A stretch of DNA of 64,000 nucleotides from a virus (lineage: Duplodnaviria; Heunggongvirae; Uroviricota; Caudoviricetes). Each line of letters starts with the position of its first letter. Within the stretch, counting starts at the first letter, position 1. Of the stretch, positions 1-64,000 are shown piece after piece. The DNA lies in the IMG/VR virus record IMGVR_UViG_3300041407_000207, positions 52,090-116,089 of that record. The stretch is one strand, 5' to 3'. The notes beneath the pieces are model-generated. The model saw only the letters and a list, made by a program, of their open reading frames with translations, made no database searches and was not told the origin of the DNA. The position numbers and the translations under genes were made by a program.

Positions 1-11
1 CGGAGCTAATA

Positions 12-863
12 ATGCTTGCTTATGATATGAAAGACATCCTGCTCATCGTCCCCGAAGCCGAGAGCATGACTAAAGAAGCTTCTCTACAAGAAGCATTTCC
101 CGTAGATAATCGTGACTCCGCATTTGCTTCCGGTCTACGCATTGAGTACCTGACTAAGGTTGCCGGTGAAGAAGTCAACTACGCTACTCGTGAAAAAGTA
201 GCTCGTACTTTGGAAGCTTACGGCCTCACCTCTCAGATGGAGAAGATGGCTTCGAAGATCAAGATCTTCGGTGAAGCTGAGAAACGTGCATCTCTCTACA
301 ACGCGGAAGAGACTCTTCACCTTCAAGAAGAAGTCCTTCGCGGTAATCTAGGTTTCCATCAAGATCTCCTCAAGGTAGCCAGTTACGCCGAAGACATCGT
401 CTCTCGATTTAATGGTCAAGAATTCAGCCATGAAACTCAGTTGTATTCAGGCTCCCTTCCTTTCGGTGAATCTGAAGTAGTTAACGCTTTGCAAAAACGT
501 GCCTACGCAACTGGTGATGTTCGGTACAACGACGTCTTGGGCGTAATCGCTGAGTACAGCGTTGAGTGCCTTAATCTCGGTGGTCAAGAGAAACGTGCAA
601 GCGTTGCCAAGACGGTTACTCAACTGGATCAAGAACATTTCTACAACGGTGACTTCTTCAAAGAAGCCTTTGTTAAAGAAGCTTCCTACTACGTAAACCT
701 AGGTGGTAAATCAGTTCCTTGGGAAAAGATCAACAAAGATCACGTCGGTGACGTTCTTGGTAAGGAAGTCTCCGCAGCTCTGACTGGTGACTATGCCAAT
801 GACAAGGCCGTCCTGGAATCTCTTCCACTTGATGAAAAGACTACTCTGGGGAGATTTCTTTGA
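12..863 (+). CDS. hypothetical protein (N-terminus may lie upstream of the window)
   Basis: Long ORF. Translationally coupled to the next ORF (ATGA overlap at 860). No recognisable motif. Confidence 0.4.
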   Translation: MLAYDMKDILLIVPEAESMTKEASLQEAFPVDNRDSAFASGLRIEYLTKVAGEEVNYATREKVARTLEAYGLTSQMEKMASKIKIFGEAEKRASLYNAEETLHLQEEVLRGNLGFHQDLLKVASYAEDIVSRFNGQEFSHETQLYSGSLPFGESEVVNALQKRAYATGDVRYNDVLGVIAEYSVECLNLGGQEKRASVAKTVTQLDQEHFYNGDFFKEAFVKEASYYVNLGGKSVPWEKINKDHVGDVLGKEVSAALTGDYANDKAVLESLPLDEKTTLGRFL

Positions 864-1387
864 TAGATCTAAAAGAACCTACGGAGGCGACGGAGAATAT
901 CCGTCTGCCTACCCTGCTCAAAGTATTGAAGGCTAAGTACGGAGAAGAATGGGTTGACTTGGAAGATGAAACGATCAGCCTAGATATGGGTCTAGGTATG
1001 ACTCAGATCATCCTGGATAAACTGAACGTCCTTCGTATCATCACTCTTGAACCCGAGATGTTCTACCAAGACTTTTTGTTCTTCCTCCACGCCACTGACG
1101 TATTCAATAACGTGGTAGCTGACTTCGATTCTTTCCCAATGCCTAACAGTCTTCAGATTGCGTGGTCTTCGAATGAAATCCACAATATCGTAGATGGCGA
1201 ATTTGATTACGAAGTGAAGACGGGTGTGACGAAGATTCTGAACGAAGAAGGCTTCTCTTCTTGCCCAGGTCCTTTACTGGAAGTTTGTTTCCCAGAGAAC
1301 CTGGTTCCGGGTCAAGAACAAGAAGATCGCGAAGCTAAAAATGAAGCGGTCAGACAATACATTGCTCATATGGAGACTTGGACATGA
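860..1387 (+). CDS. hypothetical protein
   Basis: Start overlaps the previous stop. Acidic protein. Confidence 0.4.
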   Translation: MIDLKEPTEATENIRLPTLLKVLKAKYGEEWVDLEDETISLDMGLGMTQIILDKLNVLRIITLEPEMFYQDFLFFLHATDVFNNVVADFDSFPMPNSLQIAWSSNEIHNIVDGEFDYEVKTGVTKILNEEGFSSCPGPLLEVCFPENLVPGQEQEDREAKNEAVRQYIAHMETWT

Positions 1388-1782
1388 GTACTAGGCAGAT
1401 AGGCCTTGGATCTGAAGCTAGATTTACCATTTCTCTAGCACCCACTACTACTGTGGTTGTCAAAGATGGAGTCATGGTTATTGCATCTGTTGAAGTTCTA
1501 CCCATTACAGGTACGACTGTATATTCTGCGTCCTTTACTCCAGTGGAAACTGGCTACTATGATTTTGTAGTAGACGGTGTAGTAATTGGATCAGTAGACG
1601 TAGTTACTCGGGATGTCTTTTCTTTCCTTCATAACCTGGAAGACCAAGCTCTGGGCGGATGGGAGTGGGACAAGAGTACCAAAGTAATGACTATCTATCG
1701 TCAGGATGGCTCTGTTCTCGGAACGTACACTTCGGATGACACTCTGGAAGCTGCGTATTCTCGACAAACGATTACTCCGTAA
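1378..1782 (+). CDS. hypothetical protein
   Basis: Overlapping start. Followed by a hairpin terminator at 1797-1830. Confidence 0.4.
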   Translation: MDMSTRQIGLGSEARFTISLAPTTTVVVKDGVMVIASVEVLPITGTTVYSASFTPVETGYYDFVVDGVVIGSVDVVTRDVFSFLHNLEDQALGGWEWDKSTKVMTIYRQDGSVLGTYTSDDTLEAAYSRQTITP

Positions 1783-1796
1783 TCTCAGAAAGTCTA

Positions 1797-1830
1797 AAAA
1801 AAGCCAGGGAATTAACCTGGCTTTTTTTAT
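1797..1830. terminator. bidirectional rho-independent terminator between convergent genes
   Basis: aaaaaaa-GCCAGG-gaattaa-CCTGGC-ttttttt; a GC stem flanked by an A-run and a T-run. Confidence 0.6.
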
Positions 1831-1839
1831 TGCGGTGAA

Positions 1840-3096
1840 TCAGTCTTCGTCAGCAGCCGCTTCAGTTTCTGGAAGTGCTGCCGCCGCAGTAGCACGGGCA
1901 TTCAACGCTTCGGTTTCCGCTTGCATTTCTGCAAGGATACGTTCAGCGATCTCATACGTACGACGATCTTCTTCGGAAGCTTCCGGAATCTGGAAGCCGG
2001 TATTCCACATTTCGATGAACGCCGGAGTGTAGAAGTCCGGGTAGTCCGCCTGGAAGATCAGGGACGGGACAAACTTGCTGCCCAGACTTGAACTGATCAT
2101 CTTCGCAGTTTCATAACGAACAGGGTTGTTGGAGAGCATTTCGTCTTCCAACGAAGAGCTCAGTTCGGTGAATACTGCATCCATGGTGCTGGAATTGGCC
2201 AACAGACTACTACGGATGGCTTCCGCAAACTGATTGACATCACGGCTTCGACCAGTAGTTTTCCACGGAGCAGCTCGTCTCAGGACTTCATTAATCGAGA
2301 TCGGGTCGTAGCTGGTACCGTTGAACAGATCGAAGCTGGTACGCCATGAACGAACCGGTTTGCCCATGAGGAAGTTCTGAGCGTAAGCGATTACCTGAGC
2401 AGCCATCAGGTTGTTGATCGCCAGAGTCTGATCGAGATCAGCACACGAACGAGTCGATTCGCCATCGAGCATTTCCGCGTAGTACGCGATATCGATAGGC
2501 AACTCGCTCAACACAGTATCGCCCGGCAGGTAGCCTTGATACCAGTTGTAGATGAACTCCAGATCTTTGGCCGAAGCCGCGTTGATCTTGCCCGTGGTAA
2601 AGAAGCTTACCTGGCCGAAGATGTCTTCGTTACCTGCGTCAATCACTACGCTGGAGTTAGGCTGACCAGCCTGAGTAGACAAACCGGATTTGAGAATCGC
2701 ACGACGAGCTGAGGCGCTATCTACGGCCAGTACGTAAAGAGTTGGACCAGTGAGACGCTCGCGAAGGTTGAACATCTCCAGCGCTTCCAGGTACTCGTCT
2801 GTACCGGCAGCCAAGGTGATGGGCGTGATCTTCAGATCGTAAGCTTTGCTGTAGCGGGCAGCCAAGGCCTGAGCCTTGTTTTTACCGACGTCTGATTTTG
2901 CGAAATTCTGACGGCTGAGATTCTTCTCCTCAACTTCGTCGAAGTCGACCAATACCATTTCAGGCATGATCAACGTAGTGAGTGTGGACATCAGTTGTGC
3001 AATCGCCGGAATCAGGCGAGAACCCGTACCACCACAACCAAAGATCACTACGGTCTGTGGGATGTATGGGAGTTGGAACGTTAAATTTGTAGACAT
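1840..3096 (-). CDS. E1-like ThiF/MoeB-family adenylyltransferase (ubiquitin-activating-like), 418 aa
   Basis: N-terminal Rossmann motif VVIFGCGGTGSRL. The ThiF signature LVDFDEVEEKNLSRQ. Later C-x-DLDQTLAINNL...FLMG. AGGAG ribosome-binding site 10 nt before the ATG. Extra C-terminal extension of about 150 aa. Confidence 0.8.
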   Translation of the reverse strand: MSTNLTFQLPYIPQTVVIFGCGGTGSRLIPAIAQLMSTLTTLIMPEMVLVDFDEVEEKNLSRQNFAKSDVGKNKAQALAARYSKAYDLKITPITLAAGTDEYLEALEMFNLRERLTGPTLYVLAVDSASARRAILKSGLSTQAGQPNSSVVIDAGNEDIFGQVSFFTTGKINAASAKDLEFIYNWYQGYLPGDTVLSELPIDIAYYAEMLDGESTRSCADLDQTLAINNLMAAQVIAYAQNFLMGKPVRSWRTSFDLFNGTSYDPISINEVLRRAAPWKTTGRSRDVNQFAEAIRSSLLANSSTMDAVFTELSSSLEDEMLSNNPVRYETAKMISSSLGSKFVPSLIFQADYPDFYTPAFIEMWNTGFQIPEASEEDRRTYEIAERILAEMQAETEALNARATAAAALPETEAAADED

Positions 3097-3152
3097 GTTG
3101 AGCCTCTCCTGAAAGACAAAAGGGTAGGAAGGAAATCTCCTCTCTACCCTTG

Positions 3153-3160
3153 TTATACCA
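3153..3160 (-). promoter_or_regulatory. extended -10 box TGGTATAAC (minus-strand reading)
   Basis: Member of the conserved cTGGTATAA(C/G) family upstream of minus-strand units. Lies in the 85-aa gene/E1 gene junction. Confidence 0.4.
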
Positions 3161-3161
3161 A

Positions 3162-3419
3162 CTACAAGCCTTGTTCTGCGAGTCGTGCTTTACCCGGAAC
3201 ACTGAGCTCGTCATGAGCCTTGCGGATTATCTCCAACAACCAATCATCTTGGTTTTGATCCGAAAGGACTTCGATGCAGTTGAGGCCGACTGCGTACGCC
3301 ATGGCTACATCGGTGCCCTCTACTTCTTCGACGACGGTGAAGTCGTCTTGTCTCGAGAACTCGATAAGCGGCATGATCGCTTTACGCAGTTCAGCCTCGT
3401 CGTACATCTCATCGCTCAT
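3162..3419 (-). CDS. small acidic hypothetical protein, 85 aa, between the JAB and E1 genes
   Basis: AGGAG ribosome-binding site 7 nt upstream. Same polarity as the operon. The opposite-strand ORF 3150-3425 was judged spurious. Confidence 0.45.
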   Translation of the reverse strand: MSDEMYDEAELRKAIMPLIEFSRQDDFTVVEEVEGTDVAMAYAVGLNCIEVLSDQNQDDWLLEIIRKAHDELSVPGKARLAEQGL

Positions 3420-3469
3420 GAATAGCTCCTGAGGATCGTAGTCAAGCGGAAGTGCTTTGTTTAGGAACC

Positions 3470-4522
3470 CTACTTCTCCGACCCATCCAAATCTTTCAGC
3501 TTCCTCTGAAGACGAGTCGAACCCGGAACCATTCGTTTGCCTTTGCGAGATTGGCGCCCCGATACCTGCGGGCGCTGCGGAAAAGGGAGGAAAGAGTCCT
3601 CCTCAGTTCCGCTACACGGAAAAGGGAAACCAAACTGATTCAGCACCTCCGTATCGTCAGCGCTCAAACCTACAGATTCCAAAGCCATCGAGCCATTATT
3701 TCCGCGAAAGCTTTCGTTGGCTACTACCCGACCTCCGGGCGTTGTAGTGGTACTTCTGTTAGCACCACCCCCAGTGGTCCCGGCCCCACTCGTATTCTGG
3801 GAATACAGAGGACGGGTGTTGTACGTCGGGGCTACATACTGCTGCTTTTTTACCTGTGCCAACCATTCGGCGGGCACCTCCGTGGTTTCATAGGTTTCGA
3901 AAATCAACTCCGGAGGAAGTGGATTGATCTTCATATTGCCAGGCAGGTTGAATCGGAAAACCTTGTCGCAGGTAGTGCTCAGCTTGCCGATTACGCCAGA
4001 AACGTAGCAGTTGCCACGGTCGTCGCTGTCATCGGTACCGCTGAAGAATGCACCCATATCGTTGTGACTATGGATGTCCAGGACGATTACGTCTTCCGAG
4101 GTCAGGAACCCAGCCCAGTTGTAGTTAACCGCACCCGCCGAAACAGTCTGCTCAGGGATTCGAACATGGTAGCCCTGGGTAGGGTTCCAGATTACGAAAG
4201 CCATAGCTTCGAGCTTGGCGCCTTTGTGTTCGATCATTACCTGCTTGAAGAATTGCTCGATCTGGTGCAGGAACTTGATAGGGATCTTGCCCGCAGGAAA
4301 GAACGAATTGGTGTCCTGCTTGCAGTCCATCAGCTCAACTTCTTTCGGAGGAGTCGGGCAGGGAACTGTAACCGAACGACCGTGAGTCAAGTTGGTACGA
4401 CGGAAACAGCCGTTACCGCTGATGATGTAGATTTCTGCGAAGTTTTCGGAGATGGCCTCGTCGAGGTCAGTCTTCGTATCAACTACGCAAGAGAAGTACG
4501 GGAGAATAATTCGTTTGGTCAT
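3470..4522 (-). CDS. JAB/MPN (JAMM) metalloprotease domain protein, 350 aa, with a low-complexity G/T-rich C-terminal tail
   Basis: Exact JAMM motif H151-S-H153-x7-S161-x2-D164 (LDIHSHNDMGAFFSGTDDSDD). Upstream Glu (IPEQ). AAGGA ribosome-binding site. Confidence 0.8.
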   Translation of the reverse strand: MTKRIILPYFSCVVDTKTDLDEAISENFAEIYIISGNGCFRRTNLTHGRSVTVPCPTPPKEVELMDCKQDTNSFFPAGKIPIKFLHQIEQFFKQVMIEHKGAKLEAMAFVIWNPTQGYHVRIPEQTVSAGAVNYNWAGFLTSEDVIVLDIHSHNDMGAFFSGTDDSDDRGNCYVSGVIGKLSTTCDKVFRFNLPGNMKINPLPPELIFETYETTEVPAEWLAQVKKQQYVAPTYNTRPLYSQNTSGAGTTGGGANRSTTTTPGGRVVANESFRGNNGSMALESVGLSADDTEVLNQFGFPFPCSGTEEDSFLPFPQRPQVSGRQSRKGKRMVPGSTRLQRKLKDLDGSEK

Positions 4523-4532
4523 GATTCAATCC

Positions 4533-5315
4533 TTAGTAGGAAACCAGTTCGTAAGGGAAACGTTTTTCTTCTTTGTAGACTTCCGCAAGTTTCTTGAACC
4601 AGCTGGAGTGGCTACTGGAGTCAAACCTGACGTTCATCAGGCGAAGGTCATTGTTGAACGGAGAGTTCGCCAAGACCTGGTAGTACGCCTGGAAAATACG
4701 GAGATCACCACCTTCAACCATGTTGAACATCTGGTTCCCACCCATGCACAACGTGTAGTTGTCATAGCAGTTCGGGAAAGGCATGTAGTTGAAGATGCCT
4801 GACAGCCGACCTGGAATAACCATCGGTAGATCATCACGAGCAACAGGAGTCGAATAGTAATAAGCGTGAGCTACCTCGTGCTTCATACCGTTGTTCGAAA
4901 CCTTGAGGACCAGATGGATCACGATGTTAGGCATCATGATCTCATACTGATTCGTTTTGCTGCTGTTGATGTGAGTCAACGTTACTGGCCGCTCTGGGTA
5001 GTAAAGAGCGAGGTTGAGATTGTTACCTGCATACGCAGTCAGGTAGCAGCCTTCTGGCAGTCGCAGAGTTTCTGCACGGGAGTAGTTGAGAACTCCCTGT
5101 GCAGATTCCGCTAAAACTGCCACGAGATCTTTGATTGAGACTGGCTTTGCGAGACTGGACCCGTGACGCGTGATATGGGCACAGTCATCGAAAAGTTCAA
5201 TCTTCATTACTGGATTGGACATTGAGCCTCCGAGTGCTAAATATTCTTCTGCACTTTGCTTATACCAAAAAGGTGTGCAGTACTTAAATGAAGTCGTCTT
5301 CGTCGTCGTTCCCAC
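4533..5315 (-). CDS. hypothetical protein, 260 aa; possible degenerate E2/UBC-like fold
   Basis: GTG start. Segment NYMPFPNCYDNYTLCMGG has the P-N-x7-C spacing of the E2 HPN...Cys active-site loop (F replaces H). Weak evidence. Confidence 0.45.
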   Translation of the reverse strand: MGTTTKTTSFKYCTPFWYKQSAEEYLALGGSMSNPVMKIELFDDCAHITRHGSSLAKPVSIKDLVAVLAESAQGVLNYSRAETLRLPEGCYLTAYAGNNLNLALYYPERPVTLTHINSSKTNQYEIMMPNIVIHLVLKVSNNGMKHEVAHAYYYSTPVARDDLPMVIPGRLSGIFNYMPFPNCYDNYTLCMGGNQMFNMVEGGDLRIFQAYYQVLANSPFNNDLRLMNVRFDSSSHSSWFKKLAEVYKEEKRFPYELVSY

Positions 5316-5778
5316 TTGCCTGGATAAACACAGGAGCCGTGTTTACGCTGCGAGTAAGAATCCGAGTATCGATAATTCCGTTCCCAGAACGAGCACGGCT
5401 TGAACCATTACCCACTACTCGTTCATGATTGGTGCGATACTGAGTAGTAGCGGCCTCGAGAGCCCCAATCTTCAGTATCATTCCTTCCAAGTATTCCCGG
5501 GTTAATTCGTCGGGAAGAGTATTGAAACTTTCACCGAGGCCAGGAGGAAACACTTCGTGACTTCCGGAGATAGTCCCTTCGTTCCAGTAATTCTCGCAGG
5601 AGAATTCGACGCCCATGGCTTCATGAACTTTTCGAATGTAATCGATCATGTTCTGAAACCCTTCTGAAGAAGGGGCATTCGATTTACACTCAGCAAACAA
5701 CATCTCGCAAGCTTCACCAAAAGTGAGGCCTGCAAAACGATCTACGGGTTCTTCAATTACGACCTGGGCTGCGTCCAT
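5284..5778 (-). CDS. hypothetical protein, 164 aa
   Basis: Overlapping start/stop with its neighbours (operon packing). Acidic C-terminus. Confidence 0.45.
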   Translation of the reverse strand: MDAAQVVIEEPVDRFAGLTFGEACEMLFAECKSNAPSSEGFQNMIDYIRKVHEAMGVEFSCENYWNEGTISGSHEVFPPGLGESFNTLPDELTREYLEGMILKIGALEAATTQYRTNHERVVGNGSSRARSGNGIIDTRILTRSVNTAPVFIQASGNDDEDDFI

Positions 5779-6677
5779 TTGTATTCTCCGGAAGAGCCTG
5801 ATGTTTGTGTGAAGGGAAGCTTGTCGCCGCTAGCAATTACGCTATAGACGTTACGATCCGAGTAGAGATCTTTGTTATTCCCGTGGAAGTTTTGATCGTA
5901 TTCCGTAAGAACACGCCAATCTCGAAAATTAACTTTTCGATTGAAATTAACGATTGGAAACTTCGGGTCTTCGCCCCAAGTACCATCATGACTTCGAATT
6001 TTCCGAGTCAGCGTGCTCAGGACTTTATTGACGCCATTGACTACTTGACCGATATCCATGGTGCGGAGGATAGCTTTCAAAGTACCGACGTTACCGTCAA
6101 ATCTTCCGCCGAGATCGTTAGCGAACTGCTCGCGAACTCGAATACACATTCCATGGATGTTTTCGCCCACGACGGCAGAGGAGTTATCGAGAGTAGCTAC
6201 CCGGCTGTTGAAGCTGTTGCCGGATCCAATGCGGATGTCGAAGAAGCCCGGATACTTCCGGAGTAGTCGGCCCAAGTAACGAATCACTGCGCCGTCTGCC
6301 GGGAGGAAGAAAACTACTTCAGAAAGACCGTTTATTTCGGTCGCTGGAATAGGCCCATTGAAGCCTTGAAGATCTACCGACGCCCAATCGTGCAGAGCTT
6401 TAAAGTAAATACTCCGGAAATCGTTAGCTCCACGGGGAGCAGAAACGGTGCCTCGAGTAGGTACCTTCATACGGTGGAAAATTTCGGTGAACATAGTACC
6501 GAGACGGCTATTGAGCAAAGCCCAGGTATTATGGCTAACGGGCTGGAACGGGGTGTACTGGTTGTTAGACAACGCCTGTGCTCGACGAGAGATCGTTCGA
6601 TTTCGATTGGCGTTGGCAATCAATTGAGTCTGAGTATTATCAATCAGAACGTTTCCGTTCTCATCAAAAGCATACAT
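5757..6677 (-). CDS. hypothetical protein, 306 aa
   Basis: Long ORF in operon polarity. Begins just downstream of the terminator at 6706-6735. Confidence 0.5.
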   Translation of the reverse strand: MYAFDENGNVLIDNTQTQLIANANRNRTISRRAQALSNNQYTPFQPVSHNTWALLNSRLGTMFTEIFHRMKVPTRGTVSAPRGANDFRSIYFKALHDWASVDLQGFNGPIPATEINGLSEVVFFLPADGAVIRYLGRLLRKYPGFFDIRIGSGNSFNSRVATLDNSSAVVGENIHGMCIRVREQFANDLGGRFDGNVGTLKAILRTMDIGQVVNGVNKVLSTLTRKIRSHDGTWGEDPKFPIVNFNRKVNFRDWRVLTEYDQNFHGNNKDLYSDRNVYSVIASGDKLPFTQTSGSSGEYKWTQPRS

Positions 6678-6705
6678 GATGGAGCCTCCTCCAAATGACT
6701 AAAAG

Positions 6706-6735
6706 AAAAGCCTCCACTAGGGAGGCTTTTTTTGG
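6706..6735. terminator. bidirectional hairpin terminator / attenuator between the 66-aa gene and the 306-aa gene
   Basis: aaagAAGCCTCC-actag-GGAGGCTTttttt; T-runs on both strands. Confidence 0.55.
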
Positions 6736-6789
6736 CTTGAGGAAAGCTAAGACTAAGTCCTAGCTTTCACTCTTGCCGACCGGGCTGGA

Positions 6790-6990
6790 TTAGCAGCCTT
6801 TGGTGCCGACGCGTGCAGCGAAGGTGATGGTACGTTCTTCGCCAGAATCGACGCTGGTGCCGTCCATGCTGTTGATGGCCGGAACGCTCGAACCGTACAT
6901 GCTTTTCACTGCTTCGACCGTTTGAGCACCTGGCAGGGTGAAGGTCTGACCGGTGGTGCTGATAACGATTTTGGTAGTGTTGATAGCCAT
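6790..6990 (-). CDS. small protein, 66 aa; candidate beta-grasp (ThiS/MoaD/ubiquitin-like) with a non-canonical C-terminus ...RVGTKGC
   Basis: AGGAG ribosome-binding site 9 nt upstream and own promoter box at 7054-7061. Length and hydrophobic/Gly pattern (INSMDG...ERTITFAARVGtkgc) parallel ThiS (...DGD.I.I...VGGG). Followed by a terminator, suggesting high expression relative to the enzymes. Confidence 0.45.
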   Translation of the reverse strand: MAINTTKIVISTTGQTFTLPGAQTVEAVKSMYGSSVPAINSMDGTSVDSGEERTITFAARVGTKGC

Positions 6991-7053
6991 GGATGAAACT
7001 CCTAATGCATTTGGGATTTTTAGCTAAAGAGATAGTTCTCTCTCGCACTATTG

Positions 7054-7061
7054 TTATACCA
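7054..7061 (-). promoter_or_regulatory. extended -10 promoter TGGTATAACAATAGTGCGAGAGAG (minus strand)
   Basis: The near-identical 24-mer recurs at 42490-42512 upstream of the non-coding RNA locus. Confidence 0.55.
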
Positions 7062-7153
7062 GACATTCACTAAATATTGAAATTTATTAGCCTAAAAAGA
7101 GCTGCGCGGAGTTTAAAGGCTCTATATCAATGCTTTCAGAGTGGCGTCTTTGG

Positions 7154-7648
7154 TCTAGACAAATCTTGTCTACGGATAAGTGCTTGATTTCATTGGGTTT
7201 AGTCAAAGTTTAGACAAAGTAGACAAAAGCTGTCTAGAGTTTGTCTACGGCTCAAACCCACGGTCCGTAAGGCCTGCAGGGGTGCGCTAGACAAAATGAC
7301 AAGATTTTTCTCTGCACATGCACTCAGAGTGTGGATTTGTCACCTCAAGAAAATAAATCAGATCCATGACAACACCCCCCCTTTTGTCTACCAGCACATG
7401 AGTATATTTATAAATATATTTATATATATATATGTAGGTAGGAGTTTCAAATCTTTTATGTGGGGTTTACAAGCTTTGAGTGCATGTGAAACTTCAAATC
7501 TTGTCATTTTGTCTAGCGCAGGATTCAAAGCCATACAGGACGTGGCCTGCAGCCCTAGACAAACCTTAGACAGCTTTTGTCTATTTTGTCTAGATTCTGA
7601 CGAAGCCCAATGAATACGGGTACTTGGCCGTAGACAAGATTTGTCTAG
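7154..7648. repeat. nested inverted-repeat region built from TAGACA/TGTCTA hexamers around an AT-rich core
   Basis: Outer inverted repeat 7154-7175 / 7627-7648 (22 bp). Middle 7220-7239 / 7566-7582. Inner 7284-7306 / 7496-7518 (23 bp). About 15 hexamer copies. Centre 7396-7432 is (TA)n-rich. Confidence 0.7.
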
Positions 7649-7855
7649 AGGATTTAGTCCATGCTGAAACTATTGAGTTAGAGCCTTCAAATGCCGCGCA
7701 GGCTCTAGAACGTTGCTTGTAGGAGTCGTGCCCTTAAGGTCTCTTCAGAATACCTCTTCGTAAGTACGTAGGAGCTCCTGAGAGCCTGCAGGAGACCCGA
7801 TCTACTGCCGACCTACCCAACGGTACTGATTACTTACTAACGGGGCTTATAGAGC

Positions 7856-7894
7856 CTCTCGATAGCTCAGCAGAGTAAACTACTCTCGATAGCT
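7856..7894 (+). repeat. 12-bp direct repeat CTCTCGATAGCT x2 flanking CAGAGTAAACTA
   Basis: Copies at 7856-7867 and 7883-7894, 50 bp upstream of the terminase start. Confidence 0.6.
7871..7882 (+). promoter_or_regulatory. candidate late-promoter element CAGAGTAAACTA
   Basis: Identical 12-mer at 51410-51421 upstream of the other isolated plus-strand fibre gene. Confidence 0.4.
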
Positions 7895-7901
7895 ACCAGG
7901 C

Positions 7902-7911
7902 CTTTAAACTG
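7902..7911 (+). promoter_or_regulatory. candidate late-promoter / leader element CTTTAAACTG
   Basis: Identical 10-mer at 57431-57440 upstream of phoH. The related TTAAACT occurs at 58272-58278. Confidence 0.35.
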
Positions 7912-7916
7912 AGATT

Positions 7917-9614
7917 ATGACTGACAAGATAACTACCCTTACACGGGCACAATTGGCGACCGCGATCCTAGAGATCAAAGGTAAGCCTCTCTCATTTAAT
8001 GAATACCTACCGTTCATCGACGTTTACGATCAGTATCCGGATGAGATGGTTCTGAAGTGTGGTCGTCAGGTAGGTAAATCGGTATCTCTATCCGGTGCTC
8101 TGGTTTCTAACAGTGCTTCTGTCCCTCACTTCAACTCTTTGTACATTGCTCCTCTCAGCCAGCAGACGAGTCGTTTCTCAACGGGATACCTCGACACCTT
8201 CATGGAGTCCCCGTTGCTTCAGAAGTACTACCGAGACACTAACTCTCGGAAGAACGTCTTTCAGAAATCGTTTAAGAACAAGTCCACGATCTATTTGGGG
8301 TATGCGGAGACCGAGGCTGATGCCGACCGTATTCGAGGCGTCAACGCTGACTTGCTCTGCGTGGATGAAATCCAAGACGTCAGCTTTGATGCCTTACCTG
8401 TTTTGTACGAAACCCTCTCTGCATCGGATTACGCATATAAGCGTCTTACCGGAACTGCCAAGACAGAGAACAACACTCTGGAGTTGAAGTGGAGAGCCAG
8501 TAACCAGTGTGAGTGGGTAATGAGGTGTGATGGATGTAGTCGTCATATTGCTGCTTACGACTACGAAACCTGCATGAAGATTCTCGAGCACAAGGACGGT
8601 CCTGGTTGTCCTCACTGCGGTCACACCATCGATGTAACCAAGGGGAGTTGGGTTTCTTTCAATCCAGAAGTTACTCGTAGCATTGGCCTGCATATCCCTC
8701 AGTTCATCATCGGGGCTCGAACCAAGCCTAAGAAATGGCGAGAACTGCAAGACAAGCTGACGATGTACAACCCTCAGAAACTTGCAAACGAGGTCTTTGG
8801 ATTAGCAGCGGGTATGGGTGGTAAGATTCTTACCCAGCGAGAAGCGATGCTTTGCTGCAATCTAGAGAAGACCGCCTTTGACGATCAGTGGCCGGTAGAT
8901 GACCGTGGTATCTTGCAGATTGCTCTCGGCGTTGACTGGTCTGTAACTTCAGCGTCTAAGTCATACACCATCATCACGGTAGTAGGGACGAATATGCTGG
9001 GTAAGATGTTTCTCCTCTACTCGGAGAGACTTAACGGTGTTGATATCCTGGACCAAGTACGGCATGTAATGTACATAGCCAGAAAATTCAAAGTTCAAAT
9101 GATCGCCTCTGACCGAGGAGTCGGGGTTCTTCAATGCCAGCTTCTTCAAAATGAACTGGGCAGAGATGTAGTTCAGCCAATTAACTACGTCGCATCTAAA
9201 GCGGCTCTTCGCTGGGATGGCATGGGCCAATATTTTGCGGCAGACCGTACGATGTGTATCGATTCGGTTATCATGAAGATGAAGCTTGGCAAAAACAGCT
9301 TTGAGACTCCGTCTTGGGATGTCACTGCTGGATTCTGGAGAGACGCTCTCAGCGTCCATGAAGAAGAGACTCGTGCAGGACGCCGTATCTATTGCAAACA
9401 TCCAGATATTCCAGATGATTGGTTGCACAGCGTTGTATTTGCTAATATCGGCTTGATGATACTTCGAAAAGAGTTCAAGTATATAGAAGCTCTCGAAGTC
9501 GGCACCAATATCCCACAAGCAATTTTCGCAGGTGGCTATGCGGATAAAGATGCGTGGGGCGCAGGAGATGACGACGACACTATGTTCGGTGGTCTCGGGC
9601 GTGAAGACTATTAA
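7917..9614 (+). CDS. terL: terminase large subunit, 565 aa
   Basis: Walker A KCGRQVGKS. Walker B LLCVDEIQD. C-terminal nuclease-like region. First gene of the late operon. Confidence 0.85.
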   Translation: MTDKITTLTRAQLATAILEIKGKPLSFNEYLPFIDVYDQYPDEMVLKCGRQVGKSVSLSGALVSNSASVPHFNSLYIAPLSQQTSRFSTGYLDTFMESPLLQKYYRDTNSRKNVFQKSFKNKSTIYLGYAETEADADRIRGVNADLLCVDEIQDVSFDALPVLYETLSASDYAYKRLTGTAKTENNTLELKWRASNQCEWVMRCDGCSRHIAAYDYETCMKILEHKDGPGCPHCGHTIDVTKGSWVSFNPEVTRSIGLHIPQFIIGARTKPKKWRELQDKLTMYNPQKLANEVFGLAAGMGGKILTQREAMLCCNLEKTAFDDQWPVDDRGILQIALGVDWSVTSASKSYTIITVVGTNMLGKMFLLYSERLNGVDILDQVRHVMYIARKFKVQMIASDRGVGVLQCQLLQNELGRDVVQPINYVASKAALRWDGMGQYFAADRTMCIDSVIMKMKLGKNSFETPSWDVTAGFWRDALSVHEEETRAGRRIYCKHPDIPDDWLHSVVFANIGLMILRKEFKYIEALEVGTNIPQAIFAGGYADKDAWGAGDDDDTMFGGLGREDY

Positions 9615-9650
9615 CTCTAAGCCTAAAATCTAACTAGAAGTGAGACATAG

Positions 9651-10157
9651 ATGAACAACGATTTTGATTTTCCAGAACAAGAAGCTAAGCCGGTTCCAAA
9701 AAAGACGAAAGGTACTAAAGCAGAGAAAGAAGTTGCTGCGGAACCCGAGGTGAATCTTCTCGAAGGAGGATCTCCAGAATTTGACGAAGCTGATCTGGAA
9801 CAGATTTTTGATGCCCTCATGTTCGACGGTTCGTATACCGAAGAAGTGAAAATCGGTAAACGTCTTTCGATAACCCTAAAGACTCGTACTGGCAAAGAAG
9901 CCCGTGAAGTTATGACTCTTCTCGATAAAGCCGGGTACAGCCTAGGCCTTACCGTAGAAAGCATTCGTGGTCTCTACAACCTAGTTCAGTCGGCCATGAT
10001 CGTAAATGGCAAGGATATCTCCGGCGAACGATTCGATAAGAAACTAGAGCTCATTGAAGAGATGCCTACTCCAGTAATTTCTGCAATGATGATCGCACTA
10101 GTTAAATTCGACCGTAAAGTAGAGGCCTCCGTACGTCACGGCGAAGAAAATTTTTAA
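9651..10157 (+). CDS. hypothetical acidic protein (scaffold-like?), 168 aa
   Basis: ORF with a ribosome-binding site. Acidic N-terminus. Confidence 0.4.
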   Translation: MNNDFDFPEQEAKPVPKKTKGTKAEKEVAAEPEVNLLEGGSPEFDEADLEQIFDALMFDGSYTEEVKIGKRLSITLKTRTGKEAREVMTLLDKAGYSLGLTVESIRGLYNLVQSAMIVNGKDISGERFDKKLELIEEMPTPVISAMMIALVKFDRKVEASVRHGEENF

Positions 10158-10186
10158 AAAGACCCTGGGCAGTACAACGAACCCGG

Positions 10187-10519
10187 ATGTATATGTCCGG
10201 GCTCGAAGTTCCGGGCCTAGGGTCGGTAAAGGATCGAGTACTTCGAAGATTCATGGACCATGAAATTCGAAGAAAGCTTAAGTCAGAGCAGATAACTTGG
10301 ACTATCGCTTATCTGGCGGCTGGGGAAGAAAACAAAGATACTTTGAAGAAACTATGGGCCGAGTTGGTTGACCTAGAGTTTGGTGGAGAAGTACCTATGA
10401 AGCCTATCCAACCAGAAGACGCAGATGAAGTCCGTTGGCTGAAAGAGTATGAAGCCATGAAGGCTAGAGATGTAAGACTGGTTCGTAAGGACGGCGTACT
10501 TAGCGTCCAGGGCCTTTAA
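10187..10519 (+). CDS. hypothetical protein, 110 aa
   Basis: ORF in operon polarity. Confidence 0.4.
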   Translation: MYMSGLEVPGLGSVKDRVLRRFMDHEIRRKLKSEQITWTIAYLAAGEENKDTLKKLWAELVDLEFGGEVPMKPIQPEDADEVRWLKEYEAMKARDVRLVRKDGVLSVQGL

Positions 10520-10540
10520 CCTTAGTAAAGAGTACCCTCT

Positions 10541-13500
10541 GTGAACTTGTTTCAAACTACTGCGAACGTCGGTAATAACTCCTTTCAGGACCCTCTGAAC
10601 CCCTTCAACACAACTCAAGGTTCCTGGGGCATTGATCCAACGTATCTCACTCCGAGCTACGCTGCACCGTATCGTCCTCAGTACCAGGGTCCACAGGGGG
10701 CTCCACCCCCAAATAATAACGTAGGATACGGAACTTCTCTGTACAACGTATTCACTCCATTCGGCGAAAGTCGGATGTATGGTGATACTGTCCAGCAAGA
10801 AGGTCCGTACTACTCCGCTCTTGCGTATAAACCTACAGATAACGCTGCGTGGGGTCTTCAACGAGGAATAGTTCCGGCCCTAGCTTTCGCTGCGGGTATG
10901 AAAGCTTCTTCCATGAAGGTCGCTTCGAATAGTGCTGCATATTCTGCAACCATGCATTCTTGGAGAGTTGCCACTGGCATGGCTCCGTCCATGGCTGCAT
11001 CTGCTTCTGCAAAAATAGGTATCGGTGCCAGAGTAGGTTCTTCGGTTGGACAGGGTCTTTCAAGAGGACTTACCGGAGGCCTCAGTGCTGCCGGAGTAAA
11101 CGTAGGTGCCAGGGCTGCTGGCGGACTAGCGGGTGCAGCAGGTTTAATTGGGGCAGGTGCGGGATCCCTTGCACTTCCACTGCTTATTGGTCAAGGTCTT
11201 AGTACGGTGGCCGATGAAGCGGTATTCGATCCATACTCGGCCACTCGATCTGGAGAGCAAAGTCTTCGTGCAAACTTCAGCCATATCATGGCAGGCCGAG
11301 GTGCTAACGGTAACTCGGTTACTGGTTTTGGGTCGTCTAGAGAATTCGCATCAGGTCTTTCTTCTAGACTGACCACCTCGAGTATTAAGGACATGAGCCT
11401 TGATACCTACGGAATGAACGACCTTACCGATATGGCGTCTAGGTCAGGTCAACTGGATGATGTTCAGTTAGAGCAACTTGAATCTCGCATGAAGAAATTG
11501 GCTAAACAAGTCAAAGTCATGATGCGTGTTGCCAACGAACCAGACTTCCGTGCAGCCATGGAGATGATGGCGGAACTGAAAATAGCAGGTGTGAGTGCAA
11601 ACACCGCAGGTAAAGTTCTGCAGAACATTGGTGGCTCATCAGCTATCGCAGGCATCTCTGCTCAAAAAATGATGAACACCGTTGGGGCTCAGGGTCAGTA
11701 CATCTATCAGAGTAACAACCTAACTCCATACATCGGTCAAACTCAGGCAGCACAGACTTACGGTGCGTTCTCTTCTGCATATCGCATGGGTCTTGTCGGA
11801 GATGCGACTATGGCCAAATTTGGTGGAAGAGAGGGGGCTACTCAACTTGCCGTTACCGGTCAAGTTAACGCAGCTCAAACTCCGTATAACCAAATAATGT
11901 TGATGAACCAGACCTTCGGTCGCGGTAATCAAGGAAGCGTCGTAGGAAACCTTTCAAGCTTTGGTCAGATGGCTGCAGCAGATCCTTTGGCGGCGGCAGG
12001 GGCCATGGGCATGTACGAAGGGGAGATGACCAGTAAACAACTGATGGAGAAAGGTCCGGGTGCAATCCTAGATCAGCTCAAGCAGATTTCTGGATCAATT
12101 CCTGGAATGCAAAACAAGGATGGTCAAATTGATGTGGAAAAAGCATTCCTGCTAATGACTCGTCAAATGGGGCTTCCGGAGATGGAAGCTAAAGCTGTTT
12201 TGAAAGAACTACAGATTTACGGCAAACAAGGCGCTAGAGACCAGATGTCTTCAGCTCTGAAAGGAAACATGCAGAGAGATACCATTAAGTTCTTAGAACA
12301 AGAAGGTATGGGCTCTGGTCGAATAAACAAACTCACGCTACCTATTAGAACTGCTTGGAAAGACTTTAAGGCAGGGGGAGCAGGTATTGTAGGTGATGTT
12401 CTCGAAGGAACTGGTGGTGTTGGGGATAGCATAGAGAACTGGGTCACCAACGCAAGATTTGGATCTTTGACCGAAGGGCTTGAAGCCAAGACTTTCAAAG
12501 ACTTCTCAGGAGAAGATGATCCCACCACCAAAGCATATGAACTAGAAGCTTCTAACGGACAGATTGCTAAAAAATGGTTTGCTAAATGGCCAGGGTCTTG
12601 GGGTGCTCAAGGTGCTTACAAGCTGGCTACTGGAAAGGACCTTATCGAAAATAATGTCGAAGCTATTGACTCGATCAATCGGTTGGTTAAATCCGGTGAC
12701 AAAGATGCTCGAATGGTTTCCGATCCAAATGCTACTCCTGATAAACGTAAGAAAGCTCTCGACAATCTGAACGCGGAAAATAAATTAAACAGGTTTTTTT
12801 CCAATACGGAACTCGATCAACTTTCCGGCCAGGTTCTTAACTCCGGAACTGTTGCAATAGAAGACGCTGGTCCGGTAACTAAGGCAGACAAAGTTCGTAA
12901 GGGAGTTACTGATTCGGTAGGTAAAGACGTAGATATGCTGAAGGGCATTTCTATTCTAGAAGCTGCTCGTAAGGTATCTACTGGTCAAGGGGACGCAGAA
13001 AGCGAGAAGCTGCTGCGAGATGTTTACGGTAAAGATTTGAACCGTACGCAGCTTAGAGAGAAATCCATCGATGTTTATAAAGCCTCTGCTCTCAACGGGG
13101 TAGCCCAACTGCCGAGCATGATGAACGGTAAATCTGCGGAAGATCTGGATAAAGCTGCACGGTCAGGAAGTACTAGTGAATTCGGCCCCGCAGCACCGGA
13201 GCTTAAGGCTGAGATCAAACGAATAGAGTCTTCTAATCTTTCTTCGGAAGAAAAGAAGAAGAAAATCAGTGAAGCTATTTCATTCTACCGCTCCAAAGCT
13301 ACTGGGATAGGTTTCTCTGCTACTTACGATCCTAAAATTCTGAGTGATAACAATCTGTCGGTTGATACCATTGATAAGGGCCTGGAAAGTTCCCGTGAGT
13401 TGTCTAAGCAGACTCTACAGATCAATGCGCTGGCGTCTCAGGGGGTTATCAACTTTGATACCAAGTACAGTTCTTTGGCAGCTCTCGATTTGACTAAAGC

Positions 13501-13639
13501 GGTAGATACTTTCGGAGAGTTTGTAGCGAAGCTTGACAGTGTAGCAGATAAATTTGAAAGAGCTGCTCCGGAGCCATCTACTAGTTGGTTTGATTTCGGA
13601 TCTAAAAATCAGAAGTCAGAAACTACGGGTAATAAATAA
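10541..13639 (+). CDS. large virion-associated protein, 1032 aa (Gly/Ala-rich N-terminal third, coiled-coil middle)
   Basis: GTG start. Position right after the terminase. Composition typical of portal-fusion or internal virion proteins. Function not assignable by eye. Confidence 0.5.
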   Translation: MNLFQTTANVGNNSFQDPLNPFNTTQGSWGIDPTYLTPSYAAPYRPQYQGPQGAPPPNNNVGYGTSLYNVFTPFGESRMYGDTVQQEGPYYSALAYKPTDNAAWGLQRGIVPALAFAAGMKASSMKVASNSAAYSATMHSWRVATGMAPSMAASASAKIGIGARVGSSVGQGLSRGLTGGLSAAGVNVGARAAGGLAGAAGLIGAGAGSLALPLLIGQGLSTVADEAVFDPYSATRSGEQSLRANFSHIMAGRGANGNSVTGFGSSREFASGLSSRLTTSSIKDMSLDTYGMNDLTDMASRSGQLDDVQLEQLESRMKKLAKQVKVMMRVANEPDFRAAMEMMAELKIAGVSANTAGKVLQNIGGSSAIAGISAQKMMNTVGAQGQYIYQSNNLTPYIGQTQAAQTYGAFSSAYRMGLVGDATMAKFGGREGATQLAVTGQVNAAQTPYNQIMLMNQTFGRGNQGSVVGNLSSFGQMAAADPLAAAGAMGMYEGEMTSKQLMEKGPGAILDQLKQISGSIPGMQNKDGQIDVEKAFLLMTRQMGLPEMEAKAVLKELQIYGKQGARDQMSSALKGNMQRDTIKFLEQEGMGSGRINKLTLPIRTAWKDFKAGGAGIVGDVLEGTGGVGDSIENWVTNARFGSLTEGLEAKTFKDFSGEDDPTTKAYELEASNGQIAKKWFAKWPGSWGAQGAYKLATGKDLIENNVEAIDSINRLVKSGDKDARMVSDPNATPDKRKKALDNLNAENKLNRFFSNTELDQLSGQVLNSGTVAIEDAGPVTKADKVRKGVTDSVGKDVDMLKGISILEAARKVSTGQGDAESEKLLRDVYGKDLNRTQLREKSIDVYKASALNGVAQLPSMMNGKSAEDLDKAARSGSTSEFGPAAPELKAEIKRIESSNLSSEEKKKKISEAISFYRSKATGIGFSATYDPKILSDNNLSVDTIDKGLESSRELSKQTLQINALASQGVINFDTKYSSLAALDLTKAVDTFGEFVAKLDSVADKFERAAPEPSTSWFDFGSKNQKSETTGNK

Positions 13640-13851
13640 TGTCGGGTAATGAACCTAAGATAGTTAACAGATTGATAGCGATGACTCCGAGAGAGATTTA
13701 TCTCCAACGAGTCAAAGCTACCTATGATGCATTTCGCTATAGCGCCGTTGGTAAAGATTACATCCCACCAAGCTTCGGCGGACTATTCGGCCAACAAGTA
13801 ATGGTCAGCAGCCCCAATATTCTCGAGCTAATCGAGTTTGAGTCCAACTAA
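13639..13851 (+). CDS. hypothetical small protein, 70 aa
   Basis: taATG coupling on both sides. Confidence 0.4.
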   Translation: MSGNEPKIVNRLIAMTPREIYLQRVKATYDAFRYSAVGKDYIPPSFGGLFGQQVMVSSPNILELIEFESN

Positions 13852-15323
13852 TGTCTAACGTAAGTAATCTGAGAGATACCGTAGGCGGAGCGGTGTCTTA
13901 CATCGGAACCGCAAAAGATACTGCGGCAGGGATGCTGAAAGATCCTCTCGGAACCCTTACCGGAAACAAGGAAGCCGCAGGAGGATCTGGTTCGTCGGGG
14001 TCAGGTACCATTCCACAATCAGAACGTGCATTTACTGTACGTCCTAGATCTACGCCTATTGATAACGACAATAAATACACTGCGAATCGTGGACCTATTG
14101 CATCTATCAAACTGATGACTGATAAATCTAGTTCTGAAGTTTTGAGTGCTATCACTTCGGGTAACGCTCCTACTTCTGGACAAGGTCTAGACTCAGTAGC
14201 CAACTCTCTTCTGAGTGATACTGGCTATACTGATTTCCTGCTTACGAACGTAGACGTGGCTTTTAACGAAAAAGTCCAGATCAATGAAGTGTTCGGAGAT
14301 TCTGAAGTAGTCTACTACTTCGGTCGAAGCCCCGTGCAGTTTAACTTCTCAGGTCTATTGTTCGACGACGTTGATAACAACTGGTTCTACCGGTTCATGG
14401 TGGCCTACTGGGGTATCCTTCGAGGAACTCAGATGGCTAAGAACCACCAGTTGGCACAGATCAATCTTCCGAACATGACTATCGTAGGCACTATAACGGG
14501 AATCAGCTATCAGCAAGATGCATCTCGAGATACTGACATTAGATTCAACATGCAGTTCTTGGCCAAGTCTATTGTTCCAAGACCTGTATTGCTTCCTTCT
14601 GAGCTATTGAACAACGATGCTTTGAAGCTGAACATCAAACAGGCAGAAACCCCGGCTAGATTCCAAGACGTAGCTTCGATAAACAATATCAAAAGAAACG
14701 TAGAAAGTGCCAAGGCATACCTCGGGTCTACCATAGGTAAAGCTGATGGGTTCATGGGGGATGTAGCTTCAAACATCGAGGGTTTTGCCGGAGGCGTCAA
14801 TGACGCAATTGGCGGAGCAATCGGTGCTGCCAGAGATTTCTTTGACAGTAACGTCGGAGGATTTCTATCGGTAGCTAGTTTGAGAGCGAACCTTATCGCA
14901 CCGGTCTATGGAGTTCTTACTACCCTTACGAAAGTAGTGAAGTCCATAACTGGCCAAGTGTTGTCTCTGTTCAACACCGGTAGCTCTTTTGTAGGAGATA
15001 TCCTGAAAGATATTCGATCGATATCTAATGAAGCTATCTCTCTGGTGAATGCCATAGAAGGAGGCATCAATGATATTGTCGGATCTTTTGAAGCTGGGGC
15101 CAACGACTTAAGGCGAACCATACAATCCATTAAAAATGCTGTCGGAGCAATAACTCGTTCTCCGGAAAACATTTCTAATATCCTGAAACGTCTATCTAAG
15201 ACTGGCCATAAGGCTGGTTACATAGCGTCCCTTAAATCAGGTCGAAGATCGGCAGCCAGGGTCGCTCTAATCAATTCTGGATCCCCGTATAATTCTGGAT
15301 CTGGAGCAACTCTCTCGGGATAA
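13851..15323 (+). CDS. virion structural protein, 490 aa (Gly/Ala/Ile repeats in the C-terminal half)
   Basis: Operon-coupled long ORF. Confidence 0.45.
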   Translation: MSNVSNLRDTVGGAVSYIGTAKDTAAGMLKDPLGTLTGNKEAAGGSGSSGSGTIPQSERAFTVRPRSTPIDNDNKYTANRGPIASIKLMTDKSSSEVLSAITSGNAPTSGQGLDSVANSLLSDTGYTDFLLTNVDVAFNEKVQINEVFGDSEVVYYFGRSPVQFNFSGLLFDDVDNNWFYRFMVAYWGILRGTQMAKNHQLAQINLPNMTIVGTITGISYQQDASRDTDIRFNMQFLAKSIVPRPVLLPSELLNNDALKLNIKQAETPARFQDVASINNIKRNVESAKAYLGSTIGKADGFMGDVASNIEGFAGGVNDAIGGAIGAARDFFDSNVGGFLSVASLRANLIAPVYGVLTTLTKVVKSITGQVLSLFNTGSSFVGDILKDIRSISNEAISLVNAIEGGINDIVGSFEAGANDLRRTIQSIKNAVGAITRSPENISNILKRLSKTGHKAGYIASLKSGRRSAARVALINSGSPYNSGSGATLSG

Positions 15324-15326
15324 TAA

Positions 15327-16193
15327 ATGGGCTCGTATTCAGGTTTTTTGCTGCTAGAAGACTTATTCGATAATTTGCCAGACATCAGTACGGCCTTGTA
15401 TAACGAGGCCCAGCAACTCTTTTCACCCACGGTTAAGGTAGTTGAAGAAAACTGCAATACTAGTTTGGGAGATAGGATTACTCTTGATTTCTCTCAAGTA
15501 GGTCAATGGGATTTAGCCCTAGATCGTAGGCTCACTCGAGAAGATATCGAATTTTTCTTGAGCCAGGGTAGTTACAACCGATTTATACGAAATCCACCAC
15601 ACTGCATAAGTCCAGGTGGGATTTGTAAAAAATGCTACCAAGCAGTGAATCCTGGAGAAGCTATTCCAGCAGTAGGCTCTACGGTAAAACTAAAAACCTA
15701 CTTAGTAGTGGCTACTCAGTACACTATGCTTAGTGAAGGTGACGGCTCCGTAATTCTAAATACTGACGGGTCTGATATCACACGCGTATCAGTATACTTC
15801 AATGATGTGTACACCTCTAACTACACGATGTCTGAGATAGATACAGGAGAACTGCGTCTTACCTATAATGGCGTAGTTACCAGCTCGGACTCTCTATTCA
15901 TTCGAATGTTTAAGGATACCTCTTCTCCGTACATGAGCTATTTGTCGGCCACGTACTCCGGAAATCTACTCGGTGCTTCATATCTGGAAACCGGGGCATT
16001 GCCAGCAAGGGCTTCCTTAATCAAAGAACGGATCACGGAAAGTCGTCTGGCATCTCTGGAAACTGCGCTTGGTGAATTTTCTCAGTACATACCACCTACC
16101 TATTTGAATTATATTGCTAATATCAAAGACCCGTTAGAGCGGGAGCTGTACATCCTAGCTTTGTACGGTGTGTTCTACGACGTGGGAGTGTAG
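15327..16193 (+). CDS. virion structural protein, 288 aa
   Basis: Operon-coupled ORF. Confidence 0.45.
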   Translation: MGSYSGFLLLEDLFDNLPDISTALYNEAQQLFSPTVKVVEENCNTSLGDRITLDFSQVGQWDLALDRRLTREDIEFFLSQGSYNRFIRNPPHCISPGGICKKCYQAVNPGEAIPAVGSTVKLKTYLVVATQYTMLSEGDGSVILNTDGSDITRVSVYFNDVYTSNYTMSEIDTGELRLTYNGVVTSSDSLFIRMFKDTSSPYMSYLSATYSGNLLGASYLETGALPARASLIKERITESRLASLETALGEFSQYIPPTYLNYIANIKDPLERELYILALYGVFYDVGV

Positions 16194-16196
16194 TAA

Positions 16197-18623
16197 ATGG
16201 GTTTCGATTTAACTGGTAACCAGAATCTTGGATCTATCGCATCAAGTCCACGGACAGATGTGATGTTCCAGGAATTCAGCTTGTACATCGAAGGTGTACA
16301 GGTCCCATTCATGGCTATCAACATACAGTCAAGCCTTGGCTCATTACCCCGCATGAATATCCAAGTCCCATCTCAAACTGGACTTATGGAGATCTGCAGG
16401 TATTACGAGCCTAAGGTGCATGTATTCTACAAAGATCCTGTGACTCAGGAGGACTGCCTGTTCTTCTCTGGAAATATCGTATCTACCACCTACTATAAAT
16501 CCACCCAATCTCCTGGACAAAAGTACATAAGTTTTAACTGTGAGCACCGCTATGCAAAACTAGACATGGTTACCATGGATTATTCCGGGTACGCCAGTGA
16601 TAGTAATGCCAGCGTGACAAACACCAACGAAGGTGAGGCGGCAGTAAAAACAAACGTTTTCAACTCCCTACAATCCATAGGCATGGCACTCACGGGGATC
16701 GATCCTCTGAAAGTCGGGGGCAGTGACGAAGTAAATATCGTAAACCTAAAAGACAAAACGAGAGTTCCCCAGTATGACTCGGTACCAAAGTACCTAGAGG
16801 ATCTGAAATACCGATTCACCGGATTTCCTGGCGTACCTCTGAACATGTGGAATCAACTGAAAGCCCAGGCTTACCAAAATCCAATGATGTACGAGGGAAT
16901 GACCCGTATGTACATTCCGATGGTGGAGCAGGGAACGCAGTTGTTCCGAAGAATCGGTGGACATTTTCCGGTAGAACAACAAATCAATGATTCCAAATGT
17001 GATCCTTGTACTTCAGAGTCTACCGGCGACCATTCTCTAGAGACTGATCCTAGGTTGATTCCTCCTGCCCACAAGACCCTTATGCAGTCTGCCGTCCAAG
17101 CAGATATCTCTACGCAAGTAATTTATACCGTAGGGCAATTCTCAGGAGAGTTGACTTCGTATCTACAGATTCTTCAGAATTTCATGATGTCTGTAGAATA
17201 CGACATGGTGTTTTTGAATGCTCCTGCGGAAGTTCCAAAAGATCCTCGAACCGCAGAAGCCGGAGTAGATACCTCGGCGATAGACGTAATCGTTAAGCCG
17301 CAGATGCCACATTACTACTCACCTGCGTGTAACGTAGTTCTCCCGCACATGATCGTCTCCCTGAATATCAACCAAGACGAACAATCGGTACCTACTCGAA
17401 TTACTGCTGTAAACGATAACGTACCTCAGAGTTCTGGACAATTTGGAGTTAACTACCGAGCCCCGCAATCCGTTCTAGAAGCCATTGCGAAAGGTATCGC
17501 TGAACTAAATGGCGATTCCGAGCACTACGCGTCTCTAGCCCGGACCACTTCGTCTTCTCAATTCAAAATTGGTAAGTACGAACAAGGTCGTGGTATTCGC
17601 CACCAGAGAATTCAACTTCCTAAGTGGCTGGCTATTCTTGCAGAAAGCATGCAGCAGGAATCTCCTAGCTCAAGTGAAACTCGTCCTGCCGATACAACCC
17701 CAGAAGGTATTCAGGTTGAGAAGTTTAGAAAAGCATGGCAGTACCGGTACGATCAGGACGAAAAGAAAAAACAACTGAATCCGTGGGATCAGTCTTCGGA
17801 GATAAACAGTTATCAAAGAATGTTGTTCGCTGCGGCCAACTATAAATTCACGACCGAGACTGCTAAAGCTAGAACGGGTAACTGCACTTTGATTTTCAAC
17901 CCGTACATTGTCCCAGGCTACCCGATGGACATCATCGACCCTACTCCTACAGAACCTAGCTTCCATGCGTTCTGCGTAGACGTCTCTCATACCATCACCT
18001 CCAGAAGTCTTCAGACAAGCGTATCTTTTGTTTCTGCAATGAGCTATCAAGAGCTTGGAAACTACGAACAGCAGTATACGCACCCCTGGCTTCAGTCAGT
18101 CACGGACACTCTTTCAGAAGAAACTGATGAGACCGGGAAAACTATCTATAAAGCAACCATCGTAAATAACACGGTTGCCAGAGACACTGCTTCCAAGTTC
18201 TACCTATCTACCCTAGGTGTCGGTGCAGCAGCTCCAGAGTTCCTGTACGACTTTTCAACCGGTACTCCATACCCACATACCAGATTGAATGGATCACCAA
18301 CTACGCTAAGCGAAGGGAGCACCACAGCCCACGTATCTGGTGAAGGGAACCTAGGCCTAGTATTTAGACCTGTTGAAACTAAAGCTCAGTACGAGGAGAG
18401 GTTCGGAGTTAAATTCATTGATATGTCTGCTGACAACTACGGCCCTATCGTATTCTCGTATGAAGAACCTATTCTTGAAGAATCAAGATTGATGGAGCCT
18501 GGAGAAAGCATGTTTTTGGATTACTCTGACGATCCTGCACCTTCACGAGATGAGATTGGGACTATCCCAACTCCAGTGGTAGCTTCAGACGACGATGGCT
18601 CCTCAGGAGAGGTAATTGCATAA
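16197..18623 (+). CDS. virion structural protein, 808 aa
   Basis: Operon-coupled long ORF. Confidence 0.5.
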   Translation: MGFDLTGNQNLGSIASSPRTDVMFQEFSLYIEGVQVPFMAINIQSSLGSLPRMNIQVPSQTGLMEICRYYEPKVHVFYKDPVTQEDCLFFSGNIVSTTYYKSTQSPGQKYISFNCEHRYAKLDMVTMDYSGYASDSNASVTNTNEGEAAVKTNVFNSLQSIGMALTGIDPLKVGGSDEVNIVNLKDKTRVPQYDSVPKYLEDLKYRFTGFPGVPLNMWNQLKAQAYQNPMMYEGMTRMYIPMVEQGTQLFRRIGGHFPVEQQINDSKCDPCTSESTGDHSLETDPRLIPPAHKTLMQSAVQADISTQVIYTVGQFSGELTSYLQILQNFMMSVEYDMVFLNAPAEVPKDPRTAEAGVDTSAIDVIVKPQMPHYYSPACNVVLPHMIVSLNINQDEQSVPTRITAVNDNVPQSSGQFGVNYRAPQSVLEAIAKGIAELNGDSEHYASLARTTSSSQFKIGKYEQGRGIRHQRIQLPKWLAILAESMQQESPSSSETRPADTTPEGIQVEKFRKAWQYRYDQDEKKKQLNPWDQSSEINSYQRMLFAAANYKFTTETAKARTGNCTLIFNPYIVPGYPMDIIDPTPTEPSFHAFCVDVSHTITSRSLQTSVSFVSAMSYQELGNYEQQYTHPWLQSVTDTLSEETDETGKTIYKATIVNNTVARDTASKFYLSTLGVGAAAPEFLYDFSTGTPYPHTRLNGSPTTLSEGSTTAHVSGEGNLGLVFRPVETKAQYEERFGVKFIDMSADNYGPIVFSYEEPILEESRLMEPGESMFLDYSDDPAPSRDEIGTIPTPVVASDDDGSSGEVIA

Positions 18624-18820
18624 TGGCCACTACATACACTACAGATACTGGCGTAGACCAGACTTCTAAACTACCTACGGGAGTTGCCTCATCCGGCAAT
18701 CTCTCGGGTACCTCTGACGCTTTGACTTGTTTTAGGGAACAGCAGTTCTCACAAAAACTACAGGTTTTCCTGGTCAGCTACGTCATGTCGGTTAGCTCTC
18801 CTTACGCGGTTTATAAGTAA
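18623..18820 (+). CDS. hypothetical small protein, 65 aa
   Basis: ATAATG-type coupling on both sides. Confidence 0.3.
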   Translation: MATTYTTDTGVDQTSKLPTGVASSGNLSGTSDALTCFREQQFSQKLQVFLVSYVMSVSSPYAVYK

Positions 18821-19515
18821 TGTCTGAAGTACGCAAGTTAGACCAAGAGTTGTTTCATACTTACCAGCAAACGAAATCCCCTCAGGATCTCCACAAGTTG
18901 GTGAACCAACTCATGCCATTGATTCATACCGAAGTCAAAAGAGCATCCGGTACTCTTCCAACTCAGGCACTTACCTCTGAAGCTAAGAAGTGGACCATCC
19001 ATGCTATAAATACGTACGATCCTTCAAAAGGTACTCAGCTTTCTACCCATGTGACCAACTACCTTCAAAAGGTACGTAGGATGAACTACAGGTATCAGAA
19101 CGCTGCACGTCTTTCGGAGAACAACCAACTCATTTTCCACAAATACAACAACGCCCAGCAAGGACTACAAGAACGACTTAGCCGAGAGCCCACTGACGAA
19201 GAACTGGCGGCGGAACTTGGTTGGTCTAAAAAGGGAGTGATAAAGTTCAAAGCAGGTATCTTCCAAGATATCGTGGAGAGCAGTAAAGAGAAAGCTAGCG
19301 AGTATTCTCGATTCGATACTGGCAAACCTCTATTTGAACACATGATGGAGCAGTTGACTCCCGAAGAACATTTGATCATGACTCATACTGGAGAGCTCTC
19401 TTCCGGAGAACTTGCAGATAAGCTCGGGGTTAACGTCAACCGTCTTAACTACTTGAAAGGTAAGATGGTTAAGAAATTAAAAGACATTCAAGATGAAATG
19501 TCGAGGTATCAATAA
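18820..19515 (+). CDS. sigma-70-family RNA polymerase sigma factor, 231 aa
   Basis: Region-2-like segment (WTIHAINTYDPSKGTQLSTHVTNYLQKVRR). C-terminal region-4 helix-turn-helix (LTPEEHLIMTHTGELSSGELADKLGVNVNRLNYLKGKMVKKLK). Confidence 0.6.
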   Translation: MSEVRKLDQELFHTYQQTKSPQDLHKLVNQLMPLIHTEVKRASGTLPTQALTSEAKKWTIHAINTYDPSKGTQLSTHVTNYLQKVRRMNYRYQNAARLSENNQLIFHKYNNAQQGLQERLSREPTDEELAAELGWSKKGVIKFKAGIFQDIVESSKEKASEYSRFDTGKPLFEHMMEQLTPEEHLIMTHTGELSSGELADKLGVNVNRLNYLKGKMVKKLKDIQDEMSRYQ

Positions 19516-19895
19516 TGGCGGATAGCTCCATAGGTCAGGCCCAAGCTTTTTACGGAGCAATGAGCACTTACTTCAATGCCACCCGTGCGTATTACCAAGA
19601 CGCTACGGTGACCCCACCTAATTTTATGGAGCTTCTGCCAAGTCTTTCCTTCACACAACTGATCACTGAATCTCAAAAGGCCGCCAAAGGAAATCCATCT
19701 ATGGTATCCGGGGCGTTGATAGAAACCACTAGTTCTATCTTCGCCGTCCTACGGGAAGCTGGGATGAGGGCTAAGATCCGTTCAGATTACTTCGCAGACG
19801 CAGAGGGGTCAGCATCAGAGGATGCTAACTTCTATCAAACCCAAGGCCAGTCGATGATTAGTTTCATCAACGGTCGAAACGACATGCAGAACTAA
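19515..19895 (+). CDS. hypothetical virion protein, 126 aa
   Basis: Coupled ORF. Confidence 0.4.
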   Translation: MADSSIGQAQAFYGAMSTYFNATRAYYQDATVTPPNFMELLPSLSFTQLITESQKAAKGNPSMVSGALIETTSSIFAVLREAGMRAKIRSDYFADAEGSASEDANFYQTQGQSMISFINGRNDMQN

Positions 19896-19896
19896 T

Positions 19897-20406
19897 ATGG
19901 CCGCAGGAAAACTTCTCAGATTAGGTATCTCAAACAACCTGGAAGCCGGAGGCACATATGATATGTTGCTTATGGATTTCTCGGGTGGATTCCCCGTAGG
20001 TGCCGTAGATTTCACGTTGACGAATACCCCGCGTAAGATAACGGGTATTCAAAAAGTAGCTCAGACGTTTCTTCTTACACTGATGACTACCCGTGGCTCA
20101 GATGCCCTGAGGCCAAACAAAGGGACTAAATTTTCTGCATTGGCTATGTACGCAAACCGAGTAGGTACTGCGGCAAACGTAGAAGCAGAGTTGGTCGATG
20201 AGATAACGGATGCAGAGGCTCAGGTAAAATACATACTAAATAGATCTTCCGGCGATCTTACAAGCCAGCTTGACCGAGTTCAGGTTCTGGCGATAGATGT
20301 TGGTGAAGAATCTATTACAATGTTTCTATACCTAATCACTCGTGCAGGTGAACGCGCTCAAGTAGCGATACCGTTCCCGCAATTGGACATGAGACTGGCT
20401 GAATAA
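19897..20406 (+). CDS. hypothetical virion protein, 169 aa
   Basis: Coupled ORF. Confidence 0.4.
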   Translation: MAAGKLLRLGISNNLEAGGTYDMLLMDFSGGFPVGAVDFTLTNTPRKITGIQKVAQTFLLTLMTTRGSDALRPNKGTKFSALAMYANRVGTAANVEAELVDEITDAEAQVKYILNRSSGDLTSQLDRVQVLAIDVGEESITMFLYLITRAGERAQVAIPFPQLDMRLAE

Positions 20407-20436
20407 CACGGCCAGCTCCAATCAGGACTGGTCTAC

Positions 20437-22383
20437 GTGGCTACCGATCTCTATACAGTACTACCTGGTCTTGAAGTATCTCAAGACGAAATCCTTCAAG
20501 CAGAAATGGCTGCTGAAAAAATCCTATCGTCAAGATATCCAGACCTAGATCTTCGTCAGGGTACAGGCCTTAGAGATTTGGTCATCCGTCCTTCGGCAAC
20601 TCTTCTCGCTTTGGTGAACAAAGCAGTCATCTACTATTTTTCTCAGAACACTCTTCCGGGAGTAACTGATAACTCTCCTACAGAAATCGTAGACAAGATT
20701 TTGTCAAACTGGTTTGTAGAGCGTAAAGCTGGGAAAAAATCAGTAATCAGTGCCCGTCTATTTTTTGCAACTAAGAAAAATATAACAGTAGGTACTGAGG
20801 TGTTCTTCTCACCAGATAACATCAAGAAGTTCTATCCAGTAAACACTTACTCTTTTTCACCCGCCGAACTTCAGTACGAAAGTTTTTCCGGTGAGTACTA
20901 TGTCGACATAGATTTGGTAGCAGATAAAGAGGGTAATGACTACGACCTAACTTCTGGTAGCCTTTTGTATTTCTCTAACTTCGATGCTTATTTCCTTCGT
21001 GGAGAGATCAACTACCTGAGAGAAATGGCATCGGTTACTGAAACCAACACTAATTTCATCGCACGTACTAAGACCGCAGTTTCTACTCGCAACCTTATTA
21101 ACGTTCCGTCTATCGACGCACGTCTGCGAGAAGACTTCGATTACATCACTGCCGTTACTACCGTTGGGTACGGTGACGAAGAGATGTATCGAGATCAAGT
21201 CACAGTAATGGCTCCGCCAGCAGTAGATCCGATCCTTATCCATATCGGAGGCAAGACCGACGTCTATACTCGCGTTCCGTTGCAGACTCAAGTCCTTCAG
21301 TACCCAACTGATGCAAATGGTATTGCGGAAGTAGTAGGACCGTACCTTGAACTAGAAAGAAGCACTATATCCGGTGGGGCGGAAGAAGATACCGTGCCCG
21401 TATACAGAAACGTCTCAGTTACTAATATTACTTTTTCTGGGAATATCGCCACAGTCAATGCCACTGCCCATGGATTCACCGTAGGTCAGGCCATCATTAT
21501 CAGCGGGGCAACTCCTACCGTATACAACGGGTCTTTCTCAGTATCTTTAGTAAGCAATCCGAACACCTTCACCTACGTACTTCCAAGCACTCCTGCATCT
21601 GTCCCTACCGGTACTATAATTGCAAAAACGTTGACTGCATTCGAAGTAACGTACCCTAACCGGAAAGTACTAAACGCTTCATTCACAAAGTCTGGAAACG
21701 TAGTTACGGTCACTTCTGCGGATCACGGTGTTATTGCCGGACGTTATGTCCTGCTTACCGGTGCTGCTCAGTCTGGATACAACGGTTGGTTCTTAGTCAA
21801 TACCGTAACTAAAGACACTCTCACCGTTACTAACGCTGCGACCCTATCGTCACCAGCAACGGGTGCCCCACTCCTAACTTTGACTAATTACATGCAGGAT
21901 AATGGACTGTCTCCACTTCAGACTATCCATGCAAATTTCGGAGTAGAGAACGCAAATAAAACCGTTAGCTTTACTACTCTTGGGTTACAGGGACTTGACG
22001 GTATACAGACGTATATGAACCAAGAAACTCGAAAGGTTCTTGCCGGGGACATACTGGCTCGCGGATACAACATCTACTATCTGTCGATGAACATCGTCGG
22101 TTATAACAGCGCCCCTCCAAGCGCAGTGGAGTGTGCCGGAGTTGCAAAAGAATACCTAGATTCATTGGATCCAGGTGCTCCATTTATTATGGCAGATCTA
22201 ATTTCACTGCTTAACAAGGCTGGAGTGATTACTATCAAAACTCCAATCGATGTGAGCTACAGATATTTCCACCGTGATAACATACCTCCAGTAGACGGAG
22301 TTATCTCAGATTTCCTTGATCCTTCTGACCGTACTGCAATCTTCATGCTTGAGTCCCTAACTACGGCGAATGAGTATCTTTAA
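20437..22383 (+). CDS. tail/baseplate-type structural protein, 648 aa
   Basis: GTG start. Long ORF, beta-rich composition. Confidence 0.45.
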   Translation: MATDLYTVLPGLEVSQDEILQAEMAAEKILSSRYPDLDLRQGTGLRDLVIRPSATLLALVNKAVIYYFSQNTLPGVTDNSPTEIVDKILSNWFVERKAGKKSVISARLFFATKKNITVGTEVFFSPDNIKKFYPVNTYSFSPAELQYESFSGEYYVDIDLVADKEGNDYDLTSGSLLYFSNFDAYFLRGEINYLREMASVTETNTNFIARTKTAVSTRNLINVPSIDARLREDFDYITAVTTVGYGDEEMYRDQVTVMAPPAVDPILIHIGGKTDVYTRVPLQTQVLQYPTDANGIAEVVGPYLELERSTISGGAEEDTVPVYRNVSVTNITFSGNIATVNATAHGFTVGQAIIISGATPTVYNGSFSVSLVSNPNTFTYVLPSTPASVPTGTIIAKTLTAFEVTYPNRKVLNASFTKSGNVVTVTSADHGVIAGRYVLLTGAAQSGYNGWFLVNTVTKDTLTVTNAATLSSPATGAPLLTLTNYMQDNGLSPLQTIHANFGVENANKTVSFTTLGLQGLDGIQTYMNQETRKVLAGDILARGYNIYYLSMNIVGYNSAPPSAVECAGVAKEYLDSLDPGAPFIMADLISLLNKAGVITIKTPIDVSYRYFHRDNIPPVDGVISDFLDPSDRTAIFMLESLTTANEYL

Positions 22384-24617
22384 TGCGTTCTGAATTCGAT
22401 GGCTCTACCGGATTTTTTCAATCAGAAGAGGGTTCTACTCGAAATATGACCATGCTGTATGGTCTGTCTGATTTCTGGCACCTCCTATTCGAAGATTCTG
22501 AAAAAATAGATTTGCTCCTAGAAGCAAACGCGATCATAGCCTCAGATGTTTACAGCCGATTTCTTCAACTGACAAGTTCCATTACTCTGGAAGATATCCA
22601 GACGAACATAGGGACTCAGTTGAAGCTCGTCTTGATTTCTAAAAAAGACTTCGTCCAAGGCTCATTGGCTACATACACTCTGCCGGAAGGTCTTCAAGAT
22701 GCCCGGTACTTGGCCAATCGACCATTTCTCGCCACGGTCACATATGAAGACAGTACCAACTATCTGATCGACATTGATGCGAATACTATTCAATTTGCGT
22801 CAGACCCTTTTGATGATAAATTTCCTCGCAGAGTTAACTCGGCTGGTTTCGAAGAAATAGCCCTGTGGGCAATCGACGTCGAAACTGACGAAAAGATGAT
22901 GTACAACCACTACGGAAAGTTGATAGGGGTAGATCCACAAGAATCCACTGAAAAGTATAAGGATTTTCTATACGGACTATTCTATCTCTACGTCCACGGT
23001 CCTGACCTGGCTATGGTTCGCCGAGGGCTCAATGTTGCCTTAGGAGTTCCTTTGGCAAGGGACAACGAAACCGTTCTTTCGATTAGAAAATACCCAGGCT
23101 CAGGTCAGTATTTCGTAATTACAGATTTGAACTCGTACATCCTACCATTCGGTCTTATTCCTACCGTTTCGGAAGGTGACACTCTTACCGTGGGTGACGA
23201 AGTAACTACCTGGGTTGAAGTGAAAGATTACGTCACAGATGGTGACTGGTGGATAAACCTAGAGATTCCGAAATCTCTACTCCCGTACGTTCCAGAGGAT
23301 CAACCGGACTCATACGCTAAGCCCGGCACTTACGCAGATTACTTAATGCGTAACTACCTACGTCATCACACCTTCTTGGTAAAGGTAAACGTCACTACTT
23401 TTAAAAATATCGAATCATTTCAGCAACTCGGCGATATCATTAAGAGAGTCAAGCCTTCGTACACTACTCCGATCTACATTTGGTCGGTACCTATCGAAGA
23501 TGAAATAATTCGACTTATCGAAGAGGAGACTTCTACTCGTAGAGATACCAATCGTTGTGACTTGGTATTTGCCCAGATTGCCCGCATGAGAAGAAACGCT
23601 CAAGATCCGGTGCATCGTGGCTGTCCGAAATGGATTCGCTCCAACCTAGGTCAGCATGAATATTCTGTTCTGGGACTAGACCCCTACACTAACGGGATCA
23701 CCTCCCCAGTTATGGGCGGTAATGCTACAGGATTCATAAACAGGCCCTCTGCACTTAGAGAAAATACTGGTTATGAAAAAGCGTTGATGGCCGCTAAGTT
23801 TCGTAGGGATGATCGTAATGTCCCACATCTTCGGTCCAAAATTGCGTACGCCCGGGATATCCAGTTACCAGATCATACCGGGCAATGCTATAACCCTTGG
23901 CCGGAGTTCATACCGATAAACATGTGGTCGGTACCTCTGTACATAACTACACTTGCCGATCTTCAAACTAGGTTCAGATCTATCACGGTCCCAGTACCAG
24001 AAGGTGGATCCGCGTTTACTCTCATGCAGCCATACTGGACTGACGGGGCAATAAACGATCTTGGAATTAACGAAGGTGTACAAATTTCTCAATATCAATT
24101 AATGATTGAAAAATACACCACGGTATTTACAAAAGGTCCGAAGGGGAACTACGCAGGTAACTTCGTACCTGATAGTGCCTTGGGTACGTATAAACCTCCG
24201 GTAACCGAGATCCGAGAAACGGATTACCTTCTATGCACTCAGATCTACGAACAGACTTATGCAGTCTACTGGATTACTTCGTCGTACTCAGGATCCGCAA
24301 TCAATTACAAATCGGTAGCCCTAATGTCGGATCCCGACACCATTAGAATAGCTCAGGCTAACATGCCTATGACTAGAGGATTGGCCCCGGCTATTAACGC
24401 CCCGATATACATGACCCGAGGCGGGATACTGAACGACGGCGGCACTCCTTCTTCGCATACTATAAACGCAAATGGTATAAACGAAGATCCTTCGGGAGCT
24501 CCAGTTACAGGCCTTACCTACTCCGATCTTGTAAATCTGAATGCTCCAAAGACAAGGGGTTCAGCTAAAATTAGTGTCGATGCCATTCTCGGAGCGGATA
24601 TAAATCCCCCGGCTTAA
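22383..24617 (+). CDS. tail/baseplate-type structural protein, 744 aa
   Basis: Coupled (TAATG) long ORF. Confidence 0.45.
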   Translation: MRSEFDGSTGFFQSEEGSTRNMTMLYGLSDFWHLLFEDSEKIDLLLEANAIIASDVYSRFLQLTSSITLEDIQTNIGTQLKLVLISKKDFVQGSLATYTLPEGLQDARYLANRPFLATVTYEDSTNYLIDIDANTIQFASDPFDDKFPRRVNSAGFEEIALWAIDVETDEKMMYNHYGKLIGVDPQESTEKYKDFLYGLFYLYVHGPDLAMVRRGLNVALGVPLARDNETVLSIRKYPGSGQYFVITDLNSYILPFGLIPTVSEGDTLTVGDEVTTWVEVKDYVTDGDWWINLEIPKSLLPYVPEDQPDSYAKPGTYADYLMRNYLRHHTFLVKVNVTTFKNIESFQQLGDIIKRVKPSYTTPIYIWSVPIEDEIIRLIEEETSTRRDTNRCDLVFAQIARMRRNAQDPVHRGCPKWIRSNLGQHEYSVLGLDPYTNGITSPVMGGNATGFINRPSALRENTGYEKALMAAKFRRDDRNVPHLRSKIAYARDIQLPDHTGQCYNPWPEFIPINMWSVPLYITTLADLQTRFRSITVPVPEGGSAFTLMQPYWTDGAINDLGINEGVQISQYQLMIEKYTTVFTKGPKGNYAGNFVPDSALGTYKPPVTEIRETDYLLCTQIYEQTYAVYWITSSYSGSAINYKSVALMSDPDTIRIAQANMPMTRGLAPAINAPIYMTRGGILNDGGTPSSHTINANGINEDPSGAPVTGLTYSDLVNLNAPKTRGSAKISVDAILGADINPPA

Positions 24618-24636
24618 CAGAGGAATTACGCTCTAA

Positions 24637-25116
24637 ATGAAAATCAGATCAGGTTGGGAAGTTGTTGAAGGAACTCTGGGTGCTTGGAAGGTATTTCCCG
24701 ACGGCACCAAGGAAGAGATCTTTCTTAAAAAAAACCTAATTATCAGGCTTGCAAAGCTCCATTTGCTTTCAGCCCTTTATAACCCGTCTTTTGTCCAGGA
24801 TCGTATTACTACGTTCAAACTGGGGACAGGAGGGGCTATTGACCCAGAAGGTCTTTTTCCAAAACCTGAAAATGCGGAGCAGACTGATCTCATCACTCCT
24901 CAAATTTCAGTACAGACTTCCTACGTAGAATATCCACTAGATGTAAAAGTTACTTATCTAGCGGATTTGGATCAATCTGAAGGAAATGGTTTGAAGATTA
25001 CTGAGGCAGGATTATTCAAAGCGTCCGGTGCTATTTTCAACGTTAAGAACTTCCCAGCTGTTCCTAAAACTTCTGAATTCGGTCTTCACTTCGAATGGTC
25101 AATCAAGGCGGTGTAA
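24637..25116 (+). CDS. hypothetical structural protein, 159 aa
   Basis: ORF with a ribosome-binding site. Confidence 0.4.
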   Translation: MKIRSGWEVVEGTLGAWKVFPDGTKEEIFLKKNLIIRLAKLHLLSALYNPSFVQDRITTFKLGTGGAIDPEGLFPKPENAEQTDLITPQISVQTSYVEYPLDVKVTYLADLDQSEGNGLKITEAGLFKASGAIFNVKNFPAVPKTSEFGLHFEWSIKAV

Positions 25117-25117
25117 T

Positions 25118-25480
25118 TTGACTAACTCAGTCACCATCACCAAAAGATTGACCAATGACGGTTGGAGCATAACCGGTTCTCTAGGGGCTGGAGGTACCAT
25201 ACCGACGGATATCTTCGTCTATGAAAATTCCGGGACCACCACGTTGGGGAGTTGGCATTCGGTAGTAACCATCTCCGATATGACTAAGATACCTAGATGG
25301 ACCGGCGTAGCAATACCAATATCAAAGTCCCCTTGGGTAAGAGCTTCCACTATTAAAATACTGGTAGACACCACCCATAACGTGGACGAAGTAATCCTTA
25401 ATCTAAAAGGGTCTCTTCAAAAATTCGTAAAAGAATTCAACTCCGAAAAAGAGTCTACTAAAACTTATGTCCTCGACTGA
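25118..25480 (+). CDS. hypothetical protein, about 121 aa (TTG start)
   Basis: The table ORF 25028-25480 overlaps the previous gene. An in-frame TTG at 25118 with AAGGCGG upstream is the likely start. Confidence 0.35.
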   Translation: MTNSVTITKRLTNDGWSITGSLGAGGTIPTDIFVYENSGTTTLGSWHSVVTISDMTKIPRWTGVAIPISKSPWVRASTIKILVDTTHNVDEVILNLKGSLQKFVKEFNSEKESTKTYVLD

Positions 25481-26240
25481 TATCCAGCTGTACGGGAACA
25501 ATGCAAAGTCAACCCTGCTACTAGCAATTGGCCCTACGGATACCGTGTTTTCGGTCGTTTCTGGTCAAGGAAGTAGATTTCCGACAATAGCTAGCGCAAA
25601 AGAATTTTTCTTAATTACCTTTGAAAGCGCAGGCCTCATTGAGGTTTGTAAGGTAATTTCTAGAATCGGTGATAGTTTCACCGTAGAGAGATCTCAAGAA
25701 GGCACGATTGCAAACTCTTTCCCCATCGGTGCTCAGGTGCAGATGCGTGTTACGAAAGATACTTTGGCAAGAATGGCTAGACTTACAGACCGTCTCGGGG
25801 ATATTGATACCGTAGACAATCTGCCAGCAGTTTCTACGGCTACCGGTAACTCCTTTCTTTGCACATCAGCTGACGACGGCGGCAACCCTATCATGGCCAC
25901 TAAAGGGGTTGATAGATGGAGATTCCCAACACACAGCGTAGTTGCAGTGGCTACTGTTTCTTCAGGATCAACTACTACCAGCATTACTTCTGCAGGTTTT
26001 AACTCCTTACCAGTAGCTACCGGACGATACATTCTAAATTTTCTGACAGGCCCCTTCGCAGGTCAAAGTCGTCTGATAACTGCAATCGTTGGAACTACGC
26101 TAAGCTGGAGTCTACCAACTTCGTCTGCTCCGGCAAATGGTACTCAGGTAGAACTTTTAGTAAGTAACGCATATCAGATTTCACTCCTTTCTGCATTGAG
26201 TGATGAATCCATAATTAACGCAATCATTTTCGGATCTTAA
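25467..26240 (+). CDS. hypothetical structural protein, 257 aa
   Basis: Coupled ORF. Confidence 0.4.
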   Translation: MSSTDIQLYGNNAKSTLLLAIGPTDTVFSVVSGQGSRFPTIASAKEFFLITFESAGLIEVCKVISRIGDSFTVERSQEGTIANSFPIGAQVQMRVTKDTLARMARLTDRLGDIDTVDNLPAVSTATGNSFLCTSADDGGNPIMATKGVDRWRFPTHSVVAVATVSSGSTTTSITSAGFNSLPVATGRYILNFLTGPFAGQSRLITAIVGTTLSWSLPTSSAPANGTQVELLVSNAYQISLLSALSDESIINAIIFGS

Positions 26241-26243
26241 GAA

Positions 26244-26564
26244 ATGGCCGCATCACTCAAAAAAGCATCTGCTCTAATCGGTAGCACTCGAACTTTAGTA
26301 CTGACCGCCACCACCGGCATTCAGACCATCATCATTGGCGGGACCATTTCTAATATCGATGCTACCGAAGCCTATCACGGTGTTACGGTAGAAGTTCAAG
26401 CGTTGGACTCCAACTACACTGTACTTGTCAAGAACGCCCCTGTAAGCGTCGGTGGGTCTTTGATTCTTCCAAAATTCGTACTAGGCCCTGGGGAGAAAAT
26501 CTACATGACCGCTGACGCAGCTTCTTTTATTCAAGCCTACGTCTCTTACGTGGAGAAAACCTAA
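26244..26564 (+). CDS. hypothetical structural protein, 106 aa
   Basis: Coupled ORF. Confidence 0.4.
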   Translation: MAASLKKASALIGSTRTLVLTATTGIQTIIIGGTISNIDATEAYHGVTVEVQALDSNYTVLVKNAPVSVGGSLILPKFVLGPGEKIYMTADAASFIQAYVSYVEKT

Positions 26565-27587
26565 TTGAGTATCTTCGGTCAAAACCCGGCAGATATCACT
26601 GGTGCAGTCTTTAAGTCTAAAAACTTTTCAGACATTCCAGATAAAGCTGCTGCACGAAATAACCTAAATGTACCGAGTAAAGACGAAGTTCTTTACAACT
26701 CAGTACCCGTAGGTATGATTCTACCGTACTGGGGTTCTGTAGCTCCTGCAGGGTATCTGCCGTGTTCAGGGCAAACAGTTACTTCCGGAACATTTCCGGA
26801 ACTTGTTGCTTTTTTAGGTGGCGGAGCCTCGCAAGTAATTCCGGATCTTCGAGGAGAGTTTCTTCGAGGTTGGGATAACGGTCGTGGAACAGATTTGGGG
26901 CGAGCCATTAAGACTGCTCAAGATGCCCAGACAGAAGATCACAGCCACGTAACTCCCGTGAATGATACGGCGTCTCTCGTAAATATACAAATTGCTAGAG
27001 GTACTGGCAGTTGGCCGTATGGATCATCTTCAGGAATCCTAGTAGGGACTAATACTATTACTTCCGGTGTTTCCTACATCTCTTCTGGAGAAGACAGTTG
27101 GCTTAATACCGGTCCAAACATTAAATTGACAGCCGGAGAGACTCGTCCTCGCAACGTTTCTGTCCTGTATTGCATCAAAGCGTACAGTTCAGTAGCCAAC
27201 TACACTTCTAGCGTTAATATAGCTGGATTGATAAGTGATTATTCCACTCTGAACTCTGCGGCGGTTAAATACGCTGATTTCTTAGGTAGTAATCAGCAAG
27301 TACTTTCTTCAGGATACCAAAAATTGCCAGGAGGCATAATACTTCAGTGGATTCCAGTAGCTATGCCCACTACTGCTTCTGCCAGTACTGCATTTACCTA
27401 TCCAATTGCATTCCCAACAGCGGTTGCTACACTTGCACTGGCCTCTAACCACACCATGAGTACTGCGGGGATTGTTGGTCTCACTATAAATAACCGGAAT
27501 AACTCCGGAGCTAGTTTGATGTGTACTGGATTTACTGGGACAATAGGTGCAGTAGTAGCTACTACCGTAATTGCCATTGGTTATTAA
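26565..27587 (+). CDS. tail fibre protein paralog 1 with phage tail-collar motif, 340 aa
   Basis: TTG start after GGAGAAAA. N-terminus MSIFGQNP..DIPDKAAARNNL. Collar motif LPDLRGEFLRGWDNGRGTDLGRAIKTAQDA. Confidence 0.7.
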   Translation: MSIFGQNPADITGAVFKSKNFSDIPDKAAARNNLNVPSKDEVLYNSVPVGMILPYWGSVAPAGYLPCSGQTVTSGTFPELVAFLGGGASQVIPDLRGEFLRGWDNGRGTDLGRAIKTAQDAQTEDHSHVTPVNDTASLVNIQIARGTGSWPYGSSSGILVGTNTITSGVSYISSGEDSWLNTGPNIKLTAGETRPRNVSVLYCIKAYSSVANYTSSVNIAGLISDYSTLNSAAVKYADFLGSNQQVLSSGYQKLPGGIILQWIPVAMPTTASASTAFTYPIAFPTAVATLALASNHTMSTAGIVGLTINNRNNSGASLMCTGFTGTIGAVVATTVIAIGY

Positions 27588-27602
27588 TTTAAGGAACATA
27601 AG

Positions 27603-28169
27603 ATGACTCTTTTTTACAGCCCGTCTAACGCTGGTTTTTACGATGATGAAATTCACACCACTATTCCTTCTGACGGAGTGGAAATCACTAAATCAGAACA
27701 CACGGCTCTGCTCACCGCCCAGTCGGAAGGTCGAGTTATCTGTGTAGGAGAAGATGGTAAACCCACCACCAAACTTCCAGATAAGCCAGATCTCCCAACC
27801 TACAAACGACAGGCTAAAGATAAAATCGACGGTATCCGGAAAGATACTGAAGAAAAAGGTCTTACCTACGTTTTCCCAGACGAAGTAACCGACGTAATTC
27901 AGCTTAGAAATAACCGAGATCTACTAAACGTCTCATCTATGGTTACTTCAGCTCAGTTGCTCAAAGCTTCTGGATTTACTGGCACAATGAAATTTCAGGC
28001 GGAGAGTAACACTACGCATGAAATGACTGCTGATGAACTAATTACCATGGGTCTAGAAGTTGGGTTTTATATCCAGTCTCTTTACACTAAAGCTTGGCCA
28101 ATCAAGGCCGCTATCGACGCTGCTGCAGATTATGATGAAGTAGATGCCTTAGCGGTATGGCCAGAATAA
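27603..28169 (+). CDS. hypothetical protein, 188 aa (possible fibre assembly/chaperone)
   Basis: Sits between fibre paralogs. Followed by a terminator. Confidence 0.35.
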   Translation: MTLFYSPSNAGFYDDEIHTTIPSDGVEITKSEHTALLTAQSEGRVICVGEDGKPTTKLPDKPDLPTYKRQAKDKIDGIRKDTEEKGLTYVFPDEVTDVIQLRNNRDLLNVSSMVTSAQLLKASGFTGTMKFQAESNTTHEMTADELITMGLEVGFYIQSLYTKAWPIKAAIDAAADYDEVDALAVWPE

Positions 28170-28195
28170 GTCAAGTTAAAATTCAGTAAGACCAA

Positions 28196-28227
28196 TAGGG
28201 GACCCCCAACAAGGTCCCCTTAGTTTT
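28196..28227 (+). terminator. rho-independent terminator
   Basis: GGGGACCCCC-aacaa-GGTCCCCT-tagtttttt. Confidence 0.6.
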
Positions 28228-28242
28228 TTCTACGGAGTCACA

Positions 28243-29202
28243 ATGTCTCAATTCGGTCAACCACCTCTCGCCGCTTTTCTCCCGCTAAGGGCTGGTCAAA
28301 ACCTGTCCGACTTGCCTGATAAACCTGCGGCTCTTGCAAATCTCGGGACGCTGAGTACTTCAGATATCATGATGAACTCCGTCCCAATAGGCACCATCAT
28401 CCCATTCTGGGGTAACACTGCTCCAGTAGGATATTTGCCATGTAACGGACAAACTGTCAACTCTGGTACTTTTCCTGACCTTGTTACTTTTCTAGGTGGT
28501 GGCAGTTCACAGGCGCTTCCGGATCTTCGTGGAGAATTCCTCCGTGGATGGGATAATGGTCGTGGGACGGATTTGGGCAGAGCTATTAAAACTGCTCAAG
28601 CAGATGCCCTTAAAAACCACTTCCACTATTTGCCAACCGAAAGCGGTGCGGGCTCGACTTTTGATCCAGCAGGTATAGTTCCGACTATAGTCCTTAAAGA
28701 TGCCCCCGCAGATTGGGTAACAAGAGTAGCAAGTGACAACAATATTTTCGGAACCCCAGCAGGTACGGTAAGAACGTATAGCCAAAGTGCTGACGTAGAG
28801 ACCCGACCTCGCAACATCTCAGTTCTCTACTGCATGAAAGCCTACGGAGCTTTGGTAAACACCTCTACTGCCAATATAGGCAACGTTCTTACCGAACTCA
28901 GTCAATGTACTAAGTTGACTCAATTTGAAGTTTCTCTTTCAGGAAACGGATACCAAAAATTTCCAAACGGTTTGATTATGCAGTGGGGTACGACTTATAT
29001 AAATGCTACAACTGGCTCCGTAACTTTCCCTATAGTTTTCCCAAGTGCATGTACATCAGTAATGACTAATAAACAAACTACTTCGGATGCCCGTAGAACA
29101 AGTACTAGCGCAGCCACCACTGCCGGATTTTCAATATACGGTTGGTCGGGTGCTTCTGCAGCGAACATAGATACTGCCTACTGGATGGCCATAGGATACT
29201 AA
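28243..29202 (+). CDS. tail fibre protein paralog 2 with tail-collar motif, 319 aa
   Basis: N-terminus MSQFGQPP...DLPDKPAALANLG. LPDLRGEFLRGWDNGRGTDLGRAIKTAQADA identical to paralog 1. Confidence 0.7.
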   Translation: MSQFGQPPLAAFLPLRAGQNLSDLPDKPAALANLGTLSTSDIMMNSVPIGTIIPFWGNTAPVGYLPCNGQTVNSGTFPDLVTFLGGGSSQALPDLRGEFLRGWDNGRGTDLGRAIKTAQADALKNHFHYLPTESGAGSTFDPAGIVPTIVLKDAPADWVTRVASDNNIFGTPAGTVRTYSQSADVETRPRNISVLYCMKAYGALVNTSTANIGNVLTELSQCTKLTQFEVSLSGNGYQKFPNGLIMQWGTTYINATTGSVTFPIVFPSACTSVMTNKQTTSDARRTSTSAATTAGFSIYGWSGASAANIDTAYWMAIGY

Positions 29203-29211
29203 GGAAAAATC

Positions 29212-30189
29212 ATGTCTGATTACTTCGGCCAGTCTCCGGACGGCTATCAAAAACCACTCTACGCTGCTAGTAATTTCAGTGATGTAGTAGATAAGCCTGC
29301 AGCCCTTGTTAACCTCGGTGCAGCTTCGGCGGACGACGTTCTAAAAGCAGCAAACCCAATCGGCACCATCATTGCCTTCTACGGGAGTGTTGCCCCGTAC
29401 GGCTACCTCCCTTGCTCGGGTCAAACCGTCTCTAGTTCTACTTTCCCAAGCTTAGTTACTTTCTTGGGCGGAACTACTTCGGCAACTCTTCCGGATCTTC
29501 GGGGGGAATTCCTCCGTGGATGGGATAATGGTAGAGGGATCGATACGGGTCGCACAATTCGAAGTAACCAGAAAGGATCTCTCCTCTATGGAAATGACGA
29601 TAACGGAGCAGAGGTACATGGACTAAATAGCATCAGTGCTAATAGGGCTGGACTTGGATGGGACGTACCTACTATAACGGAATATTCTGGGGTAGGAACC
29701 TATACCAATAGCGGAGTAATAGTACCTGGAAGTGTTTTATTTTCGGCTGCACATTACGGTACTTCCCGCCCACGAAACGTTTCGGTCCTCTACTGCATAA
29801 AAGCCTACGATTCTCCAGTTAACGCAGGTATTTTGAACGTTGCTACTCTGGCTAGTGAAATGGCTCTTAAAACTGCTCTTGCGGATTTCACGGGTACTAA
29901 TCAGACAAAAGCCAATATTGGTTACCAAAAACTTCCAGGAGGAATGATTATTCAATGGGGTGAATCCGTTACTACGAGCGGGACTGGAAATTTGGTTTTC
30001 CCAATAGCTTTCCCGACTGCAGCTGCGCAATTTATCGCAACTGCAACGGCATCTTCACCGGCTAACTATATTGTTACCTGCGGTTCACTAAGCCCTTCAA
30101 ATATCTCGGTATTTACCACAGGAGCAGTAGCTGGATCAACCCCAGTAGCTATCGCGATAGGCTATCGTTGGGTAGTTCTAGGCTATTAA
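29212..30189 (+). CDS. tail fibre protein paralog 3 with tail-collar motif, 325 aa
   Basis: N-terminus MSDYFGQSP..VVDKPAALVNLG. LPDLRGEFLRGWDNGRGIDTGRTIRSNQ. Confidence 0.7.
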   Translation: MSDYFGQSPDGYQKPLYAASNFSDVVDKPAALVNLGAASADDVLKAANPIGTIIAFYGSVAPYGYLPCSGQTVSSSTFPSLVTFLGGTTSATLPDLRGEFLRGWDNGRGIDTGRTIRSNQKGSLLYGNDDNGAEVHGLNSISANRAGLGWDVPTITEYSGVGTYTNSGVIVPGSVLFSAAHYGTSRPRNVSVLYCIKAYDSPVNAGILNVATLASEMALKTALADFTGTNQTKANIGYQKLPGGMIIQWGESVTTSGTGNLVFPIAFPTAAAQFIATATASSPANYIVTCGSLSPSNISVFTTGAVAGSTPVAIAIGYRWVVLGY

Positions 30190-30210
30190 TTTTCAACCGG
30201 AGTTATAAAG

Positions 30211-30618
30211 TTGACGACTTCATCCCCTCAACTCGAAAATAGAGTAATAGAAATTCTCGATGCAATTCGAGAGGTGTTGAACCGTCTAGCTACTCTAGAA
30301 GAAAAAACTGTTTGGCACAACAATTACATGAACCAGTTGAGTAATGGTCAAAAGGAAATGGCGGATCGTATTTCAGATCTTGCTCAGGACCGTGGCCGTA
30401 TTGCTCTTCTCGAGAGAGAAGTTCAGTACTTGACTGGCGACGTTAACAAACAAGCCAAACAGCTAGAGACTTTGACAGGTCTAGTTCAAGAATTGACTAC
30501 AAACGATAAGATGCAGGGTAAAACTACGGGCTTCATTGAGAAGTTTGCATCGTCATTCATACTTGCATTGGGTTCTGCCGGTGCAGGTGCCGGAGCTATT
30601 AAGTTCTTCGGCGGCTAA
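30211..30618 (+). CDS. coiled-coil protein with a Gly/Ala-rich hydrophobic C-terminus, 135 aa
   Basis: TTG start. First gene of the lysis-region cluster. Confidence 0.4.
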   Translation: MTTSSPQLENRVIEILDAIREVLNRLATLEEKTVWHNNYMNQLSNGQKEMADRISDLAQDRGRIALLEREVQYLTGDVNKQAKQLETLTGLVQELTTNDKMQGKTTGFIEKFASSFILALGSAGAGAGAIKFFGG

Positions 30619-30633
30619 TTTAGGAGTTTCAAA

Positions 30634-30885
30634 ATGGATCAAATCGACGTTGTAGCAGTAGGCTTTCTGGTCTCTCTGGCCAAAGCAACTATTTCTGTGC
30701 TCATGTTCTCCACCATCACCTTTCTTCTATTGAGAGTGGCTAACAAGCTTTCCGGAATACGTTTCGAACATGCATACCTGGTTGTCGGGACCGATCCCAA
30801 AGCCCTATCCATGTACCTGAGCGTTCGTTATGCAGTTCTAGGCCTGGGAAACGCGTACATCATTGCTTCAAACTTCCTTTACTGA
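30634..30885 (+). CDS. putative holin, 83 aa, 2-3 transmembrane segments
   Basis: Hydrophobic helices (VVAVGFLVSLAKATISVLMFSTITFLLL; LSVRYAVLGLGNAYIIA). Immediately upstream of the endolysin. Confidence 0.45.
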   Translation: MDQIDVVAVGFLVSLAKATISVLMFSTITFLLLRVANKLSGIRFEHAYLVVGTDPKALSMYLSVRYAVLGLGNAYIIASNFLY

Positions 30886-30895
30886 GGTCGTAGAC

Positions 30896-31489
30896 ATGAA
30901 AGTCTTAGCCGTAATTCTAGCATTCCTTTTTACGGCTACTTCGGTAGAGGCGGCCCCGCCTCCGCTAAAGAGCAAGTACGATGGGTTCTTCATAAAGTAC
31001 ACCCAGATGTACCTACCGGGTGTCGACTACGATTTGATAAAGGCTCAGTGCTGGCAGGAGTCTAGATTCAAAGAGCAGGCGGTTTCCCCGGTAGGGGCCG
31101 CTGGCGTCTGTCAGTTCATGCCCGGTACTTGGAAAGACACTAGAAAAGCACTGAAGATTTCCGAGAGTATCTCGGTGTTCCATCCTGAGTACAACATCCA
31201 AGCTGCGGCCTACTACATGGGTACGCAGTACAAGATGTGGAAGTCTCCTAGACCGATGCAAGACAGACATAACCTTGCTACCGCGAGCTACAACGCGGGG
31301 GCAGGTCATTTGATCACTGCACAAAAACTCTGTGGGGGCCCGGCTCTCTACAAAGAAATTATCCCATGCCTGCCTAGGGTGACAGGTAAGAACAGCAAAG
31401 AAACAATGGATTACGTAGTTCACATCCGTAATTTCTACGCCGATCTAAAAAAAGCCAAGAACGAGGTAGTTCCAAATGACGGTCTCTAA
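30896..31489 (+). CDS. lytic transglycosylase (SLT domain) endolysin with N-terminal signal peptide/SAR
   Basis: CWQESRFKEQAVSPVGAAGVCQFMPGTW (catalytic E-S, GLMQ-like). ASYNAGAG. Likely start MKVLAVILAFLF at 30896 (GAGG ribosome-binding site); the table ORF begins at 30863. Confidence 0.75.
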   Translation: MKVLAVILAFLFTATSVEAAPPPLKSKYDGFFIKYTQMYLPGVDYDLIKAQCWQESRFKEQAVSPVGAAGVCQFMPGTWKDTRKALKISESISVFHPEYNIQAAAYYMGTQYKMWKSPRPMQDRHNLATASYNAGAGHLITAQKLCGGPALYKEIIPCLPRVTGKNSKETMDYVVHIRNFYADLKKAKNEVVPNDGL

Positions 31490-31739
31490 ACTTGAATACG
31501 CAAAAGCAAAAGTGTCTTTGTATTTTTGGAACTTCTTGGTTGCAGTAGATCAGCTTGCCAATACTGCCCTCGGAGGTGATCCTGATGAAACCCTATCGTC
31601 TCGAATGGGCAAGAACGTACGTGCTGGCAGATGCAAACTGTGCAAAGTGATTTGCTATCTACTAAACAAAATTGACCCTAACCACTGTGAGAAATCTATC
31701 GAGCCTGATGAAGGTTCTCGGCAGGTGTCCGGTGATTGA
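31476..31739 (+). CDS. hypothetical small Cys-containing protein, 87 aa
   Basis: ORF within the lysis cassette. CKLCKVIC motif. Confidence 0.3.
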   Translation: MTVSKLEYAKAKVSLYFWNFLVAVDQLANTALGGDPDETLSSRMGKNVRAGRCKLCKVICYLLNKIDPNHCEKSIEPDEGSRQVSGD

Positions 31740-32145
31740 CTGGGTAAACAAAGCTATCATGGGCCTACTTTTGTCGGCCCTTGTTTCCTGTGCAGGTTAC
31801 ATCGTGTATCTGCGAGTAGAGGTATCTAATCTTACTCAAGATGTTTCCGACAGAGATGACGTAATCGATGCTAACAAACTTGTAATCGACAGGTACGTTT
31901 CCAACGCTGCGGAAAACGATGCGATCATCTCAGACTTCCGAAAGTCTCTAGAGGAGGTCAAGAGACTGCAACTACTAAAAGCAGAGCAGATTTCTAAAGC
32001 CATTGCAGACGCAGAGAAAGTGGTGAAAGAACGTGAATCTTATTCAGCTTCTCTACTGGCCACTATTCCAAAATCGTCTAACATGTGTAAAGAAGCCGAC
32101 GATATGATTAATTCTTATTTGGCCAAAGAGCGGGGTGAAAAATGA
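31672..32145 (+). CDS. putative i-spanin (N-terminal transmembrane segment plus coiled coil)
   Basis: GLLLSALVSCAGYIVYL transmembrane segment then helical region. True start possibly the ATG at 31759. Overlaps the o-spanin start. Confidence 0.45.
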   Translation: MTLTTVRNLSSLMKVLGRCPVIDWVNKAIMGLLLSALVSCAGYIVYLRVEVSNLTQDVSDRDDVIDANKLVIDRYVSNAAENDAIISDFRKSLEEVKRLQLLKAEQISKAIADAEKVVKERESYSASLLATIPKSSNMCKEADDMINSYLAKERGEK

Positions 32146-32429
32146 AAGTATTACTTTTTCTATTCACCCTGTTTCTTCAAGGCTGTTTCGGCTTGAACTC
32201 TAAACCACAACCTTTAGTAGAAACTGTCTATATTCGTGTTCCGGTCCCTGGACCACCAGTTCCTTGCAAGATTGATAGGGTAGAACCTCCGGTTGATCTT
32301 TTTATGAACTTGAAGAAAACAGACGATATTCACTACAAGGTAAAAACTCTGCTTGCAGGTAGGGAGTTAGATAAAGCTTATCGTGTCAAGTTGGAGACGG
32401 CGATCAACTCATGCAACCAAAAAGACTAA
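32142..32429 (+). CDS. putative o-spanin, outer-membrane lipoprotein, 95 aa
   Basis: Lipobox LFLQGC. Pro-rich. Start overlaps the i-spanin end. Confidence 0.6.
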   Translation: MKVLLFLFTLFLQGCFGLNSKPQPLVETVYIRVPVPGPPVPCKIDRVEPPVDLFMNLKKTDDIHYKVKTLLAGRELDKAYRVKLETAINSCNQKD

Positions 32430-33244
32430 TAGGGTATGACACATTCCATCTGCCACTCGATGAAGGAATGGACCATACGTTCAAATTCATCTACGTAGAT
32501 GAAAGCACACTACTCCCTATAGATTTGACGGGGTATCGGGCTGATCTTTATGTCCGCATGGTTCCCGGAAGTACTCAGGTACTAAAAGGCCTTTCCACTT
32601 CGTACTCATACGCAGACGGTTCTATATCCCTCGGGGCTGACGGGGAGATAACCTTAAGAATTACAGGCGGATTTACTACGAATTTGAATTGGTCAAGCGG
32701 TATCTACGATATGGTTTTGACCGACCCTGACCAGAATAGATCCAAGATTTTGAAAGGGTTTGTGAACATCTACAATACCAATACCTTTCCTTTGGAATAT
32801 TCGCCGATACAGCCAGCAGACGCATTGGTCCTTACCTCAGGCAAGACTCTTCTTCCTAACGGCATTGACCTTTACGGCTACATGAACCCTATCAAGCTAG
32901 GTATCGGGGGAGGTCTCCTTCTTACCGGTAGCCTAAGACCTGCGATCTATATGGGTCATGAAGTAGTTGAACTGAGTTATACAGGCGGAAGCCTACGAGT
33001 TACGTTCTCCGGTAACATGCCGGGTTCAAACGTTTTCAGCATGAAGATTGGAACCCAGGTGTTCCCGGTTTCAACTTCTGAAGGCAGAGTATTTAATGAG
33101 AGTGGGGCCGCAGGTCTTGGCCTTACTTACTGGGAATGGAGGGGATTGCTTAATCCGTTTGGTGATGTAGAAGGTTGGGCAGTAGCAGTAACGTTTACCC
33201 CAGAAGAAGAACCTGAAATGGTTATAGACGGGGGTACTTTCTAA
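32411..33244 (+). CDS. hypothetical structural protein, 277 aa
   Basis: ORF. Confidence 0.4.
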   Translation: MQPKRLIGYDTFHLPLDEGMDHTFKFIYVDESTLLPIDLTGYRADLYVRMVPGSTQVLKGLSTSYSYADGSISLGADGEITLRITGGFTTNLNWSSGIYDMVLTDPDQNRSKILKGFVNIYNTNTFPLEYSPIQPADALVLTSGKTLLPNGIDLYGYMNPIKLGIGGGLLLTGSLRPAIYMGHEVVELSYTGGSLRVTFSGNMPGSNVFSMKIGTQVFPVSTSEGRVFNESGAAGLGLTYWEWRGLLNPFGDVEGWAVAVTFTPEEEPEMVIDGGTF

Positions 33245-33495
33245 TGGCAGCCAGGTCTGGTGACGTATTGATAAAAAGGGGGCTAAGGTCCAACCTCCCA
33301 AATCGAGCAGAGTTAGCACAGCCATTGTTCGCCACAGATACTGGTGAATTGTTTATCGGACTAGGAAATGATAGGCCACCTTTAAAAATCGGAAAGTCCG
33401 ATTATGAAATTTGGCTGTCTCAAGGTAATACAGGCACCGTAGAAGATTTCTACAACGCCACCACTAGACAGACCTGGCAGCAGGCGGAATGGTAA
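33244..33495 (+). CDS. hypothetical protein, 83 aa
   Basis: TAATG coupling. Confidence 0.35.
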   Translation: MAARSGDVLIKRGLRSNLPNRAELAQPLFATDTGELFIGLGNDRPPLKIGKSDYEIWLSQGNTGTVEDFYNATTRQTWQQAEW

Positions 33496-33498
33496 ACA

Positions 33499-34074
33499 AT
33501 GGCTACTCTAAATTTCTACAAAGTCACATCTCTCCCAGGAACTCTGGTAGCAGACTCTCTTTATTTCGTAAGTAACGGTTCAGTAGCAGAATCGTACATT
33601 ACGGATTCTTCTGGTGTATCGAAATCCCTAGGTAACACTTCGATGATTACGTCGATTGTTACCTCTCAGATGGCCTCTACTCTGGCTTCCTATAACGCCA
33701 TGGAGATCGTGGCCACCATAGCGGCTCGTAATACGCTCGCTGCGACTCTTAATCGCAACCTTCTTGTCCTAGTGTCAGATGCGACTGGAGACGCCACCGT
33801 AGCCTCCGGAGCAGCTCTATACGCCTTCAACAACACTGGCGATACTTGGACTAAAGTAACTGAGTATGAATCTTTAGATGTCACCCTGACTTGGGCTTCC
33901 CTTCAGAACAAACCGACGTCTTCCGTAGCTCAGATTGATACCGCAGTAAGTCAGTCCCACGCCCATTCCAATAAGATTTATTTGGACAAGATAGGGGAGA
34001 CAGGTGGTGTTATGACTTACGATGGTTCTGCAGTTGGCGGAGGCACCACTAACTGGACAACTTTGAATTGGTAA
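33499..34074 (+). CDS. fibre-like protein, 191 aa (paralog of the next gene)
   Basis: N-terminus FYKVTSLPGTLVADSLYFVSNG parallels the next protein's HKVVSTLPTPLVASSIYYVRVG. Confidence 0.45.
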   Translation: MATLNFYKVTSLPGTLVADSLYFVSNGSVAESYITDSSGVSKSLGNTSMITSIVTSQMASTLASYNAMEIVATIAARNTLAATLNRNLLVLVSDATGDATVASGAALYAFNNTGDTWTKVTEYESLDVTLTWASLQNKPTSSVAQIDTAVSQSHAHSNKIYLDKIGETGGVMTYDGSAVGGGTTNWTTLNW

Positions 34075-34077
34075 TTT

Positions 34078-34599
34078 ATGGCCGCTGTACTCCATCATAA
34101 AGTCGTATCCACCCTGCCTACTCCCTTAGTGGCTAGTTCTATTTACTACGTCCGCGTAGGGAGTGGGTTCGATGTTTATGTCACCAATGAAACTGGTACT
34201 GTAGTTTCTTATCCGATAAACAATGCTAAAGCTGGAGCTAACTCGGACATCACTTCTATACGTGCGAGTCAGTACGTAGACAAGGTCTATGTGAATGCTA
34301 CGACCACAGGCACGGTTAACTTGGATTTATCTGCCTACACCGTATTTGACTTGACCCTAACGGGCAACACTACTCTTACGTTTTCGAATTTTCCGACGTT
34401 ATCTGCAGAGGGTCTGACTATAGTGATAAGACTTACTTGCGGGGCTACACCGTATTCTATAGCGTGGTTTTCCGGTCTAACGTGGTTGACGACTGGCGGA
34501 GCTGTGCCGACCGCGCCGCTGGCGAACAAGATAGCGGAGTTCGTAGTCACCTCACAAAATGGGACTGCTTTTTTGGGACGGAAGGGAGCTTCCAATTGA
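34078..34599 (+). CDS. fibre-like protein paralog, 173 aa
   Basis: See the previous gene. Confidence 0.45.
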   Translation: MAAVLHHKVVSTLPTPLVASSIYYVRVGSGFDVYVTNETGTVVSYPINNAKAGANSDITSIRASQYVDKVYVNATTTGTVNLDLSAYTVFDLTLTGNTTLTFSNFPTLSAEGLTIVIRLTCGATPYSIAWFSGLTWLTTGGAVPTAPLANKIAEFVVTSQNGTAFLGRKGASN

Positions 34600-35243
34600 A
34601 TTTAGGCAGAGCCTTGTTGGCTTCTTGGCCATCATCAATACCCGTAGACACCAGGCCTATTGGTCAATCTTACGGAGGGGGATATTACGCTGGAAGAATT
34701 CAGATAGGCTCAAATGTCTACGAGCTCGTAGTAGCCCCTAAAGAAGTTGGGGAAGCGACTCTAGCGAATCAGGCCTGGAACTTCTCCTTTACCGGTAACA
34801 CTTCTCTGAACGACGGTAAGCTGACTCAATCGAATATGGTAGCGTATGGGATAAGTTCATTCCCTGCTCAGCAAGCAGTTATTTCTAGCGTAAACGCTGG
34901 GGGATTCACTGATTGGTATATCGGGTCTAAAGAAGAGATGGAAGTAATATACAGAGCACTTAAGCCGTCTACTACGGTCAACGTAACTACCTCGGGAGTG
35001 AACTCTAGCTCCATCCCTACCACCTCAAACTATACAACTACAAATCCACCACAGACATCTGTTGCTATTTTTAGAACGGGTGGAGCTCAGCAATTCGCGG
35101 CTAGCCCGTACGCATCTGTTACCCAAGGATCTGGCGGACCACTGTACATGCACACCAAATCTTTTTCAGATGGATCGGACGCGTCTATAGTAAACGATTC
35201 TTACACATTAGTACGGGCAATACGCCGTATCCTAGTTGCATAA
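34596..35243 (+). CDS. hypothetical structural protein (TTG start), about 215 aa
   Basis: The table ORF 34437-35243 overlaps upstream. GAAGGGAG ribosome-binding site 7 nt before the TTG at 34596. Confidence 0.4.
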   Translation: MNLGRALLASWPSSIPVDTRPIGQSYGGGYYAGRIQIGSNVYELVVAPKEVGEATLANQAWNFSFTGNTSLNDGKLTQSNMVAYGISSFPAQQAVISSVNAGGFTDWYIGSKEEMEVIYRALKPSTTVNVTTSGVNSSSIPTTSNYTTTNPPQTSVAIFRTGGAQQFAASPYASVTQGSGGPLYMHTKSFSDGSDASIVNDSYTLVRAIRRILVA

Positions 35244-35255
35244 AGGCTAAAAAAA

Positions 35256-35558
35256 ATGGCTCAAAAACAAGTAGCAAGAGTTGGAGATATCGGTATCGGT
35301 GTTTGCCCAAACCATGGGGCACCTTTGATTTACACTACCACCTTCACTTCTGGGGAAGCCACGTTTTTGGCAGACGGGAAATTAGTTTGTACTGTGGGGT
35401 CGTTCGGTAATTCAACTTGTGGCCATCAGACAACAGCTCTGACCGGAAGCGCTATTTCTAAAGCAAATGGGAAGTTGCTTCACAGAGTAGGCGATACCGG
35501 TCAGAACTATGGTCAGTACACAGTTACGTCAGGAAGTCCGACGGTTTCTTCAGAGTAG
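35256..35558 (+). CDS. hypothetical protein, 100 aa; last gene of the late operon
   Basis: Followed by the hairpin at 35612-35635. Confidence 0.4.
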   Translation: MAQKQVARVGDIGIGVCPNHGAPLIYTTTFTSGEATFLADGKLVCTVGSFGNSTCGHQTTALTGSAISKANGKLLHRVGDTGQNYGQYTVTSGSPTVSSE

Positions 35559-35906
35559 TTCCGGGGCTGCTTGCTCAAAAAGAGCATCATAGCCATAGAT
35601 AGAACCCGTCACTTCAGACGGGTCTTTTATGCGCTCCACAAAAGTGCCTGTCATCCCGTGTCGTTTCATGATGAACGCCTGGACTGAAAGGTTATCTGCC
35701 AGAGTGGTCATTACCAGATTGAACTTTGGAACATCGACCTCAGGATCCCAATCGCCGCTTCCGCCGAAGAATACTTCCGCCCCGTAATCGTTCGGAGAAA
35801 TCTCCGGAAGATCAGGCATGTAGTTCATCGCGATCAGGTAGTTGTTAACTTGGTTGAACGCTGCGATTACAAACGATTTAGGGATGTTGTTTTTAAACGA
35901 TGACAT
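35550..35906 (-). CDS. hypothetical protein, 118 aa
   Basis: ORF. Confidence 0.4.
   Translation of the reverse strand: MSSFKNNIPKSFVIAAFNQVNNYLIAMNYMPDLPEISPNDYGAEVFFGGSGDWDPEVDVPKFNLVMTTLADNLSVQAFIMKRHGMTGTFVERIKDPSEVTGSIYGYDALFEQAAPELL
35612..35641 (+). terminator. rho-independent terminator of the late operon
   Basis: ACCCGTC-acttcag-ACGGGTC-ttttat. Lies inside the 3' end of the convergent gene 35550-35906. Confidence 0.5.
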
Positions 35907-36510
35907 GCTCCACCTCTTCCAAATTAATAGGGAGTCCTTCCTCTACAGGCCCCAAAATACTTCCGGGACGATACAGAGGAACCCATTCATCTGGAGGGAT
36001 TAAGTCTCCAGATCTGGTGTGTATCAGCTTCCCGGCCTTCACCCCTAGAAACTGAGTGTCTAAATCGTGGTGGCCGGTTGTCGATGCGGGAATTTTAAGA
36101 AGAGCTTTTGCTCGGCTGACAGCCATGCTGCCCAGAGTAGCTCCTGAATACTTAATTTCCTCGATAAAGAGGATTCCGCTACCAGAACCTGCGCGATTTC
36201 GGATTTCCCTCATATCTACTAAGCCTAGCTTTATAGCGATGCCTCGGTCTAGTAGGTACTGGTTGACGTAGGCCTGCTCCCTGAAAAACTTCCCCTTGAA
36301 CTCCACTTGTCCAGTCATGATAGTCATGTGAAAAGACCCTTGCAGGCTATTCTCTTCGAAATTAGGACTATACCTAAGATCTTCTCGTTCTCTAGAATGA
36401 TGGGGGTAATTACAAACAGAGTACAGGAAATTCCCTAACGACTGAGGGGAGTTAGCCCTCTTCAACATCGTTATCGGGCTGTGCTCCATAAACACAATCT
36501 GTGAGGTCAT
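35893..36510 (-). CDS. hypothetical protein, 205 aa; possible PD-(D/E)xK nuclease fold
   Basis: LVDM...GILFIEEIKYSG resembles the D...ExK core. Weak. Confidence 0.35.
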   Translation of the reverse strand: MTSQIVFMEHSPITMLKRANSPQSLGNFLYSVCNYPHHSREREDLRYSPNFEENSLQGSFHMTIMTGQVEFKGKFFREQAYVNQYLLDRGIAIKLGLVDMREIRNRAGSGSGILFIEEIKYSGATLGSMAVSRAKALLKIPASTTGHHDLDTQFLGVKAGKLIHTRSGDLIPPDEWVPLYRPGSILGPVEEGLPINLEEVEHVIV

Positions 36511-36952
36511 CGATCTCCCCTCGTATAGCTACCAACTCAATGAACGTAAAAACTACCGAAGTTGCGATGTGAATTGCGGCAAGGAGTACGAAGAAACTTT
36601 CGAATATCCAAAGCATCTTCGCGAACCCCATCCACAGAATCACAACCAATAGAATCAGAGTCGTACTGCCAGTGACTCTGAACATAGTGGATGCATCTTC
36701 GGAAAGCAAAGTTTGAGCGGTAGAGTTTGAAAGACCTGTTTCAGCAAGTTTTTGAAAATTCTTTCTGATCCAGATAAACAGAATTCCTGAAATAGCAGCG
36801 ATAGAAACCACTGCTACTAGGAAATACTGCGCCACCCATCCTGGAACTATAGGAGCCAAGAACAGGGATAGAAAAATACTAATCCCGATAGACCGGGAGA
36901 AGAACTCTAAATAGTATGCGCCTTCGTCTTCTTCAAGCATTTCCGACTCCAA
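36452..36952 (-). CDS. integral membrane protein, 166 aa
   Basis: Four hydrophobic helices. Confidence 0.45.
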   Translation of the reverse strand: MESEMLEEDEGAYYLEFFSRSIGISIFLSLFLAPIVPGWVAQYFLVAVVSIAAISGILFIWIRKNFQKLAETGLSNSTAQTLLSEDASTMFRVTGSTTLILLVVILWMGFAKMLWIFESFFVLLAAIHIATSVVFTFIELVAIRGEIDDLTDCVYGAQPDNDVEEG

Positions 36953-37001
36953 GTTAACTACGTTTAATCGATGATAGCTCGGAGTCGGCTAAGTTGAAAG
37001 C

Positions 37002-37445
37002 TCAGAGTGCATCACCCAGATCGAGAGCTTCGTGAGGCTCAGGCAGGGAGTAGCGCCAGAAGAGGACATCTTCACGGTAGAAGACTTGGCCGCTTTCTTC
37101 AGGAGGCTCGTGGAACGAACCTGAAGAAGCATCCCACATACCGAAGATACGACCGTGATCCGACGTGGTACCAACGAAGATCTCGAAGATCTCACCGTCG
37201 AAATCATCGTCCGGGCTGAACTCGTCGAAGTCGTAGCATTCCAAAGTATCGATCAGACCTTGGATCTTCGTCTTGATGGACTCGTAGGAACGTTCCATGC
37301 CCAGGATTTCACGCTCCTGTTCGTTAATGGTTCCTAGCAAGGATTTAACCTGGCTCACCTTCAACTCGAACTTGGAGTCCAGACCGCCAGCAGCTTCGGC
37401 AGCGTTGCAGAGATTGCGGATAGCATCGATCACGTTAATTTCCAC
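37002..37445 (-). CDS. hypothetical acidic protein, 147 aa
   Basis: ORF. Confidence 0.4.
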   Translation of the reverse strand: MEINVIDAIRNLCNAAEAAGGLDSKFELKVSQVKSLLGTINEQEREILGMERSYESIKTKIQGLIDTLECYDFDEFSPDDDFDGEIFEIFVGTTSDHGRIFGMWDASSGSFHEPPEESGQVFYREDVLFWRYSLPEPHEALDLGDAL

Positions 37446-37596
37446 GGCTAATGGCCTTTTTCTTTTTGATTACGATTCGGGCAACCCCAACGAGGTTGGT
37501 CTTCTTTTCGATGCAGAACTTGGCACGATCACGCATCAGAGATATTTCGAAAGCCTTCATCGGGTTGATGTCGGCAAGGCAAAGTTTCTTCCACAT
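37435..37596 (-). CDS. possible small basic protein, about 53 aa (not in the ORF table, below size cut-off)
   Basis: The ATG immediately follows the DHH gene stop and reads MWKKLCLADINPMKAFEISLMRDRAKF.... Confidence 0.25.
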   Translation of the reverse strand: MWKKLCLADINPMKAFEISLMRDRAKFCIEKKTNLVGVARIVIKKKKAISRGN

Positions 37597-37598
37597 GG

Positions 37599-38576
37599 TT
37601 ACAGTCCTCGTTTGGCAAGAGCTTTATCTTGGTGGCTACTCCCGTGAAGGAAATCCACCCAACGTTCAAGTTCACAGACGCCACCTGCGGCGTTAACGTG
37701 GCCACCCCCTTCGAACATCTTGGCCATTTGCGACACATCTACTGAATGAGCAGCACCCTGCTTGCTGCGCATGCTCAGAGCTACTTCCCCACCACGAGTA
37801 GCATTGTAGGCAATCACGAAAGGAACTTCGTGACGGTCGTACAGGTACTGGCAAACTTCGGACTGGTAGCACGAGGCATTTACTACGATGCCGCCACCAT
37901 AACCCTGGACTTCAAGATAACGGTAGGAGCTGGCCATCTTTTTGATCTGGGTATCCATCTCCTTGCAGAGAAAGGATCCTGCCTTGATACACTCTTCGGG
38001 AAAGAGACTGAAATCGTAGATTGCGAGTAGGTATGACGCCGGGTCATTGGTTTCTGCCGATGCCGACATCCACGCGATAACTTCTCTAGTCCTAGGCATC
38101 GCCCAAGTCCAGAGATCACGATCTTCTACGTGAAGAGCGAGGTTCGGTATCCCCGAAGGGTTCTCAACGCCTTTACGGAAATACTCCCATGCCAAACGAG
38201 CACCAGATTTCGTCATATCGAAAATCAGATCAAGGCCCTTCATCCCTTCCAACTGTTTCGCATCATCGCGAGCAGTTTTGTGATGGTCTAGGATAACTAC
38301 CTTGATCTCTACTGAGAGTAGATCCTGAACCACTACAGGCTTAGGACAGAAGTCCACAAAAATAATCTGCTCAACATTTTGTGCCAGCGCCAATTGGTAC
38401 GGTGCTTTTGGATCTTCTGCGAAGAATCCATCCCAGTCAGACTGGTTGTAGCCGATAGGGATCAACCCTTCTTTTTCATCACAGTCCAATCGACCTTCAC
38501 GAATTGCTTCCAGAGCTGCCGCAGCAGCCATGGTCCCGTCGAAGCAATGAGAGTGATAAAACACTACTGTTTTCAT
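37599..38576 (-). CDS. DHH-DHHA1 phosphoesterase (NrnA-like nanoRNase/pAp phosphatase family), 325 aa
   Basis: Motif I YHSHCFDGT (DHH-family Asp cluster). Motif III ILDHHK. DHHA1 GGGH motif (MFEGGGHVNAAG). Confidence 0.75.
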   Translation of the reverse strand: MKTVVFYHSHCFDGTMAAAAALEAIREGRLDCDEKEGLIPIGYNQSDWDGFFAEDPKAPYQLALAQNVEQIIFVDFCPKPVVVQDLLSVEIKVVILDHHKTARDDAKQLEGMKGLDLIFDMTKSGARLAWEYFRKGVENPSGIPNLALHVEDRDLWTWAMPRTREVIAWMSASAETNDPASYLLAIYDFSLFPEECIKAGSFLCKEMDTQIKKMASSYRYLEVQGYGGGIVVNASCYQSEVCQYLYDRHEVPFVIAYNATRGGEVALSMRSKQGAAHSVDVSQMAKMFEGGGHVNAAGGVCELERWVDFLHGSSHQDKALAKRGL

Positions 38577-38624
38577 TAGATCATCCAGTACAGAGTTACG
38601 TTGATGGAAAGTACTGCAACTTTC

Positions 38625-46614: not shown

Positions 46615-47196
46615 CTACTGAACTTTCCAGTTCTTAAGATTTTCGTAACTTAGGGGGTGAAGTTCCGATTTATAAAACTCCGCAAGTTCCTCCAAGTACG
46701 TTGATTTCATTTTTAAATACGATGCCCCGGCCTCGTCCTCATTTACGAAATACTGACAACGCCTCTTACCGTTACCTACTCTAATTTTTGCTATGAACCT
46801 CTTATCCCGGTTACACCAGTGAACCCCAACATATCTGGAATTTTTGCAAACGTCAGGGACTATTATTGAGCTGTTCACTATTGCCGGGACAAGATCGCAG
46901 GTTTCCGGCCCGTAAATTTTATTACCTGGATACTTTAAATCTTTATCAATTTGATATCCCTTTTTCCCATAGTTTTTGTGCTCGGTATACCACTTTGCAA
47001 AAACTTGGAAGTGATGCCAAGGCTCTACGACAGAACACCCAACATAAGTTGGTAGCTCTCGTTGATAGTTTTCGTCATAGCATCTGGATATCATATCAAA
47101 CCAAGTATTGTACTCCTTGGTATGCTTACCGTTTTCACAACTGGCGTAGAGGCCCCTCCCCAGGACCCCCACACCTTTAACAAGTTTTTCTCTCAC
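46615..47196 (-). CDS. HNH/AP2-domain homing-endonuclease-like protein, 193 aa
   Basis: C-terminal AP2-type DNA-binding segment YVGVHWCNRDKRFIAKIRVGNGKRRCQYFVNEDEAGASY. N-terminal NTWFDMISRCYDEN...YVGCSV box typical of HNH-AP2 endonucleases. Confidence 0.4.
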   Translation of the reverse strand: MREKLVKGVGVLGRGLYASCENGKHTKEYNTWFDMISRCYDENYQRELPTYVGCSVVEPWHHFQVFAKWYTEHKNYGKKGYQIDKDLKYPGNKIYGPETCDLVPAIVNSSIIVPDVCKNSRYVGVHWCNRDKRFIAKIRVGNGKRRCQYFVNEDEAGASYLKMKSTYLEELAEFYKSELHPLSYENLKNWKVQ

Positions 47197-48056
47197 TTTT
47201 TACCTACGTCAAGGAATGGTACCGCGCTACTAGGAATCATAGTGGTTGGCAGTACTCCATTCCATTTTTCTACGCGAGTAAGGTCTACCAGATTTTGGTT
47301 TTGAGCCAGAGCTTTGGCCTTGACTTCGATAGCATACGCGTCTGCTTCACCGCGCATGCGAGTAGCCGTAGCCTCCGCAGTTGCTTTTGCCACCGTTGCT
47401 TCCGCTTCCGCAGTAGCCCGGTTTACGTTCTGGAGGTTGGTCTCGCCTTGACGCAAGGTTTCGTTTTTCTGGGTAAGAATCTCGACATTCTTCTCCATCA
47501 TTTTGCGGATGTTGCCTTCATACGAATCATCGAAGTCAATATTCTCAACCTGTACAGAGTCAACGACCAGAGGTCCTACAAGAGACTCCCGAACAGATTT
47601 CTCGATGCTCGCACCGAATGCCACCCGCTTAACTACAGAATCCGCTGCGGTGTATTGACCGAAAACGTTTTCAACTTGGGTAGGAACCTGGCGTTCGATC
47701 AGACGACTTTGCAAGCCTTCCAAAGAAGAAAACTTGGAATAGACGTTGGCCACCTCGGCTTCCGGTACATGATACGAGACCGAGACTCGCAAAGTAGCCG
47801 TTTGCTGGTCTTTGGAATACGCAGTCACGCCCGTGAAAGCAATGCTTTGGTTTTGCGTAGAAATAAAGACTACGCTCTGAACGAAAGGCATCTTCACATG
47901 CAGGCCCGGCTCGGCGATGCCGGTAACTTTGCCGTTGGTAAGAATCACTCCACGCTCACGGTCATTGACCGTGTACATGCCGCTGAACACGGCAGAGGCG
48001 ATGATGACGGCGAGAATCGCCAGGAGAATGTTGCGGGTAGACATATGGTTAATCAC
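47193..48056 (-). CDS. SPFH/band-7 (HflC/HflK/prohibitin-like) membrane protein, 287 aa
   Basis: N-terminal transmembrane segment. RGVILTNGKVTGIAEPGLHVKMPFVQSVVFISTQ matches the band-7 core. C-terminal coiled coil. Confidence 0.65.
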   Translation of the reverse strand: MINHMSTRNILLAILAVIIASAVFSGMYTVNDRERGVILTNGKVTGIAEPGLHVKMPFVQSVVFISTQNQSIAFTGVTAYSKDQQTATLRVSVSYHVPEAEVANVYSKFSSLEGLQSRLIERQVPTQVENVFGQYTAADSVVKRVAFGASIEKSVRESLVGPLVVDSVQVENIDFDDSYEGNIRKMMEKNVEILTQKNETLRQGETNLQNVNRATAEAEATVAKATAEATATRMRGEADAYAIEVKAKALAQNQNLVDLTRVEKWNGVLPTTMIPSSAVPFLDVGKK

Positions 48057-48177
48057 TGTTGTTCTTCCTTTTTGGTTTTCGAGGTTTTTGCTTTGAAGTC
48101 ATCGTAGAAACCGGCTGCACCGCGAAGTACCAGTGCAATAACTACGAGTCCACCGATGATGCTGGTGAGAGTGCTCA
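48052..48177 (-). CDS. small single-transmembrane protein, 41 aa (below the ORF-table cut-off)
   Basis: MSTLTSIIGGLVVIALVLRGAAGFYDDFKAKTSKTKKEEQQ. Stop overlaps the SPFH gene start (GTGA). Confidence 0.35.
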
Positions 48178-48180
48178 TGT

Positions 48181-48516
48181 TTAATTTTCTCCGTCAAGTA
48201 CGTCGTCACCGAGAGTTACGATGACGCCTTCTAGGGATATAGAAACTTTCTGAATTCGTATATCTCCTGCAGAGGTCCCAGAATGCCACGATCCGTTCTG
48301 TATTACAAACTTAGGTTCTACACGTTTCCGCATAGCAAACTTAGGTTCTACACGTTTCCGCATAGCATATTCGTTATACCCTAATTTGCGTAGTTTCCAG
48401 GTACCATTTGTTATGTAGAATTCCGTCAGGCGGTCGTCTCGTATGAACAGAAGGTTATCAACCACCAGTTCAGGAAGCTTTCGAAGGAAAGCATTAAGGG
48501 ATACTGTAGCTACCAT
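48181..48516 (-). CDS. small protein family member A, 111 aa; contains an in-frame 30-bp tandem duplication
   Basis: AMRKRVEPKF x2 encoded by the perfect tandem repeat 48306-48365. Confidence 0.4.
   Translation of the reverse strand: MVATVSLNAFLRKLPELVVDNLLFIRDDRLTEFYITNGTWKLRKLGYNEYAMRKRVEPKFAMRKRVEPKFVIQNGSWHSGTSAGDIRIQKVSISLEGVIVTLGDDVLDGEN
48306..48365. repeat. perfect 30-bp x2 tandem direct repeat inside a coding sequence
   Basis: caaacttaggttctacacgtttccgcatag twice, in frame. Confidence 0.8.
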
Positions 48517-48802
48517 TCCGAGTACCTCTCCCGAGAAAAACTTTGATGTTCTTTTTGCCGAATTTCTCCATGGAAAGAATTTCTACATTGAACGTGTCCT
48601 TCTCCGCAGTCCAACCCATGCCGATGCCCTCTACTACGAATCGAAAAGGGTCCCGACTAGCCACATCTCGTCTGAGCTTCATCAACTCCCCCTTAGGGAA
48701 GTACTGGTCCCACAGTTCATGCCGGGTTTCTCGAATAAAGAATATCCGTTTGAAATCAAGATGCTCGGCCAGAGCTTCTCTTAGAAATCTATTAAGGTTC
48801 AT
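48494..48802 (-). CDS. small protein family member B, 102 aa
   Basis: N-terminal MNLNRFLREAL... parallels members A and C. Confidence 0.4.
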   Translation of the reverse strand: MNLNRFLREALAEHLDFKRIFFIRETRHELWDQYFPKGELMKLRRDVASRDPFRFVVEGIGMGWTAEKDTFNVEILSMEKFGKKNIKVFLGRGTRNGSYSIP

Positions 48803-49116
48803 CGAATTAGCCCCTCACCACTACATTTCCTCCCGAGCTTGACGAGGATTTTCTGGCCCCCTACCAATTTCTTACCAGAGATCCTTCTGAGGTCGATAAT
48901 TTCAGACGACCCTGACTGGAGACTCAATCCCCAGCGGTGGGTAGCCCCGTTTTCGTTTGTCATTACTAGCCCATCGAAGCTACCTTCTCGAGGGGCAATT
49001 GTAAGAAGACCGACACCCATATCGTAAGTGCCTCGACGGAATTCCACCAATAACGACGATAGAATCCCCGCTTTCTTCGCTCTCCTCAAAAATCCATTAA
49101 GGTCTATGACGTACAT
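48799..49116 (-). CDS. small protein family member C, 105 aa
   Basis: N-terminal ...LNGFLRRAKK. Overlapping start/stop with B. Confidence 0.4.
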   Translation of the reverse strand: MYVIDLNGFLRRAKKAGILSSLLVEFRRGTYDMGVGLLTIAPREGSFDGLVMTNENGATHRWGLSLQSGSSEIIDLRRISGKKLVGGQKILVKLGRKCSGEGLIR

Positions 49117-49124
49117 GATTCCTC

Positions 49125-49730
49125 CTACACCATAGTTTTGAGAATCTGAGCCACGTTCTCCGCATCGCTCAGAGCTCGGTGATGTTGGCCGATGAACTCA
49201 AGCTTCTTGTACTCGATGGCCTTGTTCAGACCGAAGCCGTTTTTCTTACCCAGGAGCTTGCTGAACCACACTTTCAGGTTGAAGTGATTGTGGGGCTCAA
49301 GGAGGGGGCTGAGTCCATGAAGAACGCCGTCCTGAATGAAAATGTTCTTGTCGAACGCACCCCAGGAACACCAGCAAAAATCATCACCGAAACGAGCAGT
49401 GAATGCTTTGAGCAAGGTCAACGCCCATACGTAGGTACGACCTTCGTCAACTTGCTCTTGAGTGATGTGAGTCAACTCTTTGCAGAAGGGAGTTAACGTG
49501 GTGTGAATCGTGGGTTTGATAAAGAACTCAACCCGTTCGATTACCTCCATAGTATCCCGGTCGAGAAGGACGCCACCGAACTCGATGACCTCCATCTCTT
49601 CTCTCGGGACCGAGGCATCGTTAGAACAGGTGGCTTCTACGTCTACACAGAAGATATACTTTTTGAGCAGACGATTGAACTGCACTTGTTTTTGAGCCAG
49701 ATCCATAGATACCTCAGAGCAATAAGCCAA
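49125..49730 (-). CDS. DEDDh 3'-5' exonuclease (DnaQ/RNase T-like), 201 aa
   Basis: Exo I FCVDVEATC (D-x-E). Exo III GQHHRALSDAENVAQIL (H-x4-D). Confidence 0.55.
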   Translation of the reverse strand: MAYCSEVSMDLAQKQVQFNRLLKKYIFCVDVEATCSNDASVPREEMEVIEFGGVLLDRDTMEVIERVEFFIKPTIHTTLTPFCKELTHITQEQVDEGRTYVWALTLLKAFTARFGDDFCWCSWGAFDKNIFIQDGVLHGLSPLLEPHNHFNLKVWFSKLLGKKNGFGLNKAIEYKKLEFIGQHHRALSDAENVAQILKTMV

Positions 49731-50313
49731 CTAACAAAATGATTTCTGCAACGCACCCACCTGCAAGAACGAAGAAGCTCGCTATGCAGAGGTTGTCGTC
49801 AGCTCTATTCCACGTAGAGTAGACTGGCTTGTCATGAGTCCAAGTCCACCACGCAAATTTTCGCTCTACCGGTTCCGAGCCAACTTTCCAAAGCACCTGA
49901 AGGATCCGCTTTGTAACTACGAACACCGCGTACATAGCCAGGAACTTCAGGATAGATACCCCGATTACTTTCCAGAGAATGACGCCGATAGTGATAAGGC
50001 CAGCTGGAGTTTTGATGAACTCGTTTACCGAGATGTTCAACTGCTTAGCCGCTGCGCCCATCGCGTTAGCAAAGCCTTCTGCTACCTGAGCCCAACCGGT
50101 GATTCGCTCCGGGGTGATCATTGGTGCATTTTTTTCAGTAGTTTTTTCCAAAGCTTCTTTGCGGATTTGATCGAGACGAAGAGTCTCACAATCGGCCTTG
50201 AGCTTTTGAACCACAGCGTCCGGAAGGCCAGAGTTACCGATTTCGCAAGTACCGTACGCGGCGAACGCACCTGAGCTGAACATCATTGCAACTACGAGAA
50301 AAATACGTTTCAT
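49714..50313 (-). CDS. secreted/membrane protein with signal peptide, 199 aa
   Basis: MKRIFLVVAMMFSSGAFA signal. Two further hydrophobic helices. Confidence 0.45.
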   Translation of the reverse strand: MKRIFLVVAMMFSSGAFAAYGTCEIGNSGLPDAVVQKLKADCETLRLDQIRKEALEKTTEKNAPMITPERITGWAQVAEGFANAMGAAAKQLNISVNEFIKTPAGLITIGVILWKVIGVSILKFLAMYAVFVVTKRILQVLWKVGSEPVERKFAWWTWTHDKPVYSTWNRADDNLCIASFFVLAGGCVAEIILLVGLLL

Positions 50314-50735
50314 TTGATTTCCTTAGTCAGAACTGGGATAGGCAATTCATTAAACCAATTTTCAACTGCCTGTTTGAATTCCTTGCAAGAAGAAGGGTCT
50401 TCCAAAGCCCCTGAGAGCCAGCCGCCAAGCTCATCTTCGGCAGGGGTCATTTTCTCTTCATACTTGCGGACGAACACTTTGTCTTGGACAAACCGCTCAA
50501 GCGTCTGAGACCAGTATTTGCCCTGAGCGTAGTAGCACACCGTTACTAGGTAGTCAGGTTTAGTTGCGTGCTCGTTGGTCAGAAGAATTGTGGTGTACTC
50601 CTGACCGTCTTCGTGCCGCCAGATCTGATCATCGGAAACCGAGGCCATTAACTTCTTTTTGGCATCGGCCTCCCGTTTCTCTTTCCGCTGACGTGGGCTC
50701 AGGGTGATCGTTACTACTTTCTTTGGCTGCTTCAT
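50310..50735 (-). CDS. hypothetical protein, 141 aa
   Basis: ORF. Confidence 0.4.
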   Translation of the reverse strand: MKQPKKVVTITLSPRQRKEKREADAKKKLMASVSDDQIWRHEDGQEYTTILLTNEHATKPDYLVTVCYYAQGKYWSQTLERFVQDKVFVRKYEEKMTPAEDELGGWLSGALEDPSSCKEFKQAVENWFNELPIPVLTKEIK

Positions 50736-51163
50736 CAGACCAACTCCTGTTGAACTTTAATTTCCGGACGGAGAGCGTCGAGACGTTTTTGAGAATCTTG
50801 GAGTTCTTTCTCCGCAATTCGGAACGCCTCTTTCCCTTCTTTTTCTAGGATGACCAAAACGTCGTCAAGAAGATCTGGCAATTTATCAGTTATAGCCGTT
50901 GCCAGAGCATTCAAAAACGAAGGGTCATTGAGATGAAAACTCCCAGAGCGCCCATCTGGAATCTGTGCTGAAAGAAGGAAGGTAAGTGGATACGGGCTTT
51001 TAGAAGCGTGAACTCCTGCAGTAGTATTCCTCATCTCCAACTTCCTATTGCTAGAGGAACCTAGCCGGACACCTTCCTTAGTTACCCCCTTAGCTTCCAG
51101 GAATTGCCAGCTAAGACGTTTATGAAGGTCCCGCAAATCCCTAGCTTTGTTGAGACTGTCCAT
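50735..51163 (-). CDS. hypothetical protein, 142 aa
   Basis: ORF. Confidence 0.4.
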   Translation of the reverse strand: MDSLNKARDLRDLHKRLSWQFLEAKGVTKEGVRLGSSSNRKLEMRNTTAGVHASKSPYPLTFLLSAQIPDGRSGSFHLNDPSFLNALATAITDKLPDLLDDVLVILEKEGKEAFRIAEKELQDSQKRLDALRPEIKVQQELV

Positions 51164-51365
51164 TGCACACCCCGCACAATTTATCGGTAAACTTCTTTAC
51201 TACTTCAGGAGTAGCGTCATAGGCTTTTGCCAGAAACAACGCCTTGGCGTCTTTGAACTGGGCCTCGGTAATAGGAGTGCCACGGTTCAAAAGGCCTTGG
51301 GCCATCAACATGATAAAACGTTCTTTACCATTAGGTTTATGAAAACTCATCAGGTCTACCCTCAC
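51141..51365 (-). CDS. hypothetical protein, 74 aa
   Basis: First gene after the promoter box at 51396-51403. Confidence 0.4.
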   Translation of the reverse strand: MRVDLMSFHKPNGKERFIMLMAQGLLNRGTPITEAQFKDAKALFLAKAYDATPEVVKKFTDKLCGVCNGQSQQS

Positions 51366-51395
51366 ACAATCTAATTAGAATCTTTCTCAATTTAC

Positions 51396-51403
51396 TTATA
51401 CCA
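51396..51403 (-). promoter_or_regulatory. extended -10 box TGGTATAAGTA (divergent from the plus-strand late element at 51410-51421)
   Basis: Motif family. Confidence 0.45.
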
Positions 51404-51409
51404 GGTTGT

Positions 51410-51421
51410 CAGAGTAAACTA
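51410..51421 (+). promoter_or_regulatory. candidate late-promoter element CAGAGTAAACTA
   Basis: Identical to 7871-7882. 22 nt before the ATG at 51444. Confidence 0.4.
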
Positions 51422-51443
51422 GGCAAATACGTCAAATTATTTA

Positions 51444-53663
51444 ATGAGGAACTTCTGCGTGTCCACACCAATTCTCCAAGACCCTACTTCTGAATTTCAG
51501 CCAGTAGAATTCTACACTGATAAGGACCCCTACTACTATGTCATAGATAACCGTCCGTTACGGAATCTAGACGCGAACATTGCCCAACTGGCAGGTAGTC
51601 TCGATGGCGTTAGTAGATCTGTACTTACAGAAGCAGTCGCAGCCTCGGCAGAAGATGCAGGTCTATACAAAGTAGGGACTAAGACCCTAGGCCTAGAAGC
51701 ATTCCAATACTCAGAAGGGGTGTTCTCCCTAACCCCAGGGGTCCTGTTTCAGTCCGCATCAATAAATTCCGGAGATTCTACCCAAGTACTCAAAAAGGCT
51801 TCGTACCCAGTCTCCACTGCTATCAGTGTCCCAAACACGGTAACTTCCGGGAAAGAACGTAATTACCTCATTCAGGTTCGACTGGTTGACGGTGGTGATG
51901 GTAACCCCTCGTTTTATGACGATGGTACAAATCCTACTACTGCACAAACTTTATTTAATGGCAAATTAGAGGTTGCCGCAGTAGCTGGCTCTGACGCGAA
52001 TATCGGCTCCGCTACCGTACCCGCTGTTACTTCTGGCTGGATTCCGATGTACGTTGTGAAGCGGACTTTCGGCGTAACCGACATGGCCATTTCATCTCAC
52101 GTAAACGCCCCTCCCCGAGCTACTTTGGCTAATGGCACTGCGGTAGAAGGGGTAGTCGTAGAAGCCACTGCCGCAAGGACTATCACGGACGCAGACGCAG
52201 GGTCCTTTATCACAACTACTAGTAGTTCTTCAGTAACTATTACTATCCCTGCTCAGGCCGTAACGCCTTGGGCTGATTCCACTGAAATATTTGTGGAACA
52301 ACTTGGCACCGGTCAAGTTACTTTCGTAGGTGCTAGTGGGGTTACTATCCGGGTTCCAGTAGGATCGGTGGCATCTTCCGCAGGACAATATTCAGTAATG
52401 AGGTTGAAACGTACGGGCCTAAACACTTGGACCGTATTCGGAGATATCGTCCGTGGTGTTCATAACGGTGAAAATTTAGTAACGAACTCCGCGTTCCTAA
52501 CCAGCGGGCTTCTGTACACGTTTTCCAGCGCTAACGGTACTTTGTCGTATGTAGATGCTACTGATGGATCGGTCCCAACTCCTTGCCCCGTAACTAGAGT
52601 TGCAGTTTCTACAAAACTTACCGCTGGAACTTTGGCATTCTCGCAATTTCCTTTGAAAAACGGGAGTACTACTATACGAGTGAGTCCTTCCGAAGTACTA
52701 GATCTTTCTATCTGGGCATGTGTTACTGGCGGAGCTGCTAACTCTGCACGAATGGTAGTGGTGGAGAGTACGCCAGACGGTACTTTTATAGCGAACACCC
52801 GAGTTCTTGCCTACAACAACACCGTTGGGGGCTGGCAGCAACTCTCCGGTTCTATTACTGTTTCCGCTACTACTGGGCTAATTTCTGTTGGTATGTGGAA
52901 CGAGTCTTCGATGCCGGCTGGTGGAGTTATTTATTACGGAGAGCCAGCGATTACCCGTCGAAACTCCTCTATCGCTATTCTTCAAACTACAAAAGCCCCG
53001 GTTGCTAACCCTAGATTTGTAACCGGTTCGGTATCTATCTCCGCCACTGCGGGTCAAGAGCCTCTGCCGGTACTGACTTCTGGGTACACTTCAGGACTTT
53101 CAGGATATAACACGGTAGGTCCTTCCGGCAGCCCGTTGACTCAATTTTGCGCACAAGGATATAGTTTTAGTACCGCAAACTTCGGGCCTGCGTTCATCGG
53201 AGCGAGATCACAAGGGACTTACGGCGCCCACGGGGCAGTCTCTGCAGGTAGATCTTGTTTGACTCTGATGGGGGAAGGTAGTGACGGCACTAACTATCAA
53301 CCAGTAGGTCGTATAGATTTCTATGCAGACGCAACTCCTACTTCGACAAGTTCACCCGGTAGCGTTCAGATTCTTACCACTCCAGTTGGTGCAGTACGAC
53401 CAGCTATTGCGGCCACGTTTGCTAGCAATGGTGCTTTAGCCGTAGTTGCAGGCGCTTCATTCGGTGGTTCGGTAGCTATTACTGGTGGGCTAACAGTAAC
53501 GGCCCCATCCCAACTAGGTCAGTTCACCTTGACCACCCTACCAAGTGCTTCAGCATTCAACGGATACATAATTGATGTGACAAACGCAACTGGCGGGGCT
53601 AAAGTATGTCGCTCTAACGGAACTGTTTGGCAAATCCTTAACACTACTACTACTGTGAGCTAA
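51444..53663 (+). CDS. Ser/Thr/Gly-rich tail fibre or tailspike-like protein, 739 aa
   Basis: Beta-rich low-complexity composition typical of fibres. Conserved-looking N-terminal 150 aa. Confidence 0.5.
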   Translation: MRNFCVSTPILQDPTSEFQPVEFYTDKDPYYYVIDNRPLRNLDANIAQLAGSLDGVSRSVLTEAVAASAEDAGLYKVGTKTLGLEAFQYSEGVFSLTPGVLFQSASINSGDSTQVLKKASYPVSTAISVPNTVTSGKERNYLIQVRLVDGGDGNPSFYDDGTNPTTAQTLFNGKLEVAAVAGSDANIGSATVPAVTSGWIPMYVVKRTFGVTDMAISSHVNAPPRATLANGTAVEGVVVEATAARTITDADAGSFITTTSSSSVTITIPAQAVTPWADSTEIFVEQLGTGQVTFVGASGVTIRVPVGSVASSAGQYSVMRLKRTGLNTWTVFGDIVRGVHNGENLVTNSAFLTSGLLYTFSSANGTLSYVDATDGSVPTPCPVTRVAVSTKLTAGTLAFSQFPLKNGSTTIRVSPSEVLDLSIWACVTGGAANSARMVVVESTPDGTFIANTRVLAYNNTVGGWQQLSGSITVSATTGLISVGMWNESSMPAGGVIYYGEPAITRRNSSIAILQTTKAPVANPRFVTGSVSISATAGQEPLPVLTSGYTSGLSGYNTVGPSGSPLTQFCAQGYSFSTANFGPAFIGARSQGTYGAHGAVSAGRSCLTLMGEGSDGTNYQPVGRIDFYADATPTSTSSPGSVQILTTPVGAVRPAIAATFASNGALAVVAGASFGGSVAITGGLTVTAPSQLGQFTLTTLPSASAFNGYIIDVTNATGGAKVCRSNGTVWQILNTTTTVS

Positions 53664-53665
53664 TA

Positions 53666-54028
53666 ATGGCACTTATCGAACGAAACAGAGATTATGAAAT
53701 TCTTATCCGGATTAGCGAAGATGGTTCCGTAGGTTCTCACTACGTTTCTATCACCGAAATCGTAAAGGACGGTGTGGTAATTAACGCCTCCCTATCTCAA
53801 CCAATTGCTTTGGGTGAAGTAGGTGGGACTACTCTGAATGACAAGCTCGGGGAAATATCTGCCAATACTTTGATTTCAAATGCTAGCCTAACCGCTCAGG
53901 TTGGAGTGCTTACTTCTCAAATCGATGATCTAGGAGATTTGCTTAAGAAATCAGAGAGCGACTTGGAAGAAGCAGAAAATGAAATTTCTAGGCTACAAGG
54001 ATTATTGAACGAATCTCTAGAAAACTAA
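53666..54028 (+). CDS. small coiled-coil protein, 120 aa (possible fibre chaperone)
   Basis: TAATAATG coupling. Confidence 0.4.
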   Translation: MALIERNRDYEILIRISEDGSVGSHYVSITEIVKDGVVINASLSQPIALGEVGGTTLNDKLGEISANTLISNASLTAQVGVLTSQIDDLGDLLKKSESDLEEAENEISRLQGLLNESLEN

Positions 54029-54029
54029 A

Positions 54030-54062
54030 AGAAAAGCCCCGAATTAACGGGGCTTTTTTATT
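54030..54062. terminator. bidirectional rho-independent terminator
   Basis: aaaagaaaAGCCCCG-aattaa-CGGGGCTtttttatt. Confidence 0.65.
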
Positions 54063-54070
54063 ACTCTAAC

Positions 54071-55819
54071 TCACGCCGCCATAGGAAGAGATTCCGTCAG
54101 GTTTGTACGCAGCGATGTCATCGTCGCTTCCGAGAGGACTTGACTGTTACGCAGCACACAGTTCAAATCCCCGTTGTAGCCGACCGGCTTACCTTCGACG
54201 AGTTCATACTCGTTGTCTTGATCGAGTTCAAGAGACAACCAGCCTTTCGCAGACTTTTTGCCAGGGTCGGTCTTCGGCGCTTTGTAGACGTCGATCTTCA
54301 TGTTGCCTACTTCGCCATAGGTGAGCTTCATTGCGAAGCCCAACGAATCTCGAGTCAGGTACTGGAGACTGTAGCTGCCTACGCCTACCACGATGTTTTC
54401 CGCAGAGAAGCCCATTTCCATCAAACGTTGCAGAATTGCTTCGAAACGCTGGATGGTGATGGAGTCGCCGTAGATCATGCGGATGTGTGGGTCCAGGACT
54501 TTGAAACCCTTGGAGTTCACAGTGCCGCCGAATACGTTCCACAGATGTTGGACAGTACCGGTCTCTTCTACCGTGGGAGTGGTAGGTTCGAACTGAGTTA
54601 CTGTTTTGCCGTCCATGTAGTAGAACTGTCTGTCTTTGCGGTTCCATTCGATGGAGACGGTGTAGCGATACACTTGACCTTTCCAACGAGCCAGGCCAGA
54701 AACTTCGCTTTCGCCATGCTGGCCGTGTTCAGTTTCGTCTTGGACTTTTTCAGTAACGTAGTCCAGTACCCAACCGCTAGCGTGTTTCTCAGTCTCGGCT
54801 TCATCTCCGATTTCAAAGATTTCAGCGGTTCCGCAGATCACTTCGATAGGGACGCCAGTATCCGGACGAACTACGAATGGGCCCCCTTCACGAGCCATGA
54901 TCTTGTCTTTGAGACGAGGCAGGGCGTATTCCAGCATGCCGTAATAGTCGTAGCTGTCCATAACGAAGCTGATGGGGCCGACGTTGTCCAGGTAGTCAGA
55001 TAGGAAGGCAATTTCTGCTTCCAGCAGTGAACAGCCACGAACAGCTGCGATCATCTGAATGTTGAGGGTGGTTAGAGAGTGCTCGGTGGCCATGATCGAA
55101 CCGAAGTCCGCCTTGGTTGCACCGTACTCATGCATTGCAGCCAAGCAGCCAGGGATGTTATCCGAACCACTGAACGCAGCCAGGAAAGGAGCACCAGTTT
55201 TGTAGCCAGCAGTCATCCCGGTAAGTCCCCGGAGACTGAAGTCGTGACACTGGTACTTAACGTAGCCATTGTCGTCTGCAGTCAGTGCTGCGTACTTCTC
55301 AGCAACGATGCGGTATTCACGAGCAGCAGTGGCTACGGTACTTGGATACCACAGCTCGTTACTGAAGTGATCCTCCATGTAGCTTGCAAGCCACGCAAAG
55401 TCGTCATGCGTGTTGGTCACCAGCATGATCGGGGTGTTTGCTTTTACTACTCGGCCTTCTTCTACTGCATGGACTTCGATAGGCAAATAGCCAAGAGCGT
55501 GCAGATCCGAAAGACGAGTGAGGTCTGCGTTCGGAATGGTCGCCTCGATCAATGGCCGAATCACTTCTTCAACTTCGTCCCACGAGTCTTCGAAGAACAA
55601 GTTCCAAGCATGGTTGATAGCGCACATCCCCTGGAGAATGCCCGCTGCGACGATCTTACCGTCGTACATCGAGCTGCCTTGGAAGTGCTTGGTATTTCGA
55701 GGAGTAAAGTTACCTTGACCCTTCGTGTAGCCTTTTGGGTACAGACCTGGGTGACAGAACTTGTAAGCGTCACAGAGGATGGCTGCGTACAGTTTTGCTG
55801 GGGGGGTACTCATTCGCAT
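54071..55819 (-). CDS. nicotinamide phosphoribosyltransferase-family enzyme (Nampt/NadV or the NARP1 Namat variant), 582 aa
   Basis: MDSYDYYG and VVRPDTGVP match Nampt VSDSYDIY and IIRPDSGNP. IRMIYGDSITIQRF...VGVGSYSLQYLTRD matches LRVIQGDGVD...FGSGGALLQKLTRD. C-terminal KAPKTDPGKKSAKGWLSL matches KDPVADPNKRSKKGRLSL. Confidence 0.85.
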   Translation of the reverse strand: MRMSTPPAKLYAAILCDAYKFCHPGLYPKGYTKGQGNFTPRNTKHFQGSSMYDGKIVAAGILQGMCAINHAWNLFFEDSWDEVEEVIRPLIEATIPNADLTRLSDLHALGYLPIEVHAVEEGRVVKANTPIMLVTNTHDDFAWLASYMEDHFSNELWYPSTVATAAREYRIVAEKYAALTADDNGYVKYQCHDFSLRGLTGMTAGYKTGAPFLAAFSGSDNIPGCLAAMHEYGATKADFGSIMATEHSLTTLNIQMIAAVRGCSLLEAEIAFLSDYLDNVGPISFVMDSYDYYGMLEYALPRLKDKIMAREGGPFVVRPDTGVPIEVICGTAEIFEIGDEAETEKHASGWVLDYVTEKVQDETEHGQHGESEVSGLARWKGQVYRYTVSIEWNRKDRQFYYMDGKTVTQFEPTTPTVEETGTVQHLWNVFGGTVNSKGFKVLDPHIRMIYGDSITIQRFEAILQRLMEMGFSAENIVVGVGSYSLQYLTRDSLGFAMKLTYGEVGNMKIDVYKAPKTDPGKKSAKGWLSLELDQDNEYELVEGKPVGYNGDLNCVLRNSQVLSEATMTSLRTNLTESLPMAA

Positions 55820-55830
55820 TGGGCTACTCC

Positions 55831-56670
55831 TTAGTAGTTTTCACGGGTTACGTTGAGGATACGGAGGTTACCTTCGCCTTGCAGCTCACGATGGTAACTG
55901 TTGGTGGAGATTACTTCGTCGTAGATACCGGTAACGACGGCAGTCCCCTTGGAGAACAGACCGTGGGTCACTGCCAAGCTTACCGAAGCAGCGCCCTGTT
56001 CTTTCAGGGAGTGATACAGCGGCACGAATGTACCGCAGCCATCACCGATATCATCCAGGACCAGCAGAGTACGACCTTCGACAGTATCGTTGACCCGGGT
56101 TCCGGAGATAGAACCAGTTGCGAGGTCACGAACCTTGGTGCAGTGAATTACGCCAGCCGCACCTACTTTTCTGGCGAACGATTCCGCCTTCTTAGCAGCA
56201 CCACCATCTGGAGCTGCGATATAGACTTCACGCCACGAGGTATAGATATCACGGAAGATATCGAACTGGGTCACAACTTCCAGGCGGTTGAACAGAGCCG
56301 ATGTAACCTCGCTGTGAGGGTCCAGGATCTTCACGCTGGCAAAGTTACAGGCGTTGATATGCTTAGCCACCACGGCGATGCTGAGAGGCTCACCTGGGTT
56401 GCAAACACGGTCTTGTCGGGCGTATGGCATGTACGGGATGAAGGCAGAGACGTCTGCACGAGGATAGACTCGACGAACAGCGTCCTCGATAAACAGCAGG
56501 TTCAAGAGATCGCCCTGAGTAGTGAGTCGAGCTACAATTTCGACCGACTCTACTTTCTCTGGATAGAGACCTCCGTCCTGGATTTGAGGAACTACTTCAC
56601 CACCTGGAAAGTGAATGTAGGTGATTTCTTCGGTGCAGTTGCCTTTGCGCAGATAAATAGTGCCTTTCAT
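55831..56670 (-). CDS. ribose-phosphate pyrophosphokinase-family enzyme (Prs, or the ADPR-pyrophosphorylating Adps variant), 279 aa
   Basis: IPYMPYARQDR (Prs IPYFGYARQDR). PRPP-binding loop LVLDDIGDGCGT (Prs LVDDMIDTGGT). Confidence 0.75.
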   Translation of the reverse strand: MKGTIYLRKGNCTEEITYIHFPGGEVVPQIQDGGLYPEKVESVEIVARLTTQGDLLNLLFIEDAVRRVYPRADVSAFIPYMPYARQDRVCNPGEPLSIAVVAKHINACNFASVKILDPHSEVTSALFNRLEVVTQFDIFRDIYTSWREVYIAAPDGGAAKKAESFARKVGAAGVIHCTKVRDLATGSISGTRVNDTVEGRTLLVLDDIGDGCGTFVPLYHSLKEQGAASVSLAVTHGLFSKGTAVVTGIYDEVISTNSYHRELQGEGNLRILNVTRENY

Positions 56671-57383
56671 TTTTGTTTCCCCTTTCGGAAGCTGTGTTTA
56701 TCGAAGCCGTGAGCCTGGATCAGTTCCTGGTCACTGGCGGTGTGTTTCATTTGATTGGCGGTGTTCAGGGTACCGGAAATAAATGCCGAGATCTCCTGGA
56801 ATACTGAAACGCCATCTTTGAACTTGGTGAGACCCCATTCTTTCAAGCAGGGGTTGGTTATGAGAGTATTGTCGAAAGCGATGAACATCGGTACGTTCAA
56901 AGCAGTGAACACCTCTACGTTTTCACGAAACACCGGAGTTTCGAAGTCTTCGAACAAAGTTCTCTCAGTTCTCCAATTCCGGTACTGGCCATACCAATCC
57001 GCAGGTAGGGCAGTTTTATCGAAAGCTGCGACATAGCTCTTTTTATCGAAAATAGATGAGTGGAGCATTACGCTGAGGTTAGTGGGTTTAGTCTCTCGAA
57101 AAAGAACTACCCGGTGAAGGACTCCGCAGAACCCGAACACTACAACGTCGTAAGGATCTCGACGTGCAATCGTGTCCGCAAAATCTCCGGTGAGACGACG
57201 GCCCCAACCATCACATGCATTGATGACCATTTGGTGGACTGGAGAAGGATTGTCCATCCGCTTACCCGGAGAGTACGGGGTCATGCGGACCTTTTCTTCC
57301 TCCCGGTTGTAACGAACTTGAGTATCCACGCCATACGCAGCGCAGTTATCATAGAAATCACGAAACTTCGAAGTAATTAGCAT
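56667..57383 (-). CDS. hypothetical protein, 238 aa; first gene of the NAD-module operon
   Basis: Overlaps the Prs-like start. No motif recognised. Confidence 0.45.
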   Translation of the reverse strand: MLITSKFRDFYDNCAAYGVDTQVRYNREEEKVRMTPYSPGKRMDNPSPVHQMVINACDGWGRRLTGDFADTIARRDPYDVVVFGFCGVLHRVVLFRETKPTNLSVMLHSSIFDKKSYVAAFDKTALPADWYGQYRNWRTERTLFEDFETPVFRENVEVFTALNVPMFIAFDNTLITNPCLKEWGLTKFKDGVSVFQEISAFISGTLNTANQMKHTASDQELIQAHGFDKHSFRKGKQK

Positions 57384-57408
57384 TTTGTTTCCTCCTTTGC
57401 TAAAGTTC

Positions 57409-57416
57409 TTATACCA
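57409..57416 (-). promoter_or_regulatory. extended -10 box TGGTATAAGAAC
   Basis: Motif family. Divergent from the plus-strand element at 57431-57440. Confidence 0.45.
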
Positions 57417-57430
57417 GGTTCCGACCTGCG

Positions 57431-57440
57431 CTTTAAACTG
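57431..57440 (+). promoter_or_regulatory. candidate promoter/leader element CTTTAAACTG
   Basis: Identical to 7902-7911. Confidence 0.35.
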
Positions 57441-57469
57441 TAAATACCAGTATCTTTCCGAGGTGGTCT

Positions 57470-58228
57470 ATGAGCAGATATAAAACGCCAGAAACACGTC
57501 AAGCTAGTCGGAACAAGAAGAACGCAGGGAAATTCCCCGAATTGGTCGCCGGGCAGAGTGAGTTGGATGCTCATCTAGAGCAGCAGATGAACAAAATTCG
57601 GTTTGGACCCCTCCAAGGTCGAAATGCCAAACAGAATTTCATGATTCAGACGATAAAGGATAAGAGAATCTCCTTTATCATTGGCCCTGCCGGTACTGGT
57701 AAGACTTTCGTAGCTACTTCCATGGCTTGCGAAATGCTGGAAGCTGACCTTATTGAGAGGATCACCATCGTTCGGCCTATGGTGGGCTGTGAAGAAGAGA
57801 TGGGTTTCGTGCCTGGGACGGAATATGAGAAATACGCTCAATGGCTAGGCCCTTTTCTCGATGTACTAGAAGGTAAGTTAGGAAAAACCAAGGTTGCTTC
57901 CTATCTCAAGTATGGAAAGATCGTAGCCAGCCCCCTAATGACCATGCGTGGATCTACTTTCCGTAACGCAATGGTTATCCTGGACGAAGCTCAGAACACT
58001 ACTCCGGGCCAAATGAAGATGTTCCTGACCCGTTTGGGCGAAGGTTCTCGGGTAGTGGTAGACGGAGACCTTGAACAGTCAGATTTGCCGTACGGAAAAG
58101 ACAACGGTCTGGCCGATGCTCTTCAGAAAATGGAAAACTCTAACTCTGCAGGATTCGTAGAGTTCACTGAGGATGAGATCACGAGAGATCCACTAGTACG
58201 AGAAATCGTAATGGCATACCGCAAGTAA
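57470..58228 (+). CDS. phoH: PhoH-family ATPase, 252 aa
   Basis: Walker A GPAGTGKT. ILDEAQN. Confidence 0.75.
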   Translation: MSRYKTPETRQASRNKKNAGKFPELVAGQSELDAHLEQQMNKIRFGPLQGRNAKQNFMIQTIKDKRISFIIGPAGTGKTFVATSMACEMLEADLIERITIVRPMVGCEEEMGFVPGTEYEKYAQWLGPFLDVLEGKLGKTKVASYLKYGKIVASPLMTMRGSTFRNAMVILDEAQNTTPGQMKMFLTRLGEGSRVVVDGDLEQSDLPYGKDNGLADALQKMENSNSAGFVEFTEDEITRDPLVREIVMAYRK

Positions 58229-58231
58229 ATT

Positions 58232-58255
58232 AGGGGAGGCGAAAGCCTCCCTTTC
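58232..58255 (+). terminator. hairpin terminator
   Basis: GGGAGGC-gaaa-GCCTCCC-tttctct. Confidence 0.5.
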
Positions 58256-58271
58256 TCTATTCCGAATCCTA

Positions 58272-58278
58272 TTAAACT
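58272..58278 (+). promoter_or_regulatory. candidate promoter element TTAAACT
   Basis: 32 nt upstream of the TTG start of the helicase gene. Confidence 0.3.
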
Positions 58279-58309
58279 CTCTTTACTAAACCCATTCGGA
58301 ATAACTGCA

Positions 58310-59782
58310 TTGAACCAGTACCTAACCAAGATCGCCAAACAGTCTGAAAAGAAGAACAAGGACTCAAGCCGTCATCACGACAAAGTCTTGGAGATGCTGG
58401 ATAAAGGAAATGGCGCAGTTGCTCAACATTCCATGGGCTCGGGTAAAACCCTGCTGGCTTTGAAAGCGGCTGCCCGTGCTCAAAAACGCAATCCGCACAA
58501 AGATGTGATTATCTCGGCCCCGGCTTCTGTGATTAAACAGTTCCCGGAAGAAGCTAAGAAATTCGGTATCAAGCTAAATGATAAACATACCAAGTACTTC
58601 TCTCACGAAGAGCTGGTGAACAAAGCCGAGTCTCTGGCTAAGAATAAAAACTCTCTCCTCATCATTGATGAAGGCCATCGTCTTCGCAACAAAGATACCG
58701 CTAAGAATCGTGCCCACGCCTTAGTCCGTGGTTCCTCTGACAAAGCACTGATCCTCAGCGGGACCAGCATGTACAATAAACCACACGACATCGCTGCTTT
58801 AGTGAACCTAGCAACTGGCAAGGAAACTCTTCCAGATTCAGAAGCCAAGTTCAGAGAGAAGTTCATAGCTACTGAAAAAGTAAGTCCAGGCTTTATGAGG
58901 ACTCTGTTCGGAGCCAAACCTGGTGAGAAGGAACGTCTTCGTAACGGCAATGAGCTGAAGAAACTCCTTAAGGGCACAGTTCATAACTATGATGCCCAGA
59001 CTGATATGCCTGAAGAGTTTGCAACTACCACGGAAACTATTCACAAGACCCCTATGTCTAAGGAGCAGGATAGGTACTACCGTTTTGCAGAGAATAATAT
59101 CCCTTGGCCTATCCGGGCAAAGATACGTGCAGGCCTACCACTATCTAAAAAAGAGAATGCTTCCCTGAATGCGTTCTCCTCAGGTGTCCGCCAAATTTCC
59201 AACAGCTATGCTTCTTATACTATGGACCCCTCGAAAGTAGAGGCATCTCCTAAGTTCCAAGAGATGATCAATCACTCAGACGAACTTCGTAAGAAGCAGA
59301 AGAAAGGATACAGGAACGTAGTCTACTCTAACTACCTCGGCAGTGGTCTGGCCCACTACAGTAAACAGTTGAAAGACAAAGGCATTTCTCACGGAGTCTA
59401 CACCGGTGAGCTGAGCAAGACCGAGAAGAAAAAGATGGTTGACGAGTACAACGATGGGGAATTCGACACTCTGCTCCTATCCAGCTCTGGGGCAGAAGGT
59501 TTGAATTTGAAAGGCGTTACTCACATGCAAGTCATGGAGCCGCACTGGAATGACTCAAAGATTCGTCAAGTAATCGCCCGTGCGGTTCGTAGAGGAAGCC
59601 ATGCTCACCTAGAAAAAGCAGATCGTCATGTACAGGTAGACCACTACCACTCCGAGCTTCCAAAAGGATTTTTGGGCAAGGCCAAAGGTAAGTCCATCGA
59701 CGAATACCTCTACTCTATGAGCCAGGATAAAGAAGTTCTGAAGAAAGATATAAACAAACTGATTGACGCAAACTCTAAATAA
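58310..59782 (+). CDS. SF2 (SNF2/DEAD-like) helicase, 490 aa
   Basis: TTG start. Motif I MGSGKT. Motif II IIDEGHRL. Motif III LSGT. C-terminal SSSGAEGLNL and QVIARAVRRGS. Confidence 0.6.
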   Translation: MNQYLTKIAKQSEKKNKDSSRHHDKVLEMLDKGNGAVAQHSMGSGKTLLALKAAARAQKRNPHKDVIISAPASVIKQFPEEAKKFGIKLNDKHTKYFSHEELVNKAESLAKNKNSLLIIDEGHRLRNKDTAKNRAHALVRGSSDKALILSGTSMYNKPHDIAALVNLATGKETLPDSEAKFREKFIATEKVSPGFMRTLFGAKPGEKERLRNGNELKKLLKGTVHNYDAQTDMPEEFATTTETIHKTPMSKEQDRYYRFAENNIPWPIRAKIRAGLPLSKKENASLNAFSSGVRQISNSYASYTMDPSKVEASPKFQEMINHSDELRKKQKKGYRNVVYSNYLGSGLAHYSKQLKDKGISHGVYTGELSKTEKKKMVDEYNDGEFDTLLLSSSGAEGLNLKGVTHMQVMEPHWNDSKIRQVIARAVRRGSHAHLEKADRHVQVDHYHSELPKGFLGKAKGKSIDEYLYSMSQDKEVLKKDINKLIDANSK

Positions 59783-59794
59783 CAGGACTTAAAT

Positions 59795-60418
59795 ATGTTT
59801 TACTTCGGAAATATCACTGCTCACGGTACTACCTATCGGTACCCCGAAAAACCTCCTCAAAATCTAATGTGGGTCGATCCAAAAGGTCATACCAACTTCT
59901 GGTGCTCCGTTCTCGGTGATTTGTCAGGATCAAGTTCTAGCCCTAGAACTGAGACTCGGGAAACACTACCATGCTCTGGAGACCCCTACAACTGGCGGGC
60001 AGGTGACGCCGTACACACTATGACCGGTAAGGTTCGTCTGGAGCTCATTCCGAGTTCTGGAAAAGTAATCATAGGTCAGATCCATGCTCACAAGGCTCCG
60101 AATCCATTCTTGATGGTTACTTGGTGGAACGGGGTTGCCCGGTTCGATTTTAGAGAAATTCCATCAGGCCTCTCCACTAAAGTTCTTTCCGTGCCATGTC
60201 CTCTAGGGGAATCGTTCGAGTACACGGTGAAAATAGATAAGTCTGGCCTGCTTACCGGTACTATCAACGGTCTCGGTTTCCAAACTCAAGTAAACCCCCT
60301 GTGGACTGCGTATCCGTTCTACTTTAAAGCAGGTGCGTACGTAATAGACAACTCTGGTCCTGCAACTGAAGGTGGCTGGGTAGTCTATGAGAACTTCGAA
60401 GTTTCTCACGTAATCTAA
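59795..60418 (+). CDS. polysaccharide lyase family 7 (alginate lyase-like) protein, 207 aa
   Basis: PL7 triad of blocks: RLEL (R-x-E-L); QIHAH (QIH); YFKAGAYVID (YFKAG-x-Y). Confidence 0.6.
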   Translation: MFYFGNITAHGTTYRYPEKPPQNLMWVDPKGHTNFWCSVLGDLSGSSSSPRTETRETLPCSGDPYNWRAGDAVHTMTGKVRLELIPSSGKVIIGQIHAHKAPNPFLMVTWWNGVARFDFREIPSGLSTKVLSVPCPLGESFEYTVKIDKSGLLTGTINGLGFQTQVNPLWTAYPFYFKAGAYVIDNSGPATEGGWVVYENFEVSHVI

Positions 60419-60420
60419 AA

Positions 60421-60444
60421 AAGGGCCGAAAGGCCCTTATCGTT
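60421..60444. terminator. hairpin terminator
   Basis: aaaaGGGCC-gaaa-GGCCCtt. Confidence 0.5.
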
Positions 60445-60748
60445 CTGCATCAAATGCTTGAAGTACTAAGGTCATGCTGACGAGTGATTTTTTACGGCTC
60501 AAGTCAGTTATCTCAACCCGCCTCAAGAAATCACTCTCTACCTTCCTGTTCCAGTAGTATTGCATGAGGTCGCTCTCGCCGCTCGGCCTGACTCTTGCAA
60601 ACTTGATTACGTTGTCTCTTAGAGATAGTTTTTTAAAGATAAGAATATAGTTTCTATCGGTTTCATGTCTTTGAGAAACTGCGATCTCTATATTTTGCGC
60701 AGAACCCCTCTCAGTGAAAAGTTCATTCAAAAATCTGAAAAGTTTCAA
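60437..60748 (-). CDS. hypothetical small protein, 103 aa
   Basis: ORF. N-terminal FRFLNELF. Confidence 0.35.
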   Translation of the reverse strand: MKLFRFLNELFTERGSAQNIEIAVSQRHETDRNYILIFKKLSLRDNVIKFARVRPSGESDLMQYYWNRKVESDFLRRVEITDLSRKKSLVSMTLVLQAFDAER

Positions 60749-61071
60749 TCGCTACTCTCCCGTGTATTTACCAGGGTCACAATTATCTTATTATTACTCC
60801 CTATCCTGCCAATTTTCGAAGCCTCTCTGCCAATAGCTTTTACGCAATAAGAACCATAAACACCTTGGCGAGTCTTACTATCGAACCAATGAAATGAAGC
60901 ATTCTCCCGTTTACCACTGGAACTTATCCGGGTACATTCCAAGTGGTATCTGCCGAGATGTCGTATTTCGTATTTATTTGCAAGAGAAGAACTTACGAAA
61001 GTTATCTTGGAGATATCCCCACCAAGGTCTATAAACTTACTGAGAAAATCTCGGAAGTAAAGTTGGTTCAT
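60745..61071 (-). CDS. hypothetical small protein, 108 aa
   Basis: ORF. Shares the ASFHWFDSK / ARFDWAKY block with the next gene. Confidence 0.35.
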   Translation of the reverse strand: MNQLYFRDFLSKFIDLGGDISKITFVSSSLANKYEIRHLGRYHLECTRISSSGKRENASFHWFDSKTRQGVYGSYCVKAIGREASKIGRIGSNNKIIVTLVNTRESSD

Positions 61072-61096
61072 CGTTGATTCCTCGGTATCTTATGGG

Positions 61097-61402
61097 CTAA
61101 CGGTGTTTATGTCCATGTAGGACTACTCGTACTTTGCTACCACTCCGAGAAATCAACTCCCCAACCCCGCGTGCCACCGTCACTTCACCTACCGTATGAC
61201 TTTTTATATTTGAATATTTCGCCCAATCGAATCTTGCAGTGTCTTTTCGAGTTGGACTCGTGCAGTCCAATCTCATACCCGCGCCGGATCCAGAAATACC
61301 ATGAGGGATATACCAATTCTCCATCCACGTCGCTTTGAATATAATGGAATTCAGAGGGATACCCTCTGCCGTCAATAGGTTGATCAACTGGTCAAAGTTC
61401 AT
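61097..61402 (-). CDS. hypothetical small protein, 101 aa
   Basis: ORF. Confidence 0.35.
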   Translation of the reverse strand: MNFDQLINLLTAEGIPLNSIIFKATWMENWYIPHGISGSGAGMRLDCTSPTRKDTARFDWAKYSNIKSHTVGEVTVARGVGELISRSGSKVRVVLHGHKHR

Positions 61403-61421
61403 TACTAATCCCCAGACAAAA

Positions 61422-61440
61422 GAAAAGCCCTCACTCGGAG
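61422..61440. terminator. bidirectional hairpin terminator
   Basis: GCCCTC-actcg-GAGGGC flanked by T/A runs. Confidence 0.5.
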
Positions 61441-61596
61441 GGCTCGTTTATTTCTGATTTATCCCATTGTCGCCCGTACTTGTGGCTCTTGATAGAGCCA
61501 GAGACTCTGACGTGGATTTTCCCCATGCCAAACCTTCTATACGTCTGACAACCTTTTCCGTACACTCTTTTAGATCCGTATGGAAACATTCCTACC

Positions 61597-61836
61597 TCAT
61601 ACTAATTTACCGAAGCTAATTACCCATCTACTGCCCTCCTCAATAGGAGTAACGTAGTGATACGAGTCATCAGCTCTGAAAAGAAACATCCTACCCCATG
61701 ACCAGATCTTCTTATTACAGACGAACTGCCCACCTTTCTTAGCAGAGACCAGTTCTATGTTGAACCGGTATAGCTTCTTACCTTTTGACGGATCTTTATG
61801 CTTTGGGATGTAGGAGCCGGTCTTGTAATGGAACAA
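61597..61836 (-). CDS. hypothetical small basic protein, 79 aa
   Basis: ORF. Confidence 0.35.
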   Translation of the reverse strand: MFHYKTGSYIPKHKDPSKGKKLYRFNIELVSAKKGGQFVCNKKIWSWGRMFLFRADDSYHYVTPIEEGSRWVISFGKLV

Positions 61837-61962
61837 GTAACAATCAAAGCCGAATCGCTTACTGAACGCTAGGGTGAAGATTCGATACCCAGTGTCGTGG
61901 ACGTCGCTACCCCAACGCCAGAGACGAAGTGTAGGCTTGGTTAATTTGCGGGTCTATACGGA

Positions 61963-62020
61963 TTTATGCATGATCGTCAATTCCTAATCGTTTTTATGCA
62001 GGGATGATCGTTTTTGTGCA
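61963..62020. repeat. three spaced copies of GATCGT...TTTT(A/G)TGCA
   Basis: tttatgcatgatcgt (61963-61977), atcgtttttatgca (61987-62000), atcgtttttgtgca (62007-62020). Lie between tRNA-Arg and the next minus-strand gene. Confidence 0.4.
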
Positions 62021-62095
62021 AATGGTGTCTCTACCCAGACACGATCTGGGAGTCCGTGGTTTTAGAGGCCTGGACCGACCATCTAGAGACGAACT

Positions 62096-62172
62096 TGGTA
62101 ACCGGTAAGGGATTCGAACCCATAACCTACGAGGTAGAAGCTCGTAGCTCTATCCAGTTGAGCTAACCGGTT
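62096..62172 (-). tRNA. tRNA-Arg(UCU)
   Basis: Acceptor AACCGGT/ACCGGTT. D-arm GCTC-AACTGGAT-AGAGC. Anticodon stem ACGAG/CTCGT with loop CTTCTAC. T-arm ATGGG-TTCGAAT-CCCTT (one mismatch). Encoded CCA. Confidence 0.7.
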
Positions 62173-62177
62173 TTTGA

Positions 62178-62573
62178 TTACTTTACAAGCCTCAGGAACG
62201 AAGGCTTTGGTACCGTGGCCGCTTCTTCCGTTGGAGCAAAGACCGGTTCTTCACTATCAGGCTCGAGCTCATCAAATATCATGCCCTGACCAGTTTCTCT
62301 AGAGTAAACGGCCCGCACTGCTTGAATAGGGATTACAAGGGTATGTTTAACGCCCTTGAACCCCCCTATGAAAGAAACTATCTCATTGCCCATGTGGAGA
62401 TTACTAACTGCTCCAGGAGAGAGGTTCAGGACAATCTCACCGTCGTTATCAAATCCACTTGGAACTTCTACTCCTTTCATTTCAGTGTTGACCAGAATGT
62501 GTGGAGTTTCGTTGTTATCGTTGATCCACTCATATAGAGCTCGGATCAGATACGGGCGACTAGATGTCATGGT
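62178..62573 (-). CDS. sspB: SspB-like ClpXP specificity-enhancing adaptor, about 131 aa
   Basis: RPYLIRALYEWINDNNETPHILVN...DGEIVLNLSPGAVSNL...IPIQAVRAVYSRETGQGMIF is collinear with E. coli SspB (RPYLLRAFYEWLLDNQLTPHLVVD...DGQIVLNIAPRAVGNL...VPLAAVLAIYARENGAGTMF). C-terminal KPSFLRLVK resembles the ClpX-binding tail RPALRVVK. Start placed at the internal Met (62573) to avoid overlap with tRNA-Ser. Confidence 0.75.
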   Translation of the reverse strand, partial: TMTSSRPYLIRALYEWINDNNETPHILVNTEMKGVEVPSGFDNDGEIVLNLSPGAVSNLHMGNEIVSFIGGFKGVKHTLVIPIQAVRAVYSRETGQGMIFDELEPDSEEPVFAPTEEAATVPKPSFLRLVK

Positions 62574-62592
62574 AGATACTCTTGTGTAAAGG

Positions 62593-62682
62593 TGGAGGAA
62601 CAATCCAGATTCGAACTGGAGGAGCTATTTCTAACCCGACGATTTAGCAAACCGTTACCTTAAGCCACTCGGTCATTGTTCC
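62593..62682 (-). tRNA. tRNA-Ser(GCU), type II
   Basis: Acceptor GGAACAA/TTGTTCC. Anticodon stem ACGGT/ATCGT with loop TTGCTAA. Long variable arm. T-arm CCAG-TTCGAAT-CTGG. Discriminator U. Encoded CCA. Confidence 0.65.
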
Positions 62683-62687
62683 AAATA

Positions 62688-62775
62688 TGGAGGCGGGTTA
62701 GGGATTCGAACCCTAGGAGCCTTTCGACCCGACTGATTTCAAGTCAGTTACCATAGACCACTCGGTCAACCCGCC
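62688..62775 (-). tRNA. tRNA-Ser(UGA), type II
   Basis: Acceptor GGCGGGT/ACCCGCC. Anticodon stem ACTGA/TCAGT with loop CTTGAAA. Long variable arm. T-arm TAGGG-TTCGAAT-CCCTA. Encoded CCA. Confidence 0.7.
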
Positions 62776-62796
62776 AGAAAAAGTAGGACTATTTCA

Positions 62797-62815
62797 AGTC
62801 CTGAAAGAACATAGT
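62797..62815 (-). terminator. hairpin plus T-run just upstream of the tRNA cluster
   Basis: Minus strand AGGACTTGAAATAGTCCTACTTTTTCT. Confidence 0.4.
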
Positions 62816-62953
62816 TGATCAGACTACCGTTACAGCGAAACTATACATAAGGAAACTCCTCGTGAGGTGATGCCACCTGTACGTCCACTGCCACACGTTG
62901 TTCTAACTAAAACCAATACTGAGTCCGCAATAACCGGTTGCTACAGTAGTGGA

Positions 62954-63145
62954 TCACTGCTTTAGAGAGTTCATCCACTCTCGAATACTTTCAGGAGTCG
63001 CAACTCGGTTGCGTTCAAGCTCTCGTCTGCCAGCTTCTATCTGCTCTGGCGTCATCTGCTTGATTTCCCATAACATTCTGCACTCTTCACAATCAGCGGT
63101 TGGTTTCCGCATTACCTTGTAAGTAGGGTGTTTAGAACATTTCAT
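62954..63145 (-). CDS. small zinc-ribbon protein, 63 aa
   Basis: MKCSKHP ... CEEC. Confidence 0.4.
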   Translation of the reverse strand: MKCSKHPTYKVMRKPTADCEECRMLWEIKQMTPEQIEAGRRELERNRVATPESIREWMNSLKQ

Positions 63146-63159
63146 ATTAGTTACCTAAT

Positions 63160-63236
63160 TGGTGGGCCCTGAGTGACTTGAACACTCGACCAAGCGATTA
63201 TGAGTCGCCTGCTCTGACCAACTGAGCTAAGGGCCC
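63160..63236 (-). tRNA. tRNA-Met(CAU) (elongator/initiator/Ile2 not distinguishable by eye)
   Basis: Acceptor GGGCCCT/AGGGCCC. D-arm GCTC-AGTTGGTC-AGAGC. Anticodon stem GGCGA/TCGCT with loop CTCATAA. T-arm GAGTG-TTCAAGT-CACTC. Encoded CCA. Confidence 0.7.
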
Positions 63237-63244
63237 CAACTTCT

Positions 63245-63538
63245 TCAACTGTAATTGACGTAGAACTTATAGTCAACGCTTATAACGAAATCCTTGTCAC
63301 CCGTAATGAAGTTATGAAGTACTGGTACGTGAGCTTTGATCAAGTTCATCCAGCGAACATTGAACTCAATAGATTCCAGAGGGAGTAGCTCTATACTTCT
63401 GTGGAAGTACGGATCTATCGACTCTTTAAGCTTGGCTACTGCGTCTTCATCAGTTACTTGATAAGAGTTAGTGAAGATTACCTTAAGAGTATGACCTTCG
63501 CCAGTAGCCATGTAGTCATATACTAAAACTGATTTCAT
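63245..63538 (-). CDS. hypothetical protein, 97 aa
   Basis: ORF. Confidence 0.4.
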   Translation of the reverse strand: MKSVLVYDYMATGEGHTLKVIFTNSYQVTDEDAVAKLKESIDPYFHRSIELLPLESIEFNVRWMNLIKAHVPVLHNFITGDKDFVISVDYKFYVNYS

Positions 63539-63750
63539 TACGCGTTACCTGTACGGCACGCATCTACTTTCAAACCTTCTACTACACCAATTGATTGGCC
63601 GAAGGTGAGATTGCCACAAGTATTGCCGCGAGCGTAGACCACCGTGATTACAGAGGTAGGATTGTACCCTGCAAGAGTAACGACCTGCTCGTAGGAGATC
63701 TTGTCTTCTTCAGAGAGTTCGTGCTCTTTGCCATTGATCGAAATCTTCAT
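63538..63750 (-). CDS. hypothetical small protein, 70 aa (possible beta-grasp-like)
   Basis: MKISINGKEHEL...VTLAGYNP pattern faintly ThiS-like. ATGA coupling to the downstream gene. Weak. Confidence 0.35.
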   Translation of the reverse strand: MKISINGKEHELSEEDKISYEQVVTLAGYNPTSVITVVYARGNTCGNLTFGQSIGVVEGLKVDACRTGNA

Positions 63751-63793
63751 GTGAACCTCTTCTATCTAAAGTAGTTGAGGGCCGAAGCCCTCG

Positions 63794-63862
63794 AACAAAC
63801 AGGGCTCGAACCTGCAACTCACGACAATTCGTGCATTCTACCGATTGAAATATTGTTCTTCC
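63794..63862 (-). ncRNA. tRNA-like RNA with a truncated anticodon arm, own promoter and a 3' UUCG hairpin
   Basis: D-loop AATCGGTAGAAT. T-arm GCAGG-TTCGAGC-CCTGT. 6-bp acceptor GAACAA/TTGTTC with a 1-72 mismatch. The anticodon region folds only as CACGA-ATTG-TCGTG (4-nt loop), so there is no canonical anticodon loop. Followed by GAGGGC-TTCG-GCCCTC (63777-63792). Confidence 0.4.
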
Positions 63863-63872
63863 TACAAAGTAC

Positions 63873-63880
63873 TTATACCA
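63873..63880 (-). promoter_or_regulatory. extended -10 box TGGTATAAGTAC driving the tRNA-like RNA
   Basis: Motif family. Predicted transcription start about 63865, at the 5' end of the tRNA-like element. Confidence 0.45.
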
Positions 63881-64000
63881 GCTACTTACCTGAGATACGA
63901 AAACCAACCCACCAGAGATCGAGTCGTACATACCAAAGGGTCTTTTCCAGACCTCCTCGTAATCCAATCTTTCGATTCTGTTCGTCCATGGGGATCTTGG

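What the first reader, a model, noticed from the sequence alone, without database searches (positions are those of the whole stretch)
26565..30189. Three tandem tail-fibre paralogs with identical tail-collar cores and divergent C-termini, plus a second paralog pair at 33499-34599
Genes at 26565, 28243 and 29212 all open with MS(x)FGQ..P followed by DKPAAL.NLG. They share LPDLRGEFLRGWDNGRG.D.GR almost verbatim, and then diverge in the distal halves, which are 319-340 aa long. A 188-aa gene and a terminator are interposed after the first copy.

Genes at 33499 and 34078 form a second paralog pair with the N-terminal pattern YKV.SLP..LVA.S.Y.V..G. Together with the 739-aa fibre-like gene at 51444, the phage appears to carry a multivalent receptor-binding repertoire produced by local duplication.
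Basis: seen in the sequence. Interest (0 to 1): 0.5.

Follow-up and report, generated by a model that had tools for sequence, protein, structure and literature searches.

The report
Three-slot short tail-fibre array
An uncultured large phage carries three old, conserved copies of a short tail-fibre gene whose fixed scaffolds hold swappable receptor-binding cassettes, which is a tidy but fairly ordinary example of how phages vary host recognition.

Summary
The three genes are real: F1 26565-27587, F2 28243-29202 and F3 29212-30189. They are clear paralogs (41-43% identity, E about 1e-70). Each has a phage tail-collar domain plus a Gp53-like lectin-fold C-terminal domain. A DUF4376 chaperone-like gene and a strong terminator follow F1.

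The collar cores are similar (63-80%), not identical. The figure of 319-340 aa is the length of the whole proteins. Divergence sits in two modules per gene: an insert inside the collar domain and the loops of the C-terminal domain.

The array is not a recent local duplication. Ten of ten distinct related metagenomic phages, with backbones down to about 60% protein identity, carry F1-chaperone-F2-F3 in the same order. N-termini are specific to each position (slot): 84% identity within a slot versus 42% between slots. Scaffold dN/dS is 0.02-0.14.

In near-identical genomes (backbone 96-100%), the fibres drop to 59-78% identity because cassettes have been replaced. Insert cassettes also move between slots.

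Best reading: three distinct homotrimeric short fibres, each with its own docking end, diversified by homologous cassette exchange. This is a new member of a known kind, of modest interest.

The second "pair" shares only about 60 N-terminal residues. The 739-aa gene is not shown to be a fibre.

The parts
25467..26240 (+). p257: conserved fibre-like structural protein upstream of the array. Candidate anchor or docking partner (inferred).
   Evidence: The N-terminal 100 aa or so match PHROG tail-fibre families 8469 and 30299 and PDB 8jov 'putative tail fiber protein', E 2.8e-10. It is 98% identical in close relatives, while the fibres are 59-78%.
26244..26564 (+). p106: small conserved protein. 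Its stop codon directly abuts the TTG start of F1.
   Evidence: ORF. The junction reads GGAGAAAACC TAA TTG. The adjacency is conserved in all 10 relatives. Function unknown.
26565..27587 (+). F1, slot-1 short tail fibre (340 aa, TTG start). Modules:
- N-terminal slot-specific segment 26565-26705
- collar core 26706-26921
- variable insert 26922-27137, starting with an HSH motif
- conserved strand 27138-27185
- slot-specific linker 27186-27311
- Gp53-like C-terminal domain 27312-27584
   Evidence: Pfam Collar E 3e-11 and Gp53-like_C E 1.6e-10. Module coordinates. The nucleotide-identity profile against near-identical genomes falls to 8-47% (mostly 30-47%) in the insert and 27-65% in the C-terminal domain, with an island of 92-93% at 27147-27266.
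27603..28169 (+). Tail-fibre assembly chaperone-like gene (188 aa).
   Evidence: Pfam DUF4376 E 3.1e-15. PHROG 188 'tail fiber assembly protein' matches residues 1-77, E 1.3e-13. It lies in the same position in all relatives. It is 94-96% identical in L009 and L011 although F1 is 59%.
28197..28229 (+). Intrinsic-terminator-like hairpin and T-run between the chaperone gene and F2.
   Evidence: Found by the scan; sequence. The intergenic region is 92-100% identical in four relatives. Function as a terminator is inferred, not shown.
28243..29202 (+). F2, slot-2 short tail fibre (319 aa). Modules:
- N-terminal segment 28243-28383
- collar core 28384-28599
- variable insert 28600-28797, containing an HFH motif
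- conserved strand 28798-28845
- linker 28846-28947
- Gp53-like C-terminal domain 28948-29199
   Evidence: Pfam Collar E 3.6e-14 and Gp53-like_C E 7.9e-19. AF2 model. Foldseek matches the C-terminal domain to AP22 gp53 (4mtm) and the R-pyocin fibre foot (6cxb, 6ct8, 6cl6). PDB sequence search matches the phiTE short tail fibre 9cuy, E 2.5e-18.
29212..30189 (+). F3, slot-3 short tail fibre (325 aa). Modules:
- N-terminal segment 29212-29355
- collar core 29356-29571
- variable insert 29572-29760, with no HxH motif
- conserved strand 29761-29808
- linker 29809-29919
- Gp53-like C-terminal domain 29920-30186
   Evidence: Pfam Collar E 4.7e-14 and Gp53-like_C E 1.6e-14. A 9-nt spacer, TAA GGAAAAATC ATG, places a Shine-Dalgarno motif over the F2 stop codon. 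Coordinates come and direct-repeat family D4.
26839..26909 (+). Conserved box upstream of the insert (encodes PDLRGEFLRGWDNGRG.D.GR). Copies also lie at 28517-28587 and 29489-29559. Inferred crossover substrate.
   Evidence: Direct-repeat family D2: 71 nt, 73-83% identity.
27134..27185 (+). Conserved box downstream of the insert (encodes ETRPRNVSVLYCIKAY). Copies also lie at 28794-28845 and 29757-29808. Inferred crossover substrate.
   Evidence: Direct-repeat family D3: 52 nt, 73-79% identity. These boxes stay 92-98% identical between close genomes, as islands between the variable blocks.
33244..35243 (+). Accessory fibre-like module: p83b, p191, p173 and p215. p191 and p173 share only an N-terminal segment of about 60 aa. 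Not part of the three-slot array.
   Evidence: Similarity. The module is absent from relatives L006, L008 and L013, and p215 is 47-56% identical or absent in others. The p83b similarity is unconvincing.

Best explanation
F1, F2 and F3 are three different short tail fibres (receptor-binding proteins) of a large, uncultured myovirus-like phage.

**Architecture.** Each protein is built in the same way:
- a 47-aa N-terminal end specific to its position in the array (its slot);
- a tail-collar domain of the T4 gp12 / gp37 / phiTE-STF type, interrupted by a variable insert of about 63-72 aa;
- a short linker;
- a lectin-fold 'foot' like that of AP22 gp53 and the R-type pyocin fibres.

**Assembly (inferred).** Each copy most likely forms its own homotrimer. 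Each uses its slot-specific N-terminus to dock at its own site on the baseplate or on the conserved upstream proteins. Virions would then carry all three fibres together. The DUF4376 protein encoded after F1 is the folding chaperone. It does not co-vary with the F1 tip, so it probably recognises the conserved framework of the foot domain and may serve all three fibres.

**Evolution (shown).** The triplication is ancient and fixed in the clade. Host-recognition diversity comes from replacing two cassettes per gene, the collar insert and the foot-domain loops.

**Exchange mechanism (inferred).** Replacement occurs by homologous recombination with crossovers in conserved sequence. The insert is flanked on both sides by boxes shared by all three genes, so it moves freely between slots. 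The foot cassette has a shared box only on its 5' side and mostly stays in its slot.
For: **Identity of the proteins**
- Pfam Collar and Gp53-like_C score above their gathering cut-offs in all three. PHROG tail-collar-fibre families match at E down to 1e-44.
- PDB sequence matches include the phiTE short tail fibre, T4 gp37 and gp12, AP22 gp53 and the R1 pyocin fibre.
- Foldseek matches the confident C-terminal part of the AF2 model to 4mtm, 6cxb, 6ct8 and 6cl6 at E 1e-7 to 2e-6.
- In phiTE, the short tail fibre is a trimer that docks on a wedge protein through its N-terminus (PMC11972413).
- The pyocin foot is the lectin-fold receptor-binding domain (PMC6363177, abstract seen).

**Chaperone**
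- It matches DUF4376 and PHROG 188.
- It is 94-96% conserved where F1 is 59%.

**Ancient, fixed triplet**
- The same gene order occurs in 10 of 10 distinct relatives.
- N-termini are 84% identical within a slot and 42% between slots.
- Among 72 classified proteins, 0 of 1,721 cross-slot N-terminal pairs reach 60% identity, against 763 of 835 same-slot pairs.
- Slot identity follows position even in L012 and L013, whose backbones are 59-75% identical to the window.
- Scaffold dN/dS is 0.02-0.14.

**Cassette replacement**
- L009 and L011 are 96-100% identical to the window in backbone proteins, but 59-78% in F1-F3.
- DNA identity collapses in two blocks per gene, with conserved islands of 92-98% between them.

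**Cross-slot movement**
- 8 of 12 multi-member insert clusters mix slots, against 2 of 17 foot-domain clusters.
- The window F1 insert is 64-84% identical at the DNA level to the L008 F2 insert, and 24-47% to the L008 F1 insert.
- The shared boxes are direct-repeat families D2, D3 and D4.

**Homotrimers rather than a heterotrimer**
- The HxH motif is present or absent independently in each paralog.
- Insert lengths differ widely within one genome. Some F3 copies carry an extra domain of about 110 aa.
Against: - No virion data exist for this uncultured phage. Presence of all three proteins in particles, their stoichiometry and their docking sites are all inferred.
- The AF2 model is a monomer with low confidence in the insert (pLDDT about 46-64). 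The position and exposure of the insert are therefore not established.
[quoted passage not shown] A Gp53-like fold alone does not prove receptor binding.
- The cross-slot cassette pairs are only about 55-80% identical. The exchanges are old, or drawn from an unsampled pool, and no crossover has been caught in the act.
- The protein sample came from a search seeded with F2, which could bias which cassettes were seen.
- A terminator directly before F2 with no recognisable sigma-70 promoter leaves the expression of F2 and F3 unexplained.
Confidence: 0.65

Rival explanations
1. Alternative occupancy. The three homotrimers compete for the same baseplate site, so each virion carries a stochastic mixture, or only the most expressed fibre. 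This would be bet-hedging rather than a fixed trivalent set.
For: - All three N-termini share a common pattern (MSxFGQxP ... N[FL]SD..DK.AA..NL).
- The terminator between the chaperone gene and F2 could set different expression levels.
Against: - The N-termini are strongly slot-specific and conserved as such across the clade: 84% within a slot, 42% between slots, and no cross-slot pair at 60% or above.
- This pattern is what distinct docking partners would produce. A shared site would be expected to homogenise the N-termini.
Confidence: 0.15
2. Heterotrimer. One chain each of F1, F2 and F3 assembles into a single fibre type. The slot-specific N-termini and linkers would set the register.
For: - Exactly three paralogs are retained in every relative.
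- They have near-identical collar motifs and conserved slot-specific linkers.
- F2 and F3 are translationally coupled.
Against: - The HxH motif, which in T4 gp12 and gp37 needs all three chains for metal coordination (established knowledge), is present in some paralogs and absent in others within the same genome.
- Insert lengths differ by up to about 30 aa within one genome.
- F3 of L004, L010 and L013 carries an extra domain of about 110 aa before the foot. This would put the three foot chains out of register.
- All solved homologs are homotrimers.
Confidence: 0.05
3. Partial redundancy. Only one copy, F1, which has the adjacent chaperone, is the working receptor-binding protein. F2 and F3 are a silent or weakly expressed reservoir of cassettes used for recombination into F1.
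For: - The chaperone gene follows F1 only, and a terminator precedes F2 and F3.
- Insert cassettes are shared between slots.
Against: - F2 and F3 are intact in all relatives, have good Shine-Dalgarno sequences and show scaffold dN/dS of 0.02-0.13.
- Their own slot-specific N-termini are conserved. A silent cassette store would not need this.
Confidence: 0.08

Closest known systems
T4 gp12 short tail fibre, the T4 gp37 tip and the phiTE short tail fibre (PDB 1ocy, 2xgf, 9cuy): collar-domain fibres
   Same: - The tail-collar domain (PF07484) is shared.
- The chain leaves the collar after the conserved ..PDLRG.F.RG.. motif, often through an HxH motif, and returns in a closing strand (RP.N..V.Y.IK).
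- All are trimeric baseplate fibres.
- The phiTE STF aligns over residues 40-203 of F2 at E 2.5e-18.
   Different: - These proteins are much shorter (319-340 aa) and have only about 47 aa ahead of the collar.
- The excursion from the collar is a hypervariable cassette of about 63-72 aa, not a long needle and head.
- F3 lacks HxH.
- A second, lectin-fold domain follows the collar.
AP22 gp53 and the R-type pyocin fibre 'foot' (PDB 4mtm, 6cxb, 6ct8, 6cl6), with their Tfa-type chaperones
   Same: - The C-terminal domain matches PF21882 and these structures by fold, at E 1e-7 to 2e-6.
- The N-terminal parts are conserved and the C-terminal regions variable, as described for gp53 homologs.
- A chaperone-like gene lies directly downstream of the fibre gene (F1).
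   Different: - Here the foot is attached to a collar domain rather than to a long shaft with knobs.
- One chaperone gene accompanies three fibre genes, and it does not co-vary with the foot.
- Sugar or LPS binding was not tested.
Multi-RBP ('branched') phages such as CBA120 TSP1-4, Klebsiella phiK64-1 and SP6/K1-5 (from my own knowledge, not tested here)
   Same: Several receptor-binding proteins are encoded side by side. Each has a conserved N-terminal attachment part and exchangeable distal parts.
   Different: - Those systems use large tailspikes or depolymerases with dedicated adaptor or branching domains.
- Here the three proteins are small paralogs of one another.
- No branching domain was identified.
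T-even gp37/gp38 adhesin mosaics, in which recombination between conserved motifs swaps hypervariable segments (Tetart et al. 1998; from my own knowledge)
   Same: Hypervariable specificity segments are bracketed by short conserved motifs that can act as crossover points. This gives mosaic genes in otherwise similar genomes.
   Different: - The exchange here also occurs between three paralogous loci (slots) of the same array.
- It affects two independent cassettes per gene.

Membership tests
Phage tail-collar domain fibres (PF07484; T4 gp12/gp37 type) | Significant match to the Collar profile above the curated cut-off | tested here: met
   The three proteins score 43.5, 52.9 and 52.5 bits against a cut-off of 24. 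PDB sequence hits include 9cuy, 2xgf, 1ocy and 1pdi.
Phage tail-collar domain fibres (PF07484; T4 gp12/gp37 type) | HxH metal-binding motif just after the collar core, as in gp12 and gp37 | tested here: inconclusive
   The motif is present in F1 (HSH) and F2 (HFH) and absent in F3. Across relatives it is present or absent independently in each paralog. It is not required by the Pfam family.
Phage tail-collar domain fibres (PF07484; T4 gp12/gp37 type) | Homotrimeric assembly on the baseplate | not testable with these tools
   Only a monomer model could be made. The inference rests on homologs.
Gp53-like C-terminal domain (PF21882) / R-pyocin fibre foot lectin fold | Profile match above the cut-off, and fold match to the solved structures | tested here: met
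   The three proteins score 41.8, 68.4 and 54.6 bits against a cut-off of 24.9. Foldseek hits 4mtm at E 1.1e-7, 6cxb at 7.6e-7, and 6ct8 and 6cl6 at 1-2e-6. Model pLDDT is about 72-97 (mostly 87 or above) over residues 231-319.
Gp53-like C-terminal domain (PF21882) / R-pyocin fibre foot lectin fold | Binding of a surface saccharide or LPS | not testable with these tools
   No host and no assay are available. The role of gp53 itself is unresolved.
Tail-fibre assembly chaperones (Tfa; DUF4376 / PHROG 188) | Profile match, and position immediately downstream of a fibre gene | tested here: met
   DUF4376 scores 57 bits against a cut-off of 25. PHROG 188 matches at E 1.3e-13. The gene follows F1 in all relatives. 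Chaperone activity was not tested.
Multi-RBP / branched receptor-binding systems | Several RBP genes, each with its own conserved attachment module | tested here: met
   Slot-specific N-termini are 84% identical within a slot and 42% between slots. 0 of 1,721 cross-slot pairs reach 60%.
Multi-RBP / branched receptor-binding systems | Simultaneous presence of the RBPs on one virion through an adaptor or branching domain | not testable with these tools
   No virion data exist. p257 has a fibre-type N-terminus, but no adaptor domain was identified.
Dedicated diversification systems (DGR, or invertible Gin/Cin-type fibre segments) | Reverse transcriptase with template/variable repeats, or an invertase with inverted repeats flanking the fibre segments | tested here: not met
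   - No reverse transcriptase or recombinase domain was found in the large ORFs of the window.
- All fibre genes lie on one strand, and no meaningful inverted repeats flank them.
- The only trace is a sub-threshold Mtd_N hit on p83b (E 0.0086).
- Small ORFs were not all scanned.

The most novel reading that the evidence does not exclude
Every baseplate wedge of these phages carries all three fibres at once. Each fibre has two independent receptor-contact modules, a lateral collar insert and a distal lectin foot. The clade would then run a six-cassette combinatorial adhesin platform. The collar-insert cassettes would be freely interchangeable among the three slots, because all three genes share the same flanking recombination boxes. 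This would make a natural plug-and-play scaffold for retargeting host range.
Probability: 0.2. Interest if true: 0.5.

Novelty: new member of a known kind. Interest (0 to 1): 0.3.

Why it matters
**Significance.** The finding documents, in an uncultured clade of phages of about 165-170 kb, a cleanly delimited receptor-binding scaffold with exact module boundaries. Natural cassette swaps have been observed both between genomes and between paralogous slots. That could guide engineering of receptor-binding proteins and help interpret host-range variation in metagenomic phages.

**Limits.** It does not overturn current ideas. Multiple fibres, conserved anchors and mosaic tips are the expected pattern for phage host recognition.

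Tried and rejected
**Searches that found nothing useful**
- Megablast of the locus against GenBank phages found nothing.
- A scan of IMG/VR with the 744-aa baseplate protein found no relative. Relatives had to be reached through exact-protein look-ups.
- The only cultured relatives are distant: Salmonella phage Arash and the Vibrio phages D69, D181 and D148. Arash has no fibre array at this position.
- A literature search for 8JOV returned only noise.
- The paper on tandem fibre paralogs in vibrio phages added nothing specific.

**Analyses that were uninformative or negative**
- dN/dS on the variable cassettes is uninformative because synonymous sites are saturated.
- The idea that F2 and F3 could be joined by stop-codon read-through (in frame, 9-nt gap) was dropped. 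The gap is 10 nt in L012.
- A dedicated diversifier, either a DGR or an invertase, was looked for and not found.
- My guess that the extra gene after the long F3 variants of L010 and L013 is an HNH endonuclease has no Pfam support.
- The 83-aa gene at 33244 does not convincingly share the N-terminal module of p191 and p173.

**Not attempted**
- A heterotrimer test by multimer prediction could not be run with the tools. It was assessed only indirectly.

Full report
**What is there**

The window holds three same-strand ORFs:
- F1, 26565-27587 (340 aa, TTG start);
- F2, 28243-29202 (319 aa);
- F3, 29212-30189 (325 aa).

A 188-aa ORF lies at 27603-28169. A strong hairpin with a T-run lies at 28197-28220 and beyond, 22 nt before the F2 start.

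The three proteins are clear paralogs. BLASTP gives 41-43% identity and E 1e-70 to 1e-73. A three-way alignment gives 42-47% identity to F1.

Each matches Pfam Collar (PF07484) and Gp53-like_C (PF21882) above the curated cut-offs. The 188-aa protein matches DUF4376, and over its N-terminus it matches PHROG 188 'tail fiber assembly protein'.

All three starts have Shine-Dalgarno motifs. The F1 TTG directly follows the stop codon of the upstream 106-aa gene. F3 starts 9 nt after the F2 stop.

The shared opening MS(x)FGQ..P and the motif [LI]PDLRGEFLRGWDNGRG.D.GR are real. Four details need correcting:
- 'Identical cores' is an overstatement. The collar core is 63-80% identical between copies of one genome. 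At the DNA level the best shared blocks are 71-83% identical.
- 'DKPAAL.NLG' does not fit F1.
- 319-340 aa is the whole-protein length.
- The divergence is not simply 'distal halves'.

**Genomic context**

The window is a structural and lysis region of an uncultured phage. It contains a large terminase, a sigma factor, baseplate-wedge-like proteins, the fibre array, an SLT-containing lysis cluster and a PAAR-like protein.

GenBank phages hold no close relative. The nearest cultured relatives are Salmonella phage Arash and three Vibrio phages. They match at 35% identity over half of the 744-aa baseplate protein. Arash is an orphan myovirus (PMC10585845), and it has no fibre array at this position.

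The same phage occurs in two metagenome assemblies. Relatives have contigs of up to 165-169 kb.

**The array is ancient and fixed, not a local expansion**

Ten distinct related contigs all carry p257-p106-F1-DUF4376-F2-F3 followed by the lysis genes, in that order. The contigs are L004, L005/L006, L007, L008, L009, L010, L011, L012 and L013, plus L003.

The copies group by position, not by genome. By segment, identity is as follows:

| Segment | Same slot, other genome | Other slot |
|---|---|---|
| N-terminal ~50 aa | 84% | 42-43% |
| Collar core | 84% | 71% |
| Closing strand plus linker | 75% | 42% |

On 72 slot-classified proteins from the homolog search, no cross-slot N-terminal pair (0 of 1,721) reaches 60% identity. 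Among same-slot pairs, 763 of 835 do.

Position still predicts N-terminal type in L012 and L013, whose backbone proteins are only 59-75% identical to the window.

Scaffold segments of all three slots have dN/dS of 0.02-0.14. All copies are intact everywhere.

**Where the diversity lies**

Each gene has two hypervariable modules:
- an insert between GR.I.T.Q and ETRPRN, inside the collar domain;
- the loops of the C-terminal domain.

These modules carry no slot signal. Insert identity is 26% within a slot and 22-23% between slots. C-terminal identity is 40% and 37%. The conservation profile of 91 homologs falls to 0.14-0.36 over F2 residues 121-180, and over most of residues 251-310.

The comparison with L009 and L011 is decisive. 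Their backbone proteins are 96-100% identical to the window, and the chaperone is 94-96% identical. F1 is 59%, F2 65-70% and F3 63-78%.

The nucleotide-identity profile shows two collapsed blocks per gene, mostly at about 20-60%. Islands of 92-98% separate them, and the flanks are near-identical. In L011 the F3 insert is retained (72-85%) while the F3 C-terminal block is replaced, so the two modules change independently.

**Exchange between slots**

Some cassettes are shared between different slots of different genomes:
- the window F1 insert and the L008 F2 insert are 78% identical at the protein level;
- the L006 F2 and L004 F3 inserts are 68% identical;
- the L004 F1 and L006 F2 C-terminal domains are 68% identical.

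At the DNA level, the window F1 insert is 64-84% identical to L008 F2. It is 24-47% identical to L008 F1.

In the larger sample, 8 of 12 multi-member insert clusters mix slots, but only 2 of 17 C-terminal clusters do.

The insert is bracketed on both sides by boxes shared by all three genes (D2 of 71 nt and D3 of 52 nt). The C-terminal cassette has a shared box (D4, 42 nt) only on its 5' side. I infer that ordinary homologous recombination at these boxes explains the asymmetry. This step is inferred, not shown.

I found no reverse transcriptase, no invertase and no flanking inverted repeats.

**What the proteins are like**

The best solved sequence homolog of the collar half, including the closing strand, is the phiTE short tail fibre (9cuy, E 2.5e-18), followed by T4 gp37 and gp12. 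In phiTE that fibre is a trimer whose N-terminus docks on a wedge protein (PMC11972413).

The AF2 monomer model of F2 has mean pLDDT 71. It is confident for the collar core and for residues 231-319, and poor for the insert.

By fold, its C-terminal domain matches AP22 gp53 (4mtm) and the R1/R2 pyocin fibre foot. The pyocin foot is the lectin-fold receptor-binding domain of those fibres (PMC6363177 abstract). gp53 is a trimeric fibre whose role in infection is unproven (bioRxiv 10.1101/518761).

**Homotrimers or a heterotrimer**

Three observations argue that each paralog trimerises with itself:
- The HxH motif after the collar core is present in F1 and F2 but not in F3. Across relatives it comes and goes independently in each paralog.
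- Insert lengths differ considerably within one genome.
- Some F3 orthologs carry an extra domain of about 110 aa before the foot.

This evidence is indirect. A multimer prediction could not be run.

**Most likely mechanism**

My best reading is three distinct homotrimeric short fibres. Each would be anchored through its own N-terminal segment to a separate site on the baseplate or on the conserved upstream proteins. One candidate partner is p257, whose N-terminus is of tail-fibre type. The fibres would be folded with the help of the DUF4376 chaperone and retargeted by cassette replacement.

- Shown: homology, domain architecture, conserved triplet, purifying selection, cassette mosaicism.
- Inferred: co-presence in virions, distinct docking sites, receptor contact by both modules, one chaperone serving all three, and crossover at the boxes.

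**Secondary claims**

p191 (33499) and p173 (34078) share only an N-terminal segment: 41% identity over 63 aa, E 3e-7. PHROG hits agree. Together with p83b and p215 they form an accessory module. It is missing from L006, L008 and L013 and is variable elsewhere.

The 739-aa gene at 51444 has weak PHROG tail-family hits over residues 233-479 only. It has no Pfam domain above threshold and no PDB match, and it lies outside the structural block. Calling it a fibre is not justified yet.

**Verdict**

I rate it a new member of a known kind, in an undescribed phage clade, with interest about 0.3.

Noticed in passing
window 39140-40645 (-): The phage encodes a Ro60 ortholog: a TROVE domain plus the Ro60 vWA domain, E 8e-44. 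It is conserved in the relatives, next to an RNase H gene. The Rfam gathering search of the window found no Y RNA or other RNA family apart from tRNAs.
   Followed up: partly
window 26562-26567, and all relatives: The TTG start of F1 directly abuts the TAA stop of the 106-aa gene, with zero spacing and a GGAG motif 9 nt upstream. This is conserved in all 10 relatives and suggests termination-reinitiation coupling between p106 and F1.
   Followed up: partly
window 28170-28242: The intergenic region holding the terminator-like hairpin is 92-100% identical in relatives, more conserved than the flanking coding sequence. No sigma-70-like promoter for F2 and F3 was detected. The phage encodes its own sigma factor at 18820-19515.
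   Followed up: no
L010 12229-12717; L013 13891-14388: Relatives with a long F3 (432-437 aa, with an extra domain of about 110 aa) have an additional Cys/His-rich gene of 162-165 aa right after F3. By eye it looked HNH-like, but it has no Pfam hit. L004 has a long F3 without this gene.
   Followed up: partly
window 30211-32429: A lysis-type cluster sits between the fibre array and a second fibre-like module. It comprises a coiled-coil protein with a hydrophobic tail, an 83-aa membrane protein, an SLT transglycosylase (about 30863-31489), and 145-aa and 95-aa proteins with hydrophobic N-termini that resemble spanins.
   Followed up: no
window 34596-35558: p215 is hypervariable among relatives (47-56% identical, or absent) and has a sub-threshold Lcl_C hit. 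A PAAR-like 100-aa protein follows it (35256-35558; the PAAR motif hit, E 6e-5, is below the gathering score).
   Followed up: partly
window 30139-30186: F3 ends with ..AIAIGY RWVVLGY. The usual terminal motif (W.AIGY) appears twice in tandem, as if the last strand were duplicated.
   Followed up: no
window 54071-58228 and 1840-3096: Auxiliary genes are present: an NAPRTase-family protein, a PRPP-synthetase-like protein, PhoH, a ThiF-family protein, an SPFH/Band 7 protein (47193-48056), an alpha/beta hydrolase (45211-46047) and an SNF2-type helicase (58310-59782).
   Followed up: no
window 44673-44746 and 62096-63236 (-): ARAGORN finds five tRNA genes: Gly-tcc, Arg-tct, Ser-gct, Ser-tga and Met-cat. 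Rfam reports three of them at the gathering threshold.
   Followed up: no
protein P0024: A 57%-identical homolog of F2 is filed in a eukaryotic transcriptome set (EukProt 'Spiro4'). It is presumably phage or bacterial contamination of that dataset.
   Followed up: no

Follow-up and report, generated by a model that had tools for sequence, protein, structure and literature searches.

Two of the three minus-strand genes described here most probably encode NAD+ reconstitution pathway 1 (NARP1), i.e. the enzymes Adps and Namat; we put the probability of this assignment at about 0.9. The genes lie in the window, the 64,000 nucleotides of viral DNA that were analysed, on the backbone of a large uncultured phage, to which phage Arash is the closest relative in culture. 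The first description of NARP1 dates from 2024. Because about 4% of sequenced phages are reported to carry the pathway, a further copy is not surprising; judged by its protein sequences the operon appears to be a new, divergent but complete copy of this already known two-enzyme pathway. The features are as follows.

57384..57469, no strand: divergent intergenic region of 86 bp between gene A (minus) and PhoH (plus), containing the SD of gene A
56667-57383, minus: gene A, first gene of the transcription unit, 238 aa, an ORF at exactly these coordinates
55831-56670, minus: adps, predicted Prs-like ADP-ribose pyrophosphokinase, 279 aa, NARP1 enzyme 1 (family scores, tree, residue map)
54071-55819, minus: namat, predicted Nampt-like nicotinamide ADP-ribose transferase, 582 aa, NARP1 enzyme 2 (PDB match, motifs, tree)
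54032-54057, minus: intrinsic terminator at the operon end, 10-pair stem (6 GC) with a 6-nt loop

The three ORFs form one tightly coupled operon, as the first-pass annotation had proposed for ORFs of these sizes. The stop of gene A and the start of adps overlap in ATGA, and the two genes are translationally coupled. Between adps, which ends in TAA, and the ATG of namat lie GGAG and a further 7 nt, a spacer of 11 nt in all. A consensus SD, AAAGGAGG, stands 5' of gene A, and AAAGGAGGAAACAAAATG is found upstream of gene A in the divergent region. This region presumably holds the operon promoter; a sigma-70-like site was sought there on the minus strand and none was found. The arrangement of PhoH next to gene A is kept in relatives. 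A single strong terminator, AAAAGCCCCGTTAATTCGGGGCTTTT followed by CTTTTAGTTT, closes the operon after namat and begins 14 nt past its stop codon. Flanked by an A-run and a T-run, it may also serve convergent genes on the plus strand.

Gene A had been suggested as a possible third pathway component. It would then be a NARP1 accessory like Adpp or RyDEP, an ATP-grasp-like enzyme that makes ADPR from another NAD-derived product or signal, or that supplies or protects the pathway in some other way. There is precedent for accessory genes in NARP1 operons, gene A shares a transcript and the ATGA coupling with adps, and in each of the five lineages sampled (identity at least 51%) it stands 5' of adps-namat. 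In an unbiased scan of diverse loci of the gene A family, NARP1- or NARP2-type genes lay a few kb away at most in 7 of 111 (~6%); the Nampt family shares first place among the neighbours, and NADAR recurs. Further, the middle part of gene A is an island of sharp divergence, swapped or hypervariable where the phages compared otherwise share 99% identity; such a pattern is expected of an arms-race gene. Against this, about 94% of the diverse loci have no NAD gene nearby, and even the commonest neighbour family occurs in at most 5 of 124 loci. In one relative (L008) NARP1 is gone by a clean in-frame deletion which joined the N-terminus of Adps to the C-terminus of Namat, yet gene A beside the scar is intact. 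The scar is direct evidence that the NARP1 cassette is dispensable cargo, gained and lost. In another relative (L026) gene A is followed by RtcB, RNase_T and TerB and NAD genes are missing, and in a third (L004) an unrelated 77-aa ORF splits gene A from adps. Macro (PF01661, PF14519, PF20016) and RyR domains were sought in gene A and are absent. It had no Pfam or NCBIfam match, its only assignment being phrog_4243, 'unknown function'; together with 23 homologues it gave no Pfam match even at E<=1 except a spurious PML_CC. The flanking 739-aa, 120-aa and Alginate_lyase2-like ORFs, compared with PHROGs, did not match a phosphatase or glycosidase family. Finally, the validated operons of Bas63 and SpβL1 function without such a gene. 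A three-component pathway is improbable: gene A is co-transcribed, but most probably it is no component dedicated to NARP1.

The gene A family is very large. A profile search returned 6,989 cluster representatives (clusters at 50% identity) at E<=1e-3, with a borderline ATP-grasp-like fold and an unusual pattern of conservation with two invariant motifs, M.I.S.F.DYYD...G.D at the N-terminus and GFDK.SFRK at the C-terminus. Members recur at a distance of a few kb from RNA/DNA ligases, Ro60 and NADAR in diverse large phages. Because in this clade the family heads NARP1 operons, because it occurs near NARP1/NARP2-type genes, ligases, Ro60 and NADAR, and because its centre is variable, it might take part in an NAD+/ADP-ribose or RNA-repair arms race, as an ATP-dependent counter-defence enzyme or a decoy with a fast-evolving specificity domain. 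We consider this a speculative and rather unlikely proposal. If it were true, gene A would be the founding member of a huge phage family that has no annotation. As a target for follow-up the family is better than the NARP1 genes themselves.

The other two proteins belong to the Prs and Nampt families, as had been recognized before, with scores far beyond chance. The 279-aa protein matched Pfam Pribosyl_synth and Pribosyltran_N, phrog_619 (E 2e-79) and TIGR01251 (137.6 bits, cut-off 113). The 582-aa protein matched Pfam NAPRTase (E 1e-25), phrog_448, 'nicotinamide phosphoribosyl transferase' (E 9e-142), and NF006629 (386 bits). The motifs quoted earlier are present, IPYMPYARQDR and DDIGDGCGT in the former, VMDSYDYYG, VVRPDTGVP, SLQYLTRD and KAPKTDPGKKSAKGWLSL in the latter, with one exception: in place of 'GDG' the sequence reads YGDSIT (G451-D452-S453). 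This slip hid a discriminating position, because GDG is the state of Nampt and GD[SA] that of Namat.

Among solved structures the best matches of the 582-aa protein were 9W5W/9W5X, i.e. SpβL1 Namat, with 285 bits compared to ~163 bits for the Nampts of human, mouse and rat. In blastp it scored 309 bits with Bas63 Namat; the lowest scores, 71-130 bits, were those with NARP2-type proteins. It is 36.6% identical to Bas63 Namat over the full length and ~34% to SpβL1 Namat; to any cultured-phage homologue the best identity was at most 40%. The catalytic core is intact (D17, Y19, F194, R197, D220, H247, R318, D320; the reference set is D13, Y15, F189, R192, D215, R306, D308 and the catalytic His of SpβL1 Namat). 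The published selectivity-clamp motif of Namat reads GS-X-Φ-X-Φ-X-Φ-TRD, positions 3 and 7 being aromatic. The SCH motif in the window is G481-S-Y483-S-L-Q-Y487-L-T-R-D491, with aromatics at both positions (Y483, Y487) and with Φ1 Ser and Φ2 Gln as in the consensus; it deviates by a Leu at position 5, which is usually aromatic, and a Leu at Φ3, which is usually N/V. In the SCL of Namat the third residue is R/K/Y, and if it is K or Y the following residue stacks on the adenine. The SCL of the window, TPR-N-T-K44-H45-F46, follows this rule and was aligned with S-D-K-W of Bas63 and S-S-K-H of CR9; His45 is accordingly a candidate for stacking on the adenine. All 20 ligand-contact positions of SpβL1 Namat map to identical or Namat-type residues, whereas human NAMPT and four Nmnat-linked phage Nampts differ at the equivalents of S190, A362, S391, F392 and Y396. 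In a neighbour-joining tree, a distance method applied to a small panel of 16 taxa, the 582-aa protein grouped with the Adps-linked proteins, apart from the Nmnat-linked phage Nampts and human NAMPT, in 100% of 300 bootstraps, the window lineage forming a separate long branch.

The 279-aa protein scored 135-208 bits with phage Adps and 71-77 bits with cellular Prs. Identity is 35% to Bas63 Adps, 33% to SpβL1 Adps and at most 47% to any cultured-phage homologue. Mapped onto ICP1 Adps, it has F21, R85, H119, D155, the catalytic K179, D206, D207, D210, G211, T214 and F215. The catalytic lysine, on a beta-hairpin, corresponds to K185 in ICP1 and K162 in SpβL1. In the alignment the PP loop reads DDIGDGCGTF, with G211 where Prs has Thr and the F215 lid where Prs has Leu/Ile. 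All ten Namat-linked proteins aligned have a residue other than Thr at the equivalent of ICP1 217 and Phe at that of 221, while three cellular Prs have Thr and Leu/Ile. After the THG motif 45 residues follow, compared to 67 in E. coli Prs. A remodelled PP loop/donor site together with the loss of the C-terminal alpha11-alpha12 module has been called the 'defining evolutionary signature' of Adps (PMC13586617). Three ICP1 contacts are changed (F92 to Cys, C215 to Gly, F223 to Pro); these positions are variable also among the Adps that have been validated (SpβL1, Bas63). A neighbour-joining tree was made from a small panel of 13 taxa, in which two Prs outgroup sequences were partial and copied from PDB alignments. 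In 85% of 300 bootstraps the protein grouped with Namat-linked phage proteins, away from Prs of E. coli, M. smegmatis and S. solfataricus. Tree and scores place it in the Adps clade with moderate strength. The check proposed at the outset, phylogenetic placement combined with inspection of the substrate pockets, thus put neither protein with housekeeping Nampt or Prs.

These data bear on the other reading offered by the first-pass annotation, canonical salvage, in which the proteins of 279 and 582 aa would be a genuine PRPP synthetase and a genuine Nampt, respectively, and the NMN that they make would be converted to NAD+ by host NadR/PncC or by a phage Nmnat encoded elsewhere. The Pfam and NCBIfam labels say so, the catalytic Prs motifs PYARQDR, DPHS, PDGG and DD..D..GT are present, and Namat enzymes keep a residual PRPP-to-NMN activity in vitro. 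However, neither protein belongs to the cellular or the NARP2 clades, and the 582-aa protein carries every Namat-specific state. The 279-aa protein remained far under the cut-off of every NCBIfam Prs equivalog (e.g. 116 versus 296 and 81 versus 438 bits), and its PP loop is DG-CGT-F compared to DT-GGT-[LI]. With the PP-loop Thr and the C-terminal extension missing and the Phe lid of Adps present, it was rejected as a canonical class I PRPP synthetase. In addition, SpβL1 Adps of the same clade made no product in a canonical Prs test. Nmnat was sought in the 64-kb window, the whole genome being perhaps 165-170 kb long, by tblastn with K64-1 Nmnat and IME-SM1 NadM; the best E was 0.3. Nor did sampling bear out the statement that a Nampt plus PRPP-synthetase pair occurs in T4-like phages and vibriophages: of the NARP2-type phages sampled, K64-1 and IME-SM1 have Nampt with an adjacent Nmnat, D486 and KMI9 have no Prs-like gene nearby, and KVP40 is described in the literature as Nampt plus Nmnat. 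Canonical salvage is therefore very hard to maintain. The two readings had been thought impossible to tell apart by eye; with determinants published in 2026 the sequence does resolve them.

Of the double label NARP1/NARP2 the first half held; NARP2 (KVP40-type Nampt plus Nmnat), which belongs to the same superfamily, has a negligible chance and was rejected, being contradicted by the tree and the residue map (GGGLLQ and IQGDG in NARP2-type proteins, GSYSLQ and IYGDS here), by the lowest similarity scores, by the lack of Nmnat in the window and by the Adps gene adjoining namat, Osterman et al. having found no phage with both pathways. NARP3 consists of a PnuC-like membrane transporter for nicotinamide riboside and a bifunctional NadR-like enzyme (PMC13464706); the three operon proteins were compared with these families and none matched.

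The NARP1 assignment agrees with gene linkage. Osterman et al. found a Namat homologue immediately near 97% of Adps-clade genes and rarely near bacterial prs; in the window adps is directly upstream of namat. At independent loci the motif class tracks Adps adjacency: a locus with Adps (L102) has GSYTYQY/IYGDSI, and two loci without it (L085, L103) have GGGLLQ/IQGDGI.

With gene structure, family and clade membership and the residue-level signatures as observed, we infer both NARP1 reactions and the counter-defence role of the pair by analogy with characterised homologues. Both enzymes would be made from one transcript, which has the 238-aa gene first and ends at the terminator just past namat. 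A SIR2, TIR or SEFIR NADase of the host would cleave NAD+ to ADP-ribose and nicotinamide; the NAD+-depleting defences that NARP1 may counter are SIR2-HerA, DSR1/2, type I Thoeris and SEFIR. In the first step Adps would move the beta-gamma pyrophosphate of ATP onto O1'' of the distal ribose of ADP-ribose, with K179 as catalytic lysine, and ADPR-pyrophosphate and AMP would be formed. In the second step nicotinamide would displace the pyrophosphate on Namat and yield NAD+ directly, using a Nampt-like core of R318, D320, H247 and the F194/Y19 sandwich. ADPR-PP would be preferred over PRPP by virtue of an adenine clamp made up of Y483 and Y487 (SCH) and K44/H45 (SCL); KVP40 Nampt, offered both substrates, prefers PRPP.

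The structure-derived rules of 2026, i.e. the Namat clamp and the PP loop, Phe lid and C-terminal truncation of Adps, separate NARP1 from Prs plus Nampt and from NARP2. In the present case, diagnosis by sequence alone works on a deep, uncultured lineage.

Compared with known systems, NARP2 of the KVP40 type and cellular Nampt and Prs share the superfamilies and the core phosphoribosyl- and pyrophosphoryl-transfer chemistry, but the window proteins are in other clades, have other substrate-determining residues and lack an Nmnat (in the 64-kb window) as well as the regulatory/filament module of Prs. NARP1-AP of Vibrio phage Gary (Adps-Adpp-Namat) and the RyDEP-associated NARP1 of mycobacteriophage DyoEdafos likewise have a third gene in the operon or neighbourhood. 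However, gene A is of an unrelated family, has neither Macro (Adpp, an ADPR-1''-phosphatase) nor RyR (RyDEP, a cADPR glycosidase), and is upstream of, not between, the two enzymes. The ICP1 enzyme (Adps of a Vibrio phage) has been solved both in crystals and by cryo-EM (PMC13586617). Equivalents of F18, R87, H121, D161, K185, D212, D213, D216, G217 and F221 are present in the window protein, and the alpha11-alpha12 module is missing in both. Besides the three changed contacts, the window differs by Cys/Gly at A218/A219, again positions that vary in other Adps.

NARP1 of Bacillus phage SPbetaL1 (SpβL1) is known from the biochemistry of Osterman et al. and the Namat crystal structures 9W5W/9W5X (PMC12774641). 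It is the best match with a solved structure; the catalytic and ligand-contact positions are conserved or Namat-type, and the catalytic Lys of Adps is shared. Unlike the window, SpβL1 has a short Namat of 491 aa without the ~85-aa insertion, an SCL with Arg40 in place of Lys44-His45 and an Adps PP loop of the DDLSSFGGTF type. For Bas63 (Escherichia phage JohannRWettstein), Osterman et al. (bioRxiv 10.1101/2024.02.11.579819) validated NARP1 (bas63_0079/0080) in vivo: deletion of the operon made the phage sensitive to SIR2-HerA. Its backbone is unrelated, with no DNA match, the 238-aa leader is absent upstream of its operon and protein identity is only ~36% (Namat) and 35% (Adps). Yet in Bas63 adps also precedes namat in a single operon, Namat is of the long form (593 aa, 582 aa in the window) with insertions at the same two sites, the SCH/SCL pattern is GSYTYQYMTRD / K-W compared to GSYSLQYLTRD / K-H, and the Adps PP loop, DDICDGGRTF, is of the same type as DDIGDGCGTF in the window.

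All three minus-strand open reading frames of the first-pass annotation were found, with identical coordinates:

54071-55819, minus strand, 582-aa protein (putative namat)
55831-56670, minus strand, 279-aa protein (putative adps)
56667-57383, minus strand, 238-aa leader protein (gene A)

The proposal that they form one operon was borne out by the agreement of a consensus Shine-Dalgarno sequence (AAAGGAGG) upstream of gene A, an ATGA in which the adps start overlaps the gene A stop, a short gap in which GGAG comes after the adps stop and the namat ATG 7 nt later, and a single terminator, a hairpin with a 10-bp stem and a T-run, 14 nt 3' of the namat stop. The 3.3-kb region had no megablast match among 50,697 phage records; therefore, all comparisons were made at the protein level. 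Profile searches confirmed the earlier Nampt-family and Prs-family labels at the superfamily level, well beyond chance. In Pfam the 582-aa protein fell into NAPRTase (E 1e-25); among the PHROGs its match was phrog_448, annotated 'nicotinamide phosphoribosyl transferase' (E 9e-142), and in NCBIfam it was NF006629 (386 bits). For the 279-aa protein the Pfam matches were Pribosyl_synth and Pribosyltran_N; it also matched phrog_619 (E 2e-79) and, at 137.6 bits vs a cut-off of 113, TIGR01251; its score was far under the cut-off of every Prs equivalog. The motifs quoted earlier are present except for the 'GDG' block, which reads YGDSIT in the 582-aa protein. Judged from the alignment, this replacement is diagnostic for the question whether the protein is a Namat or a Nampt.

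Two phage pathways have to be distinguished here. NARP1 consists of Adps and Namat and was validated in Bas63, SpβL1 and FADO; NARP2 consists of the Nampt and Nmnat of KVP40, and their Nampt-like proteins fall into two distinct clades (Osterman et al.). In the SpβL1 Namat structure a selectivity clamp is built from the SCH motif (consensus GS-X-Φ-X-Φ-X-Φ-TRD, positions 3 and 7 being aromatic) and the SCL loop, which has R, K or Y as third residue (Lan et al., PMC12774641). This Namat (9W5W/9W5X) was the closest solved structure to the 582-aa protein with 285 bits; mammalian Nampts scored about 163 bits. From annotated phage records we compiled a panel of labelled proteins. It comprised the Adps-linked proteins of SpβL1, Bas63, CR9, PN09, phi92, ICP1, phage K and Tyson, and as NARP2-type proteins those of K64-1 and IME-SM1, which both adjoin an Nmnat, and of D486 and KMI9, near which no Prs-like gene occurs. 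Human NAMPT was included, its sequence being checked against 2GVG (1131 bits, full length). In the alignment the catalytic core of the window protein is complete (D17, Y19, F194, R197, D220, H247, R318, D320), and at all positions which separate the groups in the panel it has the Namat state (S195, S453, S482, Y483, Y487). Its clamp motif reads GSYSLQYLTRD and its SCL loop is K44-H45-F46; where the window has the Namat motif, all five Nampts of the panel carry G-G-G-L-L-Q and IQGD[GE]. In a neighbour-joining tree the Nmnat-linked Nampts and the human enzyme were split from all Adps-linked proteins, including that of the window; bootstrap support was 100% (300 replicates). An insertion of about 85 aa accounts for the length of 582 aa. 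It is not a novelty, as the same site is used in the validated 593-aa Namat of Bas63 and in those of CR9, PN09 and phi92. The second-closest solved structure, PDB 9KE8/9KEO (260 bits), was deposited as 'Nicotinamide phosphoribosyltransferase' and has the motif GAQTYQRNTRD, a hybrid of the Namat and Nampt consensus. A suspected identity with KVP40 NadV was rejected, since by tblastn the structure derives from none of the phages in the collection (best 68.5%).

The structure of ICP1 Adps provides the corresponding reference for the 279-aa protein (Liu et al., PMC13586617). Adenine is contacted by F18, R87 and F92; H121, D161, D212, D213 and D216 are conserved, K185 is catalytic, the PP loop C215-S220 is remodelled with a lid of F221/F223, and absence of the C-terminal alpha11-alpha12 module is called a 'defining evolutionary signature' (PMC13586617). 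The ICP1 Adps came from a frame-broken isolate. It was excluded from the tree and, for the residue map, reconstructed from its two frames; with the frames joined, the numbering agreed with the published one. F21, R85, H119, D155, K179, D206, D207 and D210 of the window protein map to F18, R87, H121, D161, K185, D212, D213 and D216 of ICP1 Adps, respectively. The equivalent of position 217 is Gly in the window and Thr in all three cellular Prs; that of 221 is Phe in the window and Leu or Ile in cellular Prs. A non-Thr at 217 together with Phe at 221 held in 10 of 10 Namat-linked panel proteins (PN09 Adps being taken from L014, the locus of Pseudomonas phage PN09, at 751-1644). After the THG motif 45 residues follow in the window protein vs 67 in E. 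coli Prs. F92, C215 and F223 are changed, and these positions are also variable among the validated enzymes of SpβL1 and Bas63. In 85% of bootstraps the Namat-linked proteins and the cellular Prs fell on separate sides of the tree, and pairwise scores of the window protein were 135-208 bits with phage Adps vs 71-77 bits with cellular Prs.

On the basis of residue states, trees and scores the pair was therefore assigned to NARP1, with a probability of roughly 0.9. Of the readings entertained in the first pass, NARP1 was thus upheld by clade, motif and residue evidence, and the placement against Nampt/Namat and Prs/Adps sets with pocket residues, proposed there as a check, put the window proteins with Namat and Adps. 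A canonical Prs plus Nampt salvage pair agrees with the superfamily matches; it was rejected on the Namat and Adps residue states and on trees which place both proteins outside the cellular clades. NARP2 was dismissed by the Namat-type motifs, the 100% bootstrap split and a search for an Nmnat homologue in the window that found none (best E 0.3). By analogy with its homologues the pair would rebuild NAD+ from ADP-ribose and nicotinamide and may serve in counter-defence.

Gene A had been suggested as a third pathway component. Its sole profile match is phrog_4243, for which no function is annotated. Pfam and NCBIfam gave no match to gene A, and homologues scanned singly at E<=1 returned nothing relevant. 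Hence gene A is not the Adpp of NARP1-AP (Adps-Adpp-Namat), which has a Macro domain, nor is it the NARP1 accessory RyDEP with its RyR domain, and both candidates were rejected. A word-indexed search yielded only 26 relatives; the full profile search extended the family to 6,989 cluster representatives at E<=1e-3, of which 4,660 also passed E<=1e-10; nearly all are standalone proteins of about 215-270 aa. A structure model from a 21-sequence alignment had a pLDDT of 74 with unconfident termini, which was cured by an alignment of 63 sequences.

In lineages at least 51% identical, gene A, adps and namat follow one another, divergent from PhoH, with a 77-aa ORF intervening in one. In L008 (GCA_019702715.1, JAAQVM011840904.1), which carries a 44% relative, the gene A slot is kept and NARP1 is absent. 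Directly after the gene A homologue an 82-aa ORF (L008:6705-6953) is an in-frame fusion of Adps residues 1-44 with the 38 C-terminal residues of Namat. This ORF is a deletion scar, left by the loss of about 2.3 kb of NARP1 with gene A intact. An insertion of NARP1 behind gene A in some lineages was considered and rejected, because the scar signifies loss, at least there. With the domains of known accessories absent and gene A kept where NARP1 was lost, a role as third NARP1 component is improbable.

Further afield, RtcB, RNase_T and TerB come after the 42% relative in L026, and NAD genes are not adjacent to the distant homologues in the cultured phages DLP_6, RsoM2USA and Arash. That of Stenotrophomonas phage DLP_6 (L001, 5001-5762) lies within a dense array of tRNA genes. 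When IMG/VR was scanned with the N-terminal motif of the family, at least 120 loci came up, and 111 of those listed were confirmed by HMM. Among these confirmed loci seven (6%; contigs L085, L102, L103, L109, L129, L144 and L158) also contained a Nampt/Namat- or Prs/Adps-like gene, of NARP1 and NARP2 types. Within a few kb of the gene A homologue L102 has Adps and Namat and L158 Adps (NARP1 type), and L085 and L103 have a Nampt with GGGLLQ (NARP2 type); in L085 an ATP-dependent DNA ligase is the next gene. By a rough estimate made with no matched control such co-location is several-fold above chance, and it is therefore read as a common auxiliary-gene region, not as evidence for a shared pathway. 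Clustering of 1,127 neighbour ORFs from 124 loci revealed no dominant partner, with at most 5 loci per family; recurrent neighbours were Metallophos, two RNA-ligase clusters, Ro60 (TROVE+vWA), Nampt, NADAR and an AAA_5 ATPase. The tRNA array, RtcB and the RNA-ligase and Ro60 neighbours hint at an RNA-repair neighbourhood.

Gene A also stands out in comparison with L006, the closely related locus. Amino-acid identity was 99.8% for the SNF2 helicase, 99.3% for Adps, 99.0% for Namat and 88.5% for PhoH vs 57.1% for gene A (L006:6001-6690). Residues 1-20 and 201-238 are 100% identical and residues 61-160 only 20-50%, which delimits an island:

about 56780-57200 (centre), minus strand, divergence island in gene A with sharp borders vs L006

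The termini are also the most conserved parts across the whole family. Identical ends with a divergent middle point to a centre that either was swapped by recombination or is under strong diversifying selection.

The source is an uncultured large phage with related contigs of up to 165-169 kb; by helicase, Salmonella phage Arash is closest among cultured phages (37.6%). Directly after namat lies a 2.67-kb insertion (51404-54073), at a site where the 93-97% identical L006 has only about 50 bp. Both its genes are convergent with namat, and a hairpin at 54032-54057 is common to both sides. Features of the surroundings are:

51444-53663, plus strand, tail-fibre-like ORF, 739 aa (phrog_8780/16053), inside the insertion
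53666-54028, convergent with namat, 120-aa ORF, inside the insertion
26565-27587, 28243-29202 and 29212-30189, plus strand, three tandem paralogous tail-collar-fibre genes (phrog_523, E 1e-40 to 4e-44)
37599-38576, minus strand, DHH phosphoesterase (phrog_4771, E 8e-62)
39140-40645, minus strand, 501-aa phrog_850 'RNA-binding protein'

The 501-aa protein is suspected to be Ro60/TROVE-like; genes of the Ro60 type recur beside gene A homologues in other phages.

In Vibrio phage ICP1 isolate 2019_Mat_E (L016, MW794192.1; about 2031-3000) the Adps frame is broken by a stop after ...DLTVDKVGG and resumes in a second frame with GGNILIVDDICDGAASF..., either a NARP1-inactivating frameshift or a sequencing error. 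In the Pectobacterium phages phiTE, CB7, DU_PP_I and DU_PP_IV Namat is annotated in two parts that an HNH endonuclease separates, and the phiTE Adps also adjoins an HNH gene; this suggests invasion by homing endonucleases or introns. In PN09 (L014, 751-4764) two ORFs separate Adps from Namat (2974-4764), thus the NARP1 genes are not always contiguous. The ORF directly upstream of Namat (2106-2906) codes for an unrelated protein of low complexity, in which G, N, Y and S are abundant.

The main value of the analysis is in the deletion scar of L008 and in the large uncharacterised family brought out by gene A. NARP1 itself is already known, and the pair of the window, as assigned here, is a new, divergent copy.

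Follow-up and report, generated by a model that had tools for sequence, protein, structure and literature searches.

A leaderless PL7-family lyase gene beside PhoH and helicase genes in a Caudoviricetes genome, a candidate soluble alginate depolymerase of Pseudomonas phages

The 64,000-nucleotide stretch of Caudoviricetes DNA analysed here (the window) carries, close to its 3' end, an open reading frame that, judged from the alignments and structural model described below, is a real, intact, single-domain gene of polysaccharide lyase family 7 (PL7). We propose that its product is an endolytic alginate lyase that would leave the cell on lysis and act as a soluble depolymerase, and assign this reading a probability of about 0.6. 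Inferred within it are the activity, the alginate substrate, the timing, release at lysis, the Pseudomonas host and any advantage to the phage. Neither the PL7 family and its fold nor the notion of a soluble phage depolymerase is new, and a PL7 protein is already annotated in phage phiK7A1, so that nothing is overturned.

Results and Discussion

The gene and its protein family

The coding region and its ribosome-binding site are as follows.

59795–60418, + strand: PL7 polysaccharide (alginate) lyase gene (ATG start; 207 aa, 22.9 kDa, pI 6.6)
59784–59787, + strand: Shine–Dalgarno-like AGGA, 7 nt 5' of the PL7 ATG (read from the sequence)

The extent, strand and length of the reading frame in the initial annotation of this DNA are confirmed. 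The start codon lies 13 nt past the helicase stop codon (59780–59782), and the arrangement of AGGA and helicase stop ahead of the gene matches that in a relative, L003. Comparison with an 87% relative yielded a dN/dS of 0.07, indicating that the gene is under strong purifying selection.

Assignment to PL7, as first suggested, is borne out by sequence, fold and conserved catalytic residues. The protein matches Pfam PF08787 (Alginate_lyase2) with 109.4 bits (E=3e-31, cut-off 29.7) over profile positions 38–225 of 225. The best solved relative is the alginate lyase PA1167 of P. aeruginosa (PDB 1vav, E=1.1e-30), followed by A1-II' of Sphingomonas sp. A1 (PDB 2cws/2zaa, E=4e-14), and all three PL7 sequence blocks align with both. 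Family membership thus clearly lies far above chance in these profile and sequence comparisons. In PHROGs there is a weak match (E=1.7e-5) to phrog_31475, an unannotated family. Structure prediction, named earlier as a check that could refute the assignment, returned a PL7 β-jelly-roll: the AlphaFold (AF2) model is all-β with 15 strands and a pLDDT of 95.8, and Foldseek aligns it to 1vav (TM 0.87) and 2cws (TM 0.82), with at least the top 40 PDB matches all PL7 lyases. The alignment with PA1167 runs from end to end and comprises one domain, with nothing beyond the jelly roll that might serve as an adaptor.

Conserved blocks and active site

The three blocks that define the family are located as follows.

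59945–59962, + strand: PL7 block 1, R51-T-E53-T-R55-E56, aligned to RSELRE of PA1167 and A1-II'; substrate carboxylate-binding residues
60077–60085, + strand: PL7 block 2, Q95-I-H97, aligned to the family, with H97 as base or acid partner in catalysis
60320–60340, + strand: PL7 block 3, Y176-F-K178-A-G-A-Y182; Y182 is the catalytic Tyr

Accounts of the blocks and of the catalytic His/Tyr pair are given in PMC9345997 and PMC7287115, the former naming His and Tyr as the conserved catalytic residues of PL7. Three blocks had already been claimed for this protein, and two of them, QIH (aa 95–97) and YFKAGAY (aa 176–182), stand. The R-x-E-L motif taken as the first block was, however, mislocated: its sole occurrence, RLEL at aa 81–84, lies 14 residues before QIH and is unaligned with the family block, whereas the true block 1, RTETRE at aa 51–56, lies 44 residues before QIH. 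Y182 corresponds to what we take to be Tyr284 of A1-II', which fits PDB titles such as 'A1-II' Y284F'.

RTETRE retains the Arg, Glu, Arg and Glu of the block and has Thr at position 2, while the canonical Leu is replaced by a second Thr at a position that varies across the clade. The core of the motif YFKAGxYxQ is present but its tail is not, as the trailing x-Q is V-I, and I184-D185 is invariant in the phage clade in place of the canonical trailing Gln. The phage clade also forms its own group, apart from PA1167, with a conserved N-terminal MxxFGNITAHG that is part of the modelled fold.

R51, R55, Q95, K178, G180 and Y182 are present in all 66 relatives compared, and E53 and H97 in 65 of them. 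These residues would make the protein a catalytically competent minimal lyase that cleaves the 4-O-glycosidic bond of a uronate polymer by β-elimination, with R51, E53, R55, Q95 and K178 predicted to hold the carboxylate and neutralise its charge and H97 and Y182 to serve as base and acid. It is extremely improbable that the protein is a lyase remnant that is inactive or only binds carbohydrate. One relative (P0072) has Gln in place of the His and three have Phe in place of Tyr176, but the phage protein and 65–66 of the 66 relatives have every catalytic and carboxylate-binding residue in place, purifying selection is strong and the AF2 model is confident and complete. Given residue conservation and dN/dS, a degenerate lyase is rejected.

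Relation to characterized PL7 lyases and predicted substrate

PA1167 is the closest characterized protein by both sequence and structure. Like the phage protein it is a leaderless single β-jelly-roll of the same size class (222 versus 207 aa), and the two share the three blocks, the catalytic residues and the lengths of the lid loops. They differ in that identity is ∼31–35%, PA1167 is chromosomal whereas the phage protein is phage-borne, block 1 reads RSELRE in PA1167 and RTETRE in the phage protein, and block 3 is followed by LQ and VI, respectively. A1-II', a cytoplasmic PL7 lyase of broad specificity, has the same catalytic Arg/Gln/His/Tyr set, and in this comparison the segment IPSSGKVIIGQIH is nearly identical to LPSSGKIIVAQIH. 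However, A1-II' is only ∼25% identical and comes from a bacterial alginate-assimilation pathway rather than a phage.

Both short lid loops of the phage protein, LIPSSGKV and FREIPSGLSTK, equal in length those of PA1167 and A1-II', which are endolytic, and endolytic cleavage of alginate is therefore predicted. Because identity to PA1167 is low and blocks 1 and 3 deviate from the family motifs, the substrate preference of the phage clade could nevertheless differ. We consider improbable a PL7 lyase acting on another uronic acid polysaccharide, such as a glucuronan-type exopolysaccharide or a uronic acid-containing capsule or O-antigen. PL7 does include β-glucuronan lyases (7nde), noncanonical residues occupy block 1 position 4 and follow YFKAGxY in the clade, Pseudomonas is only a probable host of the window phage, and lyases of phages that act on Pseudomonas O-antigen exist, the LKA1 tailspike being one (PMC5701251). 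Against this, the nearest characterized proteins are by a wide margin alginate lyases (E=1e-30 and 4e-14, compared with 2.6e-4 for the glucuronan lyase 7nde), QIH is described as characteristic of enzymes with M/G alginate as substrate (PMC7287115), and the hosts of cultured phages with the gene and, save for one metagenomic contig, its bacterial carriers are all Pseudomonas, a genus whose main uronate polymer is alginate (PMC4571675, PMC7696170).

The transcription unit

The gene lies in the following arrangement.

57408–57447, + strand: conserved promoter-like element CTTATACCAGGTT-N12-TTAAACT-N2-AAATAC, ahead of the first gene of the PhoH/helicase/PL7 unit
57470–58228, + strand: PhoH-like ATPase gene, first of the unit (Pfam PF02562, 228 bits)
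58232–58253, + strand: terminator-like hairpin between PhoH and helicase (terminator scan), with a second TTAAACT at 58272
58310–59782, + strand: SNF2/DEAD-type helicase gene, directly 5' of PL7 (Pfam SNF2-rel_dom and Helicase_C; TTG start uncertain)
60421–60438, no strand assigned: GC-rich hairpin AAGGGCC-GAAA-GGCCCTT, 3 nt past the PL7 stop and between convergent genes (terminator scan)

From gene order and these elements, PL7 is the last gene of a PhoH/SNF2-helicase/PL7 + strand unit closed by a hairpin. The T-run of this hairpin is on the − strand in the window, and L003 has a hairpin and a T-run on the + strand at the matching place after PL7. There is neither a gap nor a promoter-like site between helicase and PL7, and these two genes are probably co-transcribed. 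Co-transcription of PhoH is not certain because of the terminator-like hairpin that separates it from the helicase gene. Hence, the earlier description of a free enzyme expressed with PhoH and the helicase holds in that a free protein ends the unit with no break after the helicase, but is less secure for PhoH.

The unit had also been ascribed to a late-type element. There is indeed a conserved promoter-like sequence ahead of PhoH, with CTTATACCAGGTT...TTAAACT spanning 57408–57439. An exact 13-mer repeat occurs at 51395 and 57408, the former copy being upstream of a fibre-like ORF at 51444; ACCAGG-N-TTAAACT is also found upstream of the large terminase gene (0.03 expected by chance), and the 87% relative retains TTATACCAGG...TTAAAAT. 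The exact 10-mer CTGTAAATAC is found only at 57438, upstream of PhoH, and with one mismatch at 7 sites in the window, which is not clearly above chance. The designation 'late', on the other hand, is unsupported: the T4-type late promoter TATAAATA has five copies in the window, none upstream of or near the unit, and the neighbours are of replication type. A σ70 scan of 56.5–61.5 kb gave no + strand site upstream of PhoH, helicase or PL7, with totals at background. If anything, the replication and nucleotide-metabolism neighbours, here and in most other phages, point to early or middle expression. For an enzyme whose task would begin after lysis, the usual setting of PL7 amid replication genes is unexpected.

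A free enzyme outside the tail module

The absence of a fusion to a fibre or spike and a location outside the tail module, both proposed at the outset, agree with the present analysis. The protein is a single domain aligning over its full length with the free enzyme PA1167, and its gene at 59.8 kb is ∼30 kb from the tail-fibre genes (∼20.4–30.2 kb), flanked by PhoH, helicase and NAD-salvage genes and small ORFs. No signal peptide, for which a check had been suggested, was seen in the phage protein or its 66 relatives by hydropathy and the structural model. The N-terminus of the phage protein, MFYFGNITAHGTTYRYPEKPP, lacks a basic n-region, the maximal 10-residue Kyte–Doolittle mean within its first 40 residues is 0.47, and the AF2 model places its N-terminal residues in strands of the fold. 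A hydrophobic N-terminal stretch occurs in none of the relatives (0/66), all of which stay below a 10-residue mean of 1.5. The window also contains an endolysin-like ORF (30863–31489), and its virion proteins have no Pfam depolymerase domain apart from a sub-threshold endosialidase β-barrel.

Distribution among phages and Pseudomonas genomes

Genes for PL7 proteins of ∼207 aa that are 55–74% identical to that of the window recur in numerous unrelated contexts in Pseudomonas phages and prophages, for the most part in replication modules, and copies 67–74% identical to one another occur in at least five unrelated genome contexts. Two types of placement bear on where the enzyme might act. In at least four other lineages, including the largest groups, PL7 lies among genes for DNA polymerase, primase, ligase, phosphoesterase or helicase. 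In a lineage of ∼207-kb jumbo phages, a 70% identical PL7 comes straight after three same-strand Phage_tail_beta genes, and distant PL7-like ORFs of P. putida jumbo phages adjoin a minor tail protein gene. These latter placements, together with the exact 13-mer of the promoter-like element that the PhoH unit shares with a 739-aa ORF having a fibre-like C-terminus, are what would be expected of a virion-associated accessory enzyme that docks non-covalently on a fibre or the baseplate and acts at adsorption, like a tailspike depolymerase in trans. We regard this as unlikely, given the lack of any domain or extension past the jelly roll as an adaptor, the replication-gene setting in the other lineages and the 30 kb between PL7 and the fibre genes in the window.

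In Pseudomonas chromosomes, PL7 adjoins the integrase at one end of a prophage, where morons are typically located. Matches of >50% identity in bacterial genomes are all to Pseudomonas save one 8.6-kb contig in a Flavihumibacter metagenome-assembled genome, which is probably a mis-binned phage contig. A 99% identical gene was found in a food metagenome (PRJNA327808). The cultured phages with the gene infect P. syringae or Pseudomonas sp., and the SspB gene of the window phage is closest to Pseudomonas SspB. We therefore consider Pseudomonas the likely host of the window phage, as suggested by these sequence affinities.

The window phage itself, by the searches made here, is without a close cultured relative: megablast of 57400–61400 against 50,697 phage records gave no match, and no relatives of its large terminase were found among Pseudomonas phages. 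The only links found, all at the protein level, are with Salmonella phage Arash and three phages of Vibrio. The helicase is 38% identical to the Arash DNA helicase, which is encoded beside an RNA polymerase β-like gene and structural genes, without PL7, and the PhoH–helicase–PL7 cassette is therefore not ancestral at the distance of Arash. Two further approaches to the host were uninformative, as the collar-fibre domain of the tail fibres is too widespread (988 records, many genera) and the 739-aa ORF is matched only by short C-terminal pieces.

The homologues in cultured phages include phiK7A1_116 (QNR53904.1) of P. syringae phage phiK7A1, already annotated as 'polysaccharide lyase family 7 protein', and unannotated proteins of Arace01 and Ep020. 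They are 68%, 56% and 52% identical over their full length, respectively, of equal length and free-standing and, as in the window, are encoded among replication or early genes outside the tail module. The genomes (98 kb and 77 kb) are, however, unrelated to the window, with no DNA similarity and no large-terminase match, and the neighbours of PL7 are DNA polymerase and primase genes rather than PhoH and SNF2 helicase. In the literature searched there was no enzyme assay for the phage clade, no characterized phage PL7 of known sequence and no paper on Arace01 or Ep020.

Proposed route of action

Breakdown of alginate or EPS, proposed in the initial annotation, seems the most plausible role and would favour adsorption or spread. 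We propose that the infected cell produces the lyase in its cytoplasm from the last gene of the helicase (and probably PhoH) transcript. As it has neither an export signal nor a virion-attachment domain, it would accumulate there and be released when the cell lyses. Spreading by diffusion, the freed enzyme would loosen the alginate matrix or mucoid coat around nearby Pseudomonas cells, thereby exposing receptors to progeny phage, and would thus serve as a soluble depolymerase rather than a tailspike. Soluble depolymerases set free at lysis are an established category, seen as free enzyme and growing halos (PMC5380687), and the architecture and gene position of the phage protein fit this class. 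Alginate overproduction confers partial phage resistance on Pseudomonas (PMC4571675).

The only biochemically characterized phage alginate lyases provide a functional precedent, as phage-encoded activities directed at alginate producers: those of Pseudomonas phage PT-6 (37 kDa) and of an Azotobacter vinelandii phage (30–35 kDa) (PMC5380687). Both are larger than the 23-kDa phage protein and their sequences are given as 'ND' (PMC5380687), so that identity with PL7 can be neither claimed nor excluded. The O-antigen lyase gp49 of LKA1 and the pectate lyase-type spikes of phi15 and AF share the purpose of clearing surface polysaccharide for phage access. In contrast to the phage PL7, a 207-aa, monomer-sized jelly roll without an adaptor domain that is encoded beside replication genes, they are large trimeric β-helices that form part of the virion and come from tail-module genes.

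An intracellular role, during infection or in a lysogen, in which the enzyme trims the cell's own nascent alginate after permeabilization of the envelope or acts as a prophage conversion gene that alters biofilm formation or dispersal, seems quite improbable. It would suit the early- or middle-type genes with which PL7 is encoded in most lineages and the moron position beside the integrase in Pseudomonas chromosomes. PA1167 is likewise leaderless and is not known to have a defined physiological role. Alginate is polymerized at the inner membrane by the Alg8/Alg44 pathway, and as a polymer it is confined to the periplasm and the extracellular space. A leaderless cytoplasmic enzyme would thus have no access to alginate before lysis, and an export signal is found in 0 of the 66 relatives.

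Release at lysis may be part of a broader strategy. We tentatively suggest, as a possibility of somewhat less than even odds, that the leaderless ∼207-aa PL7 clade is a horizontally mobile, non-structural counter-defence gene against mucoidy, a diffusible 'public good' that virulent Pseudomonas phages unrelated to one another, as well as prophages, acquired separately and lodged in early or replication modules. Stocks of the enzyme would build up during infection, be freed at the burst and then strip the alginate coat, a strategy apart from that of tailspike depolymerases. The suggestion is based on distribution, as copies 67–74% identical in the at least five unrelated contexts may reflect such separate acquisitions.

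Significance

Pseudomonas is known to gain partial phage resistance through mucoidy (PMC4571675). Mucoidy is also a main barrier to phage and antibiotics in biofilms. The 23-kDa leaderless PL7 is a concrete and easily expressed candidate for the PT-6- and Azotobacter-type activity that has so far had no sequence, and its candidacy for a phage alginate lyase activity is made concrete by its recurrence in many unrelated Pseudomonas phages. The habitual place of the gene among replication genes is a caution against classing viral PL7 proteins as virion-structural, as metagenome surveys do. The PL7 gene may also serve as a marker of phages that are likely to cope with mucoid hosts.

The PL7 gene and its product

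The 207-residue alginate-lyase-family protein is encoded by an ORF with an ATG start at window positions 59795-60418 (+), which begins 13 nt past the stop of the helicase ORF and has AGGA upstream at 7-nt spacing. The predicted product (22.9 kDa, pI 6.6) scores 109.4 bits against the PL7 profile of Pfam, PF08787 (Alginate_lyase2; E 3e-31; curated cut-off 29.7). Among all PDB sequences it is most similar to alginate lyase PA1167 of P. aeruginosa (1vav; E 1.1e-30), with Sphingomonas A1-II' second (~E 4e-14) and further PL7 alginate lyases behind. Judged by these sequence matches, the assignment is far beyond chance. Comparison with an 87% identical relative gave a dN/dS of 0.07 at a dS of ~1, which indicates strong purifying selection. 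The gene is real, and the initial annotation identified its enzyme family correctly.

PL7 enzymes share the blocks R-(S/V/A)-ELRE, QIH and YFKAG-x-Y-x-Q (PMC7287115; PMC9345997) and a conserved catalytic pair of His and Tyr (PMC9345997). All three blocks had been reported in the phage protein, an observation confirmed in substance but with one detail wrong: QIH (aa 95-97) and YFKAGAY (aa 176-182) are present, while the R-x-E-L block was misplaced. The sole literal R-x-E-L, RLEL at aa 81-84, lies 14 residues before QIH and was rejected as block 1, because the family block aligns elsewhere. The true homologue of block 1, R51-T-E-T-R-E56, lies 44 residues before QIH and is matched with RSELRE in both PA1167 and A1-II'. 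Conservation was assessed in an alignment of 66 sequences: the protein and 65 full-length relatives, 40-87% identical to it.

Conservation of motif positions in the 66 sequences
R51, R55, Q95, K178, G180, Y182: invariant, 66/66
E53, H97: 65/66
Y176: 63/66
Position 54 (Leu in the canonical block): variable, with S, G, T, Y or L
I184-D185: invariant, standing in for the trailing x-Q of block 3

Since the catalytic residues are conserved almost throughout this alignment, it is highly improbable that the protein is an inactive remnant. The edges of the motifs in the phage clade are deviant, and glucuronan lyases also belong to PL7; a polyuronate other than alginate is nonetheless a distinctly unlikely substrate.

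The PL7 beta-jelly-roll expected from the initial annotation was recovered in an AlphaFold2 model built from the 66-sequence alignment (mean pLDDT 95.8, pTM 0.91), which is all-beta with 15 strands. In Foldseek searches of the PDB the top match was again PA1167 (TM 0.87 in a full-length alignment), followed by A1-II' (TM 0.82) and ~40 more PL7 lyases. The protein is a member of PL7 on all sequence and structure criteria tested. Its two lid loops, LIPSSGKV and FREIPSGLSTK, are equal in length to the corresponding loops of PA1167 and A1-II', both endolytic enzymes, and it lacks the extra loops and domains found in PL7 enzymes that are exolytic or bear a CBM. PA1167 is its nearest characterised relative and would resemble it in mode of working, although the phage protein belongs to a separate, phage-borne clade.

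A free, leaderless protein encoded away from the tail genes

Features of the window
7917-9614: large terminase
18820-19515: sigma-factor-like gene
20.4-30.2 kb: tail-fibre genes, including three paralogous collar-fibre genes
26565-27587, 28243-29202, 29212-30189 (+): the three tail-collar-fibre paralogues, in a row (PHROG 523/327)
30863-31489: endolysin-like gene, following the collar-fibre trio
54071-55819 (-): NAPRTase/NAMPT-like
55831-56670 (-): PRPP-synthetase-like
57470-58228 (+): PhoH
58310-59782 (+): SNF2-type helicase
62178-62603 (-): SspB (ClpXP adaptor) homologue, embedded in a tRNA cluster
44673-44746, 62096-62172, 62593-62775, 63160-63236: tRNA genes

The PL7 gene was described initially as unfused and outside the tail module, and both points hold: the protein consists of one domain, which the structural alignment with PA1167 covers from end to end, and its gene lies ~30 kb from the fibre genes, among the NAPRTase/NAMPT-like, PRPP-synthetase-like, PhoH (228 bits), helicase, SspB and tRNA genes. 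It is not of the tailspike type of depolymerase. No signal-peptide-like N-terminus was found in the protein or its 65 relatives by 10-residue hydropathy over the first 40 residues (maximum 0.47 in the protein, <1.5 in all relatives), so that, unlike secreted lyases, it is predicted not to be of the secreted type. The N-terminus, MxxFGNITAHG, is conserved among the relatives and forms strands of the modelled fold.

Outside the main tail module, 6 kb upstream of PL7, lies a 739-residue ORF (51444-53663, +) whose last ~70 residues are 58% identical to the C-termini of tail fibres from Burkholderia, Erwinia and Acidovorax phages, a similarity that makes it a possible additional fibre or spike.

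Transcription unit and promoter-like element

PhoH, helicase and PL7 form a short + strand island bounded by divergent and convergent - strand genes. A GC-rich hairpin (60421-60438) lies just past the PL7 stop, and the equivalent spot in the 87% relative has a hairpin plus T-run on the + strand. Because the helicase-PL7 junction has neither a promoter-like site nor a gap, co-transcription of these two genes would be the simplest reading. Linkage to PhoH is less sure, since a terminator-like hairpin (58232-58253) occupies the PhoH-helicase interval and two loci with 87% identical PL7 (L003 and L004) have an extra DUF7338 gene inserted there.

PhoH is preceded by the element CTTATACCAGGTT-N12-TTAAACT-N2-AAATAC. 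Exact copies of the 13-mer CTTATACCAGGTT occur at 51395-51407 and 57408-57420, ahead of the fibre-like ORF and PhoH, respectively, each with TTAAACT/TAAACT 7-12 nt downstream, and a compressed form, ACCAGG-N-TTAAACT, precedes the large terminase gene (7895-7910; 0.03 expected by chance). In the 87% relative, TTATACCAGG...TTAAAAT is retained upstream of PhoH while the rest of that intergenic region has diverged. This is a genuine conserved non-coding element, which the sequence pattern suggests is likely a phage-specific promoter; the phage also has the sigma-factor-like gene at 18820-19515. It is probably what had been named a late-type element. Late expression is not supported: no T4-type late box was found upstream of the PhoH unit, the neighbours of PL7 look early or middle by their predicted functions, and the timing class is not deducible from the element.

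Distribution of the PL7 clade

A 70-kb food-metagenome contig carries a 99% identical PL7 in the same PhoH-helicase-PL7 cassette, and 87% identical copies occur on contigs of 68-165 kb. Homologues of ~205-210 residues are present in three cultured phages, all of Pseudomonas (phiK7A1, 68%; Arace01, 56%; Ep020, 52%), on 30 IMG/VR viral contigs and in Pseudomonas chromosomes. Clustering of loci on shared neighbours revealed many unrelated contexts.

Genomic contexts of PL7
phiK7A1-like, DNA polymerase/primase, PL7, exonuclease: 11 loci
~104-kb contigs, between DNA ligase/cpYpsA and metallophosphoesterase: 6 loci
PhoH-helicase-PL7, the group of the window: 5 loci
Prophages, beside integrase: 5 loci
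Second prophage group: 4 loci
Unannotated neighbours: 4 loci
~207-kb jumbo lineage, after three tail-type genes: 2 loci
Singletons: about a dozen

PL7 proteins from unrelated virulent-type contexts share 67-73% mutual identity. Identity to these proteins falls to 55-60% for the prophage clade and ~30-33% for PA1167-type chromosomal genes. The pattern points to a small accessory gene that has moved repeatedly between Pseudomonas phages by horizontal transfer. The jumbo-phage context, with PL7 after tail-type genes, and the promoter-like element common to the PhoH unit and the fibre-like ORF would suit a lyase bound non-covalently to the virion, which we consider unlikely. Early-module and integrase-adjacent positions would suit an intracellular or lysogenic-conversion role, but there the enzyme would have no access to its substrate, and such a role is quite improbable.

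In vB_PpuM-Lauda and seven sister jumbo phages, a 226-residue 'hypothetical protein' (L069, 2276-2956) adjoins a minor tail protein. Its identity to PL7, over the C-terminal two-thirds of the latter, is ~26%, and by this similarity it comes from a putative distant PL7-like gene unannotated in these P. putida phages.

Phage affinities, host and other genes

The phage has no close cultured relative (no megablast match). Salmonella phage Arash (181 kb), which lacks a PL7 gene, shares 52% identity with it in the large terminase and 38% in the helicase; the large terminases of three Vibrio phages share 43% with its own. Large ORFs at 10541-18623 had no PHROG or Pfam match. Bacterial matches to PL7 above 50% identity were all from Pseudomonas of the fluorescens or putida groups, with one exception: an 8.6-kb contig of a 'Flavihumibacter sp.' MAG (L043, JAKFDZ010000088.1) that carries a PhoH-like gene and a PL7 of 65% identity. 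This contig groups with the ~104-kb viral contigs; it probably belongs to a phage and was mis-binned into the MAG, which is of Bacteroidota. The closest named cellular proteins to the phage SspB are those of Pseudomonas (55-69% identity), an independent hint of a Pseudomonas host. The tRNAs near SspB are Arg, Ser (two) and Met; Gly is located elsewhere.

The adjacent NAPRTase/NAMPT-like and PRPP-synthetase-like genes, divergent and just upstream of the PhoH unit, form what we take to be an NAD-salvage pair, of a kind that phages may use against NAD-depleting defences. A ThiF/E1-like gene (PF00899; 1840-3096, -) adjoins a JAB-domain gene (PF14464; 3470-4522, -), a predicted ubiquitin-like conjugation/deconjugation pair possibly related to counter-defence. 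L003 and L004 carry, at 5873-6505 and 12882-13445, a DUF7338 gene and a Tad3-family gene (PF25185, an anti-defence family name); the latter is missing from the corresponding part of the window. An SPFH/Band-7 family gene (47193-48056, -; Pfam 106 bits) is annotated 'lipoprotein' in PHROGs.

Proposed role

Soluble depolymerases that escape at lysis form an accepted class (PMC5380687), alginate overproduction confers partial phage resistance on Pseudomonas (PMC4571675), and alginate possibly masks phage receptors (PMC7696170). With its family, fold, active site, selection, architecture, position and spread as described, the PL7 protein is most likely a leaderless endolytic alginate lyase that serves as a diffusible depolymerase released by lysis. 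From established ideas we infer that it is active, what it acts on, when it is made, how it gets out and how it benefits the phage: it would be made without a leader during infection, set free at lysis, and then diffuse and act endolytically on the alginate of neighbouring cells. The matrix depolymerization proposed initially seems a reasonable hypothesis.

Phage PL7 annotations exist already ("polysaccharide lyase family 7 protein" in phiK7A1, and UniRef names for Arace01), a soil virus atlas survey counted 33 phage PL7 genes, and the close folds among BFVD predicted viral structures are giant-virus PL7 proteins only. The phage alginate lyases studied biochemically (PT-6 and an Azotobacter phage enzyme) were described without sequence (PMC5380687), and our literature search found no paper characterizing a sequenced phage PL7. 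What is modestly new here is the breadth of the PL7 distribution among phages and its habitual non-structural location.

What the first reader, a model, noticed from the sequence alone, without database searches (positions are those of the whole stretch)
62178..62573. Phage-encoded SspB-like ClpXP adaptor
About 100 residues are collinear with the E. coli SspB substrate-binding domain: RPYL(L/I)RA(F/L)YEW..DN..TPH, DG(Q/E)IVLN, P.AV.NL and AV.A.Y.RE.G.G..F. The protein ends with a ClpX-docking-like tail, LRLVK.

Host SspB delivers ssrA-tagged and other substrates to ClpXP. A phage copy could retarget host proteolysis, for example by accelerating the destruction of tagged proteins or of a specific host factor, or by shielding phage proteins through competition. 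It sits inside the tRNA cluster.
Basis: partly seen in the sequence, partly recalled or inferred. Interest (0 to 1): 0.6.

Follow-up and report, generated by a model that had tools for sequence, protein, structure and literature searches.

The report
Phage copy of SspB protease adaptor
A large uncultivated phage, probably of Pseudomonas, carries an intact copy of the bacterial SspB protein, which hands tagged proteins to the ClpXP protease; the call is correct, but phage SspB genes have been reported before and none has been tested.

Summary
Window 62178..62570 (minus strand, 130 aa) encodes a true SspB.

- Sequence: Pfam PF04386 E=3e-31. NCBIfam equivalog NF008769 scores 150.5 bits against a cut-off of 135. 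It is about 45% identical to E. coli SspB.
- Fold: the AlphaFold model superposes on SspB crystal structures at 0.7 Å over 100 residues.
- Tail: residues 101-130 are disordered and end in LRLVK. L, V and K of that motif are invariant in 62 of 62 homologues. E. coli has LRVVK.
- Context: the window is phage DNA (large terminase, tail fibres). The gene lies between tRNA-Ser (22-nt gap) and tRNA-Arg (5-nt gap), with no sspA.
- Conservation: seven related phage contigs carry the gene. Six keep the same site. dN/dS is 0.05-0.17.
- Origin: the nearest cellular relatives are Pseudomonadaceae SspBs (about 60%), closer than other phage SspBs. This is one of several independent captures.

Most likely it is a working adaptor that tethers to host ClpX and delivers ssrA-tagged proteins. 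A decoy role or a new cargo cannot be excluded by computation.

Phage SspBs are already annotated or published (pf16 gp18, 2017; Erwinia phage RAY gp039, 2023; PHROG 8945). This is a new member of a known kind, with moderate to low interest.

The parts
62178..62570 (-). sspB coding sequence, 130 codons plus a TAA stop
   Evidence: ORF and translation. Pfam PF04386 E=3.1e-31. NCBIfam NF008769 150.5 bits against a cut-off of 135. PHROG 8945 'SspB-like' E=1.6e-19.
62271..62570 (-). Substrate-binding and dimerisation domain, residues 1-100: helix 5-18 followed by seven strands
   Evidence: AlphaFold2 block-mean pLDDT is 93-97 for residues 11-100. The top 13 Foldseek PDB hits are all SspB, with rmsd 0.7 Å over 100 residues to 1ox9_A and 1yfn_A. 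dN/dS is 0.05-0.16 within the phage clade.
62211..62270 (-). Disordered acidic, proline-rich linker, residues 101-120
   Evidence: pLDDT is below 50 for residues 105-120 and no secondary structure is predicted. Sequence and length vary among homologues.
62181..62210 (-). C-terminal ClpX-binding (XB-type) tail, residues 121-130, PKPSFLRLVK
   Evidence: L126, V129 and K130 are invariant in 62 of 62 aligned homologues. An L-x-[VIL]-[VI]-K end is found in 113 of 151 diverse representatives. The E. coli tail LRVVK was verified. The last 10 residues of SspB are the peptide that binds the ClpX N-domain (PMC3983244).
62571..62592 (-). 22-nt spacer between tRNA-Ser(gct) and the ATG, with a weak Shine-Dalgarno-like AAGAG at 62579-62583
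   Evidence: The spacer CCYTTACACAAGAGTARCTAYY-ATG is conserved in the window and in L001, L002 and L005. There is no room for a promoter of its own.
62593..62682 (-). tRNA-Ser(gct), immediately upstream of sspB
   Evidence: ARAGORN. Rfam tRNA 48.1 bits.
62688..62775 (-). tRNA-Ser(tga)
   Evidence: ARAGORN. Rfam tRNA 54.9 bits.
62096..62172 (-). tRNA-Arg(tct), starting 5 nt after the sspB stop codon
   Evidence: ARAGORN. Rfam tRNA 63.1 bits. The same tight junction (5-10 nt) is seen in L001, L002, L005 and L007.
63160..63236 (-). tRNA-Met(cat), the upstream member of the same-strand tRNA cluster
   Evidence: ARAGORN. Rfam tRNA 69.7 bits. A promoter-like site at 63276-63248 (-) lies just upstream, but the number of such sites in the region is no higher than chance.

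Best explanation
The gene encodes a functional SspB-type adaptor for the host ClpXP protease. An ancestor of this clade of large phages captured it from a gammaproteobacterial host, probably of the Pseudomonadaceae.

Shown here:
- The protein has the SspB substrate-binding and dimerisation domain, a short disordered linker, and the conserved C-terminal L-R-L-V-K module.
- It is kept under strong purifying selection in at least seven related phages.
- It is packed into a same-strand tRNA cluster, with 22-nt and 5-nt gaps.

Inferred:
- During infection it is transcribed together with the phage tRNAs and released by tRNA processing.
- The protein dimerises, and its two tails dock on the N-domains of host ClpX.
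- Its body binds the N-terminal part of the host ssrA tag (or a similar peptide). Truncated tmRNA-tagged proteins are then delivered to ClpXP at low concentration and steered away from other proteases.
- With the tRNAs, it forms a translation-support and quality-control module. This module clears ribosome-rescue products and recycles amino acids while host mRNA is destroyed.
For: Family membership:
- Pfam 108.9 bits against a cut-off of 27. NCBIfam equivalog NF008769 150.5 bits against 135. PDB E. coli SspB E=2.7e-28.
- Fold: pLDDT block means 93-97 for residues 11-100. Foldseek top hits are all SspB, rmsd 0.7 Å over 100 residues, TM (target) 0.90-0.94.

Tail and linker:
- L126, V129 and K130 are invariant in 62 of 62 homologues. 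An XB-like end is present in 113 of 151 diverse representatives.
- The 10 C-terminal residues of SspB bind the ClpX N-domain (PMC3983244).
- The linker is disordered. The total length of 130 aa lies inside the 124-148 aa range of the other aligned homologues.

Interface and groove landmarks from engineered PDB chains:
- The designed-heterodimer positions in 1zsz_C map to window L8, A11, L12, G69 and M97. All carry residues common in natural SspBs.
- The Cys used to cross-link the ssrA tag (1twb, Y44C) maps to window F40, so an aromatic residue is retained.
- All 20 columns invariant in the 62-sequence alignment are, by definition, retained in the phage protein.

Selection and conservation:
- dN/dS is 0.05-0.17 overall, with synonymous sites near saturation. 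The binding domain is at least as constrained as the linker and tail.
- The gene is conserved in seven related phage contigs (L001, L002, L005, L006, L007, L013, L014), six at the same site.

Phage origin:
- Large terminase, 52% identical to that of Salmonella phage Arash; virion and tail-fibre proteins.
- No sspA is present, whereas Pseudomonas sspB follows sspA.
Against: - No binding or degradation was, or could be, tested here.
- All seven members of the phage clade have Gly at residue 70. Arg is found there in 54 of 55 close homologues and 131 of 150 diverse ones. Smaller clade-specific changes are I88V, A90S, N93T and E102L. These could mean altered dimerisation or altered cargo.
- The held literature did not let me place residue 70 relative to the peptide groove. 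It abuts a designed dimer-interface position.
- The host, and therefore its ssrA tag and ClpX, are only inferred.
- Co-transcription with the tRNAs rests on spacing alone. Promoter-like sites in the region are no more frequent than chance (7 found, 5.7 expected).
- The host presumably already has its own SspB, so the benefit of a second copy is unexplained.
Confidence: 0.6

Rival explanations
1. Retargeting adaptor. The phage SspB docks on ClpX in the normal way, but its binding domain has drifted to deliver a different cargo chosen by the phage. Candidates are the cytoplasmic fragment of the anti-sigma factor RseA/MucA, which would change the envelope-stress and alginate response, or a host defence or regulatory protein.
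For: - Clade-specific substitutions occur at otherwise highly conserved positions: R70G in 7 of 7, plus I88V, A90S and N93T.
- In SspB, only the dimer interface and the ssrA groove are highly conserved (PMC9963277).
- E. coli SspB is known to deliver RseA as a second cargo through the same groove (1yfn title; PMC8138137 Table 1).
- The pf16 authors proposed an RseA-centred role for their phage SspB (PMC5587285).
- The phage also carries an alginate lyase. If the host is Pseudomonas, alginate biology matters to it.
Against: - Loss of the Arg is not unique. 19 of 150 diverse family representatives lack it, and most of them keep an XB tail.
- Lys at residue 72 is native to H. influenzae SspB, which binds ssrA.
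- Residue 70 lies next to a dimer-interface position rather than a demonstrated groove position.
- The rest of the domain is about 60% identical to Pseudomonadaceae SspBs.
- No candidate cargo was identified.
Confidence: 0.17
2. Competitor or decoy. Made in excess, the phage protein occupies the ClpX N-domains with its XB tail, or sequesters ssrA tags. This blocks host adaptors and N-domain-dependent substrates and so shields phage proteins from ClpXP.
For: [quoted passage not shown]
- The XB tail is strictly conserved in this clade.
- It is also kept in the independently acquired copies of pf16, UViG L009, jumbo phage L010 and Erwinia phage pEa_SNUABM_54.
- The pf16 authors suggested competitive inhibition.
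Against: - A decoy needs only the tail. Here the 100-residue binding and dimerisation domain is under equal or stronger purifying selection (dN/dS 0.05-0.16) than the linker and tail (0.08-0.39).
- The linker length is within the range of working cellular adaptors.
- Nothing suggests unusually high expression. The Shine-Dalgarno-like element is weak.
Confidence: 0.15
3. The gene is not a phage function. It is either a host gene on a mis-binned or chimeric contig, or a recently acquired, decaying passenger with no role.
For: The closest named homologues are cellular Pseudomonadaceae SspBs. The phage lineage has no cultured representative.
Against: - Seven contigs from different samples carry the gene among the same phage neighbours: SNF2 helicase, PhoH, PRPP synthetase, NAMPT and the tRNA set.
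- dN/dS is about 0.1, with synonymous sites near saturation.
- The cellular sspA-sspB arrangement is absent (searches compared).
- The window carries a terminase and tail fibres.
Confidence: 0.03

Closest known systems
Cellular SspB (stringent starvation protein B, the ClpXP specificity-enhancing factor) of gammaproteobacteria; structures 1OX9, 1OU8, 1YFN, 8ET3
   Same: - Same domain order: N-terminal helix plus beta-sandwich binding domain, disordered linker, C-terminal L-[RK]-[VIL]-V-K tail.
- 42-46% identical to E. coli SspB and about 60% to Pseudomonas cavernae SspB.
- rmsd 0.7 Å over 100 residues to the crystal structures.
- Passes the NCBIfam equivalog cut-off.
   Different: - It is encoded by a phage, without sspA, inside a tRNA cluster. 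Pseudomonas sspB follows petABC-sspA.
- Gly replaces the usual Arg at residue 70, and there are a few other clade-specific changes.
- The linker is much shorter than in E. coli (130 aa against 165 aa in total), although it is typical of Pseudomonas-type SspBs.
Pseudomonas phage pf16 gp18, reported in 2017 as the first phage SspB (PMC5587285)
   Same: It is phage-encoded and of similar size (128 aa). It keeps the XB tail (TLRVVK) and also lacks the conserved Arg (TAAFNGV). Its host is a Pseudomonas.
   Different: - It is only 57% identical to the window protein, which is closer to cellular Pseudomonas SspB (63%). The two were probably captured independently.
- pf16 is a T4-like phage unrelated to this one.
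- No tRNA lies within 4 kb of gp18.
- It has not been tested experimentally; only modelling and docking were done.
SspB-like proteins of jumbo and nucleus-forming phages: Erwinia phage RAY gp039 (PMC10299810), Erwinia phage pEa_SNUABM_54, Ralstonia phages FLC1-1B and FLC4-3B, Xanthomonas phage RTH11; PHROG 8945
   Same: All are phage-borne SspB homologues. The Erwinia copy and jumbo-phage contig L010 keep an XB-like end, LTIVK and LRVVK. RAY gp039 is cytoplasmic, as expected for a ClpXP adaptor.
   Different: They are much more divergent (28-44% identity). The Xanthomonas RTH11 copy has no XB-type end. None lies in a tRNA cluster.

Membership tests
SspB (Pfam PF04386; NCBIfam 'ClpXP protease specificity-enhancing factor') | Sequence match to the family profile above the curated threshold | tested here: met
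   Pfam 108.9 bits against a gathering score of 27, covering profile positions 2-119 of 156. NCBIfam NF008769 scores 150.5 bits against a cut-off of 135. The other eight SspB equivalog models match but fall below their own cut-offs.
SspB (Pfam PF04386; NCBIfam 'ClpXP protease specificity-enhancing factor') | Fold of the SspB substrate-binding domain (N-terminal helix packed on a beta-sandwich) | tested here: met
   AlphaFold2 model: mean pLDDT 83, block means 93-97 for residues 11-100. The 13 best Foldseek PDB hits are E. coli or H. influenzae SspB, with E down to 5.6e-14 and rmsd 0.7-1.1 Å over 100-103 residues. Alphaproteobacterial SspB orthologues come next.
SspB (Pfam PF04386; NCBIfam 'ClpXP protease specificity-enhancing factor') | C-terminal ClpX N-domain-binding (XB) peptide at the very end of the protein | tested here: met
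   The protein ends in SFLRLVK. L, V and K are invariant in 62 of 62 homologues. The pattern is found in 113 of 151 diverse representatives, and LRLVK itself in 3. E. coli LRVVK was verified. Actual binding to ClpX was not testable here.
SspB (Pfam PF04386; NCBIfam 'ClpXP protease specificity-enhancing factor') | Flexible, disordered linker between the binding domain and the XB peptide | tested here: met
   pLDDT is below 50 for residues 105-120 and no secondary structure is predicted after residue 98. The segment is rich in acidic residues and proline, and varies in length across homologues.
SspB (Pfam PF04386; NCBIfam 'ClpXP protease specificity-enhancing factor') | Homodimer formed through the N-terminal helix and adjacent strands | tested here: inconclusive
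   Positions redesigned in the 1ZSZ heterodimer map to window L8, A11, L12, G69 and M97, all with residues common in natural SspBs. The neighbouring residue 70 is Gly instead of the usual Arg. No multimer prediction or experiment was possible.
SspB (Pfam PF04386; NCBIfam 'ClpXP protease specificity-enhancing factor') | Peptide groove that binds the N-terminal part of the ssrA tag | tested here: inconclusive
   The position turned into Cys to cross-link the ssrA tag (1TWB, Y44C) corresponds to window F40, so an aromatic residue is kept. Family-invariant positions are retained. The full set of groove residues could not be obtained from the held literature. The host tag is unknown.
SspB (Pfam PF04386; NCBIfam 'ClpXP protease specificity-enhancing factor') | Stimulates ClpXP degradation of ssrA-tagged substrates | not testable with these tools
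   This needs a biochemical assay or genetic complementation.
Cellular sspAB operon | sspB lies immediately downstream of sspA (a GST-like protein) | tested here: not met
   In Pseudomonas, a GST-fold gene directly precedes sspB. In the window the upstream neighbours are two tRNA-Ser genes and small ORFs of 63, 97 and 70 aa. These ORFs gave no GST-domain hit in Pfam scans at E <= 0.01. This argues for a phage copy. It does not argue against membership of the SspB protein family.

The most novel reading that the evidence does not exclude
The phage clade has turned a captured SspB into a phage-controlled degradation switch. The gene is expressed as a tRNA-punctuated message, cut out of the tRNA precursor by RNase P and by 3' processing. 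Its remodelled surface (Arg70 to Gly and the neighbouring clade-specific changes) lets it deliver a cargo other than bulk ssrA-tagged proteins to host ClpXP. Candidates are a host defence protein or the MucA/RseA fragment. This would be a natural viral analogue of a targeted protein degrader.
Probability: 0.15. Interest if true: 0.65.

Novelty: new member of a known kind. Interest (0 to 1): 0.3.

Why it matters
No phage-encoded SspB has been tested experimentally. It is therefore unknown whether phages use the adaptor to speed clearance of ribosome-rescue products, to rewire stress signalling, or to protect their own proteins.

This clade is a clean test case. The protein is small and complete. 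It is conserved under strong purifying selection in several related phages, and it is physically coupled to the phage's tRNA set. That coupling points to a link between viral translation support and host proteolysis.

If the protein has an altered cargo, it would be a natural example of a virus redirecting a bacterial AAA+ protease through an adaptor. That would interest people working on phage-host conflict and on engineered protein degradation in bacteria. If it is simply a spare canonical SspB, it is an ordinary auxiliary gene.

Tried and rejected
- **Alternative start.** The TTG start at 62603 (141 aa) was rejected. It overlaps tRNA-Ser, and homologues begin at MTSS.
- **DNA search against phages.** A near-identity search of 61000-64000 against 50,697 phage records matched only the tRNA-Met gene, so there is no close cultured relative.
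- **IMG/VR scan.** A scan with the family alignment returned only three viral loci, none from this clade: pf16, a 44-kb UViG and a 290-kb jumbo phage. The clade was reached through the protein database instead.
- **Phage tmRNA.** I looked for a phage tmRNA that might pair with the adaptor. ARAGORN found none in the window or in L001-L007. Rfam found none above threshold.
- **Own promoter or terminator.** Promoter-like sites are no more frequent than chance. The 22-nt and 5-nt gaps leave no room for either element. One terminator-like call, 62620-62604, is the T-arm of tRNA-Ser.
- **Residue 70 and the groove.** I tried to learn from the literature whether E. coli Arg75 (window residue 70) lines the ssrA/RseA groove. 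The structural papers are not held, and text searches failed. As a substitute I used engineered PDB sequences as landmarks.
- **R70G as proof of new specificity.** This was considered and downgraded. 19 of 150 diverse family members also lack the Arg, and the Lys at +2 is native to H. influenzae SspB.
- **Single origin of phage SspBs.** This was considered and rejected. The window protein is closer to cellular Pseudomonas SspB than to any phage copy outside its clade.

Full report
**1. What is in the sequence**

On the minus strand an ORF runs from ATG 62568-62570 to the stop TAA at 62178-62180 and encodes 130 residues. A longer TTG-initiated version (62603) would start inside a tRNA gene. It is rejected, because all homologues begin MTSSRPY at the ATG.

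ARAGORN places four same-strand tRNA genes around the ORF:
- tRNA-Ser(gct), 62593-62682, 22 nt upstream of the ATG;
- tRNA-Arg(tct), 62096-62172, 5 nt after the stop;
- tRNA-Ser(tga) and tRNA-Met(cat), further upstream.

Rfam confirms these tRNAs.

**2. Is it SspB?**

Yes, by every test available.

Sequence:
- Pfam PF04386 (SspB): E=3.1e-31, 108.9 bits against a cut-off of 27.
- NCBIfam 'ClpXP protease specificity-enhancing factor' NF008769: 150.5 bits against a cut-off of 135. Eight sister models match below their own cut-offs.
- PHROG 8945 'stringent starvation protein SspB-like': E=1.6e-19.
- PDB: E. coli SspB (8et3_Y) at E=2.7e-28 over residues 2-119, and H. influenzae SspB at about 6e-27.

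Structure:
- An AlphaFold2 model built on 62 homologues has mean pLDDT 83, with block means of 93-97 for residues 11-100.
- It shows a helix (5-18) followed by seven strands. Beyond residue 100 it is disordered, with pLDDT below 50 for residues 105-120.
- Foldseek against the PDB returns only SspB structures as its 13 best hits. The rmsd is 0.7 Å over 100 residues to the SspB-ssrA complex (1ox9_A) and the SspB-RseA complex (1yfn_A). Alphaproteobacterial SspB orthologues come next, and below them nothing is significant.

**3. The tail and the linker**

The protein ends in ...PKPSFLRLVK. I verified that E. coli SspB ends in ...RPALRVVK by matching my recalled sequence 165/165 to PDB chain 8et3_Y.

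- In a 62-sequence alignment, L126, V129 and K130 are invariant.
- Among 150 diverse 50%-identity representatives, out of 2,783 family members found at E<=0.001, 113 of 151 sequences end in L-x-[VIL]-[VI]-K. LRLVK itself occurs three times.

The ten C-terminal residues of SspB are the 'XB' peptide. This peptide binds the ClpX N-domain. [quoted passage not shown] The phage protein's total length of 130 aa is shorter than E. coli's 165 aa. It still falls inside the 124-148 aa range of the other aligned homologues, mostly Pseudomonas-type SspBs.

**4. Is it really phage-encoded?**

The window contains:
- a large terminase (7917-9614; PHROG 675 E=3e-56), whose best cultured match is Salmonella phage Arash at 52% identity, followed by 186-kb Vibrio phages at 43%;
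- a virion structural protein;
- three paralogous tail-fibre genes with Collar and gp53-like C-terminal domains;
- a tail-fibre-like 739-aa protein;
- typical auxiliary genes: NAMPT, a PRPP-synthetase-like gene, PhoH and an SNF2 helicase.

The five closest SspB homologues in a 5.8-billion-protein collection (70-100% identity) are metagenomic. Two more distant clade members follow at 58-60% (P0006 and P0010). One hit (P0004) is 100% identical to the window protein over a truncated gene call and comes from a JGI metagenome.

I fetched contigs of up to 75 kb for six of these seven. They carry the same neighbours as the window: a metallophosphatase, a Phage_gp49_66 protein, the tRNA set, the SNF2 helicase, PhoH, the PRPP synthetase and NAMPT. 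In L001, L002, L005, L007 and L014 the gene occupies the same slot between tRNA-Ser and tRNA-Arg, with a 5-10 nt gap before tRNA-Arg. In L006 the three tRNAs are contiguous and sspB lies 213 nt downstream of tRNA-Arg.

By contrast, sspB in Pseudomonas genomes directly follows the GST-like sspA, downstream of the cytochrome bc1 genes. The window has no sspA next to the gene.

**5. Is it maintained by selection?**

I computed pairwise Nei-Gojobori estimates on the six clade genes.
- Overall dN/dS is 0.06-0.17, with synonymous sites near saturation (pS 0.54-0.85).
- The binding domain (residues 1-100) gives 0.05-0.16.
- The linker and tail give 0.08-0.39 where computable.

The gene is not a decaying passenger. 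The domain that binds cargo and dimerises is at least as constrained as the tail.

**6. Origin and host**

The best named hits are all Pseudomonadaceae: Pseudomonas cavernae, several Pseudomonas sp., Phytopseudomonas, Stutzerimonas and Atopomonas. They are about 60% identical over the full length and 64-69% over the domain.

In a pairwise matrix the window protein is:

| Compared with | Identity |
|---|---|
| P. cavernae SspB (cellular) | 63% |
| Pseudomonas phage pf16 | 57% |
| 44-kb viral contig (L009) | 49% |
| 290-kb jumbo-phage contig (L010) | 44% |
| Xanthomonas phage RTH11 | 33% |
| Erwinia phage pEa_SNUABM_54 | 29% |

Phage SspBs are therefore polyphyletic. This clade represents one of several independent captures.

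A second host clue is the PL7 alginate lyase at 59795-60418 (Pfam E=3e-31). Eleven of its 12 homologues in the phage collection are in Pseudomonas phages. The best, at 68% identity, is in the P. syringae phage phiK7A1. A Pseudomonas host is therefore likely but not shown.

**7. What differs from cellular SspB**

Comparing the seven clade members with 55 other homologues shows these differences.
- Residue 70 is Gly in 7 of 7 clade members and Arg in 54 of 55 others (E. coli R75).
- Residue 72 is Lys or Arg in the clade and Gly, Ser or Ala in the others.
- Milder changes are I88V, A90S, N93T and E102L.

I tested whether this marks a new specificity.
- In the broader set of 150 representatives, Arg is present in 131. 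Nineteen lack it, and most of those keep an XB tail.
- H. influenzae SspB, crystallised with the ssrA peptide, natively has Lys at the +2 position, NARFKGV.
- pf16's SspB also lacks the Arg.

I could not obtain the groove contact list from the held literature. Instead I used engineered PDB chains as landmarks.
- The designed heterodimer chain 1zsz_C differs from wild type at L12Y, A15G, Y16F, A73Q and V101M. These map to window L8, A11, L12, G69 and M97. Residue 70 therefore abuts the dimer interface.
- The chain that was disulfide-linked to the ssrA tag (1twb_A) carries Y44C. This maps to window F40, where an aromatic residue is kept.

The purpose of these substitutions is inferred from the PDB entry titles. 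The R70G change is thus a real clade signature of unknown consequence. It is not evidence of neofunctionalisation.

**8. Expression**

The gaps to the flanking tRNAs are 22 and 5 nt, which leaves no space for a promoter or terminator of the gene's own. The spacer CCYTTACACAAGAGTARCTAYY-ATG is conserved in four clade members and contains only a weak Shine-Dalgarno-like AAGAG.

Promoter-like sites in 60400-64000 are no more frequent than in shuffled sequence (7 against 5.7). One lies just upstream of tRNA-Met. Terminator-like hairpins on the minus strand at 61445-61425 and 60438-60421 lie downstream.

The inference is that sspB is transcribed as part of the tRNA precursor and freed by tRNA processing. 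This is untested.

**9. Mechanism and rivals**

The best-supported reading (confidence about 0.6) is a canonical adaptor. The protein forms a dimer, its two XB tails dock on the N-domains of host ClpX, and its binding domain holds the N-terminal part of the ssrA tag. Ribosome-rescue products are then degraded efficiently during infection. The physical coupling to the tRNA genes fits a translation-support module.

| Rival | Confidence | Main arguments |
|---|---|---|
| Retargeted cargo, e.g. the RseA/MucA fragment as the pf16 authors discussed (PMC5587285), or a defence protein | about 0.17 | Supported by the clade-specific substitutions and the alginate lyase. No cargo was identified. |
| Decoy that blocks ClpX N-domains | about 0.15 | Supported by the known inhibitory effect of the XB peptide. 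Disfavoured by strong selection on the whole binding domain. |
| Not a phage function (artefact or passenger) | about 0.03 | Contradicted by conservation, selection and context (sections 4 and 5). |

**10. Novelty**

Phage SspBs are already on record.
- pf16 gp18 was described in 2017 as the first (PMC5587285).
- Erwinia phage RAY gp039 was noted as a cytoplasmic SspB-like ClpXP adaptor in 2023 (PMC10299810).
- Xanthomonas phage RTH11 is annotated with the NCBI name.
- PHROGs has a family for them.

The collections searched turned up no functional experiment on any of them. New here are a further, independent capture in an uncultivated clade of large phages, its embedding in a tRNA operon, and evidence of strong purifying selection. 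That makes it a new member of a known kind. It is a correct and tidy finding that would not surprise a specialist, so I score interest at 0.3.

Noticed in passing
window 1840-3096 (-), 3470-4522 (-), 63538-63750 (-): A ThiF/E1-like protein (Pfam E=1.2e-14) and a prokaryotic JAB-domain protein (E=6.4e-9) lie side by side. A 70-aa ORF just upstream of the tRNA/sspB cluster gives a sub-threshold Multiubiquitin (PF14452) match: 22.2 bits against a cut-off of 24.5, E=1.6e-4. Its orthologue in L002/L003 is also flagged as a weak match. Together these suggest a phage-borne ubiquitin-like conjugation and deconjugation set. With SspB, that would be a second protein-fate module in this phage.
   Followed up: partly
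window 39140-40645 (-), 41810-41922 (-), 42166-42305 (-): A Ro60/TROVE protein with a vWA domain (Pfam E=8e-44) lies near two full-length but sub-threshold matches to the Y-RNA-like family YrlA (RF02553). They score 39.5 bits (E=5.7e-6) and 31.2 bits (E=1.4e-3) against a gathering score of 69. This is probably a phage Ro60 / Y-RNA module.
   Followed up: partly
window 54071-55819 (-), 55831-56670 (-): A nicotinamide phosphoribosyltransferase (PHROG 448 E=1e-141) lies next to a PRPP-synthetase-like gene. Together they form an NAD+ salvage pair, conserved in the related contigs.
   Followed up: no
window 59795-60418 (+): A PL7 alginate lyase (Pfam E=3e-31). Eleven of its 12 homologues in the phage collection are in Pseudomonas phages, the best being 68% identical in P. 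syringae phage phiK7A1. This is a clue to the host. The gene is present in L005 and L014 but absent from the same position in L001 and L002.
   Followed up: partly
window 63791-63859 (-): Rfam's tRNA model scores 43.1 bits here (gathering score 29, E=4.5e-7), but ARAGORN calls no tRNA. This may be a sixth, atypical tRNA or a tRNA-like element. It overlaps the mechanical ORF 63710-63967.
   Followed up: no
window 26565-27587, 28243-29202, 29212-30189 (+): Three paralogous tail-fibre genes, each with a Phage Tail Collar domain and a gp53-like C-terminal domain. They may be alternative receptor-binding proteins.
   Followed up: no
L006 3359-4228; L005 5889-6482; L014 2891-3482: The arrangement of the tRNA/sspB module varies within the clade. 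In L006 the order is Ser-Ser-Arg, with sspB 213 nt downstream of tRNA-Arg. In L005 and L014 ARAGORN does not call tRNA-Ser(gct), and sspB follows tRNA-Ser(tga) directly.
   Followed up: partly
L013 1501-1803 (JGI contig Ga0439466_0000325), equivalent to window 62178-62480: The public JGI gene call for this same gene (P0004) is truncated to 100 aa and starts at Met31. The caller presumably avoided the adjacent tRNA. The true N-terminal 30 residues, which include the dimerisation helix, are therefore missing from that database entry.
   Followed up: yes
window 47193-48056 (-), 38625-39095 (-), 49125-49730 (-), 37599-38576 (-), 45211-46047 (-), 61597-61836 (-): Other auxiliary genes: an SPFH/Band 7 protein, RNase H, an RNase T-like exonuclease, a DHH/DHHA1 phosphoesterase, an alpha/beta hydrolase, and a short 79-aa ORF downstream of tRNA-Arg that resembles a 2OG-Fe(II) oxygenase.
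   Followed up: no
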